DNA of 64,000 nt, taken from positions 25,720 through 89,719 of the IMG/VR virus record IMGVR_UViG_3300010885_053065. The stretch is one strand, 5' to 3'. The translations under genes were made by a program, and so were the position numbers. This DNA is from a virus. This document shows, piece after piece, positions 1-64,000 of the stretch. The notes beneath the pieces are model-generated. The model saw nothing but the letters and a program-made list of their open reading frames with translations. It ran no database searches and had not been told where the DNA came from. Numbering within the stretch: the first letter of the stretch is position 1; each line of letters opens with the position of its first letter.

Positions 1-478
1 TATATGGTACCATCTTTAATATAGTATATTTCTTTACATATGGACATAATTAATAATTTTCTTTTTCCAGTTCTCCTATTTTTCTTCTATTTTTGTCTTG
101 GCTACAATCTATTTGTTCCAAATAAAACTAATAAGGTAGAACCTCAATTAATTGCCATACCAGTTAGTATTCAATCTGATTTCTATACACAAACAAAAGA
201 ACTATTTAATTCTTTCTAGCTTTCAGTAGCCCACTTTAAAACCTCTTTACAGGTTGAGTGCTCACTATCTGACAATCCACTAGAGCAAAAACCATCTTTT
301 ATATCAAAAAAGAATTTAGTTTGAGAGTATTTTCTAGCTTGATTTTTTGATAGTCCTAATAGACTGGATACTGATAAGTAAACTCTTTTTTTTGTGTTTA
401 AAGCAAGTAAGTTGAACTAATACACTTTATAATCCTTACTCAGTAAAGGTTTTAAAATATTAGTGTCCGAGATATTTG

Positions 479-819
479 TTATTGAAATATTTGAGATAAG
501 ACTATTTCTGAGTAACAACCAACCTCACCATATCTTGGATCGGACATCTTCTCAACGGTTAGGTCTAGTTGTTTTGATAATCTGGTTGCCATTCTTCCTA
601 ATTTAGCGGCTTCTTTAACAGCTAGAGTTTTTAATCCTTTTAGCTTGGCGTAACCACGAATTGTGTAATAATCTCCGTCTGGCTTAAATATACGATCAAG
701 TTCTGCATCGTGAGCTTGAACTATTTCTGTTAATTCTGTAGTTCTTTGAGCTTCTAGTGCTAATTGCTGCTTGAGTAGTTCCTGTTCTTTTTCTACCTTG
801 ACTAGCTGCTCTGCATACA
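479..819 (-). pseudogene. C-terminal half of a Bro-N antirepressor-like gene split by the IS
   Basis: Removing 820-2157 rejoins GAG ATG CTG TTA A|TG TAT GCA GAG CAG = EMLLMYAEQLV in frame with the Bro-N half at 2158-2521. Confidence 0.8.
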
Positions 820-2157
820 GTGAACTACCCGTCGCTCTAGGAGCGCGGGCTTCCAATTTCAATAGGAATAACGTCTAACAAAACCGAAGTTTTACCAGCC
901 CGACTTACATTCCCTCCATTGGCAGTGTCGCTAGTTCCTAACGACAATAATCGCAAGCCTTCTTCTCTTATGTTTATCGCTGCATTTATATCTCTATCGT
1001 GTTGAGTATGGCAGCTAGGGCACTCCCAATGTCTTACATCTAAGGGCATTTCCGACACTTTGTACAAGCAATTACTACAAGTCTTAGAGCTAGGAAACCA
1101 TCTATCTATCTCTAGATAAACCTTTCCTTCTTTCTCTGCTTTGTACTTGAGCATTGTCCCAAACTTACCCCAACTAACATCACTAATAGCTTTAGCTAAT
1201 TTATGGTTGCGTACCATCCCTTTGACATTTAGATTTTCTACGACAATCACTTGGTTATCGTTGACTATCTTGCGAGATAGCTTGTGTAAAAAATCTTCCC
1301 TACAGCGACTTATTTTTGAATGTACTTTAGCTACTAATTTTCTAGCTTTATTTCTTGAGTTACTTCCTTTTTTCTTCCTATTAAGTTTCTGTTGCTTCCT
1401 CTTAAGGTTCTTCTGATGTTTCTTGAAGTGTTTAGGATTATCGTATTTACTGCCATCACTGGTAATAGCAAAATGATTTAATCCTACGTCTATTCCTATA
1501 GCTTTCCCTTCGATTATTGTAGTAGTAGAAGATTCTAATCCATTGTCTGTCAGAATAGAAGCAAAGTATTTACCATCTGGATTCAGTGAGATAGTTACAG
1601 TTTTAATACTGCCCTCTATTGGTCTATGAATCTTACAGTAAATCTCTCCTATCTTAGGAAACTTAATCGCCTCATCTAATATAGTTACTCGCTGAGGATA
1701 GCTAATAGATTGTTTACCATGCTTGGATTTGAAACTAGGTAAACCCGCACGTTTCTCAAAGAAGTTTTTGTAAGCAGTAGATAAATTGAGTGCTACTACT
1801 TGGAGACATTGAGAGTAAGCATCAGACAGCCATTCATATTCTTTCTTTAGATTAGGTAATAAACCCTGAATAACTCCTCTTGATAGACCTTTACCTGTAG
1901 TCTTATAGGTTTCCTGACAAAGATTCAAGCTATAGTTCCAATACCACCTTACACATCCAAACGCCTTTGCTAGTTGCGTTTGCTGTTCATTAGTAGGATA
2001 GATTCTGAACTTATAGGCTTTATACATTTATCAGTTTTCTGTATTACTGCTACAAGTCTAGCGCAACAAAAGGAAGATTGCCAAAGATTCTAGACAATGG
2101 TTTGCTGTCAAAATTCATCCCGACGCTTATTAAGCGCGGGACTTCTTTTGGATTGAG
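820..2157 (-). mobile_element. IS200/IS605-family element, tnpB only (IS1341-like)
   Basis: Similar subterminal hairpins at both ends (CCCGACGCTTATTAAGCGCGGG 2119-2140; CCCGTCGCTCTAGGAGCGCGGG 828-849); right end ...GTAGTTCAC; TTAA immediately outside the left end; no tnpA. Confidence 0.85.
837..2027 (-). CDS. tnpB: RNA-guided endonuclease TnpB
   Basis: N-terminal KAYKFRIYP HTH, RuvC motifs GIDVG, VVENL and DRDINAA, zinc ribbon CSNC...CPSC. Confidence 0.95.
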   Translation of the reverse strand: MYKAYKFRIYPTNEQQTQLAKAFGCVRWYWNYSLNLCQETYKTTGKGLSRGVIQGLLPNLKKEYEWLSDAYSQCLQVVALNLSTAYKNFFEKRAGLPSFKSKHGKQSISYPQRVTILDEAIKFPKIGEIYCKIHRPIEGSIKTVTISLNPDGKYFASILTDNGLESSTTTIIEGKAIGIDVGLNHFAITSDGSKYDNPKHFKKHQKNLKRKQQKLNRKKKGSNSRNKARKLVAKVHSKISRCREDFLHKLSRKIVNDNQVIVVENLNVKGMVRNHKLAKAISDVSWGKFGTMLKYKAEKEGKVYLEIDRWFPSSKTCSNCLYKVSEMPLDVRHWECPSCHTQHDRDINAAINIREEGLRLLSLGTSDTANGGNVSRAGKTSVLLDVIPIEIGSPRS

Positions 2158-2521
2158 TTAACAGCATCTCAGCAGGTGACTTAGCTTGAATTGAGTAGCT
2201 ACCAATTTTTCTGATTGAAGGAATGACCTCAGATGTTAGCCATTTTTTAAAAACTTTGGCTTCTGGCTTGCGAGAAGTTAGGACTAGTGAATATAATCCA
2301 GATTCTGAAATCGTTAATATATCTCGGTTTTGACCTGCTACGAATAATGTTCGGATCAGCTTTTCATCTTCATCGAGCCTTTCGGAAGTTTTGCTAACAT
2401 CTGTTAACTCAAGAACTTCACAAACATCTTTAGCCACAAACCAAGGCTCATTATTTACAACTACTACTCGTACTTGATTGTCGTTAAAATTAAAAACTGT
2501 TAAATTGTTCATTGGGGTCAA
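2158..2521 (-). pseudogene. N-terminal Bro-N domain of an IS-interrupted antirepressor-like gene
   Basis: Bro-N motifs VRVV..NNEPWFVAKDVC and ISESGLYSLVLTSRKPEAK.FKKW; last 14-15 residues of the ORF derive from the IS left end. Confidence 0.85.
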
Positions 2522-2661
2522 CCTACTCCATTAGGTTAATTCAAGTCGTCTTCTAAAGTATTTCGAGTGCTTTAGGAGGCGCATTTCTTATATTATACTA
2601 CATTCTCTTAGACAAGTACTAAGTTAAAGATATTGGCTACTATAGATTCACACATTAAGTA

Positions 2662-3018
2662 GTGAATTTTAATATGAGTACATCAAGATTAGAGTATAAA
2701 TTCTTGAATCTATTGCAAGCTTATTATCCTCAGATTGAATTTTCCCAAGAATACAAGAATATAATTCCTAATCGTAGATTTATCTTTGACTTTTGCTTTC
2801 CTCAATCAAAAGTTGCTATAGAAATTAGTGGTCAGATTTGGAGAAAAGGCGGTCATACTTCTGGCAAAGGTGTACAAAGAGATTATGAAAAGATTAACCT
2901 TGCTTTGCTAGAAGGTTGGATAGTTTTTCAGTTGTCAGAGGAAATGATTACAAAAGAATGGCTAGATAAAATAATTAGTTCTGTTAAGTTAAGAGAAACT
3001 AAATCGGTTATCTGTTAA
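2662..3018 (+). CDS. DUF559/Vsr-like PD-(D/E)XK endonuclease
   Basis: QEY...RRFIFDF...KVAIEISG..W..GGH...DYEK.N.A...GW pattern. Confidence 0.75.
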   Translation: MNFNMSTSRLEYKFLNLLQAYYPQIEFSQEYKNIIPNRRFIFDFCFPQSKVAIEISGQIWRKGGHTSGKGVQRDYEKINLALLEGWIVFQLSEEMITKEWLDKIISSVKLRETKSVIC

Positions 3019-3041
3019 AATAAGATTGAAGCATAAAGCTC

Positions 3042-3076
3042 ACACTCTAACTTCCTCATTGGTTAGAGTGTTTTTT
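3042..3076 (+). terminator. Intrinsic terminator
   Basis: ACACTCTAAC...GTTAGAGTGT stem followed by a T run. Confidence 0.6.
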
Positions 3077-3138
3077 ATTTAAAATACTTAATTGACACTT
3101 GTTAGAATGGTAATCAATATATAAATTAAATAACCTTA

Positions 3139-6100
3139 ATGCAATTAGAATTAAGCTTTTCTGGGACACTTACTGAAGGAAATAAAACAATTCAAGTAGC
3201 CAAAATATTGCTTGAACTATTAAAGAAATCTATAAAAATAACAACAAAAGATTTACAAGAGTTAATGACTACTGCTTACGGTGGTAGCGATGCAGAAGGC
3301 TTATGGATATGGAAAGACGCTTATGAGGCTCTAGAATGTGCCTGTGTTTTATATATTAAGTATTTATATGAAATTAGGGCTCAAGCTATCTATGGAGATG
3401 CTAGAGATAATTTAAAGTTCTTTACAGAGTTAGAAAGTCTATTACCTACACACACTAGACGCTCTGCTGATCAACTAAATTATCAGCAATTCTCTACTCC
3501 TTTACCTCTATCTGTATTGGTTATGGTAGCAGCAGAAATTAAAAAAGAAGATATTGTTTTAGAGCCTAGCGCTGGCAATGGATTGTTAGGTGTTTGGGGT
3601 GATTTATGGGGAAAACAATTAATACTAAATGAGATTGACGATAACAGAAGAAATAACTTAACTAAACTTTTTCCTGATGCAAAAATATTTAATCATAATG
3701 CTGAACAGATAAACGATTATTTAGATTTGTCAATTACTCCTTCTGTCTGTTTAATTAACCCTCCTTTTTCTAGTGCTTTAAAGATAGAAAGACGTAGCCC
3801 TATTACTACGTGGAAACATATTACCTCTGCTTTAAATAGATTGCAGGATGGTGGCAGGCTTGTAGCGATTACTGCTGATTGGTGGTCAGAAGATAATCCT
3901 AAGTGGAAAGAACACTTTGAAGCACTAAAAGATACAAGTACAACTGTCTTTAGTATTCCTATTGCTGGTAAGTATTACTACAAACATGGTACTAATATGG
4001 ACACTAGATTAACTGTGATTGATAAAGTGCCAGACAATGGCAAGAGAAAAAGGTTTATCTATAGTTCAGATAGCGAATTTAAGTCTTTAAACGATATTCT
4101 TTCTAAGATACTTAAGCATTTACCTTTAAGGTGCGAGCTAGGCTCAATTGATCCTGTAGTAACAAAACAAGCTACTAAAAAGACTAAAGCTAAAGCAGTT
4201 GAACTAGTTAAATCAATTAAAGAGATTATTGATTGGAACAATATCGTTGAAGTTGAGTACACAGCTATAGAGAAATTAGCACAATCAGAAGACTTACCAG
4301 AGGCTATCTACAGCACTTATAGACCACAGAGAATAGCAATCAAAGGAGCTAAAGAACATCCTTCTCCCTTGGTAGAATCTGCAGCCATGAACTCAGTTCT
4401 GCCTCCTTTACCGAGTTATCGACCCAAACTCCCTAAGCAAGTAATAGAACAAGGCATACTATCTGAACCACAATTAGAGACAGTAATCTATGCAGGCGAG
4501 TCACACCAAAAGTTTTTAAGTTACTACTATCTAGTAGATAATACATTAGATAGTTTATTAATAACCTCAGAAACTACTACCGATGCAGTTAGATTTAGAA
4601 GAGGATATAGCTTAGGAGATGGTACAGGGGTAGGGAAGGGGAGACAAGTTAGTGGGATTATTTTAGATAATTGGCTACACGGTAGAAAAAAAGCTTTGTG
4701 GATATCTAAAAACGATACCTTACTAGAGGATGCTAGGAGAGATTTTAGTGCTTTAGGAGGGAATAAAGAACAGATAGTCCCTTTATCTAAATTTAAGCTA
4801 GGAGAGCCAATAAACCTAGAAGAGGGTGTGTTATTCCTAACTTACTCAACTCTCAGACAAGTAGAAAAGGGTGAGAAGATATCTAGACTACAGCAGGTAC
4901 TCAATTATCTGGGTAAAGACTTTGATGGCGTGATAATCTTTGATGAGTCTCATGCTATGGCTAACGCTACTTCAGAAAAAGCAGCTAGAGGTATTAAAGC
5001 ACCATCTCAACAGGGTTTAGTAGGTTTAAGGATACAAAGAGCCTTACCTAACGCTAGAGTTGTCTACGTCTCTGCAACAGGTGCTAGTAAGCTTGAGAAT
5101 TTAAGTTATATGGAAAGATTGGGGTTATGGGGTTCAGATAATGTTCCTTTTATTGATAGAGACGATTTTATTAATCACGTCTCTACAGGGGGTGTCGCTG
5201 CTGTAGAGGTAGTCGCTAGGGATCTTAAAGCTTTAGGTCTTTATACAGCAAGGTCTCTATCTTTTGAGGGAGTAGAGTATCAAGTATTAGAGCATGAACT
5301 AACTAGCCACCAAATAGAAGTTTATAACCAGTATGCAGATGCTTACAAAATAATACATACTAACATTAGAGATGCCTTAAAACATATTAATGTTAACGAC
5401 CAATTTGGTAAGGTTCGTAATGGTAGAGCTAGTTCTGCTGTCTATGCTGCCTTTGAAAATGCTAAACAAAGATTCTTTAGCCATGTACTTAGTAGCCTAA
5501 AGTCTAGTACTTTAATTAAAGCTATCGAGAAAGACTTAGAAAACGGATATTCAGCAATAATACAGGTTATTTCTACTGATGAAGCTTTACTGGATAGGAG
5601 ACTCGCAGAGATACCGCCTAGTGAATGGAATGATATCAACGTAGATGTTACCCCTAGGGAGTACTTATTTGATTATCTTTATAATGCTTTCCCTGTGCAT
5701 CTTCATGAGGTCTACTCGGATGAAAATGGTAGGCAATATACTAGACAAGCTTTAGATGAAAACGGTAATCTGGTATTATCTCAATCAGCTTTAAAAGCAA
5801 GGGACGCTCTAATCAAAGAACTAGCCTACCTACCTCCTATCCATTCTCTATTAGATCAGGTAATTCATTATTTTGGGGCTAAACAGGTAGCAGAGATTAC
5901 AGGTAGAACTAAGAGGATATTAAGAGAAGAGGATAGACTCTTTATTGATAAAAGACCTTCTAACGCTAATATAGCTGAGACTCAAGCCTTCCAAGATGAT
6001 CACAAAAAGATTCTTATTTTCTCTAACGCTGGCAGTACTGGCAGGTCTTACCATGCTGAGATGAGTGCTAAAAACCAAAGATTAAGAAAACACTATATCT

Positions 6101-7431
6101 GTGAGTTTGGATGGGAAGCACATGTCACAGTACAGGGTTTAGGTAGAACAAATAGAAGTAATCAGAAACAACCTCCTATTTATATCCTTGTTACCACAGA
6201 TGTTAAGGGAGAAAAAAGATTTACTAGTAGTATTGCTAAAAGATTGGATACCTTAGGAGCTATAACCAAGGGAGAGAGAAAGACAGGTGGTCAAGGGTTG
6301 TTTAGAGAATCAGATAATTTAGAGTCTTTGTATGCTAAAACTGCACTAACTAATCTCTATAGAACGCTTAATTGGGGAGGTTTGAATTGTATCAAGTTGA
6401 AAGAGTTTCAAGACCTAACGGGACTGAGACTACAAACCGAAGACGGCATCGTTCTAGAGGAACAGCCACCAATGAAAACTTTTCTTAATCGTATTCTGGC
6501 TACTCCTATCGAGTTTCAGAACGATATTATGTCAGAATTACAAGCGAGAATCGATACCAATATAGAGCAAGCGATAGAGTCTGGTAGCTACGACATTGGT
6601 GTAGAGGTCATACGTGCTCATAAGATGTCTGTATTAGACAAGATAGAGATTTATAAAGATAAAAATAGTAATGCAGCCACATATGCACTCAAGATAGAGC
6701 GTACAAATAAAGTTAATTTCAACACCTTTGAGTACGCTAAAGACTTAGTAGAAGGGAATCAAGGCGGTTATATTCACAACGATACTACTAAGAAGGTTGC
6801 TGTATTACTTCCTACAAATAGTATTGTTGATAAAAATGGTGACAATATTGAAAGGTTTAAACTTGTTACTCCTACTTGGGAAAGAAAAATTAGTCAAAGC
6901 GAGTATAGAAAGACTAGTTGGGGTGGCATTGGCTCAATTAATCTCTTTAAGGATTTGTGGGAAAAAGAGCTATCAGAAAAACAAGAGTACAAAGTAGATA
7001 CTTTCTTTGTTATTACTGGTTTACTGTTGCCTATTTGGAAGAAACTAGATCAATCAAATCTTAAGGTTTATAGACTTAATATCGGTAATAGTGAGCAGTT
7101 TCTAGGGAGATTAATTGAGCCTAGAGTGTGGGAAATTATCTCAGAGACCTTTGGAGTGAACTACAAGCTTACAGGTGCTGAAATCTATAGAATATGGCAG
7201 CATCCAGGTAGTTTTACGCCAATCAGCCTAACTTACGCAATTAAGCTAAAACAATCAGTTGTCTCTGGCTTAAAGAGAATGGAGTTGATCGGGAACTTTA
7301 CTCCAAAGGATTACGAAAAACTAGAGGCTATAGGATGTTTCTTAGAGATAGTTCAGTATAGACCTAGAATATTTATTCCTACTACAGAAGCTTGTATTCC
7401 AATAATCGACAAGATTAGAAACAATGCTTAA
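3139..7431 (+). CDS. Methyltransferase fused to a strawberry-notch SF2 helicase (DarB-like architecture)
   Basis: QQFSTP, LEPSAGNG and NPPF amino-MTase motifs; GDGTGVGKGRQ Walker A, DESH, YVSATGA, QGLGRTNRSNQ of the Sno family. Confidence 0.9.
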   Translation: MQLELSFSGTLTEGNKTIQVAKILLELLKKSIKITTKDLQELMTTAYGGSDAEGLWIWKDAYEALECACVLYIKYLYEIRAQAIYGDARDNLKFFTELESLLPTHTRRSADQLNYQQFSTPLPLSVLVMVAAEIKKEDIVLEPSAGNGLLGVWGDLWGKQLILNEIDDNRRNNLTKLFPDAKIFNHNAEQINDYLDLSITPSVCLINPPFSSALKIERRSPITTWKHITSALNRLQDGGRLVAITADWWSEDNPKWKEHFEALKDTSTTVFSIPIAGKYYYKHGTNMDTRLTVIDKVPDNGKRKRFIYSSDSEFKSLNDILSKILKHLPLRCELGSIDPVVTKQATKKTKAKAVELVKSIKEIIDWNNIVEVEYTAIEKLAQSEDLPEAIYSTYRPQRIAIKGAKEHPSPLVESAAMNSVLPPLPSYRPKLPKQVIEQGILSEPQLETVIYAGESHQKFLSYYYLVDNTLDSLLITSETTTDAVRFRRGYSLGDGTGVGKGRQVSGIILDNWLHGRKKALWISKNDTLLEDARRDFSALGGNKEQIVPLSKFKLGEPINLEEGVLFLTYSTLRQVEKGEKISRLQQVLNYLGKDFDGVIIFDESHAMANATSEKAARGIKAPSQQGLVGLRIQRALPNARVVYVSATGASKLENLSYMERLGLWGSDNVPFIDRDDFINHVSTGGVAAVEVVARDLKALGLYTARSLSFEGVEYQVLEHELTSHQIEVYNQYADAYKIIHTNIRDALKHINVNDQFGKVRNGRASSAVYAAFENAKQRFFSHVLSSLKSSTLIKAIEKDLENGYSAIIQVISTDEALLDRRLAEIPPSEWNDINVDVTPREYLFDYLYNAFPVHLHEVYSDENGRQYTRQALDENGNLVLSQSALKARDALIKELAYLPPIHSLLDQVIHYFGAKQVAEITGRTKRILREEDRLFIDKRPSNANIAETQAFQDDHKKILIFSNAGSTGRSYHAEMSAKNQRLRKHYICEFGWEAHVTVQGLGRTNRSNQKQPPIYILVTTDVKGEKRFTSSIAKRLDTLGAITKGERKTGGQGLFRESDNLESLYAKTALTNLYRTLNWGGLNCIKLKEFQDLTGLRLQTEDGIVLEEQPPMKTFLNRILATPIEFQNDIMSELQARIDTNIEQAIESGSYDIGVEVIRAHKMSVLDKIEIYKDKNSNAATYALKIERTNKVNFNTFEYAKDLVEGNQGGYIHNDTTKKVAVLLPTNSIVDKNGDNIERFKLVTPTWERKISQSEYRKTSWGGIGSINLFKDLWEKELSEKQEYKVDTFFVITGLLLPIWKKLDQSNLKVYRLNIGNSEQFLGRLIEPRVWEIISETFGVNYKLTGAEIYRIWQHPGSFTPISLTYAIKLKQSVVSGLKRMELIGNFTPKDYEKLEAIGCFLEIVQYRPRIFIPTTEACIPIIDKIRNNA

Positions 7432-7433
7432 AC

Positions 7434-7463
7434 AAAAAGGAGGTGTCACTACCTCCTTAAAAA
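7434..7463. terminator. Terminator hairpin between convergent genes
   Basis: AAGGAGGT-GTCACT-ACCTCCTT, with an A run on the left giving a T tail on the minus strand. Confidence 0.6.
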
Positions 7464-7530
7464 TTCCTTTACCTGTGTCTTAGTACTAATATTGATTTAG
7501 TTCTATTTTCCAGATTACTAATATTTTAAC

Positions 7531-8637
7531 TTATTTGATAATACTTACTGGCATAACCAAGAATATCGTTTTACTACTATCAAGAGGTTCAATGATCACG
7601 GGACTAACTGGTGTATTCAGACTAAACCTTACTGAGTCAGAAAGCATTGTCTTTAGTCCGTCTATTAAGTACTTACAGTTGAACCCTACCTTGATATCAT
7701 TCCCACTAAGTTCTATTGCTAGACTATCCTCTCCTTTACCTATATCCTGTCCCTCAGCAGAGATAGTTAGTTTTTCTTCCACAAAACTAAAGACGGTTAA
7801 GTGATTACCTTGATTAACAATAGTAGAGACTAACTCTAGCTTTCTGATTAACTCCTTTCTAGGAATTGTGGCAGTAGTAGTAAAAGATTTAGGGATTAAC
7901 TGTTGATAAGCAGGGTATTTGCCTTGTAACACACGTCCAATAACTGTATAGTCACCACAAGTAAAAAAGGTTGTAGACTCGTTAATTTTAAGATAGATAT
8001 TCTCTTCTCCCTTACACTCACTTAAGACTTTTTCTAGTGTCTTAATTGTGTGTAGAGAAATAGTAACGGGTTTAGCTGTATCTCCTAAATCATGCTCTAT
8101 TCTTGTAACACTCAACCTGTGTGAGTCAGTTGCAGCAAACTCTACACTATCTAATTCAGGTTTGATATGTATCCCTGTTAAAATCATTTTTGTCTCTTCA
8201 GTACTAGCAGCAAAAGAAACAGCTTTTAGAGACTCTGTAAACTCAACTAACGGGATAAAAATTGACTCACTTTCAGGAACATCTGGAAACTCAGGATAAT
8301 CTGTAGCTGGCATTGTGCCGATATCAAAGTGACCTGATTCAGTGGTAATAGTCGCTCTATTATCTTTTATTTCAATCGTTATTTCTTCAGATTGAAGTTT
8401 ACTAATAATGTTATTTAATATAGTTGCAGGAATAGTAATTAAACCCGATTCTTGTGTAATTGATTGGATTGAAGTTTTAATTCCAATCACAGTATCAAAA
8501 CCAATTATTGTTAATTTGTCTTCTGTCGCCTCTATAAAAAAATTATTCAGTATAGGATGAGTAGCACGGCTAGGGACAGCCGTGCCAACTATAGATAAAG
8601 CCTTTTTAAAACTAGTTTGGTTAACGGTAAACTTCAC
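7531..8637 (-). CDS. dnaN: DNA polymerase III beta sliding clamp
   Basis: MKF...PSRATHPIL, ATDSHRLS, G.YP.YQQLIP, GFN..YL.DGL, LVMPV. Confidence 0.95.
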   Translation of the reverse strand: MKFTVNQTSFKKALSIVGTAVPSRATHPILNNFFIEATEDKLTIIGFDTVIGIKTSIQSITQESGLITIPATILNNIISKLQSEEITIEIKDNRATITTESGHFDIGTMPATDYPEFPDVPESESIFIPLVEFTESLKAVSFAASTEETKMILTGIHIKPELDSVEFAATDSHRLSVTRIEHDLGDTAKPVTISLHTIKTLEKVLSECKGEENIYLKINESTTFFTCGDYTVIGRVLQGKYPAYQQLIPKSFTTTATIPRKELIRKLELVSTIVNQGNHLTVFSFVEEKLTISAEGQDIGKGEDSLAIELSGNDIKVGFNCKYLIDGLKTMLSDSVRFSLNTPVSPVIIEPLDSSKTIFLVMPVSIIK

Positions 8638-8822
8638 TCTGAATACTCCTTAATTTCCTTACAATTTTAACAAAAACTATATTTGCTTCTAATAGATAAG
8701 GCTCAATTACTCCTACCAAAATTAACTTATTTTTGCCAACAAAACTTTTTCTCTAACAGGAAATGGAGATTAAGTAGCTTATTGATTTTTAGACATAAAA
8801 ATAGACTAGTACTAAAACCGAA

Positions 8823-9294
8823 GGCTAGACCCCTCTTGTAGAGCACATCCCACTGCTCGCACGTTCTGTGCGTGCGCAGTCTTCTGCTAGCACAAATTAT
8901 CGCTCGCACAGGATCAGCAGACATATAAATACGATATATATACAAATAAGAAAAATAACAAACAACAAGATCCGGAGCAGCAGTTGCTTTTGATTTTTAA
9001 AATTAATTAAATTCCTATAACCAATTAAAATACTCTCTAACTCACTTAAATTTGAGCTACAAGACGGGTAAATACACCTAACTTACTCTTTCTACCAAAA
9101 AGAAATAAATAAGCCCCATAGACCAAATTTAAGTGAAATTAGAATCAGTAGGACTTATTTACTTGTTAAGTTGTCTTTTTCTTAATTAAGTTTTTAATGG
9201 TCGGCTGGTGCTTTTGTTTTATAGTAAATGTGCTCAATAAACATTTTTATTTATAGTCTAAACACTTGACACTCACCCAATAAAATGTTATACT
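8823..9294 (+). repeat. ~470-bp non-coding dispersed repeat, copy 1
   Basis: Colinear and highly similar to 28755-29227 (e.g. identical AAGTGAAATTAGAATCAGTAGGACTTATTTACTTGTTAAGTT). Confidence 0.92.
9222..9294 (+). promoter_or_regulatory. Conserved phage promoter, class A copy 1
   Basis: TAGTAA-N3-TGCTCAA box; AAACAC-TTGACA (9266)-N17-TATACT (9289) with extended TG. Confidence 0.8.
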
Positions 9295-9372
9295 GTATGT
9301 ATACAAAAGGTTAAGAAATGACTTAACCAAGCACCTAGAAAACTTAACCATAAAAACAAAGGAGACAAAATC

Positions 9373-9675
9373 ATGCTTCAGTTTCTAATGATCGATGTAG
9401 TTAACATTAGTTCCAAAGTTTCAAGAGAAATCTTTCCTGAGACTGAGTTAGAAAAAATGGCTAACATTATTCTTCAGACAGGCGGTCTTCTAAGACCTCT
9501 AATTTTAAAGAAAGTAGGGTTTGAAAAGTACGAAGTTGTAGACGGACATTTTGAATACTACGCTTCCCTCAAAGCATTTGAAAAAGACATCGTTAAGGGA
9601 GAGATGGTTAACTCCTTTATCCTAGAAGAAAAACAAATAGAGCCAGCCAAAGAGCAAATAGCTCAATGGTTCTAA
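9373..9675 (+). CDS. Stand-alone ParB/Srx N-terminal domain protein
   Basis: LEKMA..I...GGLLRPLIL....YEVVDGHF.YYA; AAGGAG RBS. Confidence 0.75.
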   Translation: MLQFLMIDVVNISSKVSREIFPETELEKMANIILQTGGLLRPLILKKVGFEKYEVVDGHFEYYASLKAFEKDIVKGEMVNSFILEEKQIEPAKEQIAQWF

Positions 9676-9679
9676 TACT

Positions 9680-9709
9680 AAAAGAGAGGCTTTTCAACCT
9701 CTCTTTTTT
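9680..9709 (+). terminator. Intrinsic terminator
   Basis: AAAAGAGAGG...CCTCTCTTTTTT. Confidence 0.7.
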
Positions 9710-9736
9710 ACTGCCCGTAAAAATACTAATTTACTT

Positions 9737-9809
9737 TAGTAAATGTGCTCAATAAACATTTTTATTTATAGTCTAAACACTTGACATTTACCCAAATAAT
9801 TGTTATATT
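9737..9809 (+). promoter_or_regulatory. Conserved phage promoter, class A copy 2
   Basis: Nearly identical to 9222-9294; TTGACA 9781, TATATT 9804. Confidence 0.8.
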
Positions 9810-9874
9810 AAGTATATAAGGTTAAGAAATTAACCAGCACCTAGAAAAACAAATAAAACAAAGGAGACAAACCG

Positions 9875-10303
9875 ATGGAAGCGCTAGAAATGTTAACCCA
9901 AGCTGTTCTATTTTTGATTAACTCTTGTGATGGATGCCGTTCTCAGGATGGTAAAGGTTTTGACCGAACAGACCTTTACAAGTCAAGAGGAATAAAAGCA
10001 GAGATAGAAGAAAATGGGTACATTACCGAAAACAGTTTAATCTGGGCTAAGAAGGTGGTAGTCAAATACCACAGACAGCTAACAAACTTCGATCTCAAGC
10101 TGATGCTACAAGCTGAGAAAAAGCCCAGAAAGATTCAAACTCTTGAGTACGATTCCAGAAGGAAACACCTCTGTGTAATCTACCCATGTGGTGATTACCG
10201 GATGTATAAGACACCTGAGCTACCAGAGTCTCTAATAGAAGAAGCCAGAGAAATCTGGCGAAGAGCAAAAAGAGAGGAAATTCCAATCTTAATCTTTGAC
10301 TAA
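9875..10303 (+). CDS. Hypothetical early protein
   Basis: AAGGAG RBS, own promoter, terminator at ~10308-10336; CDG..SQDGKGF motif. Confidence 0.65.
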   Translation: MEALEMLTQAVLFLINSCDGCRSQDGKGFDRTDLYKSRGIKAEIEENGYITENSLIWAKKVVVKYHRQLTNFDLKLMLQAEKKPRKIQTLEYDSRRKHLCVIYPCGDYRMYKTPELPESLIEEAREIWRRAKREEIPILIFD

Positions 10304-10381
10304 AAACAAAAGCACTCAGAAACGGGTGCTTTTTTCATGCCCACAATTATGTTATTATTCGATCAAAAAGGAGATAGAGCC

Positions 10382-10783
10382 ATGACGGTAGACAGAAAGC
10401 CATGTCCTCACTGTGGTAGTGAAAATGTTCGTAAGAACGGGGTTAACGACTCTGGTAACCCTAGATTATTTTGTAAGGATTGTAGAAAGAGTTTCTCTTT
10501 GATTGACGGAAAAACGATGATCACAGAGATTTTATGGAAACCCAAGAAAGATCTATACGACGAGGGCAAGAAACCATGTCCTCATTGTGGTAGTGGCAAT
10601 ATTAGTAAAAAAGGTAAGGATGAGTCAGGTAACCCTAGACTAGTTTGTAACGACTGTAAAAGGCAGTTCTCTTTAGAGGTAAACCCAAAGGGAGCTAAGA
10701 CTATACTTCCAGATAGACCTCTAACTGGTTACGAAAGAGTAAAGAGATGTTTAGAAAAGAAAAAAAGTTTGAAAAATCTTTAA
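10382..10783 (+). CDS. Tandem IS1/InsA-like zinc-ribbon protein without catalytic domain
   Basis: Two CPHCGS...K.G...SGNPRL.C.DC...F repeats; AAGGAG RBS favours ATG 10382. Confidence 0.75.
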   Translation: MTVDRKPCPHCGSENVRKNGVNDSGNPRLFCKDCRKSFSLIDGKTMITEILWKPKKDLYDEGKKPCPHCGSGNISKKGKDESGNPRLVCNDCKRQFSLEVNPKGAKTILPDRPLTGYERVKRCLEKKKSLKNL

Positions 10784-10876
10784 AAGTTCAGTGTTTATAC
10801 GGATACACAAATAAAAATATCGGGTTATTATAAGAGTATAGAAAAACAAAAAAGCCGAGAGGCTAAAGGAGACAAG
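10773..10876 (+). repeat. Class B promoter/RBS leader, copy 1
   Basis: ~100 bp nearly identical to 11240-11341 (TTTATACGGATACACAAATAAAAATATCGGGTTATTATAAGAG...AAAGGAGACAAG). Confidence 0.85.
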
Positions 10877-10879
10877 CAA

Positions 10880-11152
10880 ATGACTACTAAATTTTATGGC
10901 AATTCTACCGAAACTTATTGTGTAGTTGAAGGAAAAATCTACTTAATTCAATCAGTAGATCAACCAATCTTTACTCCAATTGACTACACTAACTGGGGTA
11001 TGCCTCACAATGTGGAAGAAGTAGTTGACTTAAAAAATGATTCAGATTTTGTTGAAATCGTTAAAATGTGCGAAGATCCATCTTATGAACGTGAAGATTT
11101 ATATCAATTCCATGTCGGAACAACCTTTCAGACTATTCCACTAACTAAATAA
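10880..11152 (+). CDS. Small acidic hypothetical protein (cassette 1)
   Basis: Own leader, RBS and terminator. Confidence 0.7.
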   Translation: MTTKFYGNSTETYCVVEGKIYLIQSVDQPIFTPIDYTNWGMPHNVEEVVDLKNDSDFVEIVKMCEDPSYEREDLYQFHVGTTFQTIPLTK

Positions 11153-11167
11153 TTTTCCTTCATTCGT

Positions 11168-11238
11168 TCCCCTAGAGCTTTAACTCTAGGGGATTTTGTT
11201 ATATGTATTATCCTGTAAAGTTCAGAAAGAAAAAACTA
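11168..11238 (+). repeat. Terminator plus duplicated 5' end of the 11744 HTH gene
   Basis: TCCCCTAGAG...CTCTAGGGG-TTTTGTTATATGTATTATCCTGTA(A/G)AGTTCAGAAAGAAAA recurs at 11712-11779. Confidence 0.85.
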
Positions 11239-11239
11239 C

Positions 11240-11341
11240 AAAATCTATAAAAGTTCAGTATTTATACGGATACACAAATAAAAATATCGGGTTATTATAA
11301 GAGTATAGAAAAACAAAAGCCGAGAGGCTAAAGGAGACAAG
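11240..11341 (+). repeat. Class B promoter/RBS leader, copy 2
   Basis: Direct repeat of 10773-10876. Confidence 0.85.
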
Positions 11342-11695
11342 TTGACTAACGCAACTACAGCTATTCAATATTTCACAGTTGAATTTTACGGAACAGAACT
11401 AACAGCCGCTATTGATTACGAAGAAAAAGTGATCGGTTTAACAGACCCCGATCAAGTAGCAAATACAATTGATGGTATACTCGAAGAAAAAGGAATAAAA
11501 GAAACAATTGAGATAATCGACGACGAAACACAACAATCTTTTATTATTGAAAACCAAGAGTATGAGCACGCTCTAGACATTCTAAGACAAGAGTTATTTG
11601 AAAGCTTCGAGGCTTACGTCCTCAACCGATTTGGTTTTACTTTAGAACCAGATAATTGCATTCTTGAATCAGGAATACCTGACTACCATTTCTAA
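11342..11695 (+). CDS. Highly acidic small protein (cassette 2)
   Basis: About 26 D/E versus 5 K/R in 117 aa by manual count; AAGGAG RBS. Confidence 0.7.
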   Translation: MTNATTAIQYFTVEFYGTELTAAIDYEEKVIGLTDPDQVANTIDGILEEKGIKETIEIIDDETQQSFIIENQEYEHALDILRQELFESFEAYVLNRFGFTLEPDNCILESGIPDYHF

Positions 11696-11743
11696 AAATA
11701 GTTAATTAACCTCCCCTAGAGTTGACTCTAGGGGTTTTGTTAT

Positions 11744-12325
11744 ATGTATTATCCTGTAGAGTTCAGAAAGAAAATACTAGAATACTGGTTAGCCACTAAC
11801 AAAAGCTGTAGACAGATTGGTAGAGAGTTTGGTGTGTCTGGCTCCTTTGTTGCTGATCTTGTTAATAGATATCAAGAGGCAGGCAATATTGATATAAAAC
11901 CTTTTAAACCAAATAAAAAGAGTGCCTTAACTGAGGAACAAATTGATATTTTAATAGGCTTGATGATTGATTATTATGACAAACCTATCCCTTGGATTAA
12001 AGAAAAGTTTTTACAAGACACGGGAGTAGATTTTGCTAATGCAAGCATTCAGTATTATAGAGACAAGCTAAAGGGAAAGTATGGAGCAATTGAATCTAAG
12101 AGGGTTCTACCCGAATCAGATCTCCCTACAAACCTTGACTCAACCAATCAGTTACAGCAGGGAAAGTGGAAATTAACATCAAAAGAGAAAGATATTTTAA
12201 AAGAAATAATAACTAGTAATCCAGATTCCAAGCTAAGAGAAATAGTTAGTTTTTTTAAACTGAAGACTGGTAAGGAGATTACTACAGGTGCGGTTTGCTA
12301 CTACAGGAAGAGGATTAACTCCTAA
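11744..12325 (+). CDS. Multi-HTH DNA-binding protein (IS630-like N-terminus, no DDE domain)
   Basis: Y..EFRKKIL...SCRQIGREFGVS HTH plus two similar LT....DIL...TG......YYR units. Confidence 0.7.
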   Translation: MYYPVEFRKKILEYWLATNKSCRQIGREFGVSGSFVADLVNRYQEAGNIDIKPFKPNKKSALTEEQIDILIGLMIDYYDKPIPWIKEKFLQDTGVDFANASIQYYRDKLKGKYGAIESKRVLPESDLPTNLDSTNQLQQGKWKLTSKEKDILKEIITSNPDSKLREIVSFFKLKTGKEITTGAVCYYRKRINS

Positions 12326-12368
12326 CTTACAGTTAGTTAAAATATTAAAGTACACTAGCTTAATATTT

Positions 12369-13190
12369 ATGGTTTTCCTGCCTTGGTGCAGAGCAGCACT
12401 TATCACAAGAACTGATGGGGTTACGGTATCTGTAACTGACTTTGACGATCAGTTTACTTACAACGGAAATGATTACAGTCCAATAAATAGTATAGCTGCA
12501 ACTGCTGTAAATCAATCTCAAGAGCTTACACCTAGCAATATAGAGGTTGTGACAATAATCTCTGATATTTTCACAGAACAAGATTTATTACTAGATAGAT
12601 ACTACAACGCTACGATTGAGATATTTATCTACGACTGGATGGCTGGAACAAAGGTTAAAACGCTTTTCCTAGGCTATTTAGGAGAGGTAGGAATTGACTA
12701 TGACCGCAATGGTGCACACAAGTTTACTATTAAAGCTCAGTCCTTAGCAATGCGACTAGAACAGAAAAACACACTAGTCACAACACGTAATTGTAGACAC
12801 GTCTTTGCTGAGAACAAACCAGGTTCTTGTAGGTTAAATATTAGCTCTAGTCAAGCTAGTTATACTGTTGCCAGTGTTCCAGATAGTGCTAGTATACAAG
12901 TTAATTCAATTGGACAAATTGATAGTTACTATAGGCTTGGTAAATTAACTTTTACTTCGGGAGTCTTGAACGGAATTTCAAACAGTATTAGCTCTCACGA
13001 TAATCAAACCTTTACCCTATCTTTACCTTATCTATATCTCCCTTCTGTAGGAGACACTTTTGTAGTCAATATAGGTTGCAACAAAACCCTAGCTAGGTGT
13101 GTAGAATTAGGTAACGTATTAAATTATGGTGGATTCCCTTATCTACCTGGTTGGAATTTAGTTATTCAAGGAAGTACTACACAGCTATGA
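12369..13190 (+). CDS. DUF2163/BR0599 GTA-like tail hub protein
   Basis: ITRTDG...TDFD, CRHVF...C, LTFTSG.LNG, P.VGDTF....GCNKT...C...GN..NYGGFPYLP; ATG 12369 preferred over the track start. Confidence 0.9.
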   Translation: MVFLPWCRAALITRTDGVTVSVTDFDDQFTYNGNDYSPINSIAATAVNQSQELTPSNIEVVTIISDIFTEQDLLLDRYYNATIEIFIYDWMAGTKVKTLFLGYLGEVGIDYDRNGAHKFTIKAQSLAMRLEQKNTLVTTRNCRHVFAENKPGSCRLNISSSQASYTVASVPDSASIQVNSIGQIDSYYRLGKLTFTSGVLNGISNSISSHDNQTFTLSLPYLYLPSVGDTFVVNIGCNKTLARCVELGNVLNYGGFPYLPGWNLVIQGSTTQL

Positions 13191-13794
13191 CACAAGAAAT
13201 AATGCAAAGAGTCTTTAACAGGAAGAAATACACTTGTTGGGAAGAGTTTTATTCTGACGATTCTCTAGAACTACTCAAGCACTACATATCTGTCAAGAAG
13301 CACAATCCCGAAGACTTAGTATTGATGTTCAATGAGCAGATTGAGAAAATAAGCAAGATATTGTCAGCCCATTTTAATAATTATCTGAATCCAGACGCTA
13401 CCAAAGAGTTAAAGAGGATGATTAGTAACGACTCTAAACATCTTATTAAGCAACGAAAAGTTTACAGAGAGATGGTTACGTATCTTGAAGAGAAGGTGAT
13501 ACCTCAGGTAAAAAAGTCCCTAGTTCTAGAGAGTATGTCAGCCTAACTCCTAGACAAGTTTGTTACTCAGAAATTGTTGTTAAATTAGCTAAAGATTATT
13601 ATGCAATTACTGACAATACTGATGTTATTTTTGATGTTTTAATTAAACAGATTGCCAAGATTGAAAACATAATAATTCAACTGTGGGATGCTCGTGAAAA
13701 CGAGGCTGTGGCTAATCAGATAACCTATATGGAGCAATCTAAAGCTGTTTATTATTCTGTTATGAATTACGTTTTAGAGCACTACGTTAAGTGA
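13187..13794 (+). CDS. Hypothetical protein (stop 13546) with a candidate -1 frameshift extension to 13794
   Basis: ATGA overlap with the upstream gene; in-phase A AAA AAG at 13510-13516; the -1 frame is open for 94 codons. Confidence 0.6.
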
Positions 13795-13910
13795 CAAATT
13801 GAAGTTATTTGTTATGTAGTATAATGGAAGAAATACCCTCTCGCGGGCAAGTGTTGTAGCACTTAAACCCCAGAGGGAGTAACTAACCTTAATCCAAGTA
13901 AGGAGTCACA

Positions 13911-14621
13911 ATGACAAATTTAACACGATTCGACAAAGACGGAATCGAGATATTAATTGACACTCAGACAGGCGAAAGTTTTGCTAGTATTTCTGGTTAT
14001 GCACGGATGGCTAACATCTCAAAACAAGCTATATCTAAAAGATGTACCGTCAACCAATCAGTCCTTAAAACGGCTGAAATAGATACTACAAGCGGAATTA
14101 GAACCGTCAACCTAATTACAGAAGATACTATATGTGAATGGATAATTAAAGACAATCCATTTATGGCAAGTCAACTGCTTAAACTTGGAGTAAGAATGTT
14201 TCTTCATCAATTAGCAGGAATTGAAAAAGAATCTATTACACACACACCTCAATTAACAACAAAAGCAACAGCTATAGAATGGGGTAAGCATTGCCTATCA
14301 TTGGGGATACACAACGATGGTTATATTCACGAATTGCTTAAGCAGTTAACCATACAAGAATTATCTTTAGTTCAAAATACAAAGCAATTAACTTCTACTG
14401 TAGAACCAATTAAAGATGTTACTATTTGTACTGTGAGAGCTAATGAGCTTGGTTATACACCTCAACAGTATGGTAATGGAGCTGCTTTAGGAGCATTTGT
14501 TAAAAAAAGAATAACACCAGTTTTCAAAAAGCGTATAGGTCAATTTGCAACATGGCACTATGAAGTTAATAACGAACTAGATCATGCAATTCATCAATAC
14601 TTTAAACAGAAATCATGCTAA
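13911..14621 (+). CDS. Phage antirepressor-like DNA-binding protein
   Basis: RFDKDGIEILIDT.TGESFASISGYARM N-terminus; C-terminus resembles the Bro C-terminal regions in this window; AAGGAG RBS. Confidence 0.55.
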   Translation: MTNLTRFDKDGIEILIDTQTGESFASISGYARMANISKQAISKRCTVNQSVLKTAEIDTTSGIRTVNLITEDTICEWIIKDNPFMASQLLKLGVRMFLHQLAGIEKESITHTPQLTTKATAIEWGKHCLSLGIHNDGYIHELLKQLTIQELSLVQNTKQLTSTVEPIKDVTICTVRANELGYTPQQYGNGAALGAFVKKRITPVFKKRIGQFATWHYEVNNELDHAIHQYFKQKSC

Positions 14622-15040
14622 CTAAAAGAGAAGAAGTAGTAATTGAGGCTAGAAAGTGGCTTGGTACTCAGTGGAACCATGCTCAAAGCACTCAAGGTGT
14701 TCAGGTAGATTGCGTTAACTTTGTTTATGGAGTCGCTAAAGCTTGTGATATTGATTGTGGTAATTTACCTGAAGAATACCCAAGGTTAAGTGACGGCAAA
14801 GAGTTAATAAAGTATTTAGATACCTACTTTAAAGAGACTACTCTTGAAAACGCTAAAATAGGAGATATTCTAGTGTTTAAGTTCTTTGGTGTTCCTCACC
14901 ACCTAGGGATTCTAACTAACCTCTTAGGGTATCCAAGTGTCATACATTCCTCAGCAGAATTTATGAAAGTTGTAGAGCATATTTTAGATAGTAAGTATGT
15001 TAGAGTCTTATCAGGAGTATATAGTTTAGGTTATGAATAA
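14615..15040 (+). CDS. NlpC/P60 tail-associated peptidase
   Basis: EARKWLGT.W.H....G..VDC, GDILVF....PHHLGI, IHS. Confidence 0.9.
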   Translation: MLTKREEVVIEARKWLGTQWNHAQSTQGVQVDCVNFVYGVAKACDIDCGNLPEEYPRLSDGKELIKYLDTYFKETTLENAKIGDILVFKFFGVPHHLGILTNLLGYPSVIHSSAEFMKVVEHILDSKYVRVLSGVYSLGYE

Positions 15041-15386
15041 AATGTCTGATCAAGTTATACATATAAAAGTTCAAAGAGCTAATAAAGAAGACAAGATTTT
15101 GGTTGTATCAACAAAAGCAGATAATGATTTAGAGATAGAAAAAATTCCTTTTTCAGGTCGTCTTATTTCCGATGATCCTGATTATTGGTTAGATCATTTT
15201 TATTTTATTAAAGGACAAAACGTAGGCAATAATCTTGCACAAATAATTGAAAATAACAGAAATTGGATCAAGGAAATACAACAGTTAGAAGATTTAGATA
15301 ATAACTTGCATGGTGAGTCTTCTGAGTCATCATTTTGGTCGGAAATGGAAAATGGGGAAGAGAAGATTAAAAGGGTTAGTTTATGA
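15033..15386 (+). CDS. Hypothetical protein
   Basis: Overlaps both neighbours; shares a 15-bp start with the next gene. Confidence 0.55.
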   Translation: MNKMSDQVIHIKVQRANKEDKILVVSTKADNDLEIEKIPFSGRLISDDPDYWLDHFYFIKGQNVGNNLAQIIENNRNWIKEIQQLEDLDNNLHGESSESSFWSEMENGEEKIKRVSL

Positions 15387-15715
15387 ATAAAATGTTTTTA
15401 AGTAAGTTATTTAGTGTCAAAAAACTAGCAAATCTTGTTAAAAAAAGGCTGAAAAAAAGTAGAGAGATTATAGAAGAATCTAACGGAAGTGAAGGATATT
15501 GTGACACAGTGGTTATGTCAGATCCTGTACTCACTTCAATAACTGGATTATCAGAAGATAACAGATGTATTGGTTGTAGTTACTACTCAACTAACGGACT
15601 CTTACGCTGTGCGGTCAACCCTACACTAGCTGAAAATATTGGTGCGTACTCAATTAATAATTGTGTTGATTTCAAAAGAAGAGAATTTAAACCCTTTTTC
15701 ACTACGGTTAAATAA
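15383..15715 (+). CDS. Small Cys-rich protein
   Basis: C..C.YY....LRCAVNP....C.DF motif. Confidence 0.6.
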   Translation: MNKMFLSKLFSVKKLANLVKKRLKKSREIIEESNGSEGYCDTVVMSDPVLTSITGLSEDNRCIGCSYYSTNGLLRCAVNPTLAENIGAYSINNCVDFKRREFKPFFTTVK

Positions 15716-18444
15716 TGGCTGAGTCTTTAGTAATCTCGCTTGCTATAAGTACTGCTGTTGGCTTTATTGGTTCGTTACTTACTCCAAAGAAAAAGCCAAC
15801 ACTACCAGATATACCAGGTAGTCAATACGGAAAGACTTTAATTAGGGGTTTTGGTACCTTTGCTGTTGAGGGAAATATGATCTTTCCTGAAACTGCTAAC
15901 CAAGCTTTTAGGATTAGTAGAAGCCGTTCTAAAGGAGGTAAAGGGATACCTCAAAGTCAGTCAGAGAGAGTGTACGGTAAGTTCATGGCTGTGTTCTGTC
16001 AAGGTCAAACTACCTTTGATACTCTCTGGATAAATGGAGTTACTCATGGTGGTAACGGTAGTTACGACGGGTACATGACTCAGCAAGGGTTTGATTTTTT
16101 TGATGGCAGACCTTTGACTATTAACGGAGGTGCTCAACTGCCATGGTCAGATGCTCAAGCCATTAACGGAGCTAATAATACACCTGCTTATACTGGTTTA
16201 ACTTGTGCGGCTTTCTCTAATCTTGATTTAACCAAGTTAGGGAACACTTTCCCTACTCAGTTCAAGATGAAATTGGTAGATGTTGAACTTGGTGCAGAAC
16301 CATCTTTAGGTGCTGTTGTCAAGGCTATTTGTAAGTTATCAGGATTATCAGATAGTCAGGTTGACACTAGTGATCTTGCTGGATTTCAGATAGTTGGGTT
16401 CGTTATGGATCAATCTGGAGGTTCTTATAAGGATTCAATTAGTCAATTAGCGTCAGCATGGTTGTTTTATCACACTGAGTTACAGGATGGTACATTAGCC
16501 TTTAGATTCTTTGATAGGAGTTTTACGGGAGATAGCCCATTAATTATTCCTGCTGACGAATTAGGAGCTTATGACGGGGTTGAGAGCAATTTTCCTTTTA
16601 ATATTCGTAGAGATTTTATAGATCCACTAGAACTTCCCTCTAAGATATGGTTGACCTTTACTAACCCCAATATTGGTTTCTATAGAGATACGGTAGTAGG
16701 TGAAGCTCAGTGGGCTAAGCATAAAAATGAACTAAATATAGACTGTTCTAATTGCATCATGACAGCAGGACAGGCTATAACCCAAGTCAGCAGAATGATG
16801 CAACAGTTCTGGGTGCAAAGAAACAAGTTTAAGTTTACACTGCCTCCTGTCAGTCCTAGTAGTGGGTTTAAGTATATTAATCTATCAGTTGGTAACTTAC
16901 TAGAATTACCTACAGGTGAGGTGGTTCAGATTGAGAAGATTGATATAGGTCTCAATTATATAGTTGAGATAGTTGCACACGGATATGGTAAATCATCTTC
17001 TATTACTGCTGGATCAGGTTCTAGTTCAAGTGTCAGCCCTCCTAGAAGCAATTCAGAGTATACAGACAATATTCCTGTTGGATCAACTTCAAATAAGCTA
17101 ACAATACTCGACATTAATACAATATCTGATAGCGACTCAGAAAGAGGTGTTTATGTTACTGCCTCTGGCTCTAATGTCAATGTTCTAGTTTCTATCGATA
17201 ATGGTACTTCTTACTCAAAAGCTACAACCTTAACTACTCCTGGAATTGTTGTCAATAACGTAACAGGAACGCTAATTAGTTGGAGTGATACAACAGCAAC
17301 TGACACGACTAGTACTTTAACAATCCCTCAATCAGTAGGAACTATCTCAAGTATCACTAGTGGTCAAGCAGCTACTCTCACAGAGAATGTCGCTTTTGTT
17401 GGTTCTACTACAACCGTTAACGGCACTTCAGTCTATAGAGGGGAGATAGTTGTTTTTACTACTGTTACCGTCTCTGGCTCAAATTATGTTTTGAGTAACT
17501 TTACTAGAGGGGTTAGAGGAACAGAGTCTTATATGTCTACTCACGGCACCAATACAGACACTTTTGTCTTATTGAATGGTGTTGGTGCTAACGTTTCTAG
17601 AATCTCGATAGACGATCAATATATTGGAACTAATCTATATTTTCAGACAACTAATAATGACTGGCAAACCTCCTATTCAGATCCTTCTGCTACTCAATTT
17701 AGTTATCAGGCTATTGGCTTAAAGCCTTACCAACAGAAGAATATAGCGTTTAACTACGATTCTGCACAAAACATTGTTATCAGTTGGACTAAAGTCCCTA
17801 GAGGGATGGCATTAACAACAGGAGAGTTAATTGATTCTTATTCTCTAGATATCCTAAACAATAGTAATGCTGTTGTAAGAACCTTAACTAGTGCTTCTCC
17901 TGTAGCTATCTACTCCAAGGCTCAGCAGATAACCGACTTTGGTTCAGTCCAAACTAGCTTAAAAGTTAATTTATATAAAGTTTCTAGTATTGTTGGCAGA
18001 GGTTATGTAAGAAGTTTATCAACTACTGTAGCGAGTGCAGGTAGCAGTACTTCTATAGTAGGTGACACAAGTACAGATAGTTTTAAGGCTACTAAAACCA
18101 TTACAGCAAACTATACTGTTTTGACTACTGATAATGGTTATTGGATAGTTGTCAATAACGCAAGTCTTACAGGGAGTGTATCAATTACAATAACAGTTAG
18201 TAATGCGCTCCCATTAGGTTTTAGATGCTATTTTGTTAATCCTTTACCAGTATCTGGCAACAATGTTATTCTTACTTTTGTGTCTTCTACAAGTGAGCCA
18301 TTTTATACAACAAATACCCTAAAACCTGATTCAGTTGGCTTATTGTATTTTCATGGTTCAAGTTGGACTTTGAACTCAGGAAAAGCAGAGTCTGTAGGTG
18401 GTTCAGGATTCACTGATATAGAACAATTGAGATTTTTATTATGA
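15715..18444 (+). CDS. Central tail tip/host-specificity protein (GTA megatron-like)
   Basis: SQYG..L.R.FG...V.GNMI, PAYTGL, ELPS.I.LTF, RGVRGTE; follows the DUF2163 and NlpC genes. Confidence 0.85.
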   Translation: MAESLVISLAISTAVGFIGSLLTPKKKPTLPDIPGSQYGKTLIRGFGTFAVEGNMIFPETANQAFRISRSRSKGGKGIPQSQSERVYGKFMAVFCQGQTTFDTLWINGVTHGGNGSYDGYMTQQGFDFFDGRPLTINGGAQLPWSDAQAINGANNTPAYTGLTCAAFSNLDLTKLGNTFPTQFKMKLVDVELGAEPSLGAVVKAICKLSGLSDSQVDTSDLAGFQIVGFVMDQSGGSYKDSISQLASAWLFYHTELQDGTLAFRFFDRSFTGDSPLIIPADELGAYDGVESNFPFNIRRDFIDPLELPSKIWLTFTNPNIGFYRDTVVGEAQWAKHKNELNIDCSNCIMTAGQAITQVSRMMQQFWVQRNKFKFTLPPVSPSSGFKYINLSVGNLLELPTGEVVQIEKIDIGLNYIVEIVAHGYGKSSSITAGSGSSSSVSPPRSNSEYTDNIPVGSTSNKLTILDINTISDSDSERGVYVTASGSNVNVLVSIDNGTSYSKATTLTTPGIVVNNVTGTLISWSDTTATDTTSTLTIPQSVGTISSITSGQAATLTENVAFVGSTTTVNGTSVYRGEIVVFTTVTVSGSNYVLSNFTRGVRGTESYMSTHGTNTDTFVLLNGVGANVSRISIDDQYIGTNLYFQTTNNDWQTSYSDPSATQFSYQAIGLKPYQQKNIAFNYDSAQNIVISWTKVPRGMALTTGELIDSYSLDILNNSNAVVRTLTSASPVAIYSKAQQITDFGSVQTSLKVNLYKVSSIVGRGYVRSLSTTVASAGSSTSIVGDTSTDSFKATKTITANYTVLTTDNGYWIVVNNASLTGSVSITITVSNALPLGFRCYFVNPLPVSGNNVILTFVSSTSEPFYTTNTLKPDSVGLLYFHGSSWTLNSGKAESVGGSGFTDIEQLRFLL

Positions 18445-18770
18445 CGATCACATATACTCCAAAGACTAAAGCAGCAGTAGCAACTAGTTCTCTTACTACT
18501 ATCTATACTGTACCAAGTGACACTACAACTAGAGTAGAGAAAATTACTATTACAAATGGTGCAACAGCAGGTACAGTCACGCTTAAATTTTACGATGCAA
18601 GTGCTACCACATCTTATTTTTTAGCTTGTAACGCTTATCCAATAGCTGCTAACGCACTAAGGGAAATAGCGGGTGAGATACTAGAAACGGGCGATTATCT
18701 TCAAATTAGTGCAGCTACTACAACCGATCTGACTGTTAAACTGAACTACGTAGAGGCGGTTGTAAGCTAA
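18441..18770 (+). CDS. Small virion/tail-fibre-associated protein
   Basis: TTIYTVP...ILETGDYLQI; Thr/Ala-rich, coupled to tail genes. Confidence 0.65.
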   Translation: MTITYTPKTKAAVATSSLTTIYTVPSDTTTRVEKITITNGATAGTVTLKFYDASATTSYFLACNAYPIAANALREIAGEILETGDYLQISAATTTDLTVKLNYVEAVVS

Positions 18771-19546
18771 TGTTTTTAAGATCTCCTAGACCTGATTTAC
18801 TAGAGACTAGAGATAACTTTGGGATTGTGGCAAGTAGTTTAGGTGACAATAATTTAAAAAGCAATTTGCTAAGTTATTGGGATCTAACACCTGCCTCTAG
18901 TTATAATGATCTAACAAATAATGGTAGTAACTTAACGTTAATTAATTCTCCTAGTGGAGATAATACAAATGGTGTATTATTAAATGGTACTAATCAATAT
19001 TTATCGGTTGCTAGTAATTCGTATCTTCAATTTACTAGTAGCGATTTTACTATAGCTGGTTGGATCAATCCAACTTCTTTAGCTGCCAACGGAAGTTACA
19101 ATTTTATTGTTTGCCAAGACAATATTGGGGTTGGTAGAAATTGGGGGGTTATTTATGATCCGACTACTGCAGATACTAAATTAAATTTTCAAATTTTTAA
19201 CTCATCTGGATCAGCTTTCTCTGTTAAATCAAACTTTCAACCAACAATAAATAATTGGTATTTTTTAGTTGCAACACACTCTACCTCTGCAAAAAAAATT
19301 ACATTTATTGTTTTTGAAGGGTCTACCACTACACCTGTTTACGCAGGTGTAGTGACTTACACAGGAACTTTGGCAACAAATTCTTTACTAACTACTTTTG
19401 GTTGCGTTTTAATTTCTGGTAGTCCAAATTTTTATTTTAATGGTAGGTTAAAGCAATGGGGTATTTGGTCTAGAACATTAACAGGATCAGATATTCTGCA
19501 ACTGCATAATAGCGGTAATGGGTTATTTTTTTCTTCGCTAGATTAG
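18770..19546 (+). CDS. LamG/concanavalin A-like lectin domain protein
   Basis: LNGTNQYL, FTIAGWINP, WYFLVAT, FNGRL..WGIWSRTLT. Confidence 0.85.
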   Translation: MFLRSPRPDLLETRDNFGIVASSLGDNNLKSNLLSYWDLTPASSYNDLTNNGSNLTLINSPSGDNTNGVLLNGTNQYLSVASNSYLQFTSSDFTIAGWINPTSLAANGSYNFIVCQDNIGVGRNWGVIYDPTTADTKLNFQIFNSSGSAFSVKSNFQPTINNWYFLVATHSTSAKKITFIVFEGSTTTPVYAGVVTYTGTLATNSLLTTFGCVLISGSPNFYFNGRLKQWGIWSRTLTGSDILQLHNSGNGLFFSSLD

Positions 19547-19554
19547 AGTTAATA

Positions 19555-20241
19555 TTAATCAACATCTGATTGGTTGGATTGAGCAATATAAGAGATTAAC
19601 TCAAGAAATCTACCACCACGCTTAGTAGATATCAATTGCTCTGTTGAGTGAAAATCTAATACTGAGTAGAGTTTAAATAGATTCTGAGATTTGTAGACAC
19701 CTGATAGTATCTCTGTCTTAGTGCATCCAAGAGACATTAACAGTTCAAAATAACCTAAAAACTCTATTAGCTCTTGTCTATTTATAGTAAGTAGATTTAT
19801 CTCAAAAAGTACAGGAAATATTTCTCTACTATTAGCTTCTTTAGCTAAGAATAAAATATGCTTTTGTCCAGATTCAGCTATAGCAATAGTAAAAGGCGGT
19901 TCAGGAGGGTTAACAAGCCATTCTCTAATCTGTGGTCTTGTGGGTAAGTCGGTTACTCTATCACCTTCAATCTTAGGGTAAGACTCTTTCTCTGAAATTA
20001 ACCAAGACCAACAACGACCAAATAATAGTACTTCTTTTTGACTATGTGGATTATAGTATTTAAGTCTTAGAGGGATAACGTAATGACAACGATCACATAA
20101 CTTATCAGAGGTTGGAGACTTAGCTGAACTGTGAGCCGTGAAACTGTCTTTTAGTATTCCTTCTTTAGGTTTGGTGGCAGGAATTGAACCACAGAGATAG
20201 CATGAGTCTTTTATTTTAGTGTCACTAGTCACGTCACTCAC
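19555..20241 (-). CDS. csf1: Type IV CRISPR Cas8-like Csf1
   Basis: CYLCG...KDSFT.H...LCDRC zinc finger; PPEPPF.IAIAESGQKHILF; both candidate GTG starts (20241, 20232) lie in repeat 1. Confidence 0.8.
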   Translation of the reverse strand: MSDVTSDTKIKDSCYLCGSIPATKPKEGILKDSFTAHSSAKSPTSDKLCDRCHYVIPLRLKYYNPHSQKEVLLFGRCWSWLISEKESYPKIEGDRVTDLPTRPQIREWLVNPPEPPFTIAIAESGQKHILFLAKEANSREIFPVLFEINLLTINRQELIEFLGYFELLMSLGCTKTEILSGVYKSQNLFKLYSVLDFHSTEQLISTKRGGRFLELISYIAQSNQSDVD

Positions 20242-20815
20242 CTTGGCTTTGGTAATAGTTCTCTTGGAGAGTTGGGAGATTTGTGTGCTATGTCACTAAA
20301 CACGACACTTGCCTTGGCTTTGGTAATACTAAAATTGTGAACTGCATAAAGAGAAGTGACATCCTCAAAAATGATTTTCTCTTTAATTTTGAGATCTTCT
20401 AGGCTATCGTAATCTACAGGCTCTCCATCTTCGGTGAGCAAGAATATATCCTGAGCGCCTATTCTGAGTGCATAAACTACATCAGGACGACTAGGCAGTG
20501 AGACGCTGTAAAGGGTATATTGTCCCATACTAATAAGGCTTAAAACAGCATCTGGGAGTTTACTGAGACGACTTTTTGGGATGGACGAAGTGGTGATCAT
20601 GGCTCTATCCTCTCTTTATTAGCTAATCTCAAAGTTGTAACAGATTACCAACTTGTTACCAAAAGATGATGGTGGCTAAAGTGAAGTAAATGGGTATTAA
20701 TGGTTAACTAAGCATTATGCTCAATTTATGGATTACATTCTACCTACAATCTAGCTCACTAAAAATATTTATTTCTGGTCACTAAACGCGTCACTTACCT
20801 TGGCTTTAGCAGTAG
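20221..20815 (-). CRISPR. Putative degenerate mini-array: three 38-bp repeats (20221-20258, 20292-20329, 20778-20815), one 33-nt spacer and one 448-bp interval
   Basis: Pairwise identity 31-32/38; plus-strand consensus GTCACTAAACACGTCACTTACCTTGGCTTTGGTAATAG with a TTACC/GGTAA stem; lies between cas6 and csf1. Orientation is assumed from the operon. Confidence 0.55.
20238..20600 (-). CDS. Hypothetical protein starting between repeats 3 and 2 and reading through repeat 2, the spacer and part of repeat 1
   Basis: GAGAGGATAGAGCC-ATG RBS; last ~30 aa are translated repeat/spacer. Confidence 0.5.
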   Translation of the reverse strand: MITTSSIPKSRLSKLPDAVLSLISMGQYTLYSVSLPSRPDVVYALRIGAQDIFLLTEDGEPVDYDSLEDLKIKEKIIFEDVTSLYAVHNFSITKAKASVVFSDIAHKSPNSPRELLPKPR

Positions 20816-20827
20816 CCTGTCTTTAGT

Positions 20828-21088
20828 TCAAGAGTAGATCAATTCAGCTATTCGTTTTTCCTCAGCCAGAAATTTTAATAAGTTATCGGGAAGCGGAACA
20901 GCTTGTAACTCAATCCAGTACAAACAATGTCTTGGCGCAAATTCTATATCACGATCTGTAGAAGATCCTACGGGAAAGCCATTCATGTCTAAATATCTCA
21001 ACACATCAAACAACTCCTCTTTGTCTTTTGTCCTAAATATCAACTTTGAAGAATTGCGAGGTGACTGCAAATATATTTCATACATCAT
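20828..21088 (-). CDS. Hypothetical protein
   Basis: AAGG RBS; ends 12 bp before repeat 3. Confidence 0.55.
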   Translation of the reverse strand: MMYEIYLQSPRNSSKLIFRTKDKEELFDVLRYLDMNGFPVGSSTDRDIEFAPRHCLYWIELQAVPLPDNLLKFLAEEKRIAELIYS

Positions 21089-21090
21089 TT

Positions 21091-21390
21091 TTACCTTAAT
21101 AGATGATAAACTTTATTGTTACACAACAAAAAACTTTTACCTATTTTCTCCAAACCTTTATTTAATATGTTGATTGCTGCATTTTGATCCCTATCTAAAA
21201 CACATTGACAGTGTGGGCATTGATGCAGTCTTACACTTAAAAGTTTTGGCACTTTTTCACCGCAACTTGAGCAATTCTGAGAAGTGTTGTGGGGGTTAAC
21301 TTCTATTACTTGAACTCCAAACTTAGAAGCTATTTCCTTTAGTCTTAAAACAAAATAACCCCATGCTGCATTAGAAATAGCTTTAGAAGG
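21091..21390 (-). pseudogene. tnpB: TnpB C-terminal remnant (not in the ORF track)
   Basis: Manual translation SKAISNAAWGYF...VNPHNTSQNCSSCG...HQCPHC..LDRDQNAAINIL; no upstream start in frame. Confidence 0.85.
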
Positions 21391-21512
21391 ATTTTCACAG
21401 TAAATTTTTGCATAACAGGATCGGTAGAGCCAAAACTTTTTTCATATGACACTCCGATAGTTTTTATTAGCGAGAAATCAAAAAGCCTAGAGTAATCTAG
21501 GCTGATAGTGTG

Positions 21513-21578
21513 GTTTAGTATTCCTTCTTTAGATTTGGTGGCAGGAATCGAACCACAAAGATAGCAAGAGTCTTTCAC
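21513..21578 (-). pseudogene. Duplicated 5' end of csf1
   Basis: GTG-KDSCYLCGSIPATKSKEGIL nearly identical in DNA to ~20149-20211, then diverges. Confidence 0.8.
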
Positions 21579-21592
21579 GCAATCTACAAATA

Positions 21593-21952
21593 TTATTTAA
21601 GTTTTTTCTCTATTGTAGTGGTGATGGTCTGATTGATAATCATAAGCTCTTTCTTGTTTTCGGTAATAGTTATAGTATGTTTGGTATCTTCTCTTACAGA
21701 ATTTACTTCTGTATCATCTCTATTGGTATTAATAACTTTTTTAGAATAATCTACATCATACTCAATTCTTTTTATGTTGCATGTTTTAGGTTGTAAATTA
21801 CAACTGGGTTGAATACTGGTAGAGCATCTATTTAAATTTGATATTTTGCAAGCTGGCGTGTTTTTAAGAGTCTCAAGATCTTCTGCTAGCACACTATTTG
21901 TATTTACTTCTAATGCAATAAAAAGTAATAAAATAAACAATGAAATACGCAT
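21593..21952 (-). CDS. Secreted Cys-containing hypothetical protein
   Basis: N-terminal signal peptide MRISLFILLLFIAL...VLA. Confidence 0.55.
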   Translation of the reverse strand: MRISLFILLLFIALEVNTNSVLAEDLETLKNTPACKISNLNRCSTSIQPSCNLQPKTCNIKRIEYDVDYSKKVINTNRDDTEVNSVREDTKHTITITENKKELMIINQTITTTIEKKLK

Positions 21953-22070
21953 AAGTTAAACCCCTGTTTCTTTATGATTTATTAATATTTTAACAACAAA
22001 ATATAGTTTTCTGTATACACTTTTCATTGTTTTAAGATATTCTCGTTTTATATTTAATAGTTCCGATAAT

Positions 22071-22655
22071 TTAAACAAACACTCCACAACCTAACTTGTG
22101 TTTACCGCCAATACCTGACACTTGAAGCTTAATAGAATCTTCTTTACTTAAGTTAAATGCTTTAGCTTTAAACCCTACTACAGTATAATTCCTCTCACTT
22201 CTTGGGATGCGTATTGTCAGTCTTTCTAATACTTCAATATCTGCTTTAATCTCTAACTTATCTAGTTGTTTATCTGCTGCTATTTTAAATAGCTCTGGAG
22301 TGACAGCATTCTTGATTACAACCAATCTAGCTATTAACTCTGTTTTACCTTCTAGCATCCTATATAAAGGGTTTCCTAGCCTTATTTGGTAGCGCATTAT
22401 CTTAAGGTTAGAGTCTTTAAGTTTAGTAAATAACTTGGCGTTATCTATAGTTGTTCTGATTAACAAAGTAGATTTATCTGTTAATTTAATCTCTCCATTG
22501 TTGTTAGGGAGTCCAGTTATTGTGTTAATAAAAACTTCCTCTAGACTATGGAGTTCTTGTATTTTTGAACACAAAGCAGAGTATAGATAATAATTATGGT
22601 CAGCATAGAGAGACTGACCATAAACAGGGAATAGAATATCAACAAATTGAGACAA
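22071..22655 (-). CDS. cas6: CRISPR endoribonuclease Cas6, MYXAN/I-B type
   Basis: VDILFPV.G..L.ADHNY.LYSAL N-terminus; S..LQ..GIGGKHKLGCGVF glycine loop. Confidence 0.9.
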   Translation of the reverse strand: MSQFVDILFPVYGQSLYADHNYYLYSALCSKIQELHSLEEVFINTITGLPNNNGEIKLTDKSTLLIRTTIDNAKLFTKLKDSNLKIMRYQIRLGNPLYRMLEGKTELIARLVVIKNAVTPELFKIAADKQLDKLEIKADIEVLERLTIRIPRSERNYTVVGFKAKAFNLSKEDSIKLQVSGIGGKHKLGCGVFV

Positions 22656-22674
22656 GTTAAATTAATTTCTCCAG

Positions 22675-23442
22675 TTACTGTAGAGACAAACTAACCAAGT
22701 TAAGTTTGTCTCTAGTCTCGTTCAAATCTTTTTCTATGTAATCTGAGACTGGAAAATCACTAAAAATATCAACAGAGTTTACTCCTATATTCCAAGCTTT
22801 AACAATGCGCTCAGTTTTAAAATAATCAACTCCTTGTGCTTCTAAAAATATCTGTAGTTGCTCCAACAATAGAATAGGAGGATTGCAGCGATTTATCATT
22901 CCTTCTTCAAAAGCAATTATTTCTAGTTCTCCTTGTACTGTAGTAGGAACATCTAGTAATATATGGTGAAAATCATGAACCAAGATATAGCTAGACGGAA
23001 ACATTGATGGTTTATCTACTGTTGCTACGTTTCCATTATTTTGATAATACTGGTGTAGAGCATATCCTACTGTTCCCTTCTTACAAAAAGGAAGTTTTTT
23101 AAAAAGTTTTATATTTTCTGGGTTAGGAGTTAATGATTCTAAGAAATAGCTTTTGAGTCCAATTAATTTATCTTTTAAAGACATAAAAGGCAATATTTTT
23201 GGCATTGTTTGTGTCCTTAAAGTACAAGTTGGTCTTACGTATTCAAACCTTATTCGGCTAAAGATCTGCCATAAATTAGCAGAAGTAACACCTAGTAAAT
23301 TAACTGGTGTCAGTAAACTTACTACATCGATTTCTGGTTTAACTAATTTAATAATTTCTTCTCTATTTTCTGCTTGAATAATTCGATTAAATAGATTATT
23401 ATCGGTCAAAACTTGTTCAAGAAAATTAAGTTCAACAGTCAT
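22675..23442 (-). CDS. Coq4-like metal-binding protein
   Basis: GTVGYAL..YY and HDFHHIL..VPTT.QGELEI.AF (HDxxH-x11-E). Confidence 0.6.
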   Translation of the reverse strand: MTVELNFLEQVLTDNNLFNRIIQAENREEIIKLVKPEIDVVSLLTPVNLLGVTSANLWQIFSRIRFEYVRPTCTLRTQTMPKILPFMSLKDKLIGLKSYFLESLTPNPENIKLFKKLPFCKKGTVGYALHQYYQNNGNVATVDKPSMFPSSYILVHDFHHILLDVPTTVQGELEIIAFEEGMINRCNPPILLLEQLQIFLEAQGVDYFKTERIVKAWNIGVNSVDIFSDFPVSDYIEKDLNETRDKLNLVSLSLQ

Positions 23443-24163
23443 AAAATGCCTCAGTTACATTCTGTTTTAAATATGAGTATAACATAGGATTAAATCGCTT
23501 CATGTTCTCTAAAGAGGTTTTCTGTAAGGATTTGTTTTTGTTAGCAGAATACCAATAATTAGCATGAGCATTGGTTCTACTTGTTTTACGGTCTAATTTG
23601 TCATACAAGTCCAAGTAAGGAATATCATAATAAAAAAGATAAGCCCAAACATCCTGCCATGACCACCATGCAAGAGGACATACTCTATAGTATCCTTTAT
23701 GTTTTCCTGTTTGGTATTGATGAATTAACCCGTATTTTTTTAGAGATCTTCTTCTATTAATACTTTCTTCTGCTCTTAGCCCAACAAAAGCCACACTGTA
23801 ATCAACTACTGCATTTATCCTGTCTTGGACTGTATCAGAAGTAGCAGCATTCTCTTTTTGAGCTTTAATATCTAAATACTTAGTTGGAAATTTCTCACAA
23901 TACCTAGAGATTGTTTCCGAGTAATTAGAAACATAATCTTGCTCTATTGAGCTATAACAAACTGCAGCAATATCAGGTTTAATTTGTTGGCAAAGGTGCA
24001 ACATTACGGTTGAATCTTTGCCCCAACTAATAGCTACATAAGAGTCACCAATCTCTAGAGCTTCAGAAATTATTTGCTTGGATTTCTCTACTCTTTTTTT
24101 AAAGCTATCTAGTAGCGCATAACCTCTATAGGCTTGATATTCTGGATCATCTTTTAAAAGCAA
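23432..24163 (-). CDS. cysH: CysH/PAPS-reductase-like protein of type IV-B loci
   Basis: SWGKDS PP-loop, VGLRAEES..RR, CPLAWWSWQDVWAY. Confidence 0.85.
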   Translation of the reverse strand: MLLKDDPEYQAYRGYALLDSFKKRVEKSKQIISEALEIGDSYVAISWGKDSTVMLHLCQQIKPDIAAVCYSSIEQDYVSNYSETISRYCEKFPTKYLDIKAQKENAATSDTVQDRINAVVDYSVAFVGLRAEESINRRRSLKKYGLIHQYQTGKHKGYYRVCPLAWWSWQDVWAYLFYYDIPYLDLYDKLDRKTSRTNAHANYWYSANKNKSLQKTSLENMKRFNPMLYSYLKQNVTEAFYDC

Positions 24164-24166
24164 CTG

Positions 24167-24865
24167 TCAATTAGCATTGGTTTTTAACCTAGGCTTCTCC
24201 TTAATCTGTCTTACATTGTCTTTTGGTATATAACACAGTACTTGATTCTGATGCATCCATGATGGTGTTTTCCAAGCCACAACCATCATGTCATGCACCT
24301 CTAAATCTAGTTGCTGTGCCATCTCTAAAGGAATTGGTCTTGTGACACGTCTTTCTTTCTCAAACGACCAGTCATAGTCAATTTCTTTAACTGACCACTC
24401 AGAGACATAAGCAAAGCCGTAGGATCTCTTTTTCCCTAAGTGAGTAACTGTAGATAGAGCTAACTTTATCTGCTCTTTATCTCCTACTACAAACCAGTCA
24501 ATCCTTTCAGTAAGCTTCAAGAATAGAGGTAGATCATAAGACTTGAATTGACCATCTGAGCCAGAAAACTTAGCCTTCTTCTTACCCCAATCAAGATGCT
24601 CACTTTGATAATCCCACCGTTTTCTATATCTATCAGTACTCTCTATAGAGTATAAGTAGTGAGGACTAGAAGCTTGATAGAAACCTAGTTCATGCTTTTT
24701 AATTGGTAACTCAATCTCAGTTAAAGTCTCAAAGGTTACGTTAGTGTCAAGTCTACCAGTTGATTCTCTAACTGAGTACTCTATTATCCCTGTGATATCA
24801 GGAGAAAGATTGTCTGTTACAGCAATAGGTCTAGCTAGATTAGCTGTTATTTGTAAAGGAATCAT
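24167..24865 (-). CDS. csf3: Type IV CRISPR Cas5-group Csf3
   Basis: PLQITANL..PI, WF.VGD...I, HLGKKRSYGF..V..W.V, RPIP. Confidence 0.85.
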   Translation of the reverse strand: MIPLQITANLARPIAVTDNLSPDITGIIEYSVRESTGRLDTNVTFETLTEIELPIKKHELGFYQASSPHYLYSIESTDRYRKRWDYQSEHLDWGKKKAKFSGSDGQFKSYDLPLFLKLTERIDWFVVGDKEQIKLALSTVTHLGKKRSYGFAYVSEWSVKEIDYDWSFEKERRVTRPIPLEMAQQLDLEVHDMMVVAWKTPSWMHQNQVLCYIPKDNVRQIKEKPRLKTNAN

Positions 24866-25425
24866 GGCTTACTTAAATCCAATTGATTACAAAGTTTATC
24901 TATTACCAAGTGATAAACAGTACCACTAGAGCCAGACTCATGTGTGTTAATTAATAGTTCAACTAAAGCAAAAAAACTTAAAGGTCCTTGAAGCGTTACG
25001 TCCAACTGCAAAGAAGAAATAACATTTTTTATCTTCTCAGCAAGAACGTTTAGTAGACACTTTTTAATCGAGATTCTTGATGGCTCAAAAAGATGTACTG
25101 ATAGATAAATATAGGCAGCAACTAGGTCAATTAGTGAGTGTTCTTCTGACTCAATATCAGTTGCTTCTGTTGTGGATAATACTGATTCAATTGTTGTCAT
25201 TTCTACCTGATTAATTATTTCTATTTGTTGTGATTCTTCTATTTTATCAATTGTCTCTTCTTGCTCAGTAATCCCAATACCGTGCTCATTTAGATATTTC
25301 AAATACCAATTACGCATCGTTTTAGGAGGAACCAAAGGGAAATCTTTATAAAGTCTTCTAGGTTGACTTCCATTTCTAAACCTATTTAATATCTCTGACT
25401 TGTACTTGTCTCCTCTACTAGCCAT
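24862..25425 (-). CDS. Putative HTH regulator between csf2 and csf3
   Basis: N-terminal EILNRF..G..PRRLYKDFP.VP.KTMRNW HTH-like segment; translationally coupled on both sides. Confidence 0.5.
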   Translation of the reverse strand: MASRGDKYKSEILNRFRNGSQPRRLYKDFPLVPPKTMRNWYLKYLNEHGIGITEQEETIDKIEESQQIEIINQVEMTTIESVLSTTEATDIESEEHSLIDLVAAYIYLSVHLFEPSRISIKKCLLNVLAEKIKNVISSLQLDVTLQGPLSFFALVELLINTHESGSSGTVYHLVIDKLCNQLDLSKP

Positions 25426-26588
25426 TATCCAAATACTCCCTTGATTTCACTGTTATTACTTTTAATAAACTCTCGATAATCAGCCAGATAAGATTTATAT
25501 CTCTCTTGCTGTAGACTAGCTCTACTTTCTAATACTTGATGTCCATCTTTAATTGATATCCAACTACCTGCTTCTTCTCCACTAGAGTAATAAATCTCTA
25601 CAGCAACTCTACCGAAACCTGTATTACTCATCCCTCCTAAATAAGGATTCTCTGCCCAATTGCTAATAGCATCAGCTATAAACCCTTCCTCAATATCAGT
25701 AACGTTAGCATCCCACCGAGAGTAGAGTTTTGCTCCTTGCTGTATTAACCATGCACCCATAATCATTTGATTAGACTTTTGTTTCTCTTCTTTTTTCTCT
25801 GTACTATCTCCAAATAAAGATTGTTGTCCTTCTTTAGATGCAGCAGGCAATAAGTACTTAACAAGAGAAGGATCATGGTGTGAGTCCATTCTTACCTTTT
25901 GGTTATAGGTTAACCAGTGTGGGTAAGGTCTGAGAATCTCTTGTAGGTAGGGTAGCCAATACTTTAGAGTTTCTTTGTAGCTAGTATCGTCTAGCGTCTG
26001 TTCTCTCTTAAAGAGGAAATTAGAGACTCTTGTTTCCTCTAAATCTTTTTTAGCTTGAGAGATAGCTTTTAACCCCTCTAAAGCAGCTGCAGGTAAAGCA
26101 GGTTGAAATATTTGAAACTGATTTAAGGCTGACTCGTAACAAATAAGCATTGCATCGCCAACATTAATCCGACCTGGAATCATTTGAGCATCTTTACCAC
26201 CAAAGACTCCTTTAGGTTTAGCTGTTCCTAGTACTGATATAGGAGGTAAAAACTGTCTTATCTTTTTATCAAGCTCTAGATCATTAGCTGTACCACCATC
26301 AATTGCACCACCACAGAACAAAGTATGATGCAAGATTGGAGATACCTGTATCCCTAGTTCACTTAAGAAAGAATCGACTCCTACACGTCTTAATATTCTG
26401 TTCCTTAGTGCGTTACCTGAGAGACAAAATACTTGGCTAGGATTGCCTTCTATATCGGTTATAGCTAGAGTTTTGAGGTTAGCTTGATTGCCTACTGATT
26501 CTCCAATATGGGATAGAGGTGACAAAGTTTCTATTACTAAGTGAAAAGTAATTCTGTGGCGTTGGTTCGGGTTGTAATTATTTGGCAT
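25425..26588 (-). CDS. csf2: Type IV CRISPR Cas7-group Csf2
   Basis: TLSPLSHIGE, LSGNALR..ILRR, LFCGGA, ISVLG, GRINVG, QMI, LGGMS.TGFGRV. Confidence 0.9.
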   Translation of the reverse strand: MPNNYNPNQRHRITFHLVIETLSPLSHIGESVGNQANLKTLAITDIEGNPSQVFCLSGNALRNRILRRVGVDSFLSELGIQVSPILHHTLFCGGAIDGGTANDLELDKKIRQFLPPISVLGTAKPKGVFGGKDAQMIPGRINVGDAMLICYESALNQFQIFQPALPAAALEGLKAISQAKKDLEETRVSNFLFKREQTLDDTSYKETLKYWLPYLQEILRPYPHWLTYNQKVRMDSHHDPSLVKYLLPAASKEGQQSLFGDSTEKKEEKQKSNQMIMGAWLIQQGAKLYSRWDANVTDIEEGFIADAISNWAENPYLGGMSNTGFGRVAVEIYYSSGEEAGSWISIKDGHQVLESRASLQQERYKSYLADYREFIKSNNSEIKGVFG

Positions 26589-26897
26589 TTAACTATTAAT
26601 TATCTCCTCTTCATCTGGATAAACCTTTGTGGTCTTTTCACTTACGTAATAAATTTCAAGATTTGGACAAAGAGACAATATTTTGTCTGACTCTTCTTGT
26701 CGTCTTTGTTTTTCATACTCAATCATTTTATCTATTAACAATTCTTCATCTTTTTCTTGATGAGCGTCTACAAGGAACTTAGCTACTTTATCTAAATTTC
26801 TACTTATTTCATTGGGATTATTACAATCAATAGACTCTACAAACAATCGTCCTGCATCATCTGGAGTCAACTTCTCTATCGCCTTTTTAGACATCAA
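26589..26897 (-). CDS. Hypothetical acidic protein
   Basis: Coupled ORF between the cas11-like gene and csf2. Confidence 0.5.
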   Translation of the reverse strand: MMSKKAIEKLTPDDAGRLFVESIDCNNPNEISRNLDKVAKFLVDAHQEKDEELLIDKMIEYEKQRRQEESDKILSLCPNLEIYYVSEKTTKVYPDEEEIINS

Positions 26898-27399
26898 TTA
26901 CATCCTCATCTTCTTGTTTATTGAGCCATAAAGCTTTATCTTCTTCATGTTTTAAGCGAACATATAAAGCGACAATTTGTGACTTTTCTAGACACTGTCT
27001 TAATACGGCTCTATCGGTTATTCCAAACTGAATAGACCACCGTTTTATTATATCTTCCCAAGATTCCCACACTAAAGACTGATCTGAGTCAATCTGTTGT
27101 ATTTCTCCTACATTTCCATCCTCAGCTTTAGCTGCTCTTAAAATTACTTGTTGAGGTTGAACTAATCTAGTCCACTCTTTAGGTTTAAGTGTTGGAACAA
27201 CCAATCTTTTAGAGAGATAGTGAATATAGTCGTTTAAGTTTCTAGAGGGAATAGCAGCATTTTCTATTGATGTTTGAACATACTCCCAAGTCTTAATTCC
27301 GTTAGCAGGAGAACGTTGTTTGTCACGGCATCTAAATACCCAATAAGTTAAGGCGCTAGCTAAAGCTATTGGTTTGTCTTCTGTATTAATTCCTAACAA
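26887..27399 (-). CDS. Putative type IV-B small subunit (Cas11-like)
   Basis: Helical 170-aa protein just upstream of csf2; W..V...IENAA...L.DY...L...L and IVALYVRLKHEEDK; mainly positional inference. Confidence 0.55.
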   Translation of the reverse strand: MLGINTEDKPIALASALTYWVFRCRDKQRSPANGIKTWEYVQTSIENAAIPSRNLNDYIHYLSKRLVVPTLKPKEWTRLVQPQQVILRAAKAEDGNVGEIQQIDSDQSLVWESWEDIIKRWSIQFGITDRAVLRQCLEKSQIVALYVRLKHEEDKALWLNKQEDEDVIDV

Positions 27400-27674
27400 A
27401 TTCTTGTCCCTATTTCTATTAATAATTTTCCGTCAGAATCTAATTGATATTCTATAAATTCTAACTTACGGTAAACAATTTGATTACCTGTGTGATAACA
27501 CTTGTTTATCTTTATACACATATATTCAATTGACGGAGATTTGTATTTTTTTAAATGATTCTGTAAACGCTTTTTACAATCTTCTAGATTATAAAAATTT
27601 CTTCGTTCAATACAATACTCTGTTTTTTTAGAGATTAAATCTACTTTAATATACTCAAAATAATAAAAAAACAT
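27393..27674 (-). CDS. Hypothetical inserted gene
   Basis: Very AT-rich; flanked by a 16-bp duplication of the cas11-like start. Confidence 0.45.
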   Translation of the reverse strand: MFFYYFEYIKVDLISKKTEYCIERRNFYNLEDCKKRLQNHLKKYKSPSIEYMCIKINKCYHTGNQIVYRKLEFIEYQLDSDGKLLIEIGTRIC

Positions 27675-27795
27675 ATTTTTTTTTATTTCCTGTATTAATT
27701 CCTAATATTAGTTTTTTGATTCATTGGCTTTAAAAACACACAACATACTAGGGATCGGGGTAAATAAACAAAATACCCCAATAGAACGATAATAC

Positions 27796-28515
27796 TTAAG
27801 CAAAGAAACGAGTGATTGCTAACTCTAATTCTTCGCTATCTTCGTACACATTAATATCTCTTAATTGACCATTACAAAGGCGACTTTCTTTAGAAGAAAT
27901 CAACCCTTGTGCTGAGACAAATTTACCTAACCTGACTCGATTCTTGCTTGTGACCTTGTAACCCATCTCTTCAGCCTTTTGAGCAGCACCCACTAATCGA
28001 GCAGAAGGCAACACGGTTGTTGTAGTCTGTCCACTTAATTCACACAACTGATCGCCTAACTGATCTCTCAGTAGTTGAATCATTGCAGCAGGTAGCCGAC
28101 CCTCTAAAAAGACTAAATCTTTGGAAGCATTGATTAGGTCAACTGCATCTCTTTTAGGTGGCAGCTTTTGAACAGGAATTGCTGTTGAATAAGATCCAAC
28201 TTTGCGAATGCTAGGGATGACTTCAGAGGTTAACCACTTTTTAAAAGCTTTGGCTTCTGGCTTACGAGAAGTAAGAACTAGTGAATATAGTCCAGACTCT
28301 GAAATAACCGACATACTTTGAATACGATTCATGGCGTCGCTAATACCGACATCATCTTTTTCGTCATCATCTAATCGTGTTAAAGCATCTCGACTATTAG
28401 ATATCTCCAAAACTTTGCACACATCTAATGCAACAAACCAAGGCTCACCATTAATTACTATTACTCGTACTTGATTCTCGTTGAAGCTAAAAATTGATAG
28501 ACTGTGATCAGTCAC
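27796..28515 (-). CDS. Bro-N antirepressor-like protein
   Basis: GEPWFVALDVC, ISESGLYSLVLTSRKPEAK.FKKW; AGGAGG RBS. Confidence 0.9.
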   Translation of the reverse strand: MTDHSLSIFSFNENQVRVIVINGEPWFVALDVCKVLEISNSRDALTRLDDDEKDDVGISDAMNRIQSMSVISESGLYSLVLTSRKPEAKAFKKWLTSEVIPSIRKVGSYSTAIPVQKLPPKRDAVDLINASKDLVFLEGRLPAAMIQLLRDQLGDQLCELSGQTTTTVLPSARLVGAAQKAEEMGYKVTSKNRVRLGKFVSAQGLISSKESRLCNGQLRDINVYEDSEELELAITRFFA

Positions 28516-28754
28516 TTTCTTTCCCTCCTAAGGAGTAAGTTGATTAGTCCTAGCACCTAAAGTTTTGACGGCTTTTAGTTGCTAGGCATTTTTTTATTAT
28601 ACCAAATTTACTTTAAATCCTAATAACTAGCTATCTCCACACACGGCTAGAAATTTAATTAAATTTCTGATATTGAGCAGTCTTTCTAATAGAAACCTAT
28701 TTGAATATCTCAAGACTTTTTTGAGCGTGTTTTGATCACAGCGTTTTGAGCTTT

Positions 28755-29227
28755 GGCTAGAACCCTACTCTAGAGCACATCCCACTGCTCGCACGTTTTG
28801 TGCGTGCGCAGTCTTCTGCTAGCACATAAAACTGCTCGCACAGGATCAGCTTATATATAAATACGATCTATTAACAAATAATAAAATTAACAAACAACAA
28901 CTACCGGATCGGCTGTTGCTTTTGATTTTTTAAAATTAATTAAATTCCTATAGCCAATTAAAATACTCTCTAACTCACTTAAATTTGAGCTATAAGACGG
29001 GTAAATATACCTAAGCTACTCTTTCTACCAAAAAGAAATAAATAAACCCTACAGACTCAAATAAAGTGAAATTAGAATCAGTAGGACTTATTTACTTGTT
29101 AAGTTATCCTTTTCTTAATTAAGTTTTTAATGGTCGGCTGGTTCTTTTGTTCTTTAGTAATCCTGCTCAAAATAAATTGAGTTTCTTTATATAAACACTT
29201 GACAATTACCCAATAAATTGTTATATT
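28755..29227 (+). repeat. ~470-bp non-coding dispersed repeat, copy 2
   Basis: Direct repeat of 8823-9294. Confidence 0.92.
29155..29227 (+). promoter_or_regulatory. Conserved phage promoter, class A copy 3
   Basis: TAGTAA-N3-TGCTCAA; TTGACA 29199-N17-TATATT 29222. Confidence 0.8.
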
Positions 29228-29267
29228 AAGGATATAGAAAACAAAAACAAAGGAGACAAAACAAACA

Positions 29268-29516
29268 ATGATTACTTTTTACTTAGATTCAAAAAACACA
29301 AAACTTTATGCTATTCCAAATGGAAGTAATGAAGTTTATGAGGTTGATTATACTTATGAAAAAAACTTTGAAGTTATAAATCCTGATGCAATTTTGCCGT
29401 CTAGTGCGAATATTTTTCATGATTTGCACAACAGTAAACTTATAGGTGACGCAATAGCAGATGTTCTTTTGTATTATCTTCAAAAGAAGCAAAAAGAAAG
29501 AATCTTTAGTAAATAG
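29268..29516 (+). CDS. Small stand-alone hypothetical protein
   Basis: Class A promoter, AAGGAG RBS, terminator AACCCTCTGA...TCAGAGGGTTTTT at ~29526-29554. Confidence 0.7.
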   Translation: MITFYLDSKNTKLYAIPNGSNEVYEVDYTYEKNFEVINPDAILPSSANIFHDLHNSKLIGDAIADVLLYYLQKKQKERIFSK

Positions 29517-29559
29517 CTAAAGTAGAACCCTCTGATTAAGTTCAGAGGGTTTTTGTTGT

Positions 29560-30651
29560 CTAAGAATCTGTTGCTCTACTCCAAGCATCAATTAGGCTTT
29601 GTTCGCCTATATGCCGTTTATAACTGTTATGGTGCACTTGTAAAGAGTGACCCATCATGCGAGCGGTTATACCTGATTCAATACCTAATACAGAGCATCT
29701 AATGGCATAAGCATCTCTTAGATGGTAGGCTGTCCAAGGGAGTTGAACTCTTATTTTTAATCCGTGGGTTACTCTGTGCCCTAAATCCTTATTACCTACG
29801 TTCTTGTCTTGAAAGTTAGGAAAACGATAATCTGTCAGTTCCCACCTATCAACCCACTCTCTTAGTACTGGGAGTACTGTCCTACAACCTGTTTTAGTCG
29901 CGTCTTCTATTTGCAGAACGGGAACCTTTTCACTAAGTCTAGAGGTATCTAGGTAAAAGATTTCATGTGGACGTAAACCAAAAGTAGCTAATATAGCCAC
30001 AACATACTGCCAACGCTTATTTTCTATATTGTCTACTACCTGCTCAATTTCAGTATCACTAGGTATAGTTCGTAAAGGTGGTTTGTAGTTTCCTTTATAT
30101 CTAGATATCTGATTGGGAACTTTGGCAAACGACAAGAGAGCAGATAGAGCGTGAATATAATTACAACGCTTAGCAGTATCAGGTTCAGTATTAGTTAACA
30201 AAAACTCTTGAATTGTATCAAGAGTTAATGGTTCAGACATTGGTAACTTATCAAAAACATAATTGTACCGACATTTGTAAGTTGTTAGCCTCCTATCACT
30301 TTTAGAGTTCTTATGCCAGTACTCTTGCTCAAACTTCTTTAGCCAGTTTTCAATACTTTCCTCTGTTCCGACTAACTCTTGCTCTCTTTTTAACTCAGTT
30401 GGTCTAGTCCAATCTTGCCAGTTAAAGCGATCTAACATTAGATCTGACTCTAGCTTCTTGGCTTTACCTTCAGCTATCTGTAAGCCTTGGAGTGTGGCAA
30501 CTGCTCCTGTTCTTAAATCTTGAGCCTTCTTTCCAGCTCCTTCTTTATTGGGGACAGTAGCTCTTATATAGAGCCTGTTACCTTTTTGCTTGATTGAGCA
30601 AAGGTGTAAACGACTATTAGTTTTCCTGATAACGTCCTCAAAACTTTTCAT
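29560..30651 (-). CDS. Tyrosine integrase (cyanobacterial type)
   Basis: ATFGLRPHE (R), TKTG.R (K), YHLRDAYA, MMGHS..VH...Y; N-terminal RLYIRAT.P.K arm-binding domain. Confidence 0.9.
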   Translation of the reverse strand: MKSFEDVIRKTNSRLHLCSIKQKGNRLYIRATVPNKEGAGKKAQDLRTGAVATLQGLQIAEGKAKKLESDLMLDRFNWQDWTRPTELKREQELVGTEESIENWLKKFEQEYWHKNSKSDRRLTTYKCRYNYVFDKLPMSEPLTLDTIQEFLLTNTEPDTAKRCNYIHALSALLSFAKVPNQISRYKGNYKPPLRTIPSDTEIEQVVDNIENKRWQYVVAILATFGLRPHEIFYLDTSRLSEKVPVLQIEDATKTGCRTVLPVLREWVDRWELTDYRFPNFQDKNVGNKDLGHRVTHGLKIRVQLPWTAYHLRDAYAIRCSVLGIESGITARMMGHSLQVHHNSYKRHIGEQSLIDAWSRATDS

Positions 30652-30683
30652 ACTAACCTCCTGAATAACTAGGGATATTTTAA

Positions 30684-30890
30684 CTTTTTCCCTTATTCTT
30701 CCCTAAAACAATTACCAGATACTACCAAGTAATAAGGAAATATCTGGTAATATCTGGTAAAGACAAGGCTTTGAAAGGTTAATCTACCGTTATACAGTCT
30801 TTTGTACCCCTCTCATCAAGGATGGGGTGCAAATAACGAAACCCTTACTAGTTAAGGGTTTCTGTGTATGGTTTCTAAGCTTTCCCTAAT
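30684..30890. other. Putative attP region
   Basis: Non-coding, directly upstream of the integrase; TTACCAGATA (30712) inverted to tandem TATCTGGTAA x2 (30741-30760); hairpin TTTGTACCCC...GGGGTGCAAA (30801-30833); repeated TTCCCT(A/T)A. Confidence 0.45.
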
Positions 30891-32454
30891 TTTGAATCTG
30901 TTGTAAAAATATCTCTAACTCTTCTAGCGTCAAAGAATCAACTCTTTCACTAGGGATTCCAGATAATCTAGCTACTTGGTTGTAAAGTCCTCTTAATTTA
31001 TTCTCAGTAAAAGTACTAACAAGAGAATCACTATTTTCTTTTTCTTCTGCTACTGGTTTTCCCTCTTCTACCTCAAGAGGATTATCTGTTTTAGTATCTA
31101 CAGCTTTATCTAGAGCAGTCTGTGGTTTCAAGTCCTCAGCATTAGTATTTTTGTCTAGAGTGATATTCATATCAAAAATAGATTGAGCGTAGTGACTATC
31201 TCTAGCTTCTTGACTGCTGTAAATACCGTTTCTGATATTCGCCTCATCAGCCCTTGAACTAGCTTCTCTAATGCCTGCTTCCTCTGTTGGGGTAAGGCTA
31301 TATATGCTTTTCCACTCCCAAGAATAGTCGGTAGGTAGCTTCCCTTTTGTTACAGAATCTTGTGATAAGAAATATAGTTCAATATCCTCTAAGATATTTT
31401 CTCCCCATTTTTGTTCACAGAGAGCCAGAATTGAGTTAGCTTCTGCTAGTCTTTCACTTTCTCCTGTAGCTGCTAGTCCTGCAGGGTGCTCTTGATAAAA
31501 TTGTGGTTTAGTTAGTCCACTTGCACCGATCATTTCATCTTTGAGTCTATCTAGAATATCTGACACTCCTCTAAATTGTCGACCAATTATATTAACCTCT
31601 TCAGTTTTTCTGTCTAGTGCAAAAAATCTTAAAGCTGATAGAGTTTTTTGATTTAACAGCATTCTCCTTTTAATCTCGTTCTCGCCTTGTAAGGTTCTAG
31701 TTCTATCGAACAGATTATCTATAGAGTGAGCAATTATCTCAAAGGTTTTTAGAGCTTCTCCTGAGTACCCTAGACCTGTTAGGTGACGCATTAAAGGATC
31801 TAGGAATCCGACTAACACAGAGTCTTCCCAACCACTATTTAATTTTTGGTGGTAAGGAGGTAAATAAGAACCTCTGAACCTAAGTATTCTTGATTTGTGG
31901 ATTCTATATTGATTGGCTAGTAATTTATTTTGGTAGTCGTTACTATACCCACTACTAGAATAAAAAAGATAGTAATCTGGATTAACAGAATCAATTGATA
32001 TACTATAAGAATCTGGTAGTATATACCATCTATCGTAAAGCTGAGAGTATCTAACGGTTTTGATGTTTTCTCTATCGATAGGTTGATCTGGTTTCTGACC
32101 GTCATCAACTAATCGAATAGCAGTAGCCCCACCATATAGATTAGCTAATACTTGACCTTTCTCATAAATCTTTTTAAGTTTGTGTATTGCTTTGTTAGCT
32201 TGTTCTATTACTTCTGGAGAACCAGAACCTAGGGTAACTTTCCCCCAAGATCTGTGCATCATAAAGGGTAAGTACTCACAAACTTTTCTAGCTTGCCAAA
32301 GAGACTTAAAAGCTGAGTCTAGGTAGCCTCTATTTCTATAAAACCCGTAAGCTGGATTAATAAAGTTACTTGTAATAGAATCAGTTCCTTGTACACCTAA
32401 GCCAGTCAACTGATTTGCTACGTTAATATAACTGTCAAAATTAGATATGTCCAT
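30886..32454 (-). CDS. Portal protein (DUF1073 family)
   Basis: ARKVCE.LP..M, A.LYGG, RIHKSRILRF.G, GW.DSVL, GL.ATGES. Confidence 0.85.
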   Translation of the reverse strand: MDISNFDSYINVANQLTGLGVQGTDSITSNFINPAYGFYRNRGYLDSAFKSLWQARKVCEYLPFMMHRSWGKVTLGSGSPEVIEQANKAIHKLKKIYEKGQVLANLYGGATAIRLVDDGQKPDQPIDRENIKTVRYSQLYDRWYILPDSYSISIDSVNPDYYLFYSSSGYSNDYQNKLLANQYRIHKSRILRFRGSYLPPYHQKLNSGWEDSVLVGFLDPLMRHLTGLGYSGEALKTFEIIAHSIDNLFDRTRTLQGENEIKRRMLLNQKTLSALRFFALDRKTEEVNIIGRQFRGVSDILDRLKDEMIGASGLTKPQFYQEHPAGLAATGESERLAEANSILALCEQKWGENILEDIELYFLSQDSVTKGKLPTDYSWEWKSIYSLTPTEEAGIREASSRADEANIRNGIYSSQEARDSHYAQSIFDMNITLDKNTNAEDLKPQTALDKAVDTKTDNPLEVEEGKPVAEEKENSDSLVSTFTENKLRGLYNQVARLSGIPSERVDSLTLEELEIFLQQIQN

Positions 32455-32485
32455 AAATACTAAATAATAATTATCTCTATTCTAA

Positions 32486-33268
32486 CTAATAATACATTTT
32501 TTTTCTAGACCTTGTTAGATTTTCGTGTGAAGTAATTAACCTTAGTTTAGCGTGTTTATCATGATATTTTTGCCAATCTTCTTTTATTTTTTTGTCTACA
32601 ATTGTTCGTTTAGATTCCCCAATATGTTTAATTTCAACATCTTCTAATTTTAGATTATACTCTTGGCAAAAATTATGTAAAATTTCAACAAAAGGAATTA
32701 TATGATCTACATGCATACCAGCTATTGAATTAATTAAACTATCACTTAATTGCTGAGTCCTGAAACTAATTATTTGGTCTAATATGGAGTATCTAAAAGC
32801 TTCTTTAATATCTTCTTTGTGTTGGAATGACTGGTCTAATCGCAAAGCTTTATTGAATGAAAAATCTTCCCAGTTTTTGTCAACCATTTTAACGTAAAAA
32901 CAATTATATTTAGATCTTCCATCATTATCAATTTTTAATTCAATTTGTTCTGGAATTAATTCTTGTTTTCTTCGCAAAGCTAATGCTGCTATAAGTTTTA
33001 TGTTATAAAGAGAAGATAAACTTTTATTTTTTAGAGAATTTTGACAAATTTCTTTTATTTTAGACTTGGTAATTTTTTCACCATTAAAAAAAGTTCCATT
33101 GGTAGACACATTTAATTGTGGAACTTCTGATTTATTAATAATATAGATTTGTTGATTCTTCTTAATCATTGTATTTACAAATATTATTTCTATTCTAACT
33201 ATTATGATACAATTATCAATCCTGCATTTAGACGCAAAAACAAGAGAAGACCTAACATGGAACGACAA
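32486..33268 (-). CDS. DUF3223/HNH-like nuclease moron
   Basis: CFYV...D..WEDFSF, AFR..I..QI, HVDHIIPF, W..YH..HA.LRLI...ENL; true start may be the internal ATG. Confidence 0.6.
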   Translation of the reverse strand: MSFHVRSSLVFASKCRIDNCIIIVRIEIIFVNTMIKKNQQIYIINKSEVPQLNVSTNGTFFNGEKITKSKIKEICQNSLKNKSLSSLYNIKLIAALALRRKQELIPEQIELKIDNDGRSKYNCFYVKMVDKNWEDFSFNKALRLDQSFQHKEDIKEAFRYSILDQIISFRTQQLSDSLINSIAGMHVDHIIPFVEILHNFCQEYNLKLEDVEIKHIGESKRTIVDKKIKEDWQKYHDKHAKLRLITSHENLTRSRKKMYY

Positions 33269-33893
33269 TATTAAGCGTTATGTGTACACAGGTTCTAATA
33301 AAACTGTCTCTAGCAGAGAGATGTACAAACTTATCAAAAGAGAGCAGGTTGGGATTAAGTCTGATCTAGACTCTTTAGTAACTGCTTTACTTAGTAATCA
33401 AATAAGCCTAGAACAGTGGCAAAAAGATTCAGCTTTGATAATTAAAGACTCTCATGTAAACGCTGCTAGGCTTGGTAGAGGCGGTAAAGAGAACACATAT
33501 GGCATTCACTATCTAGAGGTAGCTAACGAGCTTAGAAAGAATCAATATCCGGCTTTTAGAAAATTAGCAGAACAAATGACCAAAGGAGAACTTAGTGAAG
33601 CTCAAATAAGAGCTAGAGTAGCTTCTTATGCTGACTCTAGTAAAATATCTTACGAGAAAGCATCTCTTACTCAAGCAAGAGACAAAGGAGAAGTTTGGGC
33701 ACGTAGGCGACTAGGTACTTGTGCTCCCCATTGTGATCAGTGTATTGAATACGCTTCTAGAGGTTGGGTAAGGTTGCAAGAAGTTGTCCCCCCTGGTGTT
33801 GATTGTGCCTGTAGGGGTAACTGCTGCTGTAGTGTAGAGACTAGTAGGTTTAGAAAAAGAGAAAGTACTAGCCTCTACGAAAAAAGCAACTAG
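33204..33893 (+). CDS. Head morphogenesis (SPP1 gp7/MuF-like) protein
   Basis: C-terminal HCDQC...PPG..CAC..NC.C; close to the portal gene. Confidence 0.7.
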   Translation: MIQLSILHLDAKTREDLTWNDNIKRYVYTGSNKTVSSREMYKLIKREQVGIKSDLDSLVTALLSNQISLEQWQKDSALIIKDSHVNAARLGRGGKENTYGIHYLEVANELRKNQYPAFRKLAEQMTKGELSEAQIRARVASYADSSKISYEKASLTQARDKGEVWARRRLGTCAPHCDQCIEYASRGWVRLQEVVPPGVDCACRGNCCCSVETSRFRKRESTSLYEKSN

Positions 33894-34075
33894 ACCACCT
33901 TCTCTCGTTCCTCAACCTCGTTCTCTTTAGCTTGCCTGAGACCTTTAACAAAGGCTCTTAGTACTGCAGTAGGGTATATCCCTAAACTATCTGAGTAGTT
34001 TTTAAGCCACGTCATATCAGACTGTTCAAGCTCTAAATGCAAGCTAACTCTATTTTCTATTCTTTTCTTAGGCAT
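33890..34075 (-). CDS. Ribbon-helix-helix-like regulator
   Basis: RVSLHLEL strand followed by two helices (GIYPTAVLRAFV). Confidence 0.5.
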   Translation of the reverse strand: MPKKRIENRVSLHLELEQSDMTWLKNYSDSLGIYPTAVLRAFVKGLRQAKENEVEEREKVV

Positions 34076-34132
34076 TTCTTTTGATTAAAATAAGTTCCTA
34101 TTCTATTTTAATCTATGTATCCGTATCCTCTG

Positions 34133-34206
34133 TAGTAAGTTTGCTCAAAACACTTTTTATTTTCTTGTTATAAACACTTGACACACACCCAAATAATTGT
34201 TATATT
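34133..34206 (+). promoter_or_regulatory. Conserved phage promoter, class A copy 4
   Basis: TAGTAA-N3-TGCTCAA; TTGACA 34178-N17-TATATT 34201. Confidence 0.8.
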
Positions 34207-34260
34207 ATATATATGGTTAAGAAGTTAACCAAGCACCTAGACAAGTAAATAAGGAGGGAA

Positions 34261-34605
34261 ATGCAAGGAAGTCAAGGTTTCTTTTGTTATTCCAATAAGA
34301 AGAAAAAAGTCTTCAAAGGAATAATGAAACAAAAAAGACCGATTGAGTGGATACGAGTTCTAGATTGTCGACCAGAATGCGGTCTAACACTGGTAACGAC
34401 ACCTTGGGATTTAGGGATCTACTTTCTAGACACACAGTTGTTTAGTTATCCCAGAACCCACTATCAAAAAGAAGTCCTCAAAAACTTCTGGAGTTTAGAA
34501 GGCTCTCAAGTTTCTGAGGAGGATAGACTCTTCCTGCTCTCTTTATATGAAGAACGCCTACCAGCGATTCTAAAATATCGAGAGTTCTTTAAAATTCCCT
34601 TCTAA
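34261..34605 (+). CDS. Stand-alone hypothetical protein
   Basis: AAGGAGG RBS; terminator AAGAGAGTCTAG...CTAGACTCTCTTTTT at ~34615-34645. Confidence 0.7.
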   Translation: MQGSQGFFCYSNKKKKVFKGIMKQKRPIEWIRVLDCRPECGLTLVTTPWDLGIYFLDTQLFSYPRTHYQKEVLKNFWSLEGSQVSEEDRLFLLSLYEERLPAILKYREFFKIPF

Positions 34606-34678
34606 CGCTTAATTAAGAGAGTCTAGTTATCTAGACTCTCTTTTTGTTACAATATCCCAAATAGCTAGAGGTGTTTAC

Positions 34679-35008
34679 ATGAAATATAACGAATTAGCTC
34701 CGTCAAGATTAAGAACCTATCCCTTTGTCTTTATCTCAAATTGGACTAACGTTGCTACTAGAGAGGTAGCTGAAATCCTTTGGACAGAGGAAAGGTTAAA
34801 GCCTTTTTTAAACTCAATATTTGAGCTATCTTCTCAACTAGATTTTGAGGAGCATCAAGACTGGAAGTTGTCAGTCAAAAGAATAGAAGCTTACTTACAA
34901 ACTAACCTACCTGACTATATTGATCTAAAAGGAGAGATAGGTTACAGAGAACTAGCAATATGTTTTACCAAGGATAACCTTAAATGTTTCCTTGGTATTG
35001 GTGCATAG
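34679..35008 (+). CDS. Hypothetical protein
   Basis: GAGGTG RBS. Confidence 0.55.
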   Translation: MKYNELAPSRLRTYPFVFISNWTNVATREVAEILWTEERLKPFLNSIFELSSQLDFEEHQDWKLSVKRIEAYLQTNLPDYIDLKGEIGYRELAICFTKDNLKCFLGIGA

Positions 35009-35026
35009 ACTATAGCTAGTCTTTAC

Positions 35027-35218
35027 CTACTTTCTGCACCGACTTTGCAGGTATAGGGCTATAATCAGAGTTACTACTAATACGTTACTAGGTTCGGGAA
35101 CAGCTACCGATACTATATGCGATTGCTGTTTAATCAATTCATTATCCTTAGCATTTTGAGAAAAGTTTAAACCGAACGCTAAGCTTAATCCAATCAAAGT
35201 TAATAGTATAGCTGACAT
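35027..35218 (-). CDS. Minimal PEP-CTERM protein in the lysis cassette
   Basis: N-terminal hydrophobic helix; VPEPS, TM helix and basic tail SRCRK; coupled to the endolysin stop. Confidence 0.7.
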   Translation of the reverse strand: MSAILLTLIGLSLAFGLNFSQNAKDNELIKQQSHIVSVAVPEPSNVLVVTLIIALYLQSRCRK

Positions 35219-35946
35219 TATTTTTTAAGAGGTTGCAACCAAGCGTTGACATAAGACTGAGCACCTAAAACTCCATCAATATCAAGACAAAACTCCTTCT
35301 GAAAGTCGGTAAGAACGTTAGCATCTATTTGGGTAAAAATAGACGTTCCTTCTGGATCTAGTCTTGACCATCCTCTTTCAATCATTTGGTTTCTCCACTT
35401 GATAACTAGACTAGATTTCTTATTCTTTTCTACTGGTGTACCTATCCAAGGATAAATTTCACCATAGTAATCAACAGCAGGATTAAATTTAGGTCTACCA
35501 TATCCAGCTACTAAATGTTTGGCTCTTTTCTTTCTAGCAACTGTCCCACCATTAGACCAATTGCTATCAGAAGTGTTCCCTTCAATAGTTAATACAAAGT
35601 CATCTAGTACTTGTGTGACTATACCAACATGATCTGATACTCCGTCTCTTTGCCAATCAAAGAAAACAATATCTCCTATCTTTGGTGTACTTCTATAAAA
35701 AGCTCCTTGATTTTTATACCAATTAATCCCACTAGGACAATAAGCAAAGCCAATTTTACCTTTGTCTTGCATCTCGTCTGTAAAGCCACAGGCATAGAGA
35801 CAATAAGAAACAAATTGAGCACACCAAGGAACCCCGTTAAAGCCGTACCATTTACCGAAAGGGTTCCTCTTACCTGCTTTTTCTCGATAGCCAACAAAGA
35901 TATTAGCAAAATCAACGAAATTATTACTTAAGACCATATTGTGCAC
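35218..35946 (-). CDS. CHAP-domain endolysin with PG-binding C-terminus
   Basis: PWCAQFVS, GDIVFFDW...DHVGIV...TIEGNT; FQ....L.IDGVLG. Confidence 0.9.
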   Translation of the reverse strand: MHNMVLSNNFVDFANIFVGYREKAGKRNPFGKWYGFNGVPWCAQFVSYCLYACGFTDEMQDKGKIGFAYCPSGINWYKNQGAFYRSTPKIGDIVFFDWQRDGVSDHVGIVTQVLDDFVLTIEGNTSDSNWSNGGTVARKKRAKHLVAGYGRPKFNPAVDYYGEIYPWIGTPVEKNKKSSLVIKWRNQMIERGWSRLDPEGTSIFTQIDANVLTDFQKEFCLDIDGVLGAQSYVNAWLQPLKK

Positions 35947-36757
35947 CTATTAAACTTAATTGTTCTAATCTCTTAATTAATACAACACAGCCCAACTGAG
36001 CATCTATAGCATCAGGATTATAGTGACCGTCTGAAGTGTACTTACCTCCATTATACAGTGACGTACCAGCCCAAAGATAAGGAGATAGTAAGCCTTTCAT
36101 CTTATAGCCAAGTCCGTTGTACCCTTCTAGTCGTTTCAAAGCTGAGGGAATAGACCAATCAGTTACTTTATCTAATCCGTCATACTGAATAGCGTCTATA
36201 GCTGATTCTGTCCAACTATAAGGCGGTTCTCCCTTAACTGGTCTACCTTTTGGCTCATTTTTAGTGCGTTTAGCTAAAGAATCACCATTATGAAGGTGTG
36301 TCTTAAAGTCACAAGTGGCTTCTCTATAGTGGATACAGAATATTATATGTGATGGTACTTTGGTGGTATTACTAACAAGATTATACTTAGAAATATTGTT
36401 AACGTATAAGTTTATTGCTGTATTGATTTGGTTTGTTTTATCTGTATCGACAATAGCTTTCTTGTATAGGTCTTGATATTTAGCTAATTCACTATCTAAT
36501 CCCACAGGAAGTGCTTTAACTAATCTTTCTAGTACTTCTAGAGATCCTGCTCCGACTATATTCCAATTGGCTTGCATGTAATCTTTCTTAAAGCTTCCCC
36601 ATGCAGCAGCAGTTTTTATACCATATATGCCATCTACTGGTACGGTATAATACCCTAATAGTTTTAATTTAGTTTGTATTTCTTTTAACAATTCTTTATC
36701 TGCTTCAGCAAGAATTATTACAGAATTGTGTTCAATAACTTCCCTGATTGTGGTCAT
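35924..36757 (-). CDS. Endolysin: PG-binding domain plus lysozyme-like domain
   Basis: IQ..L..LGYY...VDGIYG.KT; IHYREA..DF...LHNGD, E.YNGLGY, SPYLWAG. Confidence 0.85.
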   Translation of the reverse strand: MTTIREVIEHNSVIILAEADKELLKEIQTKLKLLGYYTVPVDGIYGIKTAAAWGSFKKDYMQANWNIVGAGSLEVLERLVKALPVGLDSELAKYQDLYKKAIVDTDKTNQINTAINLYVNNISKYNLVSNTTKVPSHIIFCIHYREATCDFKTHLHNGDSLAKRTKNEPKGRPVKGEPPYSWTESAIDAIQYDGLDKVTDWSIPSALKRLEGYNGLGYKMKGLLSPYLWAGTSLYNGGKYTSDGHYNPDAIDAQLGCVVLIKRLEQLSLIGAQYGLK

Positions 36758-36928
36758 ATTTTTAAATAGATAATAATGTTCTCTGTCTAAATTATATCTA
36801 ATTGATTTTAAATATTAAAAAAAGACGACTAAAGAGCCGTCTTCAAATAAAAGCTGAAAGGATTTACATACTATAAACAAAATAAAGCAATTTGGACAGT
36901 AGTAGAGTCTCCGCTAAGGTTAATCCAT

Positions 36929-37971
36929 CTATTTTAACCTATCCACTAAATCACTTTTTAAGAAACTCTTCTCTACAAAGGCAGGAATTTTACCGGATTT
37001 CTTGAGCCTAGTAAATATCTCAATTGCTTTTCTAGAGACTGGAGGTAAACTCTCTTTTTTATCCTCTTCTGGGAAAGGAAGATATCTACTTAAATCAAGT
37101 TTGACTTTATCGCTAGAACCTCCAAAGCTAGAGAAGCCTAGTTCTAGAAGAATTGACTGCTTAGCAATAGCAATAGATTGGAAGTTCAATTCAGTCTGTT
37201 TCCTTTTAATCTGACCATTCCAAAGTTCTAGAATAAAGTGACAGGACTGAGAAAGAAACCAATCTAATTGTTGTGGAGTGCATATTTTCCAGAAGACAAA
37301 ATCTTGAAAGATTTCTCCCCAATTGATTTCAGACGTTAAGGACTTGGCACGGTTCCTGTAGATATCAATCCAATCTTTCCCTCACTTTCGGGATTAATAG
37401 TAATAAAGTCTTCTTCTTCTTGAGTTTTCCACCCAGTTGACTCACCTTCAAAATAAGCTAGAAACTGCTCAGATAGTGAAGCAGGAATCTCTAGAGTCCA
37501 TTCAAGTTTCCAATCTTTTATTAATCTTTGTTGGATAACTGTTGTTACTTGCCTAGCAGCCAAAGAGGTTTCAGTTGATTCAGCTAAAGCTGCTGTAAAG
37601 AAGCTATTTAGTTTCTCTTGTAATTCATCAGGAAGTTTAACCCACTCAGCTTGATTTACAAAGGTCTTTTCGGCATTGGCTAGACTGCATTGTTTAGCTT
37701 CTCCAATAGCAGCAATAAGTTCTTTTCTTCGAGCATCGTTAAAGCGATCATTTCTAAAGCCTAGATTCTCTTTAACAGAAAGGTCGCCCATTTTAACGAG
37801 TTTAATAACTTTTTTACCTTCAAAATCTTCTAAAACATTATTTATTTTCTCAGCAATATTACCTCTCCCTTGACGAATTAGAAAGAGGAGACTTTGCGCT
37901 GTGACTTCTATATAATAAAATTCTTGCTTAGCTGCTTTCTCAATTAGAGAAGTAAAATCAAATCCAGACAT
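36929..37971 (-). CDS. Tail assembly chaperone G (37336-37971) and frameshifted G-T product
   Basis: In-phase G GGA AAG at 37381-37375; the -1 frame (DWIDIYRNRAKS...) is open and joins the 36929-37189 ORF. Confidence 0.8.
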
Positions 37972-38120
37972 ATTGTTAAATACTACAGGTTTACCTATCT
38001 ATTTTAGCCTAAGCGTATTTGTGGTTTACCAAAAAACCTACTGTAGTATAATAGAAAAAGGAAGGTAGCCAAGATTTACAGTCTACTACCCTCCCCACTC
38101 ATCCTATCTAGAAAATAAAG

Positions 38121-38924
38121 ATGAATAAATTAAACGTTAACACAGTAAACGAGACTCTTGTTGTAGATTCGAGATTAATTGCTTCTGAACTTGGAATAGG
38201 TCATGAGCCATTTATCAGAACAATTAGAAAATATTCAGACGAAGTAGAACAGTTTGGAATACTCCGTTTTGAAAACGGGACATCTACAAACTCTGTTGGA
38301 GCAACACATAAAACTCTTTTTTGTTATCTAAACGAGGATCAAGCGACATATGTAATGACTTTATCTAAAAATACCGATAAGGTTAGACAATGTAAATTGA
38401 ATTTAGTTAAAGCCTTTTCTGAAGCCAAAAAACTAATTAAAGAAGTCATCCCTGCTCAGTCAGAGAAAATCAAAGAGCTAGAACTTCAAAACGAAAATCT
38501 AAAACTTGAGATTGAATTAGTCAAGGTCAAAGATAAACTAGAGTCTTTCAGATATACTATTGCCACTACTTGTCCAGAGATTGTTCAACAGAAAGTTTTA
38601 GGTTATGAAAAGGTGACAGAAGTACAAATAGTAAAACAGGTTGTAGATACTACAGGTCAGGTTCTTAACAATGGTGACACTATTAACAAAACTGAACTAT
38701 GTCACAGATACAATATCTTTACAAAGAATGGTAAGCCAGACTTCAAGAGACTTAATTTTATGCTTGAGTCACTCGGTATTCTTGACGATGACACAGCATG
38801 GGTTGAAGCTGTTACTCCACAATTCAACCGTCAGTTAAAAAGAGAAAAGTTAACTGAATTAGACAGGCAGTGGCTAATATCTAACAGACAGTTATTCTTT
38901 GGTGAATCTGATATCGATAGATAG
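38121..38924 (+). CDS. Rha-family phage regulatory protein
   Basis: VDSRLIA..LG..H, YLNEDQAT..MTLS.NT..V...K..LVKAF. Confidence 0.85.
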   Translation: MNKLNVNTVNETLVVDSRLIASELGIGHEPFIRTIRKYSDEVEQFGILRFENGTSTNSVGATHKTLFCYLNEDQATYVMTLSKNTDKVRQCKLNLVKAFSEAKKLIKEVIPAQSEKIKELELQNENLKLEIELVKVKDKLESFRYTIATTCPEIVQQKVLGYEKVTEVQIVKQVVDTTGQVLNNGDTINKTELCHRYNIFTKNGKPDFKRLNFMLESLGILDDDTAWVEAVTPQFNRQLKREKLTELDRQWLISNRQLFFGESDIDR

Positions 38925-38942
38925 TCAATAGATAGATACTAG

Positions 38943-38973
38943 AAAACCGCCTACTAACGCTGTAGGCGGTTTT
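38943..38973 (+). terminator. Intrinsic terminator
   Basis: AAAACCGCCTAC...GTAGGCGGTTTT. Confidence 0.7.
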
Positions 38974-39305
38974 AAGTTAATTAGGTCAACTATTTTTTAT
39001 CGTAAATATCTAGCTAATTTATCTCTTTTAGGGAAGATGCTTTTTCAAAAAGCATCTAATTCTGTGGAATGTCATTAATAACTTTGCCTACTTTTTGTTT
39101 AGGTAGGTATTTCAAGTCAAAAGTCTATCTACACAGTCGTTTCACCACGTCGATTTAAAATCGAACTGGTGGTTTACTTTGAATCATGTAACAACTCAAC
39201 TTTAAATATTAGATAGATAAATTATTTGCTTTAGGGCAACTGCTTTTTTAAAAAGCAGTTGATAAAAAAAGACCTCCATTAATGGAGGTCGAAAGTCATC
39301 TAGTT

Positions 39306-39686
39306 CTAGGTTAGTAGGTTCTCTGTGATCGTAGTATCTGCTATCTGTTCGTACTCGCTAAGAGGGAGTACTTTACCGTGAACAAAGATTTTGTTACCTT
39401 TGATAGTAATTTGACCGTTACCAATCCTACAAGTAATCTCTTTTTTTACTGCATCTATATGGTTAGAGAAAGATTCATCCTTATATATATAGTTGCCAGT
39501 CTCTGAATCAAGTTTAATTTTGTTCTCAGACTCATAAGATAACCACGCGTCACAAGTAAAAGCTACTGGTTTGGGGACTATAGAACCTGTAGCCTCACAT
39601 GATCTATCAAACGAGGAATAATACATACATCGTAAACAAGCTGTTAAACCGTTACTACAGTCAACTCTAAAGTTTAATTCAGACAT
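39306..39686 (-). CDS. Cys-rich hypothetical protein
   Basis: C..C.YY...C...CDAW; coupled to the HTH gene; terminator at ~39264-39290. Confidence 0.55.
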   Translation of the reverse strand: MSELNFRVDCSNGLTACLRCMYYSSFDRSCEATGSIVPKPVAFTCDAWLSYESENKIKLDSETGNYIYKDESFSNHIDAVKKEITCRIGNGQITIKGNKIFVHGKVLPLSEYEQIADTTITENLLT

Positions 39687-39906
39687 TTAGCATTTCCTCT
39701 ACAGAAATATTTAATTTATCCATTATTTTTAATAACACCCAACCATTAGGTATTCCTCTACCCTGCTCGACTTTAGCAATAGTGTCTTTACTAACGAGTA
39801 CTTGTTGCGCGAGAACCTCTTGACTAAGACAGGTTCTTAGCCGTTTTTCTTTTACCAAAATTCCTAACTTTTTGCGCTTTAATGTTTCGCTCATTTGTAG
39901 ATACAT
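39679..39906 (-). CDS. XRE-family HTH regulator
   Basis: LSQEVLAQ...VS..TIAKVEQG...P....L.KI...L.IS. Confidence 0.85.
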   Translation of the reverse strand: MYLQMSETLKRKKLGILVKEKRLRTCLSQEVLAQQVLVSKDTIAKVEQGRGIPNGWVLLKIMDKLNISVEEMLNV

Positions 39907-40010
39907 TGATAAGTACTCGTTTAGGTATGTAAAAGTAAGTACTTATATATACACACCTGTATTAATAATAGCAATATTCTATGTCAAGCTGAGAAATAGG
40001 AACCTATTTC

Positions 40011-40586
40011 TTGTTTTCTATGTATTTTGACAGCAATCCAATTATTAGTTACGAGTTAACCCATGAAGGCTTTCTTCGTGTGGTAGGTACAGTAGCAAAA
40101 ACTGGTTGGTTAGTTTATCAAAATAAAGACGGAAGCACAAGAAAAGAGTTCGTACCTGAGGAAACTTTATTTAATCCAGAACATCTTGATTCTATTGGTG
40201 GAAAACCTCTTACTTTAGAGCATCCTCCTAACGGAGTTAACCCTCAAAACTTCAAACAATACAGTGTAGGTTTAAGCGGGACAAAGGTAACAGGAAGAAA
40301 GGATTCAGGACTTATAGATATCGTTTTGGTAGTTTGTGATGACAATGCGATTCAGTCAATTATTGACGGGAAAACTACAGAGTTATCAATGGGTTATCAC
40401 GCTGAAACCCTCCCAAGACGAGATGGAAATTTTACTCAAATTAAACGAATTTGTAACCATATTGCCTTGACTAAAAAAGGTAGAGCTGGACCTGAAGTTG
40501 CCTTGCATCTAGACGGTTGGCATCAAGTTGATAAAGAACCTATTAACCAGAAACCAAAATGGCAAATTTTAAGTGTGACGGTGTAG
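40011..40586 (+). CDS. DUF2213 prohead protease
   Basis: T.EGFL, GKPLTLEHP, ELSMGY, NHIAL...GRAG. Confidence 0.9.
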   Translation: MFSMYFDSNPIISYELTHEGFLRVVGTVAKTGWLVYQNKDGSTRKEFVPEETLFNPEHLDSIGGKPLTLEHPPNGVNPQNFKQYSVGLSGTKVTGRKDSGLIDIVLVVCDDNAIQSIIDGKTTELSMGYHAETLPRRDGNFTQIKRICNHIALTKKGRAGPEVALHLDGWHQVDKEPINQKPKWQILSVTV

Positions 40587-41245
40587 AAATTGAAGTTCCT
40601 GACAATATTGTTGGGTTTATTCAGTCTGCAGTACAGAAACGAGACTCTCAAATTGAGCAGCTAAGAAAAGACGCAAGTCAAGGACCTTGGACTATCGAAA
40701 TTGAAGGAAAAGACAAGTCTTTTGATGATCCGGACGACATGTACGACTCCTTCAAAAAGATGTGTGATTCCTATAAAAAAGAAAAGAAAGATGCTGAAGA
40801 CACCAAGAAAAAACTAGAAGAAACCACTTCTAAATGTGATTCTCTATCTGGTCAAGTTGAAGCATTAAAACTAGAAGCAGAAACTAGAGTTGATTCTGTA
40901 ACTGTTGTTCCTTTTGAAGCTCTTAAAGAAAGAATCAAACTACAGAATAAAGCTGGCAAATACTTACCTAAAACTTTCAATATTGACTCTCTCTGTGACC
41001 TAACAGACAGACAAATCAAGGAGAAAGTTATTGAGGCTAAGTGGAAAAATATCAAGAATCTTTCTGCTAAAAACGATGCAGAGATTGAAGGTATGTACCA
41101 TGTAGCAACAATTGAAGAACCACCTCAAACAGACTCTTCTGACCTTCTACAACAAGCTTTAGCAGGTATTCAATCAGTTAATGATCGTAGCGGAAATGAG
41201 TACGTTAAGACAACTGAAAATGCTTGGCAGTGGATTAATAAATAG
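40559..41245 (+). CDS. Capsid scaffold protein
   Basis: Charged coiled coil with repeated (R/T)DS motifs, between protease and capsid genes. Confidence 0.7.
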   Translation: MANFKCDGVEIEVPDNIVGFIQSAVQKRDSQIEQLRKDASQGPWTIEIEGKDKSFDDPDDMYDSFKKMCDSYKKEKKDAEDTKKKLEETTSKCDSLSGQVEALKLEAETRVDSVTVVPFEALKERIKLQNKAGKYLPKTFNIDSLCDLTDRQIKEKVIEAKWKNIKNLSAKNDAEIEGMYHVATIEEPPQTDSSDLLQQALAGIQSVNDRSGNEYVKTTENAWQWINK

Positions 41246-41255
41246 GAGTTAAACT

Positions 41256-42230
41256 ATGCCTTTTTCTAATTACGATTTTGTCTCTGCTACTCCTTTGTAT
41301 GAAGGTCAGTTAGCCTCTAATTCACTTCACAATATTCGCTCTTATACGAACAATACCAATGCTGTTATTCCTTTTGGTAGAGCATTGGTACAAGATACAC
41401 TACAGAACTCAGCCAAGATAGCTACAGCAATTAGTGGAGTTTTCCTTGGTGTATCTCTAGCTGTTGAAGTGTATGAAGCAACTAAAGATAGTTCTGGTGT
41501 TTACTTTGGTGGTTTCCCTCCTTATCGTGAGATGTCTGTATTAACTCAAGGTGATGTTGCTGTTTATGTAGAACAGGCTGTAACTGTTACTGATCCTGTT
41601 TTCTTTAGACACACCGCTAATGGTTCTAACCAAATTCTTGGAGTATTTAGAAAAGATGCAGATACTTTGACTGGTGGTTCTATTGCAAGTATCACTGTAG
41701 GAACCGCAGGTTCTGGTTATACAACTGCTCCTAACGTTGCTTTCTCTGGTGGTTCTGGTTCTGGTGCTACAGCTACTGCTGTTATTGCAACCAATACAGT
41801 AGCTGCTATTGCAATCACTAACGGTGGTACTGGTTATAGCTCAGCCCCAACTTTAGCAGTAACTGGTGGTGGTGGTTCAGGAGCCACAGCAACTTGTACT
41901 GTAAGTGGTGGAGTAATCAACGCAGTAACTATTACTAACGCAGGTACTGGTTATGTAACCGCTCCTACTATCACAGTTACTGGTGCAGGTACAGGAGCAG
42001 TTTTAACTGCCACTTTAGGTGGTGGGGTAACAGGAGTAATTATCACTAATGCAGGTACTGGTTATAGTTCAGCTCCTACCATTTCTTTCTCTGGTGGTGG
42101 TGGAACGAGTGCAGCAGCTACAGCTACCGTATCTAGTTCAGTTGCTACAGCAGATCAAGTGACTAGCGCACGTTGGGTTGAAGGTGCTCCTGCTGGTGGT
42201 ATCGCAATCTTATCTTTATTCAAACCTTAA
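41256..42230 (+). CDS. Head decoration/cement protein with an inserted Gly/Thr repeat domain
   Basis: IPFGRAL, MSVLTQG.V.V, PVFFRH; four G(S/T)GY..AP units. Confidence 0.75.
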   Translation: MPFSNYDFVSATPLYEGQLASNSLHNIRSYTNNTNAVIPFGRALVQDTLQNSAKIATAISGVFLGVSLAVEVYEATKDSSGVYFGGFPPYREMSVLTQGDVAVYVEQAVTVTDPVFFRHTANGSNQILGVFRKDADTLTGGSIASITVGTAGSGYTTAPNVAFSGGSGSGATATAVIATNTVAAIAITNGGTGYSSAPTLAVTGGGGSGATATCTVSGGVINAVTITNAGTGYVTAPTITVTGAGTGAVLTATLGGGVTGVIITNAGTGYSSAPTISFSGGGGTSAAATATVSSSVATADQVTSARWVEGAPAGGIAILSLFKP

Positions 42231-42247
42231 TTACGGGGTAATTAACT

Positions 42248-43210
42248 ATGCCATCTACAACCACAGCAAGCTTTAACCTATTACGCTTTCTTGAGTATAA
42301 AATACCTACTGTATTTGAAAGACAAGAAAGAGAGTTAGTTTTCGATAACGGAATGTTACTACCTCAATCCGGTGATCTACCTTTTGGTGCTACTGACGTA
42401 GTTGCTGAACTAGTAGACCGTCGAGGTGAGGCTAAAATCATCGCTTCTGGCGACAACGATATCCCTTTAGTTGACGTTAAAGTTACTGAAGATAAATATC
42501 CAGTAGTTCGTCTAGCAGCAGGTTTCAGATACGAAGAAAGCGAATTAGAAGCAGCTACTTTCGCTGAGTCTAATGGACAGATTATCACCAATTTGAAAGA
42601 CCGTCGTATGATTGCTGCACGTCGAGTTATTGACGAAAAATCTCACATACTTGGTGCTTTCGGTGACGTTCCTCATAATATGTATGGGTTGCTAAACAAT
42701 CCAAACGTACCCGTCCTCAACCTTTCAACTGGACCTCACTCTAACGGTTATACAGCAGATCAGATGATTCAGTTTGTAACAACGTCTTATGACACAATCG
42801 TTACAAACACTTTATTGGTTGCTAAGCCAGACATTATCCTCCTGCCTTATAGAACTTATTCCCTACTCAATACCACTTATCGCTCTAGCCCAAGTGACTT
42901 GACAGTACTGCAGCACATCCTAAACATCCTTACTCCCTTAGGACTAAGAGCAATCAAGCCAGTAAACGAGTTAACCTCTGAGCAGCTTGTTAAATATGGT
43001 GCACAGGCTTCAGGAACCAATAAGTATAGAATGGTATTGTACAAACTAGATCCGTTCTTTGGGTTCAATAGACAGTTCACACCTTATAAACAGTCTATTC
43101 CTGAGTACAGAAAAATGGGTTACGAGACCTATATGATCAAATCTGTTAGTTCTGTGCTTAACGAATACCCAAACAACGCTCTATACGTTGATTACCCAAC
43201 AGGACTATAA
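42248..43210 (+). CDS. Major capsid protein (DUF2184 family)
   Basis: GEAKII....DIPLVDV, EL.AA, AARR, GLLNNPNVP. Confidence 0.9.
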   Translation: MPSTTTASFNLLRFLEYKIPTVFERQERELVFDNGMLLPQSGDLPFGATDVVAELVDRRGEAKIIASGDNDIPLVDVKVTEDKYPVVRLAAGFRYEESELEAATFAESNGQIITNLKDRRMIAARRVIDEKSHILGAFGDVPHNMYGLLNNPNVPVLNLSTGPHSNGYTADQMIQFVTTSYDTIVTNTLLVAKPDIILLPYRTYSLLNTTYRSSPSDLTVLQHILNILTPLGLRAIKPVNELTSEQLVKYGAQASGTNKYRMVLYKLDPFFGFNRQFTPYKQSIPEYRKMGYETYMIKSVSSVLNEYPNNALYVDYPTGL

Positions 43211-43214
43211 GACA

Positions 43215-43607
43215 ATGACTCAAGACAAAGCCTTTGCAATTGTTTATTACGATCCTCTGCAAGAGAATCCACGCAGATATGGACCGAGATCATTTGACTT
43301 TGTAAAGCTAGAGTCTGGCAGAAACACACTAGATCAGCGCGATTTTGAGACCTTACGCTCACATCCTGAGTTTGAGGAATACGTAAAGATACGTGCTATT
43401 GAAGTTATTGCTTCTGAAATACCCGAAGTAGTTAACGAGTCTCTCGACTACTTGGACGCTAATACAGCAATTCAAGTAGTTAGAGATGAGTTCGATGCTG
43501 AAAAGCTAGTTAATTGGCAAAAGCAGGAACTATCAGGGAAGAAAAGAAAGACAGTACTTAACGCCTTAGCTATCCAAATTAAAGACGCTAAAGAAGGTAC
43601 CCTATAG
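43215..43607 (+). CDS. Head-associated protein
   Basis: Follows the capsid gene; C-terminal RKTVLNAL..QI; ATG 43215 preferred. Confidence 0.6.
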   Translation: MTQDKAFAIVYYDPLQENPRRYGPRSFDFVKLESGRNTLDQRDFETLRSHPEFEEYVKIRAIEVIASEIPEVVNESLDYLDANTAIQVVRDEFDAEKLVNWQKQELSGKKRKTVLNALAIQIKDAKEGTL

Positions 43608-43945
43608 TGGATATTACCCCCGACGATATTAGATTTGAATTTCCTGAGTTCTCTGGTCTTTCTGACCTACAAATTCAGTCTGTCTTAGACCGTGCTTCTA
43701 GACAGATTCAAATCGAGCGTTGGGGTGACTTATTCCAAGACGGTATTAAAACCTTTACTGCTCATACTCTTATGGTTCGCTATATCAATAAATTAGATAT
43801 AGGTGGCTATATAAAGTCTTTGGATTCTGATAAGAGTAGCGGTCCTGATTTTAACAAGGGTAGTGTAGCTTTTGAGAGTACTATCTACGGATTAGAATAC
43901 CTCCAATTATTAAGCCAATTAGGAGGGGTAGGATTTGTAGTATGA
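43607..43945 (+). CDS. DUF4054 head-tail adaptor
   Basis: FPEF, TAH.L, T.YG.EYLQL. Confidence 0.85.
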   Translation: MDITPDDIRFEFPEFSGLSDLQIQSVLDRASRQIQIERWGDLFQDGIKTFTAHTLMVRYINKLDIGGYIKSLDSDKSSGPDFNKGSVAFESTIYGLEYLQLLSQLGGVGFVV

Positions 43946-44394
43946 CTTACTCTGCTCAAGGTGCTTTAGACGCGATCAAAGTTATTTCTGTTTCTATTGC
44001 AGGTTTACTTCCTCAATCCCCTAACTTTAAGTTCTACTTATCTTTAGCAGGAGGCGACTTAGCTTCTGATGATTGGGGTAACCCTATTACAGATGAAAAT
44101 CTTGAGATAACTTTAACTGGTCGGTTGTACCAAACAAAACCAACTACTACACAACCAAACCCAGGAGTAGCTGATAGCGCGGTCTACTATGAAGGTAGAC
44201 TAACGGATAACTCTAGATTTCCTCAGCCTTTACCAGTTAAAGTTGAGGCTGAGATTCTATCAGAAGGACTTTGGAGAAAAGGTGTATTTTATCCTGTCCA
44301 ACGCTTTCAATCTGCTATCTCTGAATCTATTGCTGCTAGTGCTGCTTTAGGTCAAAAGATATCGGGTTATTTCCAGATAGGAGAGGGTTACTGA
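43942..44394 (+). CDS. Head closure/stopper protein
   Basis: DDWGNP motif; position after the adaptor. Confidence 0.55.
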   Translation: MTYSAQGALDAIKVISVSIAGLLPQSPNFKFYLSLAGGDLASDDWGNPITDENLEITLTGRLYQTKPTTTQPNPGVADSAVYYEGRLTDNSRFPQPLPVKVEAEILSEGLWRKGVFYPVQRFQSAISESIAASAALGQKISGYFQIGEGY

Positions 44395-44804
44395 TGGCTA
44401 TCACTATCGACCTAACTGCTTTTAATAGAGAGTTTGACGGAGTAACCTTCGAGTTCTTGAACGTAATTGCTGACTCCATGCAGTCTCAATTAACAGAGGA
44501 AGTCAGGGTTTATCCAAGAGAAACTAAGCGTAAGTATGGTCGTGGTAGAACAGGTAAGCTTGCTGGATCTCGTAGGGATGTAGTGGATAGTGGTGAACTA
44601 GTAAATAGCTTTGATTTGTCGATTAATAAATCTATTAGTTCAATTACTGGAAACTATACTTACAGTGCTGACCACGCTATCTTTGTTTATCTTGGTTATG
44701 TACTAAAGACAGGAGCTAAAGTACCTCCTTATCCTTGGATAGCTAATGCAATTAGAGAACTAGATATACTAAAACTGTTTGAGGAGCTATGGAATGGCAA
44801 CTAG
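44394..44804 (+). CDS. Tail completion protein (HK97 gp10-like)
   Basis: VDSGELVNS, Y...HA.FV.LG, PYPWI. Confidence 0.7.
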   Translation: MAITIDLTAFNREFDGVTFEFLNVIADSMQSQLTEEVRVYPRETKRKYGRGRTGKLAGSRRDVVDSGELVNSFDLSINKSISSITGNYTYSADHAIFVYLGYVLKTGAKVPPYPWIANAIRELDILKLFEELWNGN

Positions 44805-45243
44805 AACAGCTAAGGATACTTTAATCTTGCTCAAAAAGGTGCTTAATTCTTTACTGGTAGAGCAATTAGGTATTTATGTCTTGGGTAATGGGGCTGAAAC
44901 TCCTTCTATTGCTATCAGGATATCTGAGGAAAAACCAAGCTACAAACTAAAGCCTGATTCTGGTATTGAATGTATTATCGAGCCAGAATCAGATAGTGAA
45001 TACAGATTTTTAAAAATTGGTGGTACTAGTCTAATAAGACGCTTCACTATAACGTTAGACCAACACAACCCCAGACAGACTTTGGCTGATTCCTTGGAGT
45101 TGATTTACTCACATCCTGGAATTAGACCAATGGAAAAACCGTTAGTAAGACCAAGATTACGATATCCCAATCAACAGGGAGAGGCTCCAGCTAGAGCACT
45201 TTTAGTAATCTCAGAAGCACAATATTTAGAATCAGTATATTAA
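44794..45243 (+). CDS. Putative tail terminator
   Basis: Position directly before the tail tube gene; start moved to the overlapping ATG. Confidence 0.55.
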   Translation: MATRTAKDTLILLKKVLNSLLVEQLGIYVLGNGAETPSIAIRISEEKPSYKLKPDSGIECIIEPESDSEYRFLKIGGTSLIRRFTITLDQHNPRQTLADSLELIYSHPGIRPMEKPLVRPRLRYPNQQGEAPARALLVISEAQYLESVY

Positions 45244-45253
45244 GGGGTAAACA

Positions 45254-46267
45254 ATGGCAACTTTACAATCATTAGCAGGGTTAGATTTCTATCAGTCTGG
45301 GTTAAATTTATCTGAAGTCAATCAAGTACGCGGCGACTCTATGGAGTTGTGGCTTTCTAAGTTGACTTTTGGTAGTAGCCGACCATCTATCGTCACAGTA
45401 ACAGCGTCAGCCGATGCAGCAACCGATGCAGAAACAATAGCAGCAACAATTTCTACTCCTACCGTACTTTATCGCAGAGATGTTTTATGGTTCTCTGCTG
45501 CAGGAGTACTAGCAGTAGTTAAAGAAACTGTTAACTTAGGCGGTACAGGTACTGGTTTATCTTTAACCGCTGTTTTAGGTACAGGTGGCAATGCTCAAAA
45601 AGTAGTATCAGTCACTATCAACAACGGTGGTAGTGGGTATGTAACGGCACCCACACTTGCTTTTACAGGTGGTGCAGGTTCAGGAGCTACAGCAACTTGT
45701 ACTGTAGTTGATGGTGTGGTTACTTCTGTTACTGTAACAGCACAAGGTTCTGGTTACACAAGCGTGCCTACTGTAGCTATTACTGCGGCAACAAATAACT
45801 CAGTTAAAGTATTACCACTTAGTGGACCTATTACCAGTGGTGGAACAGCTAAGACTTATGGTTTGAAACCACTTATCTCCTTAATGGAAGGTGGTGTTGT
45901 TGACCGTCAAGGACAAGAAATGACCTCTCGTGTTAAGGCTCAGTCTCTGTATGAGGTAAAAGGTATTAACAAAAGAAGTGCAACAATGCCTTTAAACGGG
46001 GTTGTTCTTAAAAACGATCCTGCTCTATTTGATATTGAAGATGTTGTAGGTGGTTCACAATTACTCTATGTTGAATCGCGTCATTCTCCATTTCAAGTGT
46101 TTGATAATGGTGGTACTATCTACGACAAAGGTAGAGGAGTGGGTGCAACAGGAGCTATCGGTACTATTCTTAATTTCCAGTTAACTGCTCCTGAAGCTGA
46201 TTATGTCAAGTTCCAAGCTTCACTATCTATTAGTGGTAGCCCTACCCCATACGCTTTATTAGTTTAG
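45254..46267 (+). CDS. Major tail tube protein with an inserted Gly/Thr repeat domain
   Basis: C-terminal A....YVKFQASLSISG.P tube motif; two GSGY...PT units. Confidence 0.75.
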   Translation: MATLQSLAGLDFYQSGLNLSEVNQVRGDSMELWLSKLTFGSSRPSIVTVTASADAATDAETIAATISTPTVLYRRDVLWFSAAGVLAVVKETVNLGGTGTGLSLTAVLGTGGNAQKVVSVTINNGGSGYVTAPTLAFTGGAGSGATATCTVVDGVVTSVTVTAQGSGYTSVPTVAITAATNNSVKVLPLSGPITSGGTAKTYGLKPLISLMEGGVVDRQGQEMTSRVKAQSLYEVKGINKRSATMPLNGVVLKNDPALFDIEDVVGGSQLLYVESRHSPFQVFDNGGTIYDKGRGVGATGAIGTILNFQLTAPEADYVKFQASLSISGSPTPYALLV

Positions 46268-46512
46268 TGATAGCTGAGTTGTTAACCGACTCACTAGAGA
46301 ATCCCTCAGTATGGTTGATCAATTGCCATACTGAGGGTGACCAACTAATTGCTGAGTTAGGTTTTATCTCTATGGGATTAGTTGATAGAGATTATTTGTT
46401 AATTGATGAACAAGGTCAAATTTTCTCTAAAGTTAGGTTACCTAAAGCAGCAATTAAATTAAAAGAAGATATTTTCTGTGAGTTGAAAGAGGAAAAATTC
46501 AAAATGGCTTAG
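46267..46512 (+). CDS. Hypothetical protein
   Basis: Coupled to the tail tube stop. Confidence 0.5.
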   Translation: MIAELLTDSLENPSVWLINCHTEGDQLIAELGFISMGLVDRDYLLIDEQGQIFSKVRLPKAAIKLKEDIFCELKEEKFKMA

Positions 46513-46513
46513 G

Positions 46514-46966
46514 GTGTATTTTATGATCAAAAAGCCTCCAGAATCAGAAGAGATAAAAAGATTAAAACTTAAGCTAGAAATAGCTAAATGTCAGGCTTAT
46601 ATCTGTAAAGAAACGATGCAGTTATTGACTAAATCAGAACTGATATTTTCTACTTACGGTGCTGAGGTTCTTGCATTAATACAAGGTAATCCTGATGCTG
46701 TTATAGAAATATTTGAAACTCTGACTCAAACTATTGTTGTTAAAGGTGACACTAATGTTAATTTTGAGGGAAAACCTTTAGAGCAAGTAGCAAAAGAACA
46801 AGGTTTTAAAACAGTAAAACAGTTAGAATCTTGGTTAAAGAAACATGGTAGAGAAGATATTATTTGTCAAGGTCTAAAAGTTGTTCAAGCTCCTTATATT
46901 CCTACAGAAAACTTACCTGAATTAGAAGACTTATTCTATGAAACTAGTCCAGAAACTCAAACATAG
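46514..46966 (+). CDS. Hypothetical protein resembling an antirepressor C-terminal domain
   Basis: IKRLKLKLE.AK and LEQVAK..GFKT...LE.WL, similar in layout to the Rha C-terminus at 38121. Confidence 0.45.
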   Translation: MYFMIKKPPESEEIKRLKLKLEIAKCQAYICKETMQLLTKSELIFSTYGAEVLALIQGNPDAVIEIFETLTQTIVVKGDTNVNFEGKPLEQVAKEQGFKTVKQLESWLKKHGREDIICQGLKVVQAPYIPTENLPELEDLFYETSPETQT

Positions 46967-47412
46967 TCATCATGTTTTTTACTGAGAAATATATTGATTT
47001 TACTTACTGTCTCTGTAATCTTGTCTAGTAGTTCAGCATTGATTGTAAGTTGCTTGACAACAGCTTCCATTCTAGAATCGTAAAGCTTCTGTTCTAGTGG
47101 TTGCTTAAGTAAATAAGATTTCATGTCTGAGTCTAAAGTGTTTAATCTCTTCTCTAAAATCTCAGCTAAAGATGTTAATTTTTCTATACTTTTTTCAAGT
47201 GAACTATATTTTTTGTCTTCTTCATCTCTAAGAATAGTTCTAGCCTGAGATTGTGTTTTAAAAAGAATATTTTGAGCCGCTAAAACTACGATACTGCTAA
47301 TAATAAAAACTAGTAAGGTAGAATCAAATAAACTGGTAATAGGTGAAGATTCTTTAGAATAGTGAGGAATACTATTTATTTCACTATTATTTTTATTATT
47401 TGTAGATGCCAT
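46957..47412 (-). CDS. Single-TM coiled-coil membrane protein (possible holin)
   Basis: TM LLVFIISSIVVLAA followed by a coiled coil; ATG at 47412. Confidence 0.55.
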   Translation of the reverse strand: MASTNNKNNSEINSIPHYSKESSPITSLFDSTLLVFIISSIVVLAAQNILFKTQSQARTILRDEEDKKYSSLEKSIEKLTSLAEILEKRLNTLDSDMKSYLLKQPLEQKLYDSRMEAVVKQLTINAELLDKITETVSKINIFLSKKHDDYV

Positions 47413-49129
47413 GTTTTTAAATACCCAATTTTTGATAGAAGAAGAGTTCGGAACCAATGTTACTTATGAATTTAGTAACAATAAAAAAGTAGAAATATGC
47501 AACGGAAACGATAGCTTAATAGCTAATTGTTTACAACCTCTTGCTACTTATAGTATAACTAAGTCCTTCTTTTATCAATCAACTTGTGATTACATTACAA
47601 GTTTTTTTACCACAGCATTAGGAAGTCTAAATAGTTTTAGATTTAGAGATCCTTGTGATAATTTTGCCACTAATACAGTTTATAATTCTGGTTTTGGAAC
47701 TAGTACTCAAGGAGTGGTCTTACCCAATCCAGATGGTAGTAATAAAGTATTTAAACTCTATAAAGCTTACAATCTTGGTTCATATGTAGCTTATAGAAAT
47801 ATTAGTAAGCCTATAGTTAGTACTCTTAAAGTTTATGTAAATGGAAATCTGACCACTTGCAGTGTCAATACAAGTACAGGGGTAATTACTTTCTCTACTG
47901 CTCCCCCTGCTGGGAATGGGTTTGGTGGTGTATCTAGGATTACTTGGGAAGGTAATTTTGATGTTGAAGTTAGGTTCGATTCTGATACTGCTGTAGCGAT
48001 AGAAACTAAAGTCTATGACGATAGTATTAGCCAATGGATGTTTCAGCTACCAACACTTAAATTGGTAGAAGTTAGAGATACTAATTCTATTCCTACTGGT
48101 TCTAGTAGGGCACCAGTTACTACGATTCCAGACTCAATAAATCATGTATTTGGCTTAGATTTAAGCTATGACAGCGTTTACCAGTCTCAATACAAAACTC
48201 TTAATACTAAATTAGATAACTTATTTGAGTTACGTACACAACAGTTTAATTATAGTAAAAGTGTTTTTAAGTTAGGAAGTGCTCAACTATTAGATATCAA
48301 TAAAGTAGAATATTTGATCACTTTATGGAGAATCTGTTTAGGCAATGCCAGACTCTTTAAGCTAACTAATCATATTAAAAATATTACTGAATATATTAGA
48401 TTTAATAATACAAGTTTAAGTTTTAATGTTGAGGTTGATTCTTACGTTAGGAGCGAACAATCTTTCTACTTATCTGGGATAGAGTTAATAGGTCCAGGTT
48501 CTTCACCTCCTGCTGTTTGTGTGCCTACACTCACGTTAACAGAGTCGATCTTTAACAATTGGTTAAATGGTAGACTAACTAGTGTTTATGGAGGTTTAGC
48601 TTCAAGCACAGCTACCTGTGAAAAGGTTAGTAGCGGAGGTAACCCAGGTAGCTACCTAAGAATAACAATGGTGACTACAGGTTATAATCAAGGCGGTGTA
48701 AGCACAACACAAGGTATTGCTTATTTCGTTTTTAGTCCTATCTTGTCTTTTGATCCCTCTACACAAGGTTCTATAACTAGTATTGATTTCTCGGTAGATG
48801 TCCAAAACGAGGGATCTTACTCAACTCAACTAACTTTAGCTGTACTTCAAAATGGTATAGTTTACGACTGCTCAGATCGTGGAGCTGTCGCTATTTCTAA
48901 CACTTCATGGACTAATAAGGGTATTAATGGACTAAATTCTGGTTTTGGTGCTGTCTGTACAAATCTAGGTGCATCCATTCCTAGCGGAGCACCAGTGTTT
49001 AACCCTTCTGGTAACCCTATAAGGTTTGGTATTGTAATCAAAAACTATAATATAGCAGCAACGCTTAGTAGAACTTCAGTAGCGTCAATCGATAATCTGC
49101 AAATAGTAGTTAATGCCGATTGTGATTGA
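47411..49129 (+). CDS. DUF2460 distal tail protein with C-terminal extension
   Basis: G...SFRFRDP.D, FKLYK.Y, R.I.KP, TG.ITFSTAP, FDVEVRFDSD. Confidence 0.9.
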   Translation: MFLNTQFLIEEEFGTNVTYEFSNNKKVEICNGNDSLIANCLQPLATYSITKSFFYQSTCDYITSFFTTALGSLNSFRFRDPCDNFATNTVYNSGFGTSTQGVVLPNPDGSNKVFKLYKAYNLGSYVAYRNISKPIVSTLKVYVNGNLTTCSVNTSTGVITFSTAPPAGNGFGGVSRITWEGNFDVEVRFDSDTAVAIETKVYDDSISQWMFQLPTLKLVEVRDTNSIPTGSSRAPVTTIPDSINHVFGLDLSYDSVYQSQYKTLNTKLDNLFELRTQQFNYSKSVFKLGSAQLLDINKVEYLITLWRICLGNARLFKLTNHIKNITEYIRFNNTSLSFNVEVDSYVRSEQSFYLSGIELIGPGSSPPAVCVPTLTLTESIFNNWLNGRLTSVYGGLASSTATCEKVSSGGNPGSYLRITMVTTGYNQGGVSTTQGIAYFVFSPILSFDPSTQGSITSIDFSVDVQNEGSYSTQLTLAVLQNGIVYDCSDRGAVAISNTSWTNKGINGLNSGFGAVCTNLGASIPSGAPVFNPSGNPIRFGIVIKNYNIAATLSRTSVASIDNLQIVVNADCD

Positions 49130-49140
49130 TTTCAGGCACA

Positions 49141-49173
49141 AAAAAAAAGGAGAGGGATAACACCCTCTCCTTT
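49141..49173 (-). terminator. Intrinsic terminator
   Basis: AAAGGAGAGGG-TGTTAT-CCCTCTCC plus a long T run on the minus strand. Confidence 0.8.
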
Positions 49174-49175
49174 CT

Positions 49176-49304
49176 CTACTTCATCATCTTCTTCTTGAAA
49201 GCGTCCCAATCTGATTGGGCTTTAGCGATCTTCCGGTTTGACTCTTTAGCCTCTTCTTTAGCTTTAGCGATAAACTCTTCGTTGCTCATTACTTCGTTAG
49301 ACAT
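49176..49304 (-). CDS. 42-aa stand-alone small protein (not in the ORF track)
   Basis: MSNEVMSNEEFIAKAKEEAKESNRKIAKAQSDWDAFKKKMMK; AGGAG RBS, class A promoter, terminator. Confidence 0.8.
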   Translation of the reverse strand: MSNEVMSNEEFIAKAKEEAKESNRKIAKAQSDWDAFKKKMMK

Positions 49305-49357
49305 GTCAGTAGCTCCTAGGTCATTGAGGTTAGTTTTTTCCCTCTGTTCATATACCT

Positions 49358-49430
49358 AATATAACAATTATCTGGATAAATGTCAAGTGTTTAGAGTATA
49401 AATAAAAATGTTTATTGAGCACATTTACTA
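49358..49430 (-). promoter_or_regulatory. Conserved phage promoter, class A copy 5
   Basis: Reverse complement nearly identical to 9737-9809. Confidence 0.8.
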
Positions 49431-49449
49431 AAGTAAATTGGTATTTATT

Positions 49450-50217
49450 TTATACTCTCTCATACTTATCTAGTACATCTCTAATAATCTCACTTCTAAA
49501 AGAATCTTTTTTAGAGAATTGGATTATGCCAACATTTTTAACTCCTTCTAGGCGTTGCATCGCGTCACTAATGCCGTTAGTAAGGATTGGGACATCGCAC
49601 TGATGAGGATCTCCTGCTAGTACCATTTTTGTATCTTGTCCTGTGGCATCTCTACCACAGCGAGTTAAAAAGGCTTTTATCCCTGCTGGAGGTACGTTTT
49701 GTGATTCATCTAGAATTGCCATACAGTTATTAAAAGTGACGCCTCTACAGTCACTTAAAAGCATGGCTTCTACTGTTCCTTTTTCTATATAATATTTAGC
49801 CTGATGCACTGGCATAAAGACAGACAAATTATCAAGTACAGGTCTAATTAAAGGAGACATTTTCTCTTGTGCGTTACCTGGTAAAGCTCCTATATCACGT
49901 TCCCATTTCATACCGACATTTGGTTTGATATAAATGATTTTTTCGATGCGTCTAAAAGATATTAAGTGAAAGCCATAATATAAAGCAAAAAGCGTCTTGG
50001 CACACCCTGAAGGACCAGACGCTATTGTTATGGTATTATCGTTTAAACTTTTTAAATATTTTGCTTGATTCTCAGATTTAGGGTGTAATTGGAGATATTT
50101 ATTCTGAGTTTCTTGTTTAATTGACTCTTCTGGAATATCTAACGGTTTCTTCTTTCTGTCCTTGTCTTTGCCTCTTTTTTGTGAGGGATAACTGCAAGAT
50201 GCACGAACCATAAACAC
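49450..50217 (-). CDS. phoH: PhoH-family ATPase
   Basis: P.SENQ..Y, GPSGCAKT, IGALPG...EKM.P, RG.TF....ILDESQN, GDP.Q.D. Confidence 0.9.
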   Translation of the reverse strand: MFMVRASCSYPSQKRGKDKDRKKKPLDIPEESIKQETQNKYLQLHPKSENQAKYLKSLNDNTITIASGPSGCAKTLFALYYGFHLISFRRIEKIIYIKPNVGMKWERDIGALPGNAQEKMSPLIRPVLDNLSVFMPVHQAKYYIEKGTVEAMLLSDCRGVTFNNCMAILDESQNVPPAGIKAFLTRCGRDATGQDTKMVLAGDPHQCDVPILTNGISDAMQRLEGVKNVGIIQFSKKDSFRSEIIRDVLDKYERV

Positions 50218-50289
50218 CCCTAGTGTAGTTACTTTTATCTTAACTTTAAAACTATAGTTCAGTTAAGCTAAAGTATAGGTAGACTTGAG

Positions 50290-53200
50290 GTGTTCTATAT
50301 GGTAAGTGTTGGCTCAGTATCTTTTCAAGTAAAGCTAGATAGAAATAATTTTGATGCAGCGATCAGACAGATGCAGAGAGATTATTCTAATCTGAATATA
50401 AACATTAACCCTGTAGTTAATACGCAGGGAATTAATCAGTTAAATACAGCTTTTAATAACCTGAGACAACAATTAAGTACTCCTTTAAATATAAATGTTT
50501 CAAATGCTCAAGTTAATAGACTTCAATCTGAACTTAACGCTACAAATAATCAGGTTCAGCAACTAGAGCAAGAAGTCTCAAGAGCTAATCAACGTATTCA
50601 ACAATTAGAACAAAACTTAAGAAACTCTGCTCAAGCAACTAATATTTTTAACCAAACTATTAACCAAACTACAAATAATATAAACAGACTAGGTGCTAGT
50701 AGTGGAGAAGTTGTAAGATTATTCCTCTTATTTAAAGCAGGAGAACTGGTAGTTAATGCTTTGGGTATTGCCTTACAGCAACTTCCCTCAAAGATAGCAG
50801 CAACAGTGAGTGAATCAACTAAACTAGCTGCGAGTTTTGAATCACTTAGGATTGCACTCACCTTCTCTGGAATAGATAACGCTGATAGTAAACTGAAGTC
50901 TTTAAGAAAAACTTCTAGTGAGTTAGGTGTCTCCTTTAGTACTTCAGCTAGAGCCTATCAACAATTAGCAGCGGCGTCTAGAGGTACTAATTTAGAGGGA
51001 CAAACAGACAAGATTATCAGTGGTGTTCAGGTAGGTTTGGCAGGTGCAGGTGCAGGAAAACAGCAACAAGAAAAATCCTTTTTAGCTATTGCTCAGATAG
51101 CTTCTAAAGGTAGGGTTTCCATGGAGGAACTAAATCAGCAGTTAGGTGAAGCTTTACCAGGAGCCTTACAAGTAGCTGCTAGGTCTATGGGTAAAACAGT
51201 ACCTGAATTTATTAAGTTAATTGAAACGGGACAAGTTTTAGCTGAAGACTTGTTACCCAAACTAGCTGCTCAATTTAAGTTAGAAGGTGCTGCAGGTATA
51301 GATAAGGTTGCGGATACAGCTAATACCAAACTGATCAAGTTACAAAATACAGTTGAAGAGTTAAAGGTGAGTACGGGAGAAGGGTTTTTAATTGGACTAA
51401 AACCCGTACTTACTGTAGTGACTGCAGGTATGGAGTTACTGAATAAAGCGTCTGGTGCAGTAAATATCGCTTTAGGGATTCTAGCAACTGGTGGGATAAT
51501 TTTTGTTGTTAACGGAATACGAATACTAGTCTCAGCCTTGGCTACAGGGGGCTTGGCTTCTACTGTATTTGGTCAAACATTAGGTTTACTAGGAATCCAA
51601 AGTGCAACTGTTACAGGATTACTAGGCAACGCATCTATAGCTCTAAAATCCTTTGGTGCATCTTTATTAGTAGCGGCTCCTATTGTTTTAGGGATAGTTG
51701 CAGCCTTTGCTATATGGAATGCTGGATCTAAAGATTTAGCTGAATCTGTTGACGCTCTTTCTAAATCTCTCGAAAGACTAAAAGCTAGTAGAGATAAGTT
51801 AGATCCAAATAAACCACTAACAGAACAGAAGAACTTTACAGGAGACGTTTTTAAAGATTTATCAACTGGTGGGTTACCAGTTCCAAAAACAATACAAGAA
51901 AGATTGAAACAAACAGCAGAAACAGGAAGAGGTTTACCTCTTGGTAATCCTTTCCAGTTGTATAACGACTATGCTGTTTCTAAAGATGTTGGCAATATAA
52001 AAAAAGTTATTGATTTAGCCAAAAAGCAAAATGACGAACTCAATAAGACCTTTAATAATGCTGAGAAAATAGATTCTATCAAAGGGAAAATAACCAAAAT
52101 TGATAACGATATTCGAGGTTATAAAACAGATCAAGGGATTGCTCAATCTAAAGGAGACACTAAGAGCGTATTATCTTTAAATAAGAAAATTACAGAAGCG
52201 CAAGCGCAAAGAGAAAATATTATTGGTGAATCTTTTGGTAGTTCAGCAGCAGAATTACAGCAAAGAAACGAGATTCTAGAAAAAACCAAAAAAGAGTTAG
52301 AGAATAATAAACCAAATATCTCTACTTCTGACTACAAAACTGAACTTAATACAATTAATACCCTAATAGAAGATGGTAAGAAAAAACTAGAAGCCTACAA
52401 CTCTACTGTTGCAGGGATCAATAACGAGTTTAAGGATATGGAGTACAATCTCTCTAAAATAACAGGAAGATTGGCTGATATTCAATTTAAATATGAACGG
52501 ACATTGCAATTACAAACAACACAACTAGATAACGAACGTGCTGCACAAATTGAAGCAGCTAGAAATAACTTAAAAAATACAGGTATTAATACTCTTAACG
52601 ATTCAAGTTATCAATCAAAATCTCTAGACATTCAAATCAAAGCTGCTAGACAACTACTAAGTGAACTACAGAGTGAGCAGTCAAGCCGATTAGAAACGCT
52701 TTTAGATAAGTACACAAATAATCAACAGAAGTTTGCTAGAAATGATGATCAGAATCTTAACAAGATATTTGGTACTAAAAACTTTGCTGAAGATGTTAAA
52801 TCTGGTAATATTTCTGCTGAAACGATACAGAAAATAGTTACTGATTCTGAGAAGACCACAGGAAAAGTATTAGATCCAATAATCCAGAAAATAGCAGAAG
52901 TAGCACAAGAGTATATAAAGAATCAAACTAAGATTAATGCGACTCAAGGACAGATAGCTAATCAAGGTAGACAGAAATCAGAACAAGCTCTCCAGTTAGA
53001 CATAAATAGAAATAACTTAGTACAGCAAGTTAGAGACTTTAGTAGACAAATTGAAGACTATTTTATTCAGATAGGTGAACAGAATAAGCAGTGGCTACGT
53101 AGTTTAGAGGATGTTGCTCTAACTTATAAAAGAGAAGTTAGGAGTATAGTTGAGAGTTATCAAGACCTAAATAGAGAACTAGACCTTAAGATAGCAACTC

Positions 53201-55632
53201 TTAGAAAGAACTTAGAGGATGCTAAGGCTCAATTAGCTAATACTAAGTTATCTAACTCTCTTAATGAAGGTCTAACTCCTGGTGTAGATAGTATCAACAG
53301 TAGAGTAGCTAAAATCTTCACTGACTACAACGCTAAGTTACAAGAGATTGACGCTAAGAAAAGTCAATTTAACTTAGGACAGTTAACAGAACAGCAACAG
53401 ATGATCGCCTTAGCTCGTTCTATCAGAACTCAACAGGAACAGCAATTAGACTTTGAGAAAAAGAGATTAAGGCAGTCTGAGGACTTGGTTACTCAACAGC
53501 AACAATATAGTAGAAGTCAGTCTAAATCGTGGCAAGATTTACTCTTAAAAGCCAAAGATATCTCAGAACAGGCTTCTAAATTAGGTTTGAATCTTGGGAC
53601 AATTAGCCAAAGAATAGCAGCAGAAGGCAATAAGCTAATAGAGTCTTTTAGAGGTATTGTTAACGGCTTAGGAGGAATTAATAAAAATGTTCCTCAAATA
53701 AACCCTGCTTCTGGTTTTAAACCACAGAATAATATAGTTCCTCTTAAAGAACCTCAAGCTCCTAAGTACACATCAATTAAGGATATTCGAGACACCGAAG
53801 AGTATAAGAAAGGTAAAGAGGTAACACGTACTGTTGACGTTTCTAAAGGGTTTAGTATTGACATAGGATTAGGAAATAAACCTAAACCAGTCGTTAAGCC
53901 AGTTGTCAAGCCTACAATAACTTCTGATTTTCTAGGTGGCTTAGCTGATAAGTTTCCTATTAGACCTAAGACAGATGAAGAGTTATATGGCTTAGATTAT
54001 CTACGTTCCTTGACTCCTATAGTTAGTCAACCTAGTAATGGAGCCATACCACAGTTAGCTAATACTCCAAAATTTGATAATCAGAAGCTTATTAAGAAAG
54101 CAGGTCAAATTCAATCACTTGGTGGGGAACTTAGGGATGTTGGAAGTCAGCAGATAGATGAAGATAGAATTAGCGCGGTAAGAGCGGCTGCGGCTCAGAT
54201 AAATATTGAATTAAGGAATATTCAGTCTGGTATAGAAAAGACAAGGTATAGCCTTTCCCAATCTTCTATAGAGTCTGACAAGTTCTTGCAGAGTACTAGA
54301 GGCTATACGACTGAAGCAGAGAGACAAAAGAATATTGTTAATGAAATTAATCAGGCTGAAGACCAAAGATTACAATCTTTAATCGACCAAAAAAGAGTTT
54401 ATCAAGATCAGGCTGATGGTGGGGTAATTCTACTCAAAGGATTACAGGATAAGCAAAAAGAATATCAGGAACAAGGAAAAGCGTTACCTGAAAACTTTGA
54501 AAAACTATTAGAAGCAGCTAAAGCAGCAATACCAGTCTACGAACAAGGTGCTGAAGCCATACAGAAACAGATAGATAAAGTAAAAGAAGAGACTGCTGCT
54601 GTAAAAGAATTGAGGATAGCCAGAGAACGTGAGATTGGTGCTAGAGAAAAACAGAACAGTCTAGATAGCTATCAGAAGAACTATCTAGAAGCTAAAGCTG
54701 GCTCAAGTTCTAACCCTTTTGAAGCTAACGACTTTAAGCGACAAGCTTTAACACTACAACAAAGAGTTGACTACAGAAATGAGCAATCCAATCTGGAAGA
54801 CTTTATTCTTAAACAGAACCTATCAAGGACTGAAGCTGAAAACTTGAGAGATAAACTCAAAGAGATAAACGAGATTAAGTTGGCTGATATAACAAAACAG
54901 ACTGATTTCCTCTATCAATCTTTATCTGCTCCTCTAGATAATCTATTTAAGGGATTAACTAGTTTTTCTGGTAGTATTCAAGACTTACTTGCTAATTTTG
55001 TTAACTCAATAGTTGGTAGTATTACCTCTGCACTAAGTAAACTTGCTTCTGATTCACTACTCAAGTCTCTCCTTGGTCTAGGAGGTGGTGGCGGAGGAAT
55101 TGCTGACTTATTTGGTGGTGGTATCGGTGGAGGTGCCGCTGCTGATTTACTAGGAGGCTTAGGGTTATTTACCTTTGCTAATGGTGGCACTGTTCCTACA
55201 GCAGCTAATGGTTTAAGTGTAGGTTCAGCTTATAGTATGGGTTCTTCAGTTCTTAAAGCAATGCAGACTGAAGGTATGGGAGCTATACCTATAGTTGCTC
55301 ACTCTGGCGAAGAAGTATTAACAGATAGAAATGGTGATGCTCAATTCTTTAGAGAATTATCTAAAACAGGTAAATGGCAATCTCTTAAACAGAATAAAGG
55401 TCTATCTGTTGGCAACTTTGATGCAGGTGGTATTGTTGGAGGAAACAATTCCTTTGGTGGCTCCTTTGCTAACAACGGGTTTACAAAAAACAATCAACCT
55501 ACTTTTGTCACCAATAATCACAGCACCAATATTAAGGTCAGTGCTCAGGATGCTAACAGCTTTAGAAAGTCTCAAGCTCAGATAGCTAGAGAACAGCAAC
55601 TAGAACAAGAAAGACAATCTAGATTTACTTAA
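50290..55632 (+). CDS. Tail tape measure protein
   Basis: Tape_meas motif AIAQIASKGRVSMEELNQQLGEALPG; long coiled coils; C-terminal FANGG, H.GEEVL, DANSFRKS..QI. Confidence 0.92.
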   Translation: MFYMVSVGSVSFQVKLDRNNFDAAIRQMQRDYSNLNININPVVNTQGINQLNTAFNNLRQQLSTPLNINVSNAQVNRLQSELNATNNQVQQLEQEVSRANQRIQQLEQNLRNSAQATNIFNQTINQTTNNINRLGASSGEVVRLFLLFKAGELVVNALGIALQQLPSKIAATVSESTKLAASFESLRIALTFSGIDNADSKLKSLRKTSSELGVSFSTSARAYQQLAAASRGTNLEGQTDKIISGVQVGLAGAGAGKQQQEKSFLAIAQIASKGRVSMEELNQQLGEALPGALQVAARSMGKTVPEFIKLIETGQVLAEDLLPKLAAQFKLEGAAGIDKVADTANTKLIKLQNTVEELKVSTGEGFLIGLKPVLTVVTAGMELLNKASGAVNIALGILATGGIIFVVNGIRILVSALATGGLASTVFGQTLGLLGIQSATVTGLLGNASIALKSFGASLLVAAPIVLGIVAAFAIWNAGSKDLAESVDALSKSLERLKASRDKLDPNKPLTEQKNFTGDVFKDLSTGGLPVPKTIQERLKQTAETGRGLPLGNPFQLYNDYAVSKDVGNIKKVIDLAKKQNDELNKTFNNAEKIDSIKGKITKIDNDIRGYKTDQGIAQSKGDTKSVLSLNKKITEAQAQRENIIGESFGSSAAELQQRNEILEKTKKELENNKPNISTSDYKTELNTINTLIEDGKKKLEAYNSTVAGINNEFKDMEYNLSKITGRLADIQFKYERTLQLQTTQLDNERAAQIEAARNNLKNTGINTLNDSSYQSKSLDIQIKAARQLLSELQSEQSSRLETLLDKYTNNQQKFARNDDQNLNKIFGTKNFAEDVKSGNISAETIQKIVTDSEKTTGKVLDPIIQKIAEVAQEYIKNQTKINATQGQIANQGRQKSEQALQLDINRNNLVQQVRDFSRQIEDYFIQIGEQNKQWLRSLEDVALTYKREVRSIVESYQDLNRELDLKIATLRKNLEDAKAQLANTKLSNSLNEGLTPGVDSINSRVAKIFTDYNAKLQEIDAKKSQFNLGQLTEQQQMIALARSIRTQQEQQLDFEKKRLRQSEDLVTQQQQYSRSQSKSWQDLLLKAKDISEQASKLGLNLGTISQRIAAEGNKLIESFRGIVNGLGGINKNVPQINPASGFKPQNNIVPLKEPQAPKYTSIKDIRDTEEYKKGKEVTRTVDVSKGFSIDIGLGNKPKPVVKPVVKPTITSDFLGGLADKFPIRPKTDEELYGLDYLRSLTPIVSQPSNGAIPQLANTPKFDNQKLIKKAGQIQSLGGELRDVGSQQIDEDRISAVRAAAAQINIELRNIQSGIEKTRYSLSQSSIESDKFLQSTRGYTTEAERQKNIVNEINQAEDQRLQSLIDQKRVYQDQADGGVILLKGLQDKQKEYQEQGKALPENFEKLLEAAKAAIPVYEQGAEAIQKQIDKVKEETAAVKELRIAREREIGAREKQNSLDSYQKNYLEAKAGSSSNPFEANDFKRQALTLQQRVDYRNEQSNLEDFILKQNLSRTEAENLRDKLKEINEIKLADITKQTDFLYQSLSAPLDNLFKGLTSFSGSIQDLLANFVNSIVGSITSALSKLASDSLLKSLLGLGGGGGGIADLFGGGIGGGAAADLLGGLGLFTFANGGTVPTAANGLSVGSAYSMGSSVLKAMQTEGMGAIPIVAHSGEEVLTDRNGDAQFFRELSKTGKWQSLKQNKGLSVGNFDAGGIVGGNNSFGGSFANNGFTKNNQPTFVTNNHSTNIKVSAQDANSFRKSQAQIAREQQLEQERQSRFT

Positions 55633-55634
55633 AT

Positions 55635-55784
55635 CTAATTATTTCCTGTTGGAGCTAATTGTCCGACAGTTCTTCTTAATCTAGTTAAGTCAATCACTGT
55701 CACTGGTTGACTTATATTTGTTCTGATAATCGCTCTAGCTGTGTAGGTTGTGAGATCGGCGACGGTTACGTTATAATTTGGCAT
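55635..55784 (-). CDS. 49-aa small protein ending the fibre operon (not in the ORF track)
   Basis: ATG directly after the upstream TAA; MPNYNVTVADLTTYTARAIIRTNISQPVTVIDLTRLRRTVGQLAPTGNN. Confidence 0.55.
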   Translation of the reverse strand: MPNYNVTVADLTTYTARAIIRTNISQPVTVIDLTRLRRTVGQLAPTGNN

Positions 55785-56666
55785 TTAAGTTGTCCTAATC
55801 GCTATTCCATTAGTAAGATAAGTGTAAACTTCTGAGGCTGATACTGTTAGTAAATCACTATAGGTAAAGCCATGGATGATACCCGAAGTTGGTACATTGC
55901 AACCGATAAAATCAGAGCTTAATCCTCCTATAGCAAAACTACCTGTTCTTAAGTTAACAGGTTTAATTAGTTGATAATTAAAATCTAGATCTAAATTGGG
56001 AGGTGTCCACACGGAAGTACCTGAAACCCCATGCACATAGGTCTGCAAGTTACTAGAGGTAGTAGAAGATCCGTAAGCGTTAGTTGTACCATAACTGTTA
56101 AAGGTATTTAAGTTAGTAGTATAAAGTAAGTGTACAGACGGTCCAAAAGTTTCAGGATTACTAACGTAATTGTTTACTGTTTTCGCAAAACCAAACAACA
56201 ATCTAAATAAATTATTAGGATTAGTTAGAACTATTAGACTATAGCTACCTTCATTGTCGTTATAGGTTGTGACATTATGAAAAGCGTTGGCTCCAAAACA
56301 ATCGCCACCAGTAACAAGGTAAGTCTGTGTGCTCAAAGAACCTGTCCCTGCAAAGGTTCCTGTATTCCAAGTGTTAAACAAGTTAAAAGATATGGATGCA
56401 TTAGAAACGTTATTAGATGCGCTTATATTGTTTCTATTTCCTACGTACACTGGAACAAAAATAGTAATAACCAGAAAAACAGTACTAAAAGTTCCACTAT
56501 TATTGCTTAGCTGATAGACAAGAAAAGTGTTATTCCCGCTATTTGCTACTTGAGTAGGAGTGGGAAAACCAGCATTTGACAAGATAGTTTGCAAAGCAGT
56601 AGAGATTGCTGAGTTTCCAGAATATAGCTGTAAGCCGTTTGGATAATTTCTTACTATAGCCGTCAC
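55785..56666 (-). CDS. Virion fibre/RBP paralogue 3
   Basis: GFP.P, W.TGT, P.VH and YTYL..G..IRTT shared with the two upstream paralogues. Confidence 0.65.
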   Translation of the reverse strand: MTAIVRNYPNGLQLYSGNSAISTALQTILSNAGFPTPTQVANSGNNTFLVYQLSNNSGTFSTVFLVITIFVPVYVGNRNNISASNNVSNASISFNLFNTWNTGTFAGTGSLSTQTYLVTGGDCFGANAFHNVTTYNDNEGSYSLIVLTNPNNLFRLLFGFAKTVNNYVSNPETFGPSVHLLYTTNLNTFNSYGTTNAYGSSTTSSNLQTYVHGVSGTSVWTPPNLDLDFNYQLIKPVNLRTGSFAIGGLSSDFIGCNVPTSGIIHGFTYSDLLTVSASEVYTYLTNGIAIRTT

Positions 56667-57556
56667 TAGGTAGTCCTCACTGCTAATCCATCACCAACAT
56701 AAGTATAAATTTCATTACTAGATGCGACAAACGTATCACCATAATTAAACCAACTAAAAGGTCTTGGTGTTGGTCCGTTGGTAGTTGTCAACATAACAAA
56801 ATCACTACTTAAAAACCCTGTATTGTATCCTGTATTGTGGGTTACTCCAAAGTTGTGAATCCTGTTATTCGTCCCGTACCTTAGACAAGCAGGTTTAATT
56901 ATCTGGTAAATGCCGTTACTATCTATTGGAGCGATAGAAGGGAAATACCCCACACTACCATAATTACAGCTATTAGCAATAGTTCTAGCTGTAGAGGCGG
57001 TAACTAGTAATACATAAGGATAGGATACGTTTGATTGGATATAACACAAGCCATGTATTGTTGGTGCTATATCTCTCTGGTTTGGAACGGCTGTAATTAA
57101 AGTGTCAAGGAAGCCAAGCACAAACCTAACGTTATTACCTGCATCAGTCAGGACAGTAAAGCCGTAAGAGTTGTCGGTAACATTTGTGTAAGACTTTGCT
57201 GATAAGAAAGCTGAAGTTCCAAGTAGATTTAGAGGATTGCATTGAATAACTGGACCATTGTTAGTACCCGTTAGAGTTCCTGTATCCCATGTTTCAAACA
57301 ACATTAAAGAGGGTTGGTTAGCGAAAGCTGTCCAAGTTGAGGTAGTTGTACTCCATGTCAGCACCCAAAAAACAGTATTATAAGTACCAACGCTCCTAGA
57401 CAATTGATAAACCAGATAATAATAACCACCTGATATAGTCGCTTGAAGAGGACTAGGGAAGCCACAACCAGCTAAAGCAGTTTGGATTCCCGTATTAAAA
57501 GAGGCTGGACTAGAGCCTTGAATTAAATCAGTATAAGTAGTAACTGTAGCCGTCAT
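56666..57556 (-). CDS. Virion fibre/RBP paralogue 2
   Basis: Same motifs; ends VRTT. Confidence 0.65.
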   Translation of the reverse strand: MTATVTTYTDLIQGSSPASFNTGIQTALAGCGFPSPLQATISGGYYYLVYQLSRSVGTYNTVFWVLTWSTTTSTWTAFANQPSLMLFETWDTGTLTGTNNGPVIQCNPLNLLGTSAFLSAKSYTNVTDNSYGFTVLTDAGNNVRFVLGFLDTLITAVPNQRDIAPTIHGLCYIQSNVSYPYVLLVTASTARTIANSCNYGSVGYFPSIAPIDSNGIYQIIKPACLRYGTNNRIHNFGVTHNTGYNTGFLSSDFVMLTTTNGPTPRPFSWFNYGDTFVASSNEIYTYVGDGLAVRTT

Positions 57557-58356
57557 GTGGTACGCACTCCTATTCCTGTTTGTAGATAGGTATAGATCTC
57601 ACTACCACTAACGGTCATAGTATCAGCGAACAGATAACTTGTAGGACAACCTACTAGGTCTGAGTGTAGAGGTCCAACAGAGAAACCTGCAGTAACCGAA
57701 CTACCTGCCCCAACACGTAAAACAACAGGTCTAACTAACTGTACCCGTCCGTTTACATCTGTAGCACTTACACATAGGTTTCCTAAAAAAGAAAACCCAT
57801 TTGTAGCTCCTGCTGAGACAGTTGGACCAATAGAACAGAGTCCAGTATTTGTAGTTGAGAACATAATACCATGCACTGACGGTGCAATGCTTTCTGCCTG
57901 TGGAGGAAAGTTAGATACAGTTTTAGCAAACCCTAATATAAATCTCATAACGCTAGAACCACTGGTAACCACGACAAAACCGTACATTCCTGTATCGTTT
58001 TCTCTGTAAGCAACGGTGGAAAAAGAACCACTAGTAATTACGTTTAATGCTGTACCACTAGTTAAAGCCGTATTTCCCCCTGTTCCTGAGAAAGTGCCTG
58101 TATTCCATGTTTGAAATACGTTTAGCGTTAAGGTCGCACTACTTGTGTTTGGAAAAGTCAGGACCCAATAAATTGTAGCGTTAGCACCGCTATTGTTACT
58201 TAGAGCATAGACTATATAATAAGTTCCACTGTTTAGTACTGCTTGAAAAGGACTAGGGAATCCAGCATCAGCTAAAGCTGTCTGTATCCCTGTAAAGAAT
58301 GAAGCGGCACTAGAGTTTGTAATGGAAGATGCACGAGTAGTTACGGTTGCCACCAT
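57553..58356 (-). CDS. Virion fibre/RBP paralogue 1
   Basis: Same motifs; ends VRTT. Confidence 0.65.
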   Translation of the reverse strand: MVATVTTRASSITNSSAASFFTGIQTALADAGFPSPFQAVLNSGTYYIVYALSNNSGANATIYWVLTFPNTSSATLTLNVFQTWNTGTFSGTGGNTALTSGTALNVITSGSFSTVAYRENDTGMYGFVVVTSGSSVMRFILGFAKTVSNFPPQAESIAPSVHGIMFSTTNTGLCSIGPTVSAGATNGFSFLGNLCVSATDVNGRVQLVRPVVLRVGAGSSVTAGFSVGPLHSDLVGCPTSYLFADTMTVSGSEIYTYLQTGIGVRTT

Positions 58357-58360
58357 ATAA

Positions 58361-61300
58361 TTAAGCCTGTATTTGTATATAAGTAATAGTTAATGTGATT
58401 GTGCCAGTTGATCCATTATTCACGATAGTTAAAGGGAAAACGTTACTAATACTTGTCTCAAAATTAGCAGCTACAGCTAGAGGCGAGAAAGTAAAAGAAG
58501 TACCGGATATATCAAATATTATACCGGAACCAGGATCTGGGGCTGTTGTAATTAATCTCGCTGCATCTGATGCTCTACTAGCAGTAGAACTATAGAACCT
58601 GATCCAGCTATTTACACTAGCTACTACACGCAAAATAATACACGTAGTAGACAGTGTAATCGTTGTGTTCAGTGTTGCTCCTGCATTTATAGAGGCAGTC
58701 GTAATTGTAGCCGTTTGTCTTGAGTTGTTAATTGTTACTGATGCAGTTATACCAGTAAGTTGACTTCCATCTACTGCGGGTAATCTACTACTAGAATCCA
58801 ACTGAACTATGTTATTAGCACTTGTACCTACATTTAAAGTAGAAGCAGTACCTAAACCAGTAACTTGAGTATTGGCAATAGAGAGAGTATTTAAGTTGGA
58901 AATTTGAGAGAGTGTGATACTAGAAGCTGTAGCCAAACTTCCTAAACCCAATAGAGTGCTTAATTGAGCAGATGTTAAAGCTACAGGACTGGCACTACTA
59001 CCAGAAACATTGCCTAACACCGTATTGTTAGCAATACTAGCTATATTGCTTAAACCTACAGTAGAAAGAGTAGCTAGACTTCCCAAGCCAGTAACTTGAG
59101 TGTTGGCTATCGAAAGAGTATTTAGATTTGAGATTTGGGAAAGCGTAATACTTGAGGCTGTAGCTAGTGAACCTAGTCCACTAACTTGAGTATTACTTAT
59201 ATTGGTAAGTTGACTTGCATTTACAGCAGGTAGCCTACTGCTAGAATCTAACTGAACTAGATTATTAGCACTTGTGCCTACATTTAGAGTAGAAGCAGTA
59301 CCTAAACCAGTAACCTGAGTATTAGCAATAGAGAGACTATTTAAATTAGAAATTTGAGATAACGTAACACTTGAGGATGTAGCTAGACTTCCCAAACCAG
59401 TAACTTGAGTATTGGCTATCGAAAGAGTATTTAAATTAGAGATTTGGGAAAGTGTGATACTTGAAGCTGTAGCCAGACTTCCTAATCCCAATAGAGTACT
59501 TAATTGAGCAGAGGTTAAGGCTACAGGACTGGCACTACTACCAGAAACGTTACCTAAAATAGTATTATTAGCAATACTAGCTATATTACTTAAACCTACA
59601 GTAGAAAGAGTAGCTAGACTTCCTAATCCACTAACTTGAGTATTAGCAATAGAGAGACTATTTAAATCAGAAATTTGAGATAACGTAATACTTGAGGCTG
59701 TAGCTAGACTTCCCAAACCAGTAACTTGAGTATTGGCTATCGAAAGAGTATTTAGATTTGAGATTTGAGAGAGAGTGATATTTGAAGCCGTGGCAAGTGA
59801 ACCTAATCCACTAATTTGAGTATTACTTATATTAGTAAGCTGACTCGCATTTACTGCTGGTAGCCTACTGCTAGAATCTAGCTGAACTATATTATTAGCA
59901 CTTGTGCCTACGTTTAAAGTAGAAGCAGTACCTAATCCAGTAACTTGAGTATTAGCAATTGAAAGAGTATTTAGATTCGATATTTGGGAAAGCGTAATAT
60001 TTGAAGCTGTAGCCAGACTTCCCAAACCTAATAAAGTACTTAATTGAGCAGAGGTTAAAGCTATAGGTGTAGCTGTGTTGCCAGAAATATTGCCTAAAAC
60101 CGTATTATTTGCAACTTGTGGTAGAGATTCTAATCCACTAATCTGAGATGCAGAAATATTGGTAAGTTGACTTGCATTTACTGCAGGTAGCCTACCACTA
60201 GAGTCTAACTGAACTATATTATTGGCACTTGTTCCTACATTTAGAGTAGATGCAGTACCTAAACCAGTAACTTGAGTATTAGCAATAGAAAGAGTATTTA
60301 GATTAGAGATTTGGGAAAGCGTAACACTTGAGGCTGTAGCAAGTGAGCCTAATCCCAATAAATTATTTAATTGAACAACTGTAATAGCAACAGGACTAGC
60401 ACTATTACCAGAAACGTTACCTAGAATAGTATTGTTGGCAATACTAGCTATATTGCTTAAACCTACAGTAGAAAGAGTAGCTAAGCTTCCCAATCCAGTA
60501 ACTTGAGTGTTGGCTATCGAAAGAGTATTTAGATTAGAGATTTGAGAGAGAGTGATATTTGAAGCCGTGGCAAGTGAACCTAGTCCACTAACTTGAGTAT
60601 TACTTATATTAGTAAGTTGACTTGCATTTACTGCAGGCAGTCTACCGTTAGAATCTAACTGAACTATATTATTAGCACTTGTTCCTACATTTAAAGTAGA
60701 AGCAGTACCTAATCCACTAACCTGAGTACTGCTGATCGAAAGGGTATTTAAGTTGCTTATTTGGGAAAGCGTAATATTTGAAGCCGTGGCAAGTGAACCT
60801 AATCCCAATAAACTACTTAATTGAGCAGAGGTTAAAGCTATGGGTATAGCACTATTACCAGAAACGTTACCTAAAACTGTATTGTTTGCGACTTGTGGGA
60901 GAGATTCTAATCCACTAATTTGAGATGCTGAAATATTAGTAAGCTGACTTGCATTTACAGCAGGCAGTCTACCGTTAGAATCTAACTGAACTATATTATT
61001 AGCACTTGTGCCTACGTTTAAAGTAGAAGCAGTACCCAATCCAGTAACTTGAGTATTGGCAATAGAAAGGGTATTTAGATTAGAGATTTGGGAAAGCGTA
61101 ATACTTGAGGCTGTAGCAAGTGAGCCTAATCCAGTAACTTGAGTATTAGCAATTGAAAGAGTATTTAGGTTGGAGATTTGAGAGAGTGTAACACTAGAAG
61201 CTGTGGCTAGTGCGCCTAATCCACTAATTTGACTACTGCTTAAGTTAGTAAGCTGACTTGCGTTTACTGCTGGCAACCTACTATTAGAGTCTAACTGAAC

Positions 61301-64000
61301 TAAATTACTAGCCCCTATACCAGCATTTAGAGTGGATGCAGTACCTAAACCAGTAACCTGAGTATTAGCAATTGAAAGACTATTTAGGTTGGAGATTTGA
61401 GAGAGAACAATACTTGAGGCTGTAGCCAGACTTCCTAATCCACTAATTTGACTACTACTTAAGTTAGTAAGCTGACTTGCATTTACAGCAGGTAACCTAC
61501 CACTAGAGTCTAACTGAACTAAATTACTAGCGCCAGTACCCACGTTGAAAGTAGAAGCAGTACCCAATCCAGTAATTTGAGTATTAGCAATTGAGAGGGT
61601 ATTTAGGTTACTTATCTGGGAAAGAGTAACATTTGAAACCGTAGCTAGTGAGCCTAATCCATTAATTTGAGTATTACTTATATTGGTAAGCTGACTTCCG
61701 TCTACTGCTGGCAACCTACCACTAGAATCAAGTTGAACTACGTTATTAGGACTAACGCCCACGTTTAAAGTAGCAGCAGTACCTAAACCAGTAACTTGAG
61801 TATTTGCAATTAAAAGAGAAGATAAGTTAGAGATTTGAGCTAAAGTAATACTTCCTACAAGTGGCGGAATAACGGTAGAGCCACTATTGTAGTCATCATT
61901 ATCAATAATAGTTATAGTCGCTTGTTCTCTACCAATCCTAGCTCCAACTATATTAGTTAAGCGAACGGTAAAAGATTCTGTTGGCTCAGGGATATTGTCA
62001 CCAACAATTGGTATTTGTACTGTTAAACTTGTTTGACCTGCATAGATTGTAAACCTATCGGTAACAGGAACATAGTCAATATAAGGTCTAGCTGTAAGAC
62101 TACTTGCTATTAAATTAAAGGAGATATTTGAGGGAGCAGCAGCACTCAATCCAACCTCAAAAGAAAGGTTAGTGTTACCTGCAGATCCTTCTGTTACTGT
62201 AGCCTCCGATACTGAAATAAGAGGCGTTTGATCGTTATCGACAATAACGCAATCACCACGACTACTAAGTCCTAGAGTTGCATTAACTGGGTTAGACAAC
62301 ACCAAAGAGAAGGTTTTATTCTCTTCTAAAACTGTATTAGAAATGATTGGAACATTGACAACCTGACTCAGTTGAGAAGGTTGAAATGTTAGCGTTCCTG
62401 CTGTAGTTATAAAATCAATCTCAGCAGATGCCGTTCCTCCAACAGTTTGATAATCAACTGATACAGTGTCAACTGAAGCACTAGAAAGAGTAACCGTAAA
62501 AGGAGCAACAACTGATCCTGTGTCTCCCTCTGTAACTACCACACTATTTATAGACAAAGTAGGTAAAACAGTAGGAGGAGGAGTTGTGTTTAATATCGAC
62601 CCAGTGCCTCTAACCCTACTAATTACAGAATTAGTAGGAGATGATAAGTCTAAATAAAAGTCTCTAGTTGGAGCATAACTAGGGTTAGCAAGCACAGTTA
62701 TTGAGACGTTTTGTGATACCTGATTTGGATTAAAGGTAACTATACCTGAACCGCCTGTATAATCCCGTCCAGTTAAAGCTGTGTTATTTACGGTTGTATA
62801 TTGAACTGTGACTGTATCTTGAGATGCACTACTCAAAGTGACAACAAAATTCATATTGACCGAATTAGTAGTGCTAACGGTTACAGTAGGCGAACTAATA
62901 CTTATTGACGGAATACTTCCAGTTTCATTGAGTGCAGCAAGTAGAGCGTTATATCGTGGTGAACTTGTCTGACCAACATTCTCTAGTACTCCCCATGAGC
63001 CGTATTTGTCAGGTGTTCTTGTACTGAGGTAGTTATTATATAAACCAGTAGGGACTAGTTCAAACCAATCATTTAAATGTCGTGCATAAAGATCTCCCAT
63101 TCTCTGATCTCTATGAGCATTGATAAATAGGTTAGTTATTCCTGTATCGTTTTGAGTTGGTATATCAATACCTGATACGTGAGACTGTCCTTCATAAGCA
63201 AGTAGTTTTACACTATATTGATCAGCTTTGGCTTTATTGGCAACAATCCAACCTCTAGACTGTACAAGTGCACCGCCTTGTGGTCCATTAGGTAATATAC
63301 CCCCTGTAGATAATTCTGCAATTATCTTACCTATCCCTCCGTCGCTATCGCTAAACCAACTTCTAATGGTTGATGCGTAAGTGGGAGAACCTAGATAAAA
63401 CCCAAAATACGGAGCTATTGCTAAGCTCTTGATACCTCTATTATTAGGTGTTCTAGTTTGTCTGTCCCATGCACAGGCTAAAGCTCTATTTGCTGTGTAA
63501 TCGTTAGCTGCTTGGGTAGCCATAACCACATCTACTCTATTAGTCTGTCCAACAAACACACTATTCCAAATATCTGCTATTTGGCAAGTACGCATAGAGA
63601 AGAAGTCTGTACCCTTGTCGGTATCGGTTGCTGTATAGTTTGGATAGTTGTTAGCTTGGGTAAAGATTGCTTTCCCCTGCTGAATCATATATCTATTTTG
63701 TCCAGTAAAGCCAGGGTTCCAATACTCGTTAGAGTACTCAACGTAAGCTGTTAAACCAGACTCTAGATTATTCCTGACGTAAGTAGCAAACTGAGTAATA
63801 TAGTCGTTAGTGGCTAAGTGTGGCATACAGAACCACGCATCAGCATCTAACTTATTACACAAAGCAACCATCATCTCAATTGGTGCTTTGTCCCAAGCAG
63901 AGTCAGTTAGCTTTTGTCGATCACTCCAATTAACTTGGGTAGAGTTATTAGTTCTCATCCAGTCCATAAATCGCAAACACTTAAAGCCAGTCCATTGCGA
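58361..64000 (-). CDS. Giant fibre: glycoside-hydrolase-like RFMDW domain, three Calx-beta domains and a repeat shaft (5' end beyond the window)
   Basis: Frame open to 64000; RFMDW, YVEYSNE.WN, AYEG; Calx-beta F.VTLS....VTV.Y.T...TA....DY. Confidence 0.85.
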   Translation of the reverse strand, partial: SQWTGFKCLRFMDWMRTNNSTQVNWSDRQKLTDSAWDKAPIEMMVALCNKLDADAWFCMPHLATNDYITQFATYVRNNLESGLTAYVEYSNEYWNPGFTGQNRYMIQQGKAIFTQANNYPNYTATDTDKGTDFFSMRTCQIADIWNSVFVGQTNRVDVVMATQAANDYTANRALACAWDRQTRTPNNRGIKSLAIAPYFGFYLGSPTYASTIRSWFSDSDGGIGKIIAELSTGGILPNGPQGGALVQSRGWIVANKAKADQYSVKLLAYEGQSHVSGIDIPTQNDTGITNLFINAHRDQRMGDLYARHLNDWFELVPTGLYNNYLSTRTPDKYGSWGVLENVGQTSSPRYNALLAALNETGSIPSISISSPTVTVSTTNSVNMNFVVTLSSASQDTVTVQYTTVNNTALTGRDYTGGSGIVTFNPNQVSQNVSITVLANPSYAPTRDFYLDLSSPTNSVISRVRGTGSILNTTPPPTVLPTLSINSVVVTEGDTGSVVAPFTVTLSSASVDTVSVDYQTVGGTASAEIDFITTAGTLTFQPSQLSQVVNVPIISNTVLEENKTFSLVLSNPVNATLGLSSRGDCVIVDNDQTPLISVSEATVTEGSAGNTNLSFEVGLSAAAPSNISFNLIASSLTARPYIDYVPVTDRFTIYAGQTSLTVQIPIVGDNIPEPTESFTVRLTNIVGARIGREQATITIIDNDDYNSGSTVIPPLVGSITLAQISNLSSLLIANTQVTGLGTAATLNVGVSPNNVVQLDSSGRLPAVDGSQLTNISNTQINGLGSLATVSNVTLSQISNLNTLSIANTQITGLGTASTFNVGTGASNLVQLDSSGRLPAVNASQLTNLSSSQISGLGSLATASSIVLSQISNLNSLSIANTQVTGLGTASTLNAGIGASNLVQLDSNSRLPAVNASQLTNLSSSQISGLGALATASSVTLSQISNLNTLSIANTQVTGLGSLATASSITLSQISNLNTLSIANTQVTGLGTASTLNVGTSANNIVQLDSNGRLPAVNASQLTNISASQISGLESLPQVANNTVLGNVSGNSAIPIALTSAQLSSLLGLGSLATASNITLSQISNLNTLSISSTQVSGLGTASTLNVGTSANNIVQLDSNGRLPAVNASQLTNISNTQVSGLGSLATASNITLSQISNLNTLSIANTQVTGLGSLATLSTVGLSNIASIANNTILGNVSGNSASPVAITVVQLNNLLGLGSLATASSVTLSQISNLNTLSIANTQVTGLGTASTLNVGTSANNIVQLDSSGRLPAVNASQLTNISASQISGLESLPQVANNTVLGNISGNTATPIALTSAQLSTLLGLGSLATASNITLSQISNLNTLSIANTQVTGLGTASTLNVGTSANNIVQLDSSSRLPAVNASQLTNISNTQISGLGSLATASNITLSQISNLNTLSIANTQVTGLGSLATASSITLSQISDLNSLSIANTQVSGLGSLATLSTVGLSNIASIANNTILGNVSGSSASPVALTSAQLSTLLGLGSLATASSITLSQISNLNTLSIANTQVTGLGSLATSSSVTLSQISNLNSLSIANTQVTGLGTASTLNVGTSANNLVQLDSSSRLPAVNASQLTNISNTQVSGLGSLATASSITLSQISNLNTLSIANTQVTGLGSLATLSTVGLSNIASIANNTVLGNVSGSSASPVALTSAQLSTLLGLGSLATASSITLSQISNLNTLSIANTQVTGLGTASTLNVGTSANNIVQLDSSSRLPAVDGSQLTGITASVTINNSRQTATITTASINAGATLNTTITLSTTCIILRVVASVNSWIRFYSSTASRASDAARLITTAPDPGSGIIFDISGTSFTFSPLAVAANFETSISNVFPLTIVNNGSTGTITLTITYIQIQA
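58760..61860 (-). repeat. Intragenic mosaic repeats
   Basis: Shuffled modules GLGSLATASSITLSQISNLNTLSIANTQVT, GLGTASTLNVGTSANNIVQLDSSGRLPAVNASQLTN and NNT(I/V)LGNVSG. Confidence 0.9.

Follow-up and report, generated by a model that had tools for sequence, protein, structure and literature searches.

Gene organization of the phage operon

The window analyzed here is a stretch of 64,000 nucleotides (positions 25,720 to 89,719 of the virus record IMGVR_UViG_3300010885_053065), and it carries a cluster of type IV CRISPR genes on the minus strand, listed from its upstream end.

27393..27674 (-): orf93, a short ORF that shares 7 nt with the start of cas11 and has no homologue in the related loci
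26887..27399 (-): cas11, type IV small subunit (PADLOC typeIV_Cas11, 4.6e-13)
26589..26897 (-): orf102, an acidic ORFan inserted between cas11 and csf2
25425..26588 (-): csf2, type IV Cas7 (PADLOC Csf2_0_IV, 5e-43)
24862..25425 (-): orf187, an ORFan
24167..24865 (-): csf3, type IV Cas5 (PADLOC Csf3_0_IV, 1.2e-38)
23432..24163 (-): cysH-like PP-loop enzyme, the signature accessory gene of type IV-B (Pfam PAPS_reduct, 4.5e-16)
22675..23442 (-): Coq4-like gene, immediately following cysH, for a putative metalloenzyme (Pfam Coq4, 24.1 bits; cut-off 22.9)
22071..22655 (-): cas6 of the type I-B/MYXAN (Cmx6) kind, C-terminal glycine-rich loop intact
21593..21952 (-): orf119, an ORFan with a hydrophobic N-terminus
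19555..20241 (-): csf1, type IV large subunit, full length, with CxxC...CxxC (PADLOC Csf1_0_IV, 2.3e-25)

None of the seven Cas and accessory genes is truncated, their motifs are conserved, and from orf93 through cas6 adjacent genes either overlap or are separated by no more than 19 nt. The co-oriented set of cas11, csf2, csf3, cysH-like, Coq4-like, cas6 and csf1 genes described by an earlier, sequence-only reading was thus confirmed by profile matches, all on the minus strand. The NCBIfam csf1, csf2 and csf3 equivalog models scored only 42-47 bits against cut-offs of 130-140, so these proteins are divergent members. Csf2 has 236 homologues, and its sole sequence match in the PDB was the type IV-B Csf2 of 7JHY (E 0.0023). 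In the relatives, cas11 was found in 60 related loci, the Csf1 cysteine pairs are kept in 44 and the S[GW]GKDS loop of the cysH-like proteins is retained in 53 of 56. The Coq4-like gene is present in 9/61 related loci, adjoining cysH every time, and all nine proteins carry an HDxxH-x11-E motif; its structural model (pLDDT 84) had Nostoc Coq4-family structures (6E12, 3MSQ; E 0.01-0.05) as its best three fold matches. For orf102 we found neither a family match nor a homologue in the relatives. For orf187, previously labelled HTH, family searches gave no match, so that it is at most a putative HTH gene; over its first 46 residues it shares 57% identity with the beginning of an ORF at genome positions 25216-25734. 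We read cas11-csf2-csf3-cysH-like ... csf1 as an intact type IV-B-like effector operon, presumably co-translated, and consider that the type I-B/MYXAN Cas6 and the Coq4-like enzyme were gained in this phage lineage.

The 89,719-bp virus record has 123-bp direct terminal repeats, which mark a complete phage genome (89.7 kb), and contains portal, tail, integrase and anti-repressor matches. The carrier is a complete freshwater tailed phage, probably of cyanobacteria, and the module is phage-encoded, as had been proposed. The same phage sequence, including the cassette described below, is present in a second freshwater sample. Searches of the whole genome found no Cas1 (PF01867), no DinG DEAD_2 (PF06733) and no RecD-type helicase AAA_30 (PF13604), which agrees with the lack of Cas1 and DinG already remarked on and supports a nuclease-free type IV-B-like module with a linked Cas6.

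A repeat-bearing cassette within csf1

Two copies of the csf1 5' end flank a 1.3 kb cassette that holds repeats, a TnpB/Cas12 remnant and a hairpin.

21503..21578 (-): old csf1 start (GTG) and a 73-nt duplication of csf1 codons 2-25, the left cassette border
21484..21503 (-): hairpin with an 8-bp stem and a trailing T-run, resembling a terminator or an IS end, where the old csf1 start breaks off
about 21091..21345 (-): C-terminal remnant of the TnpB/Cas12 family, ~80 aa, with the zinc ribbon and RuvC-III region
20828..21088 (-): orf86, an ORFan in the 277-nt gap between the remnant and R1
20778..20813 (-): repeat R1, 24/36 against the main-array repeat (see below), 450 nt from R2
20238..20600 (-): orf120, an ORFan with a Shine-Dalgarno-like site, crossing R2 and the spacer and stopping within R3
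20292..20327 (-): repeat R2, 28/36 against the main-array repeat and 29/36 against its variant copy
20257..20291 (-): the single spacer of the mini-array, 35 nt, between R2 and R3
20221..20256 (-): repeat R3, 25/36 against the main-array repeat

The repeats reported from the sequence are real, the three 36-nt copies sharing 29-31/36 positions with one another. R2 and R3 fall in different frames of the ORF at 20238-20600, so that the repeat exists at the nucleic-acid level. The duplicated 73 nt (21503-21575) are 89% identical to 20139-20211, and R3, the last repeat, now provides the csf1 start codon: it holds both candidates (GTG 20241 and GTG 20232) together with an AAGG Shine-Dalgarno-like site. 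By tblastn, the remnant shares 40% identity with the Cas12-like gene of this phage, 44% with the TnpB at 837-2027 and 36% with gp061 of phage CL131. The remnant and the duplicated csf1 5' end both lie in the region covered by the sequence-only reading, which mentioned neither.

The Cas12-type locus of the same phage and of its relatives

Elsewhere in the genome, 29 kb from the csf1 mini-array, lies the main array of an intact Cas12-like gene (PADLOC Cas12f 1.6e-44, Cas12u2 2e-43). This gene stands 268 nt from its five repeats, and the cassette shows the same order, orientation and ~270-nt gap; phage CL131 has a 255-nt gap in the same place between effector and array. The main-array repeats are 35-36/36 identical, whereas those of the mini-array are degenerate (29-31/36). 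Beyond the two arrays, no 36-mer of the genome scores above 22-23/36 against the main-array repeat, the anti-repeat described next excepted, and the maximum in 20 shuffled genomes was 23/36. In the interval between gene and array, the main locus contains a copy of the repeat in inverted orientation, matching at 26/36 positions (24 of the first 28) and resembling a tracrRNA anti-repeat, which places the repeat family in class 2. No anti-repeat was found in the cassette gap, and the similarity of the two gaps was not significant, 105 of 300 shuffles scoring equally high.

Among the relatives, L047 has an intact Cas12u2 gene (4e-165) and a two-repeat mini-array abutting csf1, and L040, L041, L043 and L051 carry Cas12p (for L041, PDB 9JFS, E 0), with long arrays 1-5 kb from csf1 in L040, L041 and L043. 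Type IV-B loci thus repeatedly adjoin Cas12 arrays (the window, L047 and L040/41/43/51), which could reflect shared guides, beyond a merely shared insertion hot spot.

Distribution and age of Cas6

The phage Cas6 matched Pfam Cas6 (7e-51) and NCBIfam cas6_cmx6 (TIGR02807; 154.6 bits against a cut-off of 98.85), and it aligns over its full length with the type I-B Cas6 of PDB 8FCJ (1.3e-22). Its G-loop is conserved among relatives. The linkage of cas6 to the module holds in 22/61 related loci, spread over three Csf2 lineages and four different operon positions, while four complete related phage genomes carry no Cas6. In the window's own Csf2 clade (100% support) cas6 occurs in all six loci, repeats in the window alone; the cas6-positive phage records G405 (96% complete) and G406 (100%, with terminal repeats) yielded no CRISPR-like repeat pair. 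Cas6 therefore predates the cassette and is kept in related phages without an array. The enzyme's substrate is therefore unlikely to be a type IV array of this locus; judging from these sequence comparisons, it is probably repeat-bearing RNA of other origin, made from CRISPR loci of the host or from the type V arrays of the phage. Cas6 may nonetheless cut R1-R3.

Interpretation

We favor, with a probability of roughly 0.6, a reading in which an intact type IV-B-like phage operon has gained Cas6 and a Coq4-like gene, its repeats belong to a decayed type V cassette inserted into csf1, and the Cas6 substrate probably lies elsewhere. The three repeats most likely came with a TnpB/Cas12, V-U2-like element, as suggested by its remains in the csf1 5' end. 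Its insertion would have duplicated 73 nt of csf1, after which R3 would have served csf1 as Shine-Dalgarno site and start codon. Cas6 would cut a repeat-bearing RNA and hold onto the product, on which Csf2, Cas11, Csf3 and Csf1 would assemble into a nuclease-free filament; this filament may bind a complementary target, on which the CysH-like PP-loop enzyme, here with a Coq4-like partner, would act. Several points run counter to the type V origin: the mini-array shares the orientation of the csf operon and occupies a plausible site for a type IV array, with cas6 on one side and csf1 on the other; the remnant is no nearer to the phage Cas12-like gene than to an ordinary TnpB; and the cassette gap has neither an anti-repeat nor a significant similarity to the gap of the main locus.

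The sequence-only reading had proposed that the locus supplies its own Cas6-processed guides. The Cas6-linked, nuclease-free module it described stands, but the repeats do not appear to be its guide store. If they were, the mini-array would be co-transcribed and cut by Cas6, and its single crRNA, perhaps with an RNA from the 450-nt interval, would load the Csf complex, which would then silence a gene of a competitor or of the host without a nuclease. The adjacency of cas6, repeats and csf genes in one orientation, the normal length of the spacer, and the retained glycine-rich loop and full-length alignment of Cas6 to a solved type I-B enzyme are consistent with this, as is a published type IV-B locus of an archaeal virus with a two-repeat mini-array (accessible text of PMC10848311), which also speaks against a type V origin. 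We nevertheless consider it unlikely. The repeats sit in an inserted cassette with the remnant and the IS- or terminator-like hairpin, are 24-28/36 homologues of a tracrRNA-linked class 2 repeat whose locus the cassette copies in layout, and are missing from the other cas6-positive relatives, including G405 and G406. They are also degenerate, with R1 and R2 set far apart, and they have no conserved hairpin and fold no better than shuffles, whereas a host I-B/MYXAN repeat located next to a Cas6 of 43% identity forms a clear 5-bp hairpin and agrees with the phage repeat at just 16/36 positions (counted by eye). Moreover, the hairpin and T-run separate cas6 from the repeats, and a canonical Cas6 cut 8 nt from the R3 3' end, downstream of both csf1 start codons, would sever the csf1 message and strip its start. 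Finally, no target of the spacer was found in the phage's own genome, 1.27 Mb of relatives, IMG/VR or metagenome contigs.

A role in counter-defence, in which Cas6 captures host pre-crRNA from cyanobacterial type I-B, I-D or III arrays and the Csf filament sequesters the crRNAs as an anti-CRISPR or redirects them against rival elements, would need no own array and would fit the array-free, complete cas6-positive phage genomes. The Cas6 is of the cyanobacterial type I-B/MYXAN kind, 43% identical to that of a type I locus in a cyanobacterial MAG, and crRNA sequestration by type IV-B is proposed in the accessible parts of PMC7038947 and PMC8175902. However, no host repeat was matched to the phage Cas6, the four complete related phages without Cas6 show it to be dispensable for the module, and the CysH-like and Coq4-like enzymes are left unexplained; in the accessible text of PMC7038947 the authors themselves deem so complex an anti-CRISPR unlikely. 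We regard this role as quite improbable. Decay of the module into cargo of an insertion hot spot, no longer functional in this phage, is very improbable. Although five ORFans (orf93, orf102, orf187, orf119, orf120/orf86) and an IS-type remnant have entered the operon or its surroundings and csf1 has lost its original start, the module's seven full-length genes keep their motifs and tight or overlapping junctions, csf1 has regained an in-frame start with a Shine-Dalgarno-like site, and the sequence is the same in two samples.

Comparison with known systems

Subtype IV-A (csf5/cas6, array, DinG) likewise combines a linked Cas6 with a Csf complex, and most IV-A variants interfere without a nuclease; unlike it, the phage locus lacks DinG, has cas11 and a cysH-like gene, and encodes a Cas6 from the type I-B/MYXAN family instead of Csf5. 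With subtype IV-B, as portrayed in the accessible parts of PMC7937560, PMC8175902 and PMC7038947 (e.g. the Csf complex of Mycobacterium sp. JS623, PDB 7JHY), it has in common cas11, csf2, csf3, csf1 and the cysH-like PP-loop gene, residence on a mobile element, and the lack of a helicase, Cas1 and effector nuclease. It differs in the added Cas6, which PMC7038947 calls rare in IV-B ('only 12 instances', in the text available), in the Coq4-like gene and the three repeats inside the locus, in proteins far under the NCBIfam csf cut-offs, and in its carrier, a virulent-looking or temperate tailed phage instead of an actinobacterial plasmid.

The locus of the Bathyarchaeia 'Fuxiviridae' virus (PMC10848311, accessible text) is likewise a virus-encoded type IV-B locus with a cysH-like gene and a mini-array in which two repeats enclose a single spacer; no target of that spacer was found. 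No Cas6 is mentioned in that text, whereas the phage locus has one; here, in addition, the repeats can be traced back to a type V cassette, and the virus has a bacterial host.

The cassette and the main locus follow the layout of the type V-U2 system of Aphanizomenon phage vB_AphaS-CL131 (PMC6293099) and of Cas12p, the 'Cas12 hacker' (bioRxiv 10.1101/2025.01.20.633832; PDB 9JFS), which, as far as the accessible portions of these sources go, comprises a small, cyanophage-borne TnpB-like effector, a gap of ~255-277 nt and an array with 36-37-nt repeats and uneven spacer lengths. The relative L041 encodes the solved Cas12p itself (9JFS). In the portion of the preprint available, the term 'type IV' is absent and the adjoining type IV-B operon is not discussed. 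Compared with these V-U2/Cas12p loci, the cassette has its effector reduced to ~80 codons, its repeats degenerate and its anti-repeat gone.

An intact type IV-B operon in a complete phage genome

The locus lies in an IMG/VR virus record of 89,719 bp, of which the window covers bases 25720-89719. The record carries direct terminal repeats of 123 bp, and its completeness is rated at 100%; PHROG matches around it include portal, tail, tail-assembly, integrase and anti-repressor genes. The host is probably a freshwater cyanobacterium, judging from the portal protein, whose closest isolate is Aphanizomenon phage vB_AphaS-CL131 (CL131; 27% identity), and from the Csf2 relatives, which are labelled by their source as Pseudanabaena or Cyanobacteriota MAG proteins. 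Two Csf2 relatives come from short contigs in MAGs of Dolichospermum and Spirulinaceae. Scans for Rfam families and tRNAs returned no match in the window. Elsewhere in the window, an 1871-aa ORF (58361-63976) holds imperfect 90-nt periodic repeats at about 59300-61150 (genome 85016-86866), which amount to a 30-residue protein repeat.

The operon consists of nine ORFs that overlap or lie at most 19 nt apart, followed further downstream by csf1, and seven of the genes, csf1 included, were named by profile searches.

Genes of the locus (window positions)
27674 down to 22071, minus strand: orf93, cas11, orf102, csf2, orf187, csf3, cysH-like gene, Coq4-like gene and cas6, in this order
24862-25425, minus strand: orf187
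22071-22655, minus strand: cas6
19555-20241, minus strand: csf1

Csf2 matched PADLOC Csf2_0_IV (5e-43), scored 44.8 with NCBIfam TIGR03115, under its cut-off of 130, and the only solved structure that its sequence matched was the type IV-B Csf2 of 7JHY. PADLOC also recognised the small subunit, csf3 and csf1 expected of IV-B (typeIV_Cas11, 4.6e-13; Csf3_0_IV, 1.2e-38; Csf1_0_IV, 2.3e-25), and the cysH-like gene that belongs to this subtype matched Pfam PAPS_reduct (4.5e-16), with the PP-loop S[GW]GKDS conserved in 53/56 relatives. The profiles confirmed Csf2, cas11, csf3, csf1 and cysH-like of the type IV-B-like gene set proposed by the sequence-only reading. Its statement that no cas1 or DinG is recognised was also borne out, since PF06733 (DinG-type), PF13604 (RecD-type) and PF01867 (Cas1) had no match in the entire 89.7-kb genome in searches with positive controls; no locus gene matched Cas2 or Cas10 in the profile searches of the locus. 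The gene it took for an HTH protein, orf187, matched no family, and the first 46 residues of orf187 copy the start of another ORF of the same genome. No homologue of orf93, orf102, orf187, orf119, orf120 or orf86 was found in any of 60 related loci. The locus has each positive feature of IV-B that can be tested and departs from two negative ones, the absence of Cas6 and, only formally, the absence of an array. The operon is intact and tightly coupled, its catalytic and structural motifs are conserved, and it resides in a complete phage.

Cas6 is a recurrent, mobile but optional part of the module

The protein collection held 236 Csf2 homologues, and an alignment-based scan located 60 loci, 56 of them viral and 4 from cellular assemblies. 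In a census of 61 rows (the window and the 60 related loci), cas11 was present in 60 and csf1 in 44, while csf3 and cysH occurred in almost all untruncated rows; near-copies are common (47 different Csf2 in 59 rows) and some loci are cut by contig ends, so these counts refer to rows and not to lineages.

The window's cas6 is at odds with the 'no Cas6' definition of subtype IV-B. Its product scored 154.6 bits with NCBIfam TIGR02807 (cas6_cmx6; cut-off 98.85), which places it with the type I-B/MYXAN (Cmx6) proteins, and it aligned from end to end with the type I-B Cas6 of 8FCJ. This alignment takes in the glycine-rich loop at the C-terminus, which also appears in the alignment of the relatives' Cas6. 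Linkage of cas6 in relatives, a check put forward in the sequence-only reading itself, was found by the iterated profile census in 22/61 rows, where the gene occupies four different operon positions. We placed these loci on a Csf2 tree built by a quick method, with SH-aLRT support only and a midpoint root. The window falls in a fully supported clade in which all 6 rows carry cas6; a second clade has the gene in all of its 7 rows, and in a third, whose Csf2 proteins are almost the same, cysH is followed by csf1 in some rows and by cas6 in others. The distribution of cas6 on this tree requires five changes or more. In the whole records of two relatives, G406 and G407, cas6 stands in the operon place of csf1, which lies 30-50 kb away (9998-10732 and 66246-66959, respectively). 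Moreover, among ten whole records with a cas6-less locus, four complete ones lack cas6 anywhere and one has an unlinked copy. On the strength of the tree distribution, the exchange with csf1, the cas6-less complete genomes and the four operon places, Cas6 is a recurrent and mobile but optional part of the type IV-B module in this phage clade.

A word-index search for Cas6 homologues gave 3 matches only and was uninformative, and neither Csf2 nor Cas6 had a tblastn match among GenBank phage isolates. Comparison of the window's locus with four related whole genomes yielded no conserved non-coding element; coding regions alone align.

The Coq4-like gene is present in 9 of the 61 census rows, each time directly 3' of cysH. 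The motif HDxxH-x11-E, which we take to be the metal motif of the Coq4 family, is conserved in 9/9 of the homologues. The protein scored 24.1 bits with Pfam PF05019, just above the cut-off of 22.9, which assigns it to the family. The top three Foldseek matches of its AlphaFold model (pLDDT 84) were 6E12_A, 6E12_B and 3MSQ_A, all Nostoc Coq4-family structures, and these matches are weak (E 0.01-0.05, TM 0.36-0.44). Together with the cysH-like gene, it brings the enzymes on the module's unexplained accessory side to two.

The repeats of the locus probably belong with a type V array

The repeats that the sequence-only reading placed between cas6 and csf1 are real and number three.

Repeats and arrays
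20778-20813: R1, 36 nt
20292-20327: R2, 36 nt
20221-20256: R3, 36 nt
genome 17193-17512, outside the window: regular main array of 5 repeats, spacers of 27-40 nt
genome 17193-19184 (4193-6184 of the genome segment L068): intact small type V locus, with this array and a 467-aa Cas12f/Cas12u2-like gene 268 nt from it

R1-R3 are mutually alike at 29-31/36 positions. R2, a spacer and R3 form an array-like unit of 36/35/36 nt, the mini-array, and R1 lies 450 nt off. Since orf120 reads R2 and R3 in different frames, the repetition is at the nucleic-acid level. R1, R2 and R3 agree with the main-array repeat at 24, 28 and 25 of 36 positions, in shared orientation; apart from an inverted copy, no other 36-mer of the genome exceeds 23/36, and neither did any in 20 shuffled genomes. 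The inverted copy, in the 268-nt gap between the Cas12-like gene and the main array, matches at 26/36 (24 of the first 28) and looks like the anti-repeat of a tracrRNA, by which the repeat family would belong to a class 2, tracrRNA-type system. The CL131 locus published as V-U2 (PMC6293099, in the available part of that paper) resembles the main locus in having an effector, a 255-nt gap and an array of 36-nt repeats with uneven spacers. In a tblastn alignment, the 467-aa protein lacks the cysteine pairs found at the zinc-ribbon site of CL131 gp061 and of the TnpB/Cas12 remnant described below. The genome has one further gene of this family, its third, at 837-2027 on the minus strand; it is full-length, TnpB/Cas12f-like and codes for 396 aa (PADLOC Cas12f, 1e-60).

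For comparison with a Cas6 substrate, a host repeat that accompanies a Cas6 of 43% identity forms a hairpin directly 5' of its 8-nt 3' handle. R1-R3 share no conserved hairpin, and their fold energies are inside the shuffle range.

With 3 mismatches allowed, the 36-nt main repeat was not found in a sample of 401 cyanobacterial genomes, nor was a degenerate pattern of the family in IMG/VR. A shorter pattern proved too loose for the metagenome contigs, where it gave at least 119 single chance matches and one double match, L151, an unrelated satellite. The mini-array spacer was matched nowhere else in the phage genome and nowhere in the 1.27 Mb that the related loci comprise; by exact matching, which imperfect protospacers would escape, two 23-nt parts of it had no match in IMG/VR and its central 23-nt part had none in metagenome contigs. 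The first main-array spacer (L068 4229-4266) matches csf2 of the related loci L048-L061 (8344-8360) at 16/17 positions, which at E 0.43 we took as chance.

A probable decayed type V cassette in the 5' end of csf1

R1-R3 are carried by a 1.3-kb insertion in csf1, flanked by two copies (89% identity) of the 73 nt that directly follow the csf1 start codon. The identical sequence, cassette included, was found in a second sample among metagenome contigs.

Features of the cassette
21503-21575 and 20139-20211: duplicated 73 nt of csf1
21578, minus strand: GTG, old csf1 start, retained in the upstream copy
21484-21503, minus strand: 8-bp hairpin and T-run at the break of the upstream csf1 copy
minus strand, cassette order: about 80 last codons of a TnpB/Cas12-family gene; 277-nt gap with orf86; R1; 450 nt with the start of orf120; R2, spacer, R3
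20241 and 20232: GTG codons, the only in-frame starts of the full csf1 copy, both within R3

The order, orientation and spacing of the cassette are those of the intact locus 29 kb off, and the gap before the array (277 nt; the intact locus has 268 nt and CL131 has 255 nt) gives the segment 20221-21503 a V-U2-like layout. In the full csf1 copy the former start codon is now ATA, and AAGG stands 9 nt upstream of GTG 20232. The simplest history would be that a type V-like unit inserted into csf1 and decayed, leaving a repeat that now initiates csf1. Three observations weaken it: the remnant is equally distant from the phage's Cas12-like gene (40%), the TnpB gene at 837-2027 (44%) and CL131 gp061 (36%), the cassette has no tracrRNA-like anti-repeat, and the similarity of the cassette gap to those of the intact locus or CL131 is not significant. 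The best plus-strand matches of R1-R3 lie elsewhere; R2 pairs at 23/36 positions with the anti-repeat of the main locus. R1-R3 are best explained as a type V remnant.

Small new genes bordered by two copies of the 5' end of the gene that follows recur among the related loci, in cas6 of L009-L011 (L009 5293-5359/5596-5662) and in a small gene of L033 (8573-8621/8842-8890), as in csf1 of the window. The start of orf187, copied from the first 46 codons of another gene, goes with this pattern. The corresponding 67-nt and 49-nt direct repeats near cas6 were considered as RNA repeats and rejected, being duplicated gene 5' ends around inserted small ORFs.

Arrays do not track cas6, and several adjoin Cas12 genes

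The window's five closest relatives have no repeats at the locus. We ran a mismatch-tolerant repeat scan, which detects R2 and R3 of the window, on four cas6-positive whole records. Nothing CRISPR-like was detected in G405 (96% complete) or G406 (complete); G407 has a 2-repeat unit adjoining a Cas12-like gene, and G404 has two arrays 40 kb from the module. The two arrays of G404 (42.0-45.3 kb; 2000-5300 of the segment L089) have a classic 36-nt repeat with a GAAAC end and flank a 457-aa HNH-domain protein; this record is flagged as provirus, and the arrays may be phage or host DNA. The presence of arrays does not track that of cas6: in the 60 related loci, arrays near the module are found in cas6-negative rows, among them L052, with an array some 1 kb past csf1.

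The type IV-B module repeatedly adjoins small Cas12 loci. Three related loci (L040, L041 and L043) have long arrays adjoining a 622-aa gene. In L047, two 37-nt repeats with a 14-nt spacer (11310-11397) are wedged between the end of csf1 and that of an intact Cas12u2 gene almost identical to CL131 gp061. The 622-aa protein of L041 (12188-14056) is the solved Cas12p of PDB 9JFS (E 0), encoded 1-3 kb downstream of csf1; the same gene is present in L043, L040 and L051. The phage of this 'Cas12 hacker', described with a 37-nt repeat and a tracrRNA (bioRxiv 10.1101/2025.01.20.633832), thus carries a neighbouring type IV-B operon, of which the available text of that preprint makes no mention and in which the term 'type IV' does not occur. 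The 37-nt units of L034 were rejected as a CRISPR array because they are tandem, without spacers; about ten of them (4150-4560), each a CCCCAC-NNN-GTGGGG hairpin, lie 3 kb upstream of cas11.

Proposed working of the module

Drawing on established facts on class 1 complexes and on the available description of the 7JHY complex, we infer that Csf2 and Cas11 would form a filament on RNA, with Csf3 and Csf1 as caps and without a nuclease. The CysH-like PP-loop enzyme, for which AMPylation-type chemistry has been proposed (PMC8175902, consulted in part), may be the effector partner, joined here by the Coq4-like metalloenzyme. Cas6 should supply the filament with a defined, repeat-bearing RNA; heterogeneous RNA is reported, in what is available of the source, for a Cas6-less Mycobacterium complex.

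We favour an RNA from outside the locus, made from host arrays or from Cas12 arrays of the phage, over one from the local mini-array, given that cas6 is older than the cassette and is retained where arrays are missing. Overall, we give a probability of roughly 0.6 to a type IV-B operon with Cas6, whose repeats are a decayed type V cassette and whose RNA comes from elsewhere. That the mini-array provides the module's own guides, as the sequence-only reading held, agrees with its 36/35/36-nt spacing and is nevertheless unlikely, for the reason just given. Also, if Cas6 cut R3 at the canonical place, 8 nt before its 3' end, the csf1 start codons would lie upstream of the cut, so guide processing and csf1 translation on one transcript would conflict. 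Guides of its own, the feature that set the locus apart, are probably an accident of insertion. Capture of host crRNAs as the main purpose would suit a Cas6 that occurs in array-less relatives, and it is decidedly unlikely. Decay of the module is very improbable, given the intact operon and conserved motifs.

It is a long shot that Cas6, where present, acts as an adaptor loading a nuclease-free Csf-CysH machine from class 2-type repeats. If so, the same set of spacers would guide a cutting enzyme as well as a modifier or silencer that does not cut, and the mini-array, through its fusion to the start codon of csf1, would also link the processing of guides to the expression of csf1.

Comparison with known systems

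In reviews and classification papers from 2021-2025, as far as available, type IV-B stands alone among the common CRISPR subtypes in having an RNA partner and a function listed as unknown. The repeats of this locus are probably not the answer to the RNA question; the identity of the Cas6 substrate would reveal which RNA is meant for the Csf filament. The accessible parts of the literature record Cas6 in IV-B loci as a rare exception, with 12 instances (PMC7038947), a mini-array in a IV-B locus of viral origin (PMC10848311), and type V-U2 (PMC6293099) and Cas12p (bioRxiv 10.1101/2025.01.20.633832) loci in cyanophages. Our search of such parts found no description of Cas6 or a Coq4-like gene in a IV-B module of a cyanophage; the 12 IV-B loci with Cas6 listed in Supplementary Data S1 of PMC7038947 may include relatives. 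Against the literature examined, in the parts available, the features without a counterpart are a cyanophage clade where cas6 occurs often and exchanges places with csf1, a Coq4-like partner, adjacency to Cas12 loci and a mini-array that descends from type V and is joined to the start of csf1. For experimental work on IV-B the module is useful: a phage clade with recurrent Cas6 offers concrete access to the RNA partner and function of the subtype, and its recurrent siting by small Cas12 arrays, including that of the phage with the solved Cas12p, offers further access to the RNA question.

Follow-up and report, generated by a model that had tools for sequence, protein, structure and literature searches.

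The phage genome considered here, a complete record of 89.7 kb from a virus of cyanobacteria, carries a cryptic mini-array of three degenerate repeats and one spacer inside a type IV-B-like operon, and we suggest, with about even confidence, that this unit is what decay has left of another TnpB-derived (type V-U-like) cassette, the second in this phage. Comparison of the repeats supports the assignment of the mini-array to the phage's own TnpB-derived (type V-like) repeat family, and not to the adjacent Cas6 and type IV genes. What is new here is the resemblance of the single spacer to cyanobacterial nblB; the spacer is probably a piece of that host gene. The window referred to below is the whole stretch of DNA analysed, 64,000 nucleotides that form part of the record, and the features on which the argument depends are the following.

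19555-20241, minus strand: csf1, full-length; the right copy of a duplication makes up its 5' segment (about 20152-20211)
20221-20256, minus strand: R1, the terminal repeat, which holds the csf1 start codons and the ORF120 stop
20257-20291, minus strand: the 35-nt spacer, whose plus strand reads as the cyanobacterial nblB sense strand at the SSLGELGD site
20292-20327, minus strand: R2, the mini-array repeat nearest to the main-array repeat (28/36), beginning exactly at ORF120 codon 92
20328-20600, minus strand: codons 1-91 of ORF120, its conserved part; ORF120 is small, has no family match and lies between R3 and R2
20778-20813, minus strand: R3, a more diverged repeat, 14 nt past the ORF86 stop and outside any ORF
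20828-21088, minus strand: ORF86, of no family and with no homologue in 52 related loci
21094-21399, minus strand: C-terminal remnant of a TnpB/Cas12f-like gene (PF07282, 3e-19), the rest of the gene being deleted
21484-21503, minus strand: hairpin followed by a T-run at the left insertion edge, resembling a terminator or an IS200/IS605 left-end hairpin
21516-21578, minus strand: left copy of the csf1 5' end, with the ancestral GTG start and about 20 codons, cut off by the insertion
22071-22655, minus strand: cas6, of the Cmx6/I-MYXAN family, the RNA-processing gene nearest the mini-array
22675-27399, minus strand: the rest of the type IV-B-like operon, with genes for a Coq4-like protein, a cysH-like protein, csf3, a 187-aa ORF, csf2, a 102-aa ORF and cas11

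A repeat search of the window returned three direct 38-nt copies, at 20220-20257, 20291-20328 and 20777-20814 on the plus strand, with start-to-start distances of 71 and 486 nt. Relative to the first copy, the second is 87% identical (33/38, where the initial annotation had counted 32/38) and the third 79%; between the repeats of the phage's main array 35-36 of 36 positions agree. The repeats are real: a 30-nt degenerate pattern allowing up to 3 mismatches matched R1, R2 and R3 only, both in the window and over the whole 89,719-bp record, and matched in 0 of 100 dinucleotide-preserving shuffles. The repeat unit was set at 36 nt by the main array, which places R1, R2 and a 35-nt spacer as listed above, and the 33-nt spacer originally given holds with the 38-nt copies. 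The generic layout of a CRISPR array is thus present, with R2 and R1, of 36 nt each, on either side of the spacer and a third copy 450 nt upstream. Each of the repeats, when read on the minus strand that also carries the TnpB remnant and the cas genes, has ...AGTGAC as its end. They have no conserved hairpin: in both orientations their folds are no more stable than those of shuffled sequences (z -1.10 to +1.13), and the TTACC/GGTAA stem once ascribed to the consensus of all three copies forms in R2 (plus strand) and R1 (minus strand) only, in neither R3 nor the main-array repeat. TRF and Rfam searches reported nothing at the mini-array. The phage is present in two freshwater metagenomes. Contigs of two DNA sequencing runs carry the identical sequence, the second run being without cover over 20206-20473; the runs listed with this stretch include no RNA run, and no promoter-like site was found on the minus strand between 21480 and 20241.

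The main array, 29 kb from the mini-array and 8.5 kb before the start of the window, consists of five 36-nt repeats with spacers of 38, 27, 40 and 35 nt. R2 is the sole other match to its repeat in the genome, on either strand, at up to 9 substitutions, and of the 8 positions out of 36 that differ, two lie in the 3' tail beside the spacer. Global alignment to the main-array repeat gave z scores against shuffles of 7.3 for R2, 6.0 for R1 and 5.2 for R3. This homology to a genuine array of the same phage supports the initial annotation in taking the mini-array for a CRISPR-type unit, and speaks against a coding repeat or a chance match. The gene that adjoins the main array on its upstream side encodes a 467-aa effector with profile matches to Cas12f (1.6e-44) and Cas12u2 (2e-43), and has kept the acidic residues D228, E315 and D414, which are invariant across 20 aligned homologues and which we take to be the RuvC triad. 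The anti-repeat of the main cassette pairs with the main repeat at 24 of 28 positions, the next best on that genome strand reaching 18/28, and the duplex is predicted at -30.3 kcal/mol where shuffles average -10.5. R2, on the minus strand, also has this anti-repeat as its best partner genome-wide, in the same register as the main repeat, with 20/28 Watson-Crick pairs (runner-up 17/28) and -19.3 kcal/mol (shuffle mean -8.7, minimum -13.4). R1 and R3 reach -12.8 and -17.4 kcal/mol with it, values that are no better, or just marginally better, than those of shuffles.

Set beside what characterizes a type V-U locus, the mini-array has a repeat homologous to that of an array next to a TnpB-like effector, has only a C-terminal remnant of about 100 aa in the place of an intact, adjacent and co-directional TnpB-like gene, and has no anti-repeat within the cassette, the best local pairing being 14-17/28, which is background. 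The remnant retains the zinc-finger cysteines and the last RuvC motif, and precedes the repeats on their own strand, as the effector gene does in the main cassette. Over 62 aa it shares only 40% identity with the intact effector, and the two cassettes are therefore not recent copies of each other. The degenerate repeat pattern had no match in IMG/VR and two in metagenome contigs, both of them chance matches inside unrelated coding sequence; the mini-array repeat was found in none of 80 loci with TnpB homologues; and a sample of 401 cyanobacterial genomes showed no array built on it, the matches to the repeat part being short (about 17-30 nt) and spread over different genomes. Matches of the main array to cyanobacterial genomes were mostly chance, the recurrent one placing the 3' part of the repeat on a conserved GHSFGNLF-coding motif. 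The effector has no relatives in IMG/VR, and its closest relative in GenBank phages is 33% identical. Because the repeat family was found nowhere else, comparison lends support neither to decay nor to function.

The mini-array sits in a 1.3-kb insertion that splits csf1, with which the operon ends, at its 5' end, and a duplication of that 5' end (73 nt at 89%) flanks the insertion. The left copy starts as the genes of relatives do, and the right copy reads ATA at the ancestral start position. In all 19 relatives read, csf1 starts 2-5 codons before the motif CYLC, or CFLC in a single case; the phage csf1 has no in-frame start codons other than the GTGs at 20241-20239 and 20232-20230, both inside R1, and R1 also supplies the Shine-Dalgarno-like AAGGTGA. 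Where operon genes occur in the flanks of csf1 homologues, csf1 follows cysH or coq4 by about 10-150 nt in most loci and lies within about 1-2 kb of one of them in a few. A tblastn search with ORF120, ORF86 and ORF119 against 52 csf1-homologue loci gave no match. Judged from these comparisons, the 1.3-kb segment is a late insertion that the relatives lack. ORF120 stops inside R1 (stop codon 20240-20238), and its homology to its only relative, P0121, which a 2,386-bp JGI contig encodes, ends exactly at the first base of R2, codon 92; a search of IMG/VR gave no relatives of it.

A link between the mini-array and the local Cas6 was not supported by our comparisons, in spite of the position of the unit between cas6 and csf1. 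The operon genes themselves match the NCBIfam Csf models below the cut-offs only. When aligned with nine cyanobacterial arrays that lie beside Cas6 homologues (a tenth region, L175, was left out), the mini-array repeats gave mean z scores of -0.2 to 1.9, with a maximum of 3.2 and no preferred orientation, and the likeness to I-B/MYXAN repeat ends that had been suggested for them thus proved no better than that of shuffles. No copy of the repeat at up to 10 substitutions was found near csf1 homologues in any of the 52 phage loci, which is one half of what the initial annotation had named as its own refutation, the other half being no processing by the local Cas6. A cas6 match is carried by 9 of the 52 loci, none with an array within the flanks examined, and six repeat types from arrays of related phages were sought in this phage and found absent at up to 12 substitutions. 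Genes of the Cas12u2 type, together with arrays, adjoin csf1 in 11 of the 52 loci.

The spacer matches nblB in frame at one site. Against 13 nblB orthologues it agrees at 25-29 of 35 positions, and the orthologues agree among themselves at 25-35 (median 28), while the 15-nt flanks of the spacer agree with the flanks of the same 13 genes at 3-7 of 15 positions only. The similarity therefore spans the whole spacer, is confined to it, and falls on one orthologous site of a named gene, which is identified as NblB by model NF045915 (343-344 bits, cut-off 300). No perfect or near-perfect nblB protospacer was found in about 720-800 genomes, where the top match was 29/35; the BLAST E value is about 2e-4 per genome and, with that many genomes searched, the match taken alone is borderline. 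Among 40 NblB relatives, 23 of them motif-matched, none of the 23 has the exact spacer peptide, and the best shares 10 of 11 residues. Searches of the phage itself, the 52 related loci and GenBank phages gave no nblB gene, so the target of any guide would be the host chromosome.

Other sources for the spacer were sought without success. The BLAST search that had been proposed for it was fruitful for cyanobacterial genomes, as described, and not for GenBank phages, where the lowest E was 0.2, on unrelated hosts; for the mini-array region and the main array together, every phage match had E >= 0.1, again on unrelated hosts. The spacer has no copy elsewhere in the phage genome, its first 20 nt matching at best 14/20 and at scattered places, in agreement with the earlier statement that the window holds no protospacer. 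A partial promoter match in the unit's own locus, which had been thought worth looking for, was not seen beyond chance. Exact 22-mers of this spacer and of spacer 3 of the main array had no match in IMG/VR, and the 35 nt that follow R3 gave two weak, unrelated matches in 20 genomes.

We propose that a cassette composed of a left-end hairpin, a TnpB gene, small genes and three repeats inserted into csf1 at the 5' end and now has a copy of the first 60-70 bp of that gene on either side; around the main cassette, too, the start of the following gene is present twice (56 nt at 96%). Most of the TnpB gene would have been deleted afterwards, and the repeats would have drifted to their present 79-87% likeness. 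Because these arrays are without Cas1 and Cas2 and their spacer lengths vary, we infer that the spacer was not gained by normal adaptation but came in through recombination or as DNA that flanked a previous insertion. At present the clearest role of the unit would be structural, with R1 giving csf1 its start codon and ribosome-binding sequence, and with R2, the spacer and R1 forming a foreign tail of ORF120. The cassette has presumably lost autonomous function, and any guide function would require the intact Cas12-like gene and the tracrRNA 29 kb away; the Cas12-like effector of the phage may still make residual use of the unit in trans. Several observations sit awkwardly with this account. 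The occurrence of homologous repeats beside such different TnpB genes is left unexplained by it, the canonical 35-nt spacing and the unbroken nblB codon string could mean that the unit is maintained, and no promoter was recognized ahead of it. The strand is likewise a matter of likelihood. In known tracrRNA-dependent type V systems the anti-repeat pairs with the repeat part next to the spacer, and it is on the plus strand, not on the minus strand that we favour, that the anti-repeat would pair with the 28 nt beside the spacer.

The closest known layout to the main cassette is the phage-borne locus of CL131 (vB_AphaS-CL131, MG209611), which infects filamentous cyanobacteria; it is described as V-U2, with a 466-aa TnpB separated by 255 nt from an array whose repeats measure 36 nt and whose spacers, one of which partially matches a cyanobacterial chromosomal gene, range from 26 to 45 nt; its authors found no tracrRNA (PMC6293099). 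We verified this layout in record MG209611. In both loci a TnpB-like gene of about 466 aa is followed in the same direction by an array with 36-nt repeats and uneven spacers, and cas1 and cas2 are lacking. However, the CL131 protein is only 29% identical to the phage effector, the repeats of the two show no significant similarity (z 0.8 to 2.2), and the best candidate for an anti-repeat in CL131 pairs at 18/28, against 24/28 in the main cassette. The mini-array, which would be a worn copy of such a layout, differs further in its lost effector, its one spacer and its place inside a type IV operon. There is also a likeness to the omega RNA scaffold of IS200/IS605 TnpB, in which a conserved block ends in ...GTCAC before unrelated flank, as the phage repeats end in ...GTGAC before the spacer. 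In related cyanobacterial TnpB elements the guide starts just past this ...GTCAC. Either GTCAC or GTGAC occurs within 120 nt past the TnpB stop in 55 of 73 TnpB-homologue loci (counted from the listing), with the flanks diverging thereafter, and the main anti-repeat/repeat duplex with its 8-nt tail mirrors the IS200/IS605 terminal hairpin with its 10-nt tail. Unlike that scaffold, the end of the phage scaffold is repeated with spacers, and the main cassette splits the tracr-like part from the repeats. No array was found beside the TnpB gene in 5 loci read of the 15 flagged among the 80.

Whether the mini-array still works as a guide is the alternative that we take most seriously, although we regard it as a minority possibility. 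According to it, an R2-spacer guide, with the tracrRNA supplied in trans, would aim the Cas12-like protein at host nblB and cut or block that gene during infection. The choice by R2 of the main-cassette anti-repeat as its best partner, the retention by the effector of its invariant acidic residues, and a match to nblB as high as the orthologues' mutual range, with flanks that are unlike, all speak for such a guide. Yet R2 has departed from the main repeat at 8 positions, R1 and R3 pair near shuffle level, the best nblB match is no more than 29/35, and neither promoter nor RNA evidence was found. A broader form of the same idea appears slightly less probable again: here the guide against nblB would act through the Cas12-like effector in trans or through a nuclease-free Csf complex with Cas6, with the corollary that such arrays gain spacers by flank capture or recombination. 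That the mini-array is instead the crRNA source of the type IV-B-like system, with Cas6 cutting the repeats and the Csf complex silencing its target without cutting, as in type IV-A, we consider unlikely. The unit does lie within the operon, the phage offers no other candidate Cas6 substrate among the six repeat types sought, and a host-gene-like spacer would suit a complex that only binds; in type IV-A, a spacer that targets pilN of the host is described as lowering transcription of that gene (PMC11656645). Against this, the repeats are unlike those of the Cas6-adjacent arrays and are absent from every csf1-homologue locus, the cas6-bearing loci show no array within the flanks examined, the segment appears to be a late arrival, and the repeats, which have no conserved hairpin, are homologous to those of an array with its own TnpB-type effector and anti-repeat. 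Moreover, subtype IV-B is described as without arrays and carried by mobile elements (PMC11656645), and a survey saw no excess of repeat-like sequences in type IV loci (PMC10120712). The phage operon resembles subtype IV-B, which has no Cas6, in having cas11, csf2, csf3, a cysH-like gene and csf1 on a mobile element, but adds a Cmx6-family Cas6, a Coq4-like protein and a mini-array of another repeat family.

[quoted passage not shown] A regulatory or decoy RNA, be it a CreR/CreA-type mini-array or an RNA anti-CRISPR that mimics host repeats to soak up host Cas proteins, is nevertheless quite improbable to us. The spacer lacks the partial match to the phage genome or to a promoter, beyond chance, that the former would call for; the inserted cassette that contains the unit is of a different CRISPR type; and no array with its repeat was seen in the sampled cyanobacterial genomes or in IMG/VR, which counts against mimicry only so far as the host is represented there. 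Viral mini-arrays are described with one or two spacers, repeats identical to those of host arrays and spacers against related viruses (PMC11656645, PMC10120712); ours is a one-spacer array carried by a virus as well, but its repeats match the virus's own array and no host array seen here, and its spacer, for which the GenBank phage and IMG/VR searches gave no viral match, resembles a host gene. Hardly any weight, finally, goes to the view that the unit is not an RNA element but a repeated peptide-coding segment or an array-like duplication scar. R2 and the spacer do lie within ORF120, R1 takes in the stop of ORF120 as well as the start of csf1, and all three copies are open in one shared frame. 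The frames in use differ, however, with R2 read as ITKAKA... in ORF120, R1 as LLPKPR-stop in ORF120 and also as the csf1 start, and R3 outside any ORF; the homology of ORF120 breaks off where R2 begins, and the repeats are homologous to those of a non-coding array.

Type V-U2 and subtype IV-B, two CRISPR relatives without known function, occur together in this one complete phage genome, with a worn V-U-type array embedded in the type IV operon. An interplay between the two becomes testable; Cas12u2-type genes with arrays adjoin csf1 in related phages too, at 11 of the 52 loci. Spacer gain without Cas1 and Cas2 likewise becomes testable, with uneven spacers, a host-gene fragment and whole genes between repeats as hints; capture of flanks or recombination at the repeat would explain both the uneven spacer lengths and the whole genes between repeats in the two cassettes. 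The spacer also makes the targets of V-U-type guides testable, for it indicates a host gene by name, nblB, the gene for a phycobilisome degradation protein; cyanophages are known to carry nblA genes, which belong to the same pathway. If the guide works, the phage would control the breakdown of the host's light-harvesting antenna through RNA-guided cutting or silencing of a chromosomal gene. If the unit is a relic only, it would still record how a TnpB-derived CRISPR cassette decays step by step and how one of its repeats is reused as the translation start of a gene.

Three direct copies of a 38-nt unit lie on the plus strand, at 20220-20257 (the reference), 20291-20328 (87%) and 20777-20814 (79%), and the first two, 71 nt apart from start to start, make up a repeat-spacer-repeat unit. 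With up to 3 mismatches allowed, a degenerate 30-nt pattern found only these copies in the window and in the whole record, and none of 100 shuffles matched it; the repeats around a spacer described in the initial annotation are therefore real, and the label "mini-CRISPR" is correct. The spacer measures 33 nt with the boundaries used there and 35 nt (20257-20291) with 36-nt repeats, namely R1 (20221-20256), R2 (20292-20327) and R3 (20778-20813). The TTACC/GGTAA stem proposed along with them does not hold up, as it is not conserved across the copies and no copy's fold beats its shuffles. A reading as coding repeats was rejected, since the copies are read in different frames and R3 is covered by no ORF: in the frame of ORF120, a small ORF between cas6 and csf1, R2 reads ITKAKA... 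and R1 ...LLPKPR-stop, and in another frame R1 supplies the csf1 start. We conclude that the mini-array is a degenerate array of the TnpB-derived (V-U-like) kind, lying within a type IV-B-like operon of the phage.

The 89,719-bp IMG/VR record has direct terminal repeats and is rated complete; the window covers its bases 25720-89719. The operon occupies the minus strand around the mini-array; PADLOC type IV models match csf1, csf3 and csf2 at 2e-25 to 5e-43, and matches to NCBIfam Csf models fall below their cut-offs only.

Features of the operon and of the segment between cas6 and csf1
26887-27399, minus strand, cas11 (PADLOC type IV model, 5e-13)
25425-26588, minus strand, csf2 (PADLOC type IV model)
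24167-24865, minus strand, csf3 (PADLOC type IV model)
23432-24163, minus strand, cysH-like PAPS-reductase gene
22675-23442, minus strand, Coq4-like gene
22071-22655, minus strand, cas6 of the Cmx6/I-MYXAN family (Cmx6 model, above its cut-off)
21503-21578, minus strand, partial copy of the csf1 5' end (62-73 nt, 89% identical to 20139-20211)
21503-21484, minus strand, hairpin with a T-run
about 21399-21094, minus strand, C-terminal remnant of a TnpB/Cas12f-like gene
19555-20241, minus strand, csf1 (PADLOC type IV model)

From cas6 to csf1 the minus-strand order is a 119-aa ORF (ORF119), the csf1 5' copy, the hairpin, the TnpB remnant, ORF86, R3, ORF120, R2, the spacer and R1. The cas operon is preceded upstream by a gene with a Bro-N domain (27796-28515), and on the other side of csf1 (13911-19546) there is a series of plus-strand ORFs, including one for a 909-aa protein; these may be tail-like. 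Short contigs in a second freshwater metagenome (run X2, another study) match 19000-23000 with no differing letters over the covered parts, so the phage or a close strain is not confined to the source sample.

The repeats of the mini-array belong with the phage's own main array. Scanning k-mers over the full record turned this array up outside the window, at genome positions 17193-17512, with five repeats of 36 nt, of which four are identical and the fifth differs by one change, and spacers of 38, 27, 40 and 35 nt. R2 is identical to the main repeat at 28 of 36 positions and is the only other place in the genome, on either strand, within 9 substitutions of it; global alignment to the main repeat gave z-scores against shuffles of 7.3 for R2, 6.0 for R1 and 5.2 for R3. 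The main array lies downstream of, and on the same strand as, a 467-aa effector gene matching Cas12f (1.6e-44), Cas12u2 (2e-43), Pfam OrfB_IS605 and a Cas12f1-like TNB domain. An anti-repeat between gene and array matches the repeat by pairing at 24/28 positions (next best on that genome strand, 18), and the duplex energy is -30.3 kcal/mol (shuffle mean, -10.5). This main cassette (genome 17193-19184; 5194-7185 in the local coordinates of its stretch, L056) is a complete minimal type V-U2-like locus.

The mini-array cassette is laid out alike, its repeats following a co-directional TnpB-type gene of which a remnant is left, and a duplicated start of the next gene brackets both cassettes (73 nt at the mini-array; 56 nt, 96%, at the main array). 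Both also carry, in array orientation, a small gene between two repeats whose 3' end enters the next repeat (L056 4873-5229; window 20292-20813). In the main cassette this is a DUF433 gene with a partial repeat (20/24) across its stop codon, and in the other it is ORF120, which sits between R3 and R2. The single relative of ORF120 among 5.8 billion clustered proteins, P0121 (99 aa, 88% identical), stays homologous up to residue 91, exactly at the edge of R2. Since the remnant and the intact effector share only 40% identity over 62 aa, the two cassettes are anciently related rather than recently copied. The 3' part of the main repeat (L056 5207-5229) resembles GHSFGNLF, a conserved coding motif of a widespread cyanobacterial gene, and therefore produces recurrent false BLAST matches, which calls for caution in spacer searches.

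The initial annotation had instead tied the array to the local Cas6, with repeat ends recalling I-B/MYXAN. Of 301 cyanobacterial genomes sampled, 33 encode a homologue of the phage Cas6; ten such regions were fetched and repeats taken from arrays in nine. L175 was left out, as its first two clusters resemble plain tandem repeats rich in G. The nine Cas6-adjacent arrays have repeats of one family, and the phage repeats do not resemble it significantly (mean z -0.2 to 1.9, maximum 3.2, no preferred orientation). Nor was the conservation near homologous csf1 genes seen: the mini-array repeat is absent from all 52 csf1-homologue loci of related phages, nine of which (L005-L008, L024-L028) have a cas6 match and none of these nine an array inside the fetched flanks. 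Six repeat types copied from arrays of related phages are also absent from this genome. The Cas6/MYXAN type IV reading is thus unsupported, and host arrays are one possibility for what these Cas6 proteins cut. The arrays found in csf1-homologue loci accompany Cas12u2-type genes. A TnpB/Cas12u2-like gene lies inside the fetched flanks of 11 of the 52 (L004, L029-L031, L033-L037, L039, L040), in several of which CRISPR arrays adjoin it; two of these genes, scanned with the Cas12u2 model, gave matches of about 3e-166 and 3e-165. In L037 a mini-array of two repeats separates the csf1 stop from the stop of a convergent Cas12u2 gene.

More than 1,600 effector homologues were found at E <=1e-10 among 8,000 candidates scored; the best among the matches listed are 52-59% identical, and those with names carry the annotation TnpB and come from filamentous cyanobacteria. 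None of 80 genomic loci with effector homologues contains the repeat when up to 11 substitutions are allowed; 15 of these have repeat clusters, and in five that were read no CRISPR array stood beside the TnpB gene. By a count made by eye, GTCAC or GTGAC occurs within 120 nt past the TnpB stop in 55 of 73 loci with enough flank, and ATCAC or TTCAC at that position in about a dozen more; beyond it the flanks are unrelated. In IS200/IS605 elements the guide of the TnpB RNA starts at the right end of the element, and the conserved GTCAC-ended block is that right end. On the minus strand the repeats end, directly ahead of the spacer, in ...TAGGTGAC (main array) and ...TAGTGAC (R1-R3), and the anti-repeat/repeat duplex with its 8-nt tail mirrors the terminal hairpin and 10-nt tail of IS200/IS605 TnpB elements. 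Because of these repeat ends and this likeness we moderately favour the minus strand over the plus strand.

The mini-array has no effector or anti-repeat of its own (best local pairing 14-17/28), its repeats have diverged, and a search upstream of it on the minus strand gave no promoter-like site; we therefore interpret it as a cassette in decay. It may retain some use in trans. The best minus-strand partner of R2 in the genome is the main-cassette anti-repeat (20/28), with a duplex of -19.3 kcal/mol (shuffle minimum, -13.4), and the effector retains three acidic residues invariant in 20 homologues; R1 and R3 pair with the anti-repeat no better, or marginally better, than shuffles.

The decay would have left one repeat with a new role, the last being taken over as the csf1 translation start. 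In the 52 loci the operon order is cas11-csf2-csf3-(cas6)-cysH-(coq4)-csf1, with csf1 directly next in most and after 1-2 kb in a few, and ORF119, ORF86 and ORF120 have no tblastn match in any of them; the segment between cas6 and csf1 is thus an insertion. In 19 of 19 relatives read, csf1 starts 2-5 codons before a CYLC motif (CFLC in one). So does the truncated copy on the left (GTG-K-D-S-CYLC); the right, full-length copy has ATA at the ancestral start codon, and its only upstream in-frame starts are two GTGs within R1, the second preceded at six bases by AAGGTGA. The two copies (21516-21578 and 20152-20214) differ at 4 of 62 positions, and since three differences are synonymous they suggest, in small numbers, two diverged alleles joined by recombination and not duplication in place. 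Ahead of the truncated copy is a promoter-like site (TTATCA, 16 nt, TACAAT; 21612-21639, minus strand), and the hairpin directly follows the copy, so that a stub of 21 codons may be all that the old csf1 promoter still drives.

The spacer has no second copy and no above-chance partial match in the phage genome, and IMG/VR contains no exact copy of its first 22 nt. BLAST gave no significant match to it in GenBank phages. With the mini-array stretch as query against 401 cyanobacterial genomes, matches recurred on the spacer part, in one gene. Its product is a 218-233-aa HEAT-repeat protein scoring 343-344 bits against the NCBIfam equivalog NblB (phycobilisome degradation protein; cut-off 300). 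Further searches of the best-match genome's order (301 and 401 genomes, two samples that largely coincide) and family (20) returned the same site, at best 28/32 aligned or 29/35 ungapped.

With E about 2e-4 per genome, and so of the order of 0.1 over roughly 720-800 distinct genomes, the match taken alone is borderline. Compared with 13 nblB orthologues, which are the best matches rather than random picks, the spacer agrees at 25-29 of 35 positions, and the orthologues agree among themselves at 25-35 (median 28). The likeness is sharply bounded, the 15-nt flanks on each side matching the repeat flanks at 3-7 positions, and the plus strand of the spacer reads in frame with nblB (SSLGELGDLCA against SSLGELGDLRA). 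Four of the six mismatches to the best match are at third codon positions (hypergeometric p about 0.06, our own arithmetic). The match, its reading frame, its sharp limits and its position at one orthologous site together make it probable that the spacer derives from an nblB gene. The exact peptide occurs in none of 23 motif-matching NblB relatives (of 40 returned), the nearest sharing 10 of 11 residues; no nblB gene was found in the phage, the 52 related loci or GenBank phages. In a search linking nblB to cyanophages or CRISPR, the term nblB was absent among the literature matches listed.

The nearest published case is cyanophage vB_AphaS-CL131, whose TnpB is assigned to V-U2, with 36-nt repeats and ten spacers of 26-45 nt, one partly matching a cyanobacterial gene, as given in excerpts of its description (PMC6293099). 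Its record has the layout of the main cassette here, a protein 29% identical to the effector and an unrelated repeat. In the excerpted text of a 2024 review, subtype IV-B is without arrays and its function not known, a type IV-A spacer against host pilN reduces pilN transcription, and viral mini-arrays target mostly related viruses (PMC11656645); excerpts of another study report regulatory mini-arrays as common in types I, III and V-A, and no enrichment of repeat-like sequences at type IV loci (PMC10120712). Type IV-B-like and V-U2 modules are a recurrent pairing in these phages. The present case is a V-U-like array inside a type IV-B-like operon, its spacer probably derived from host nblB.
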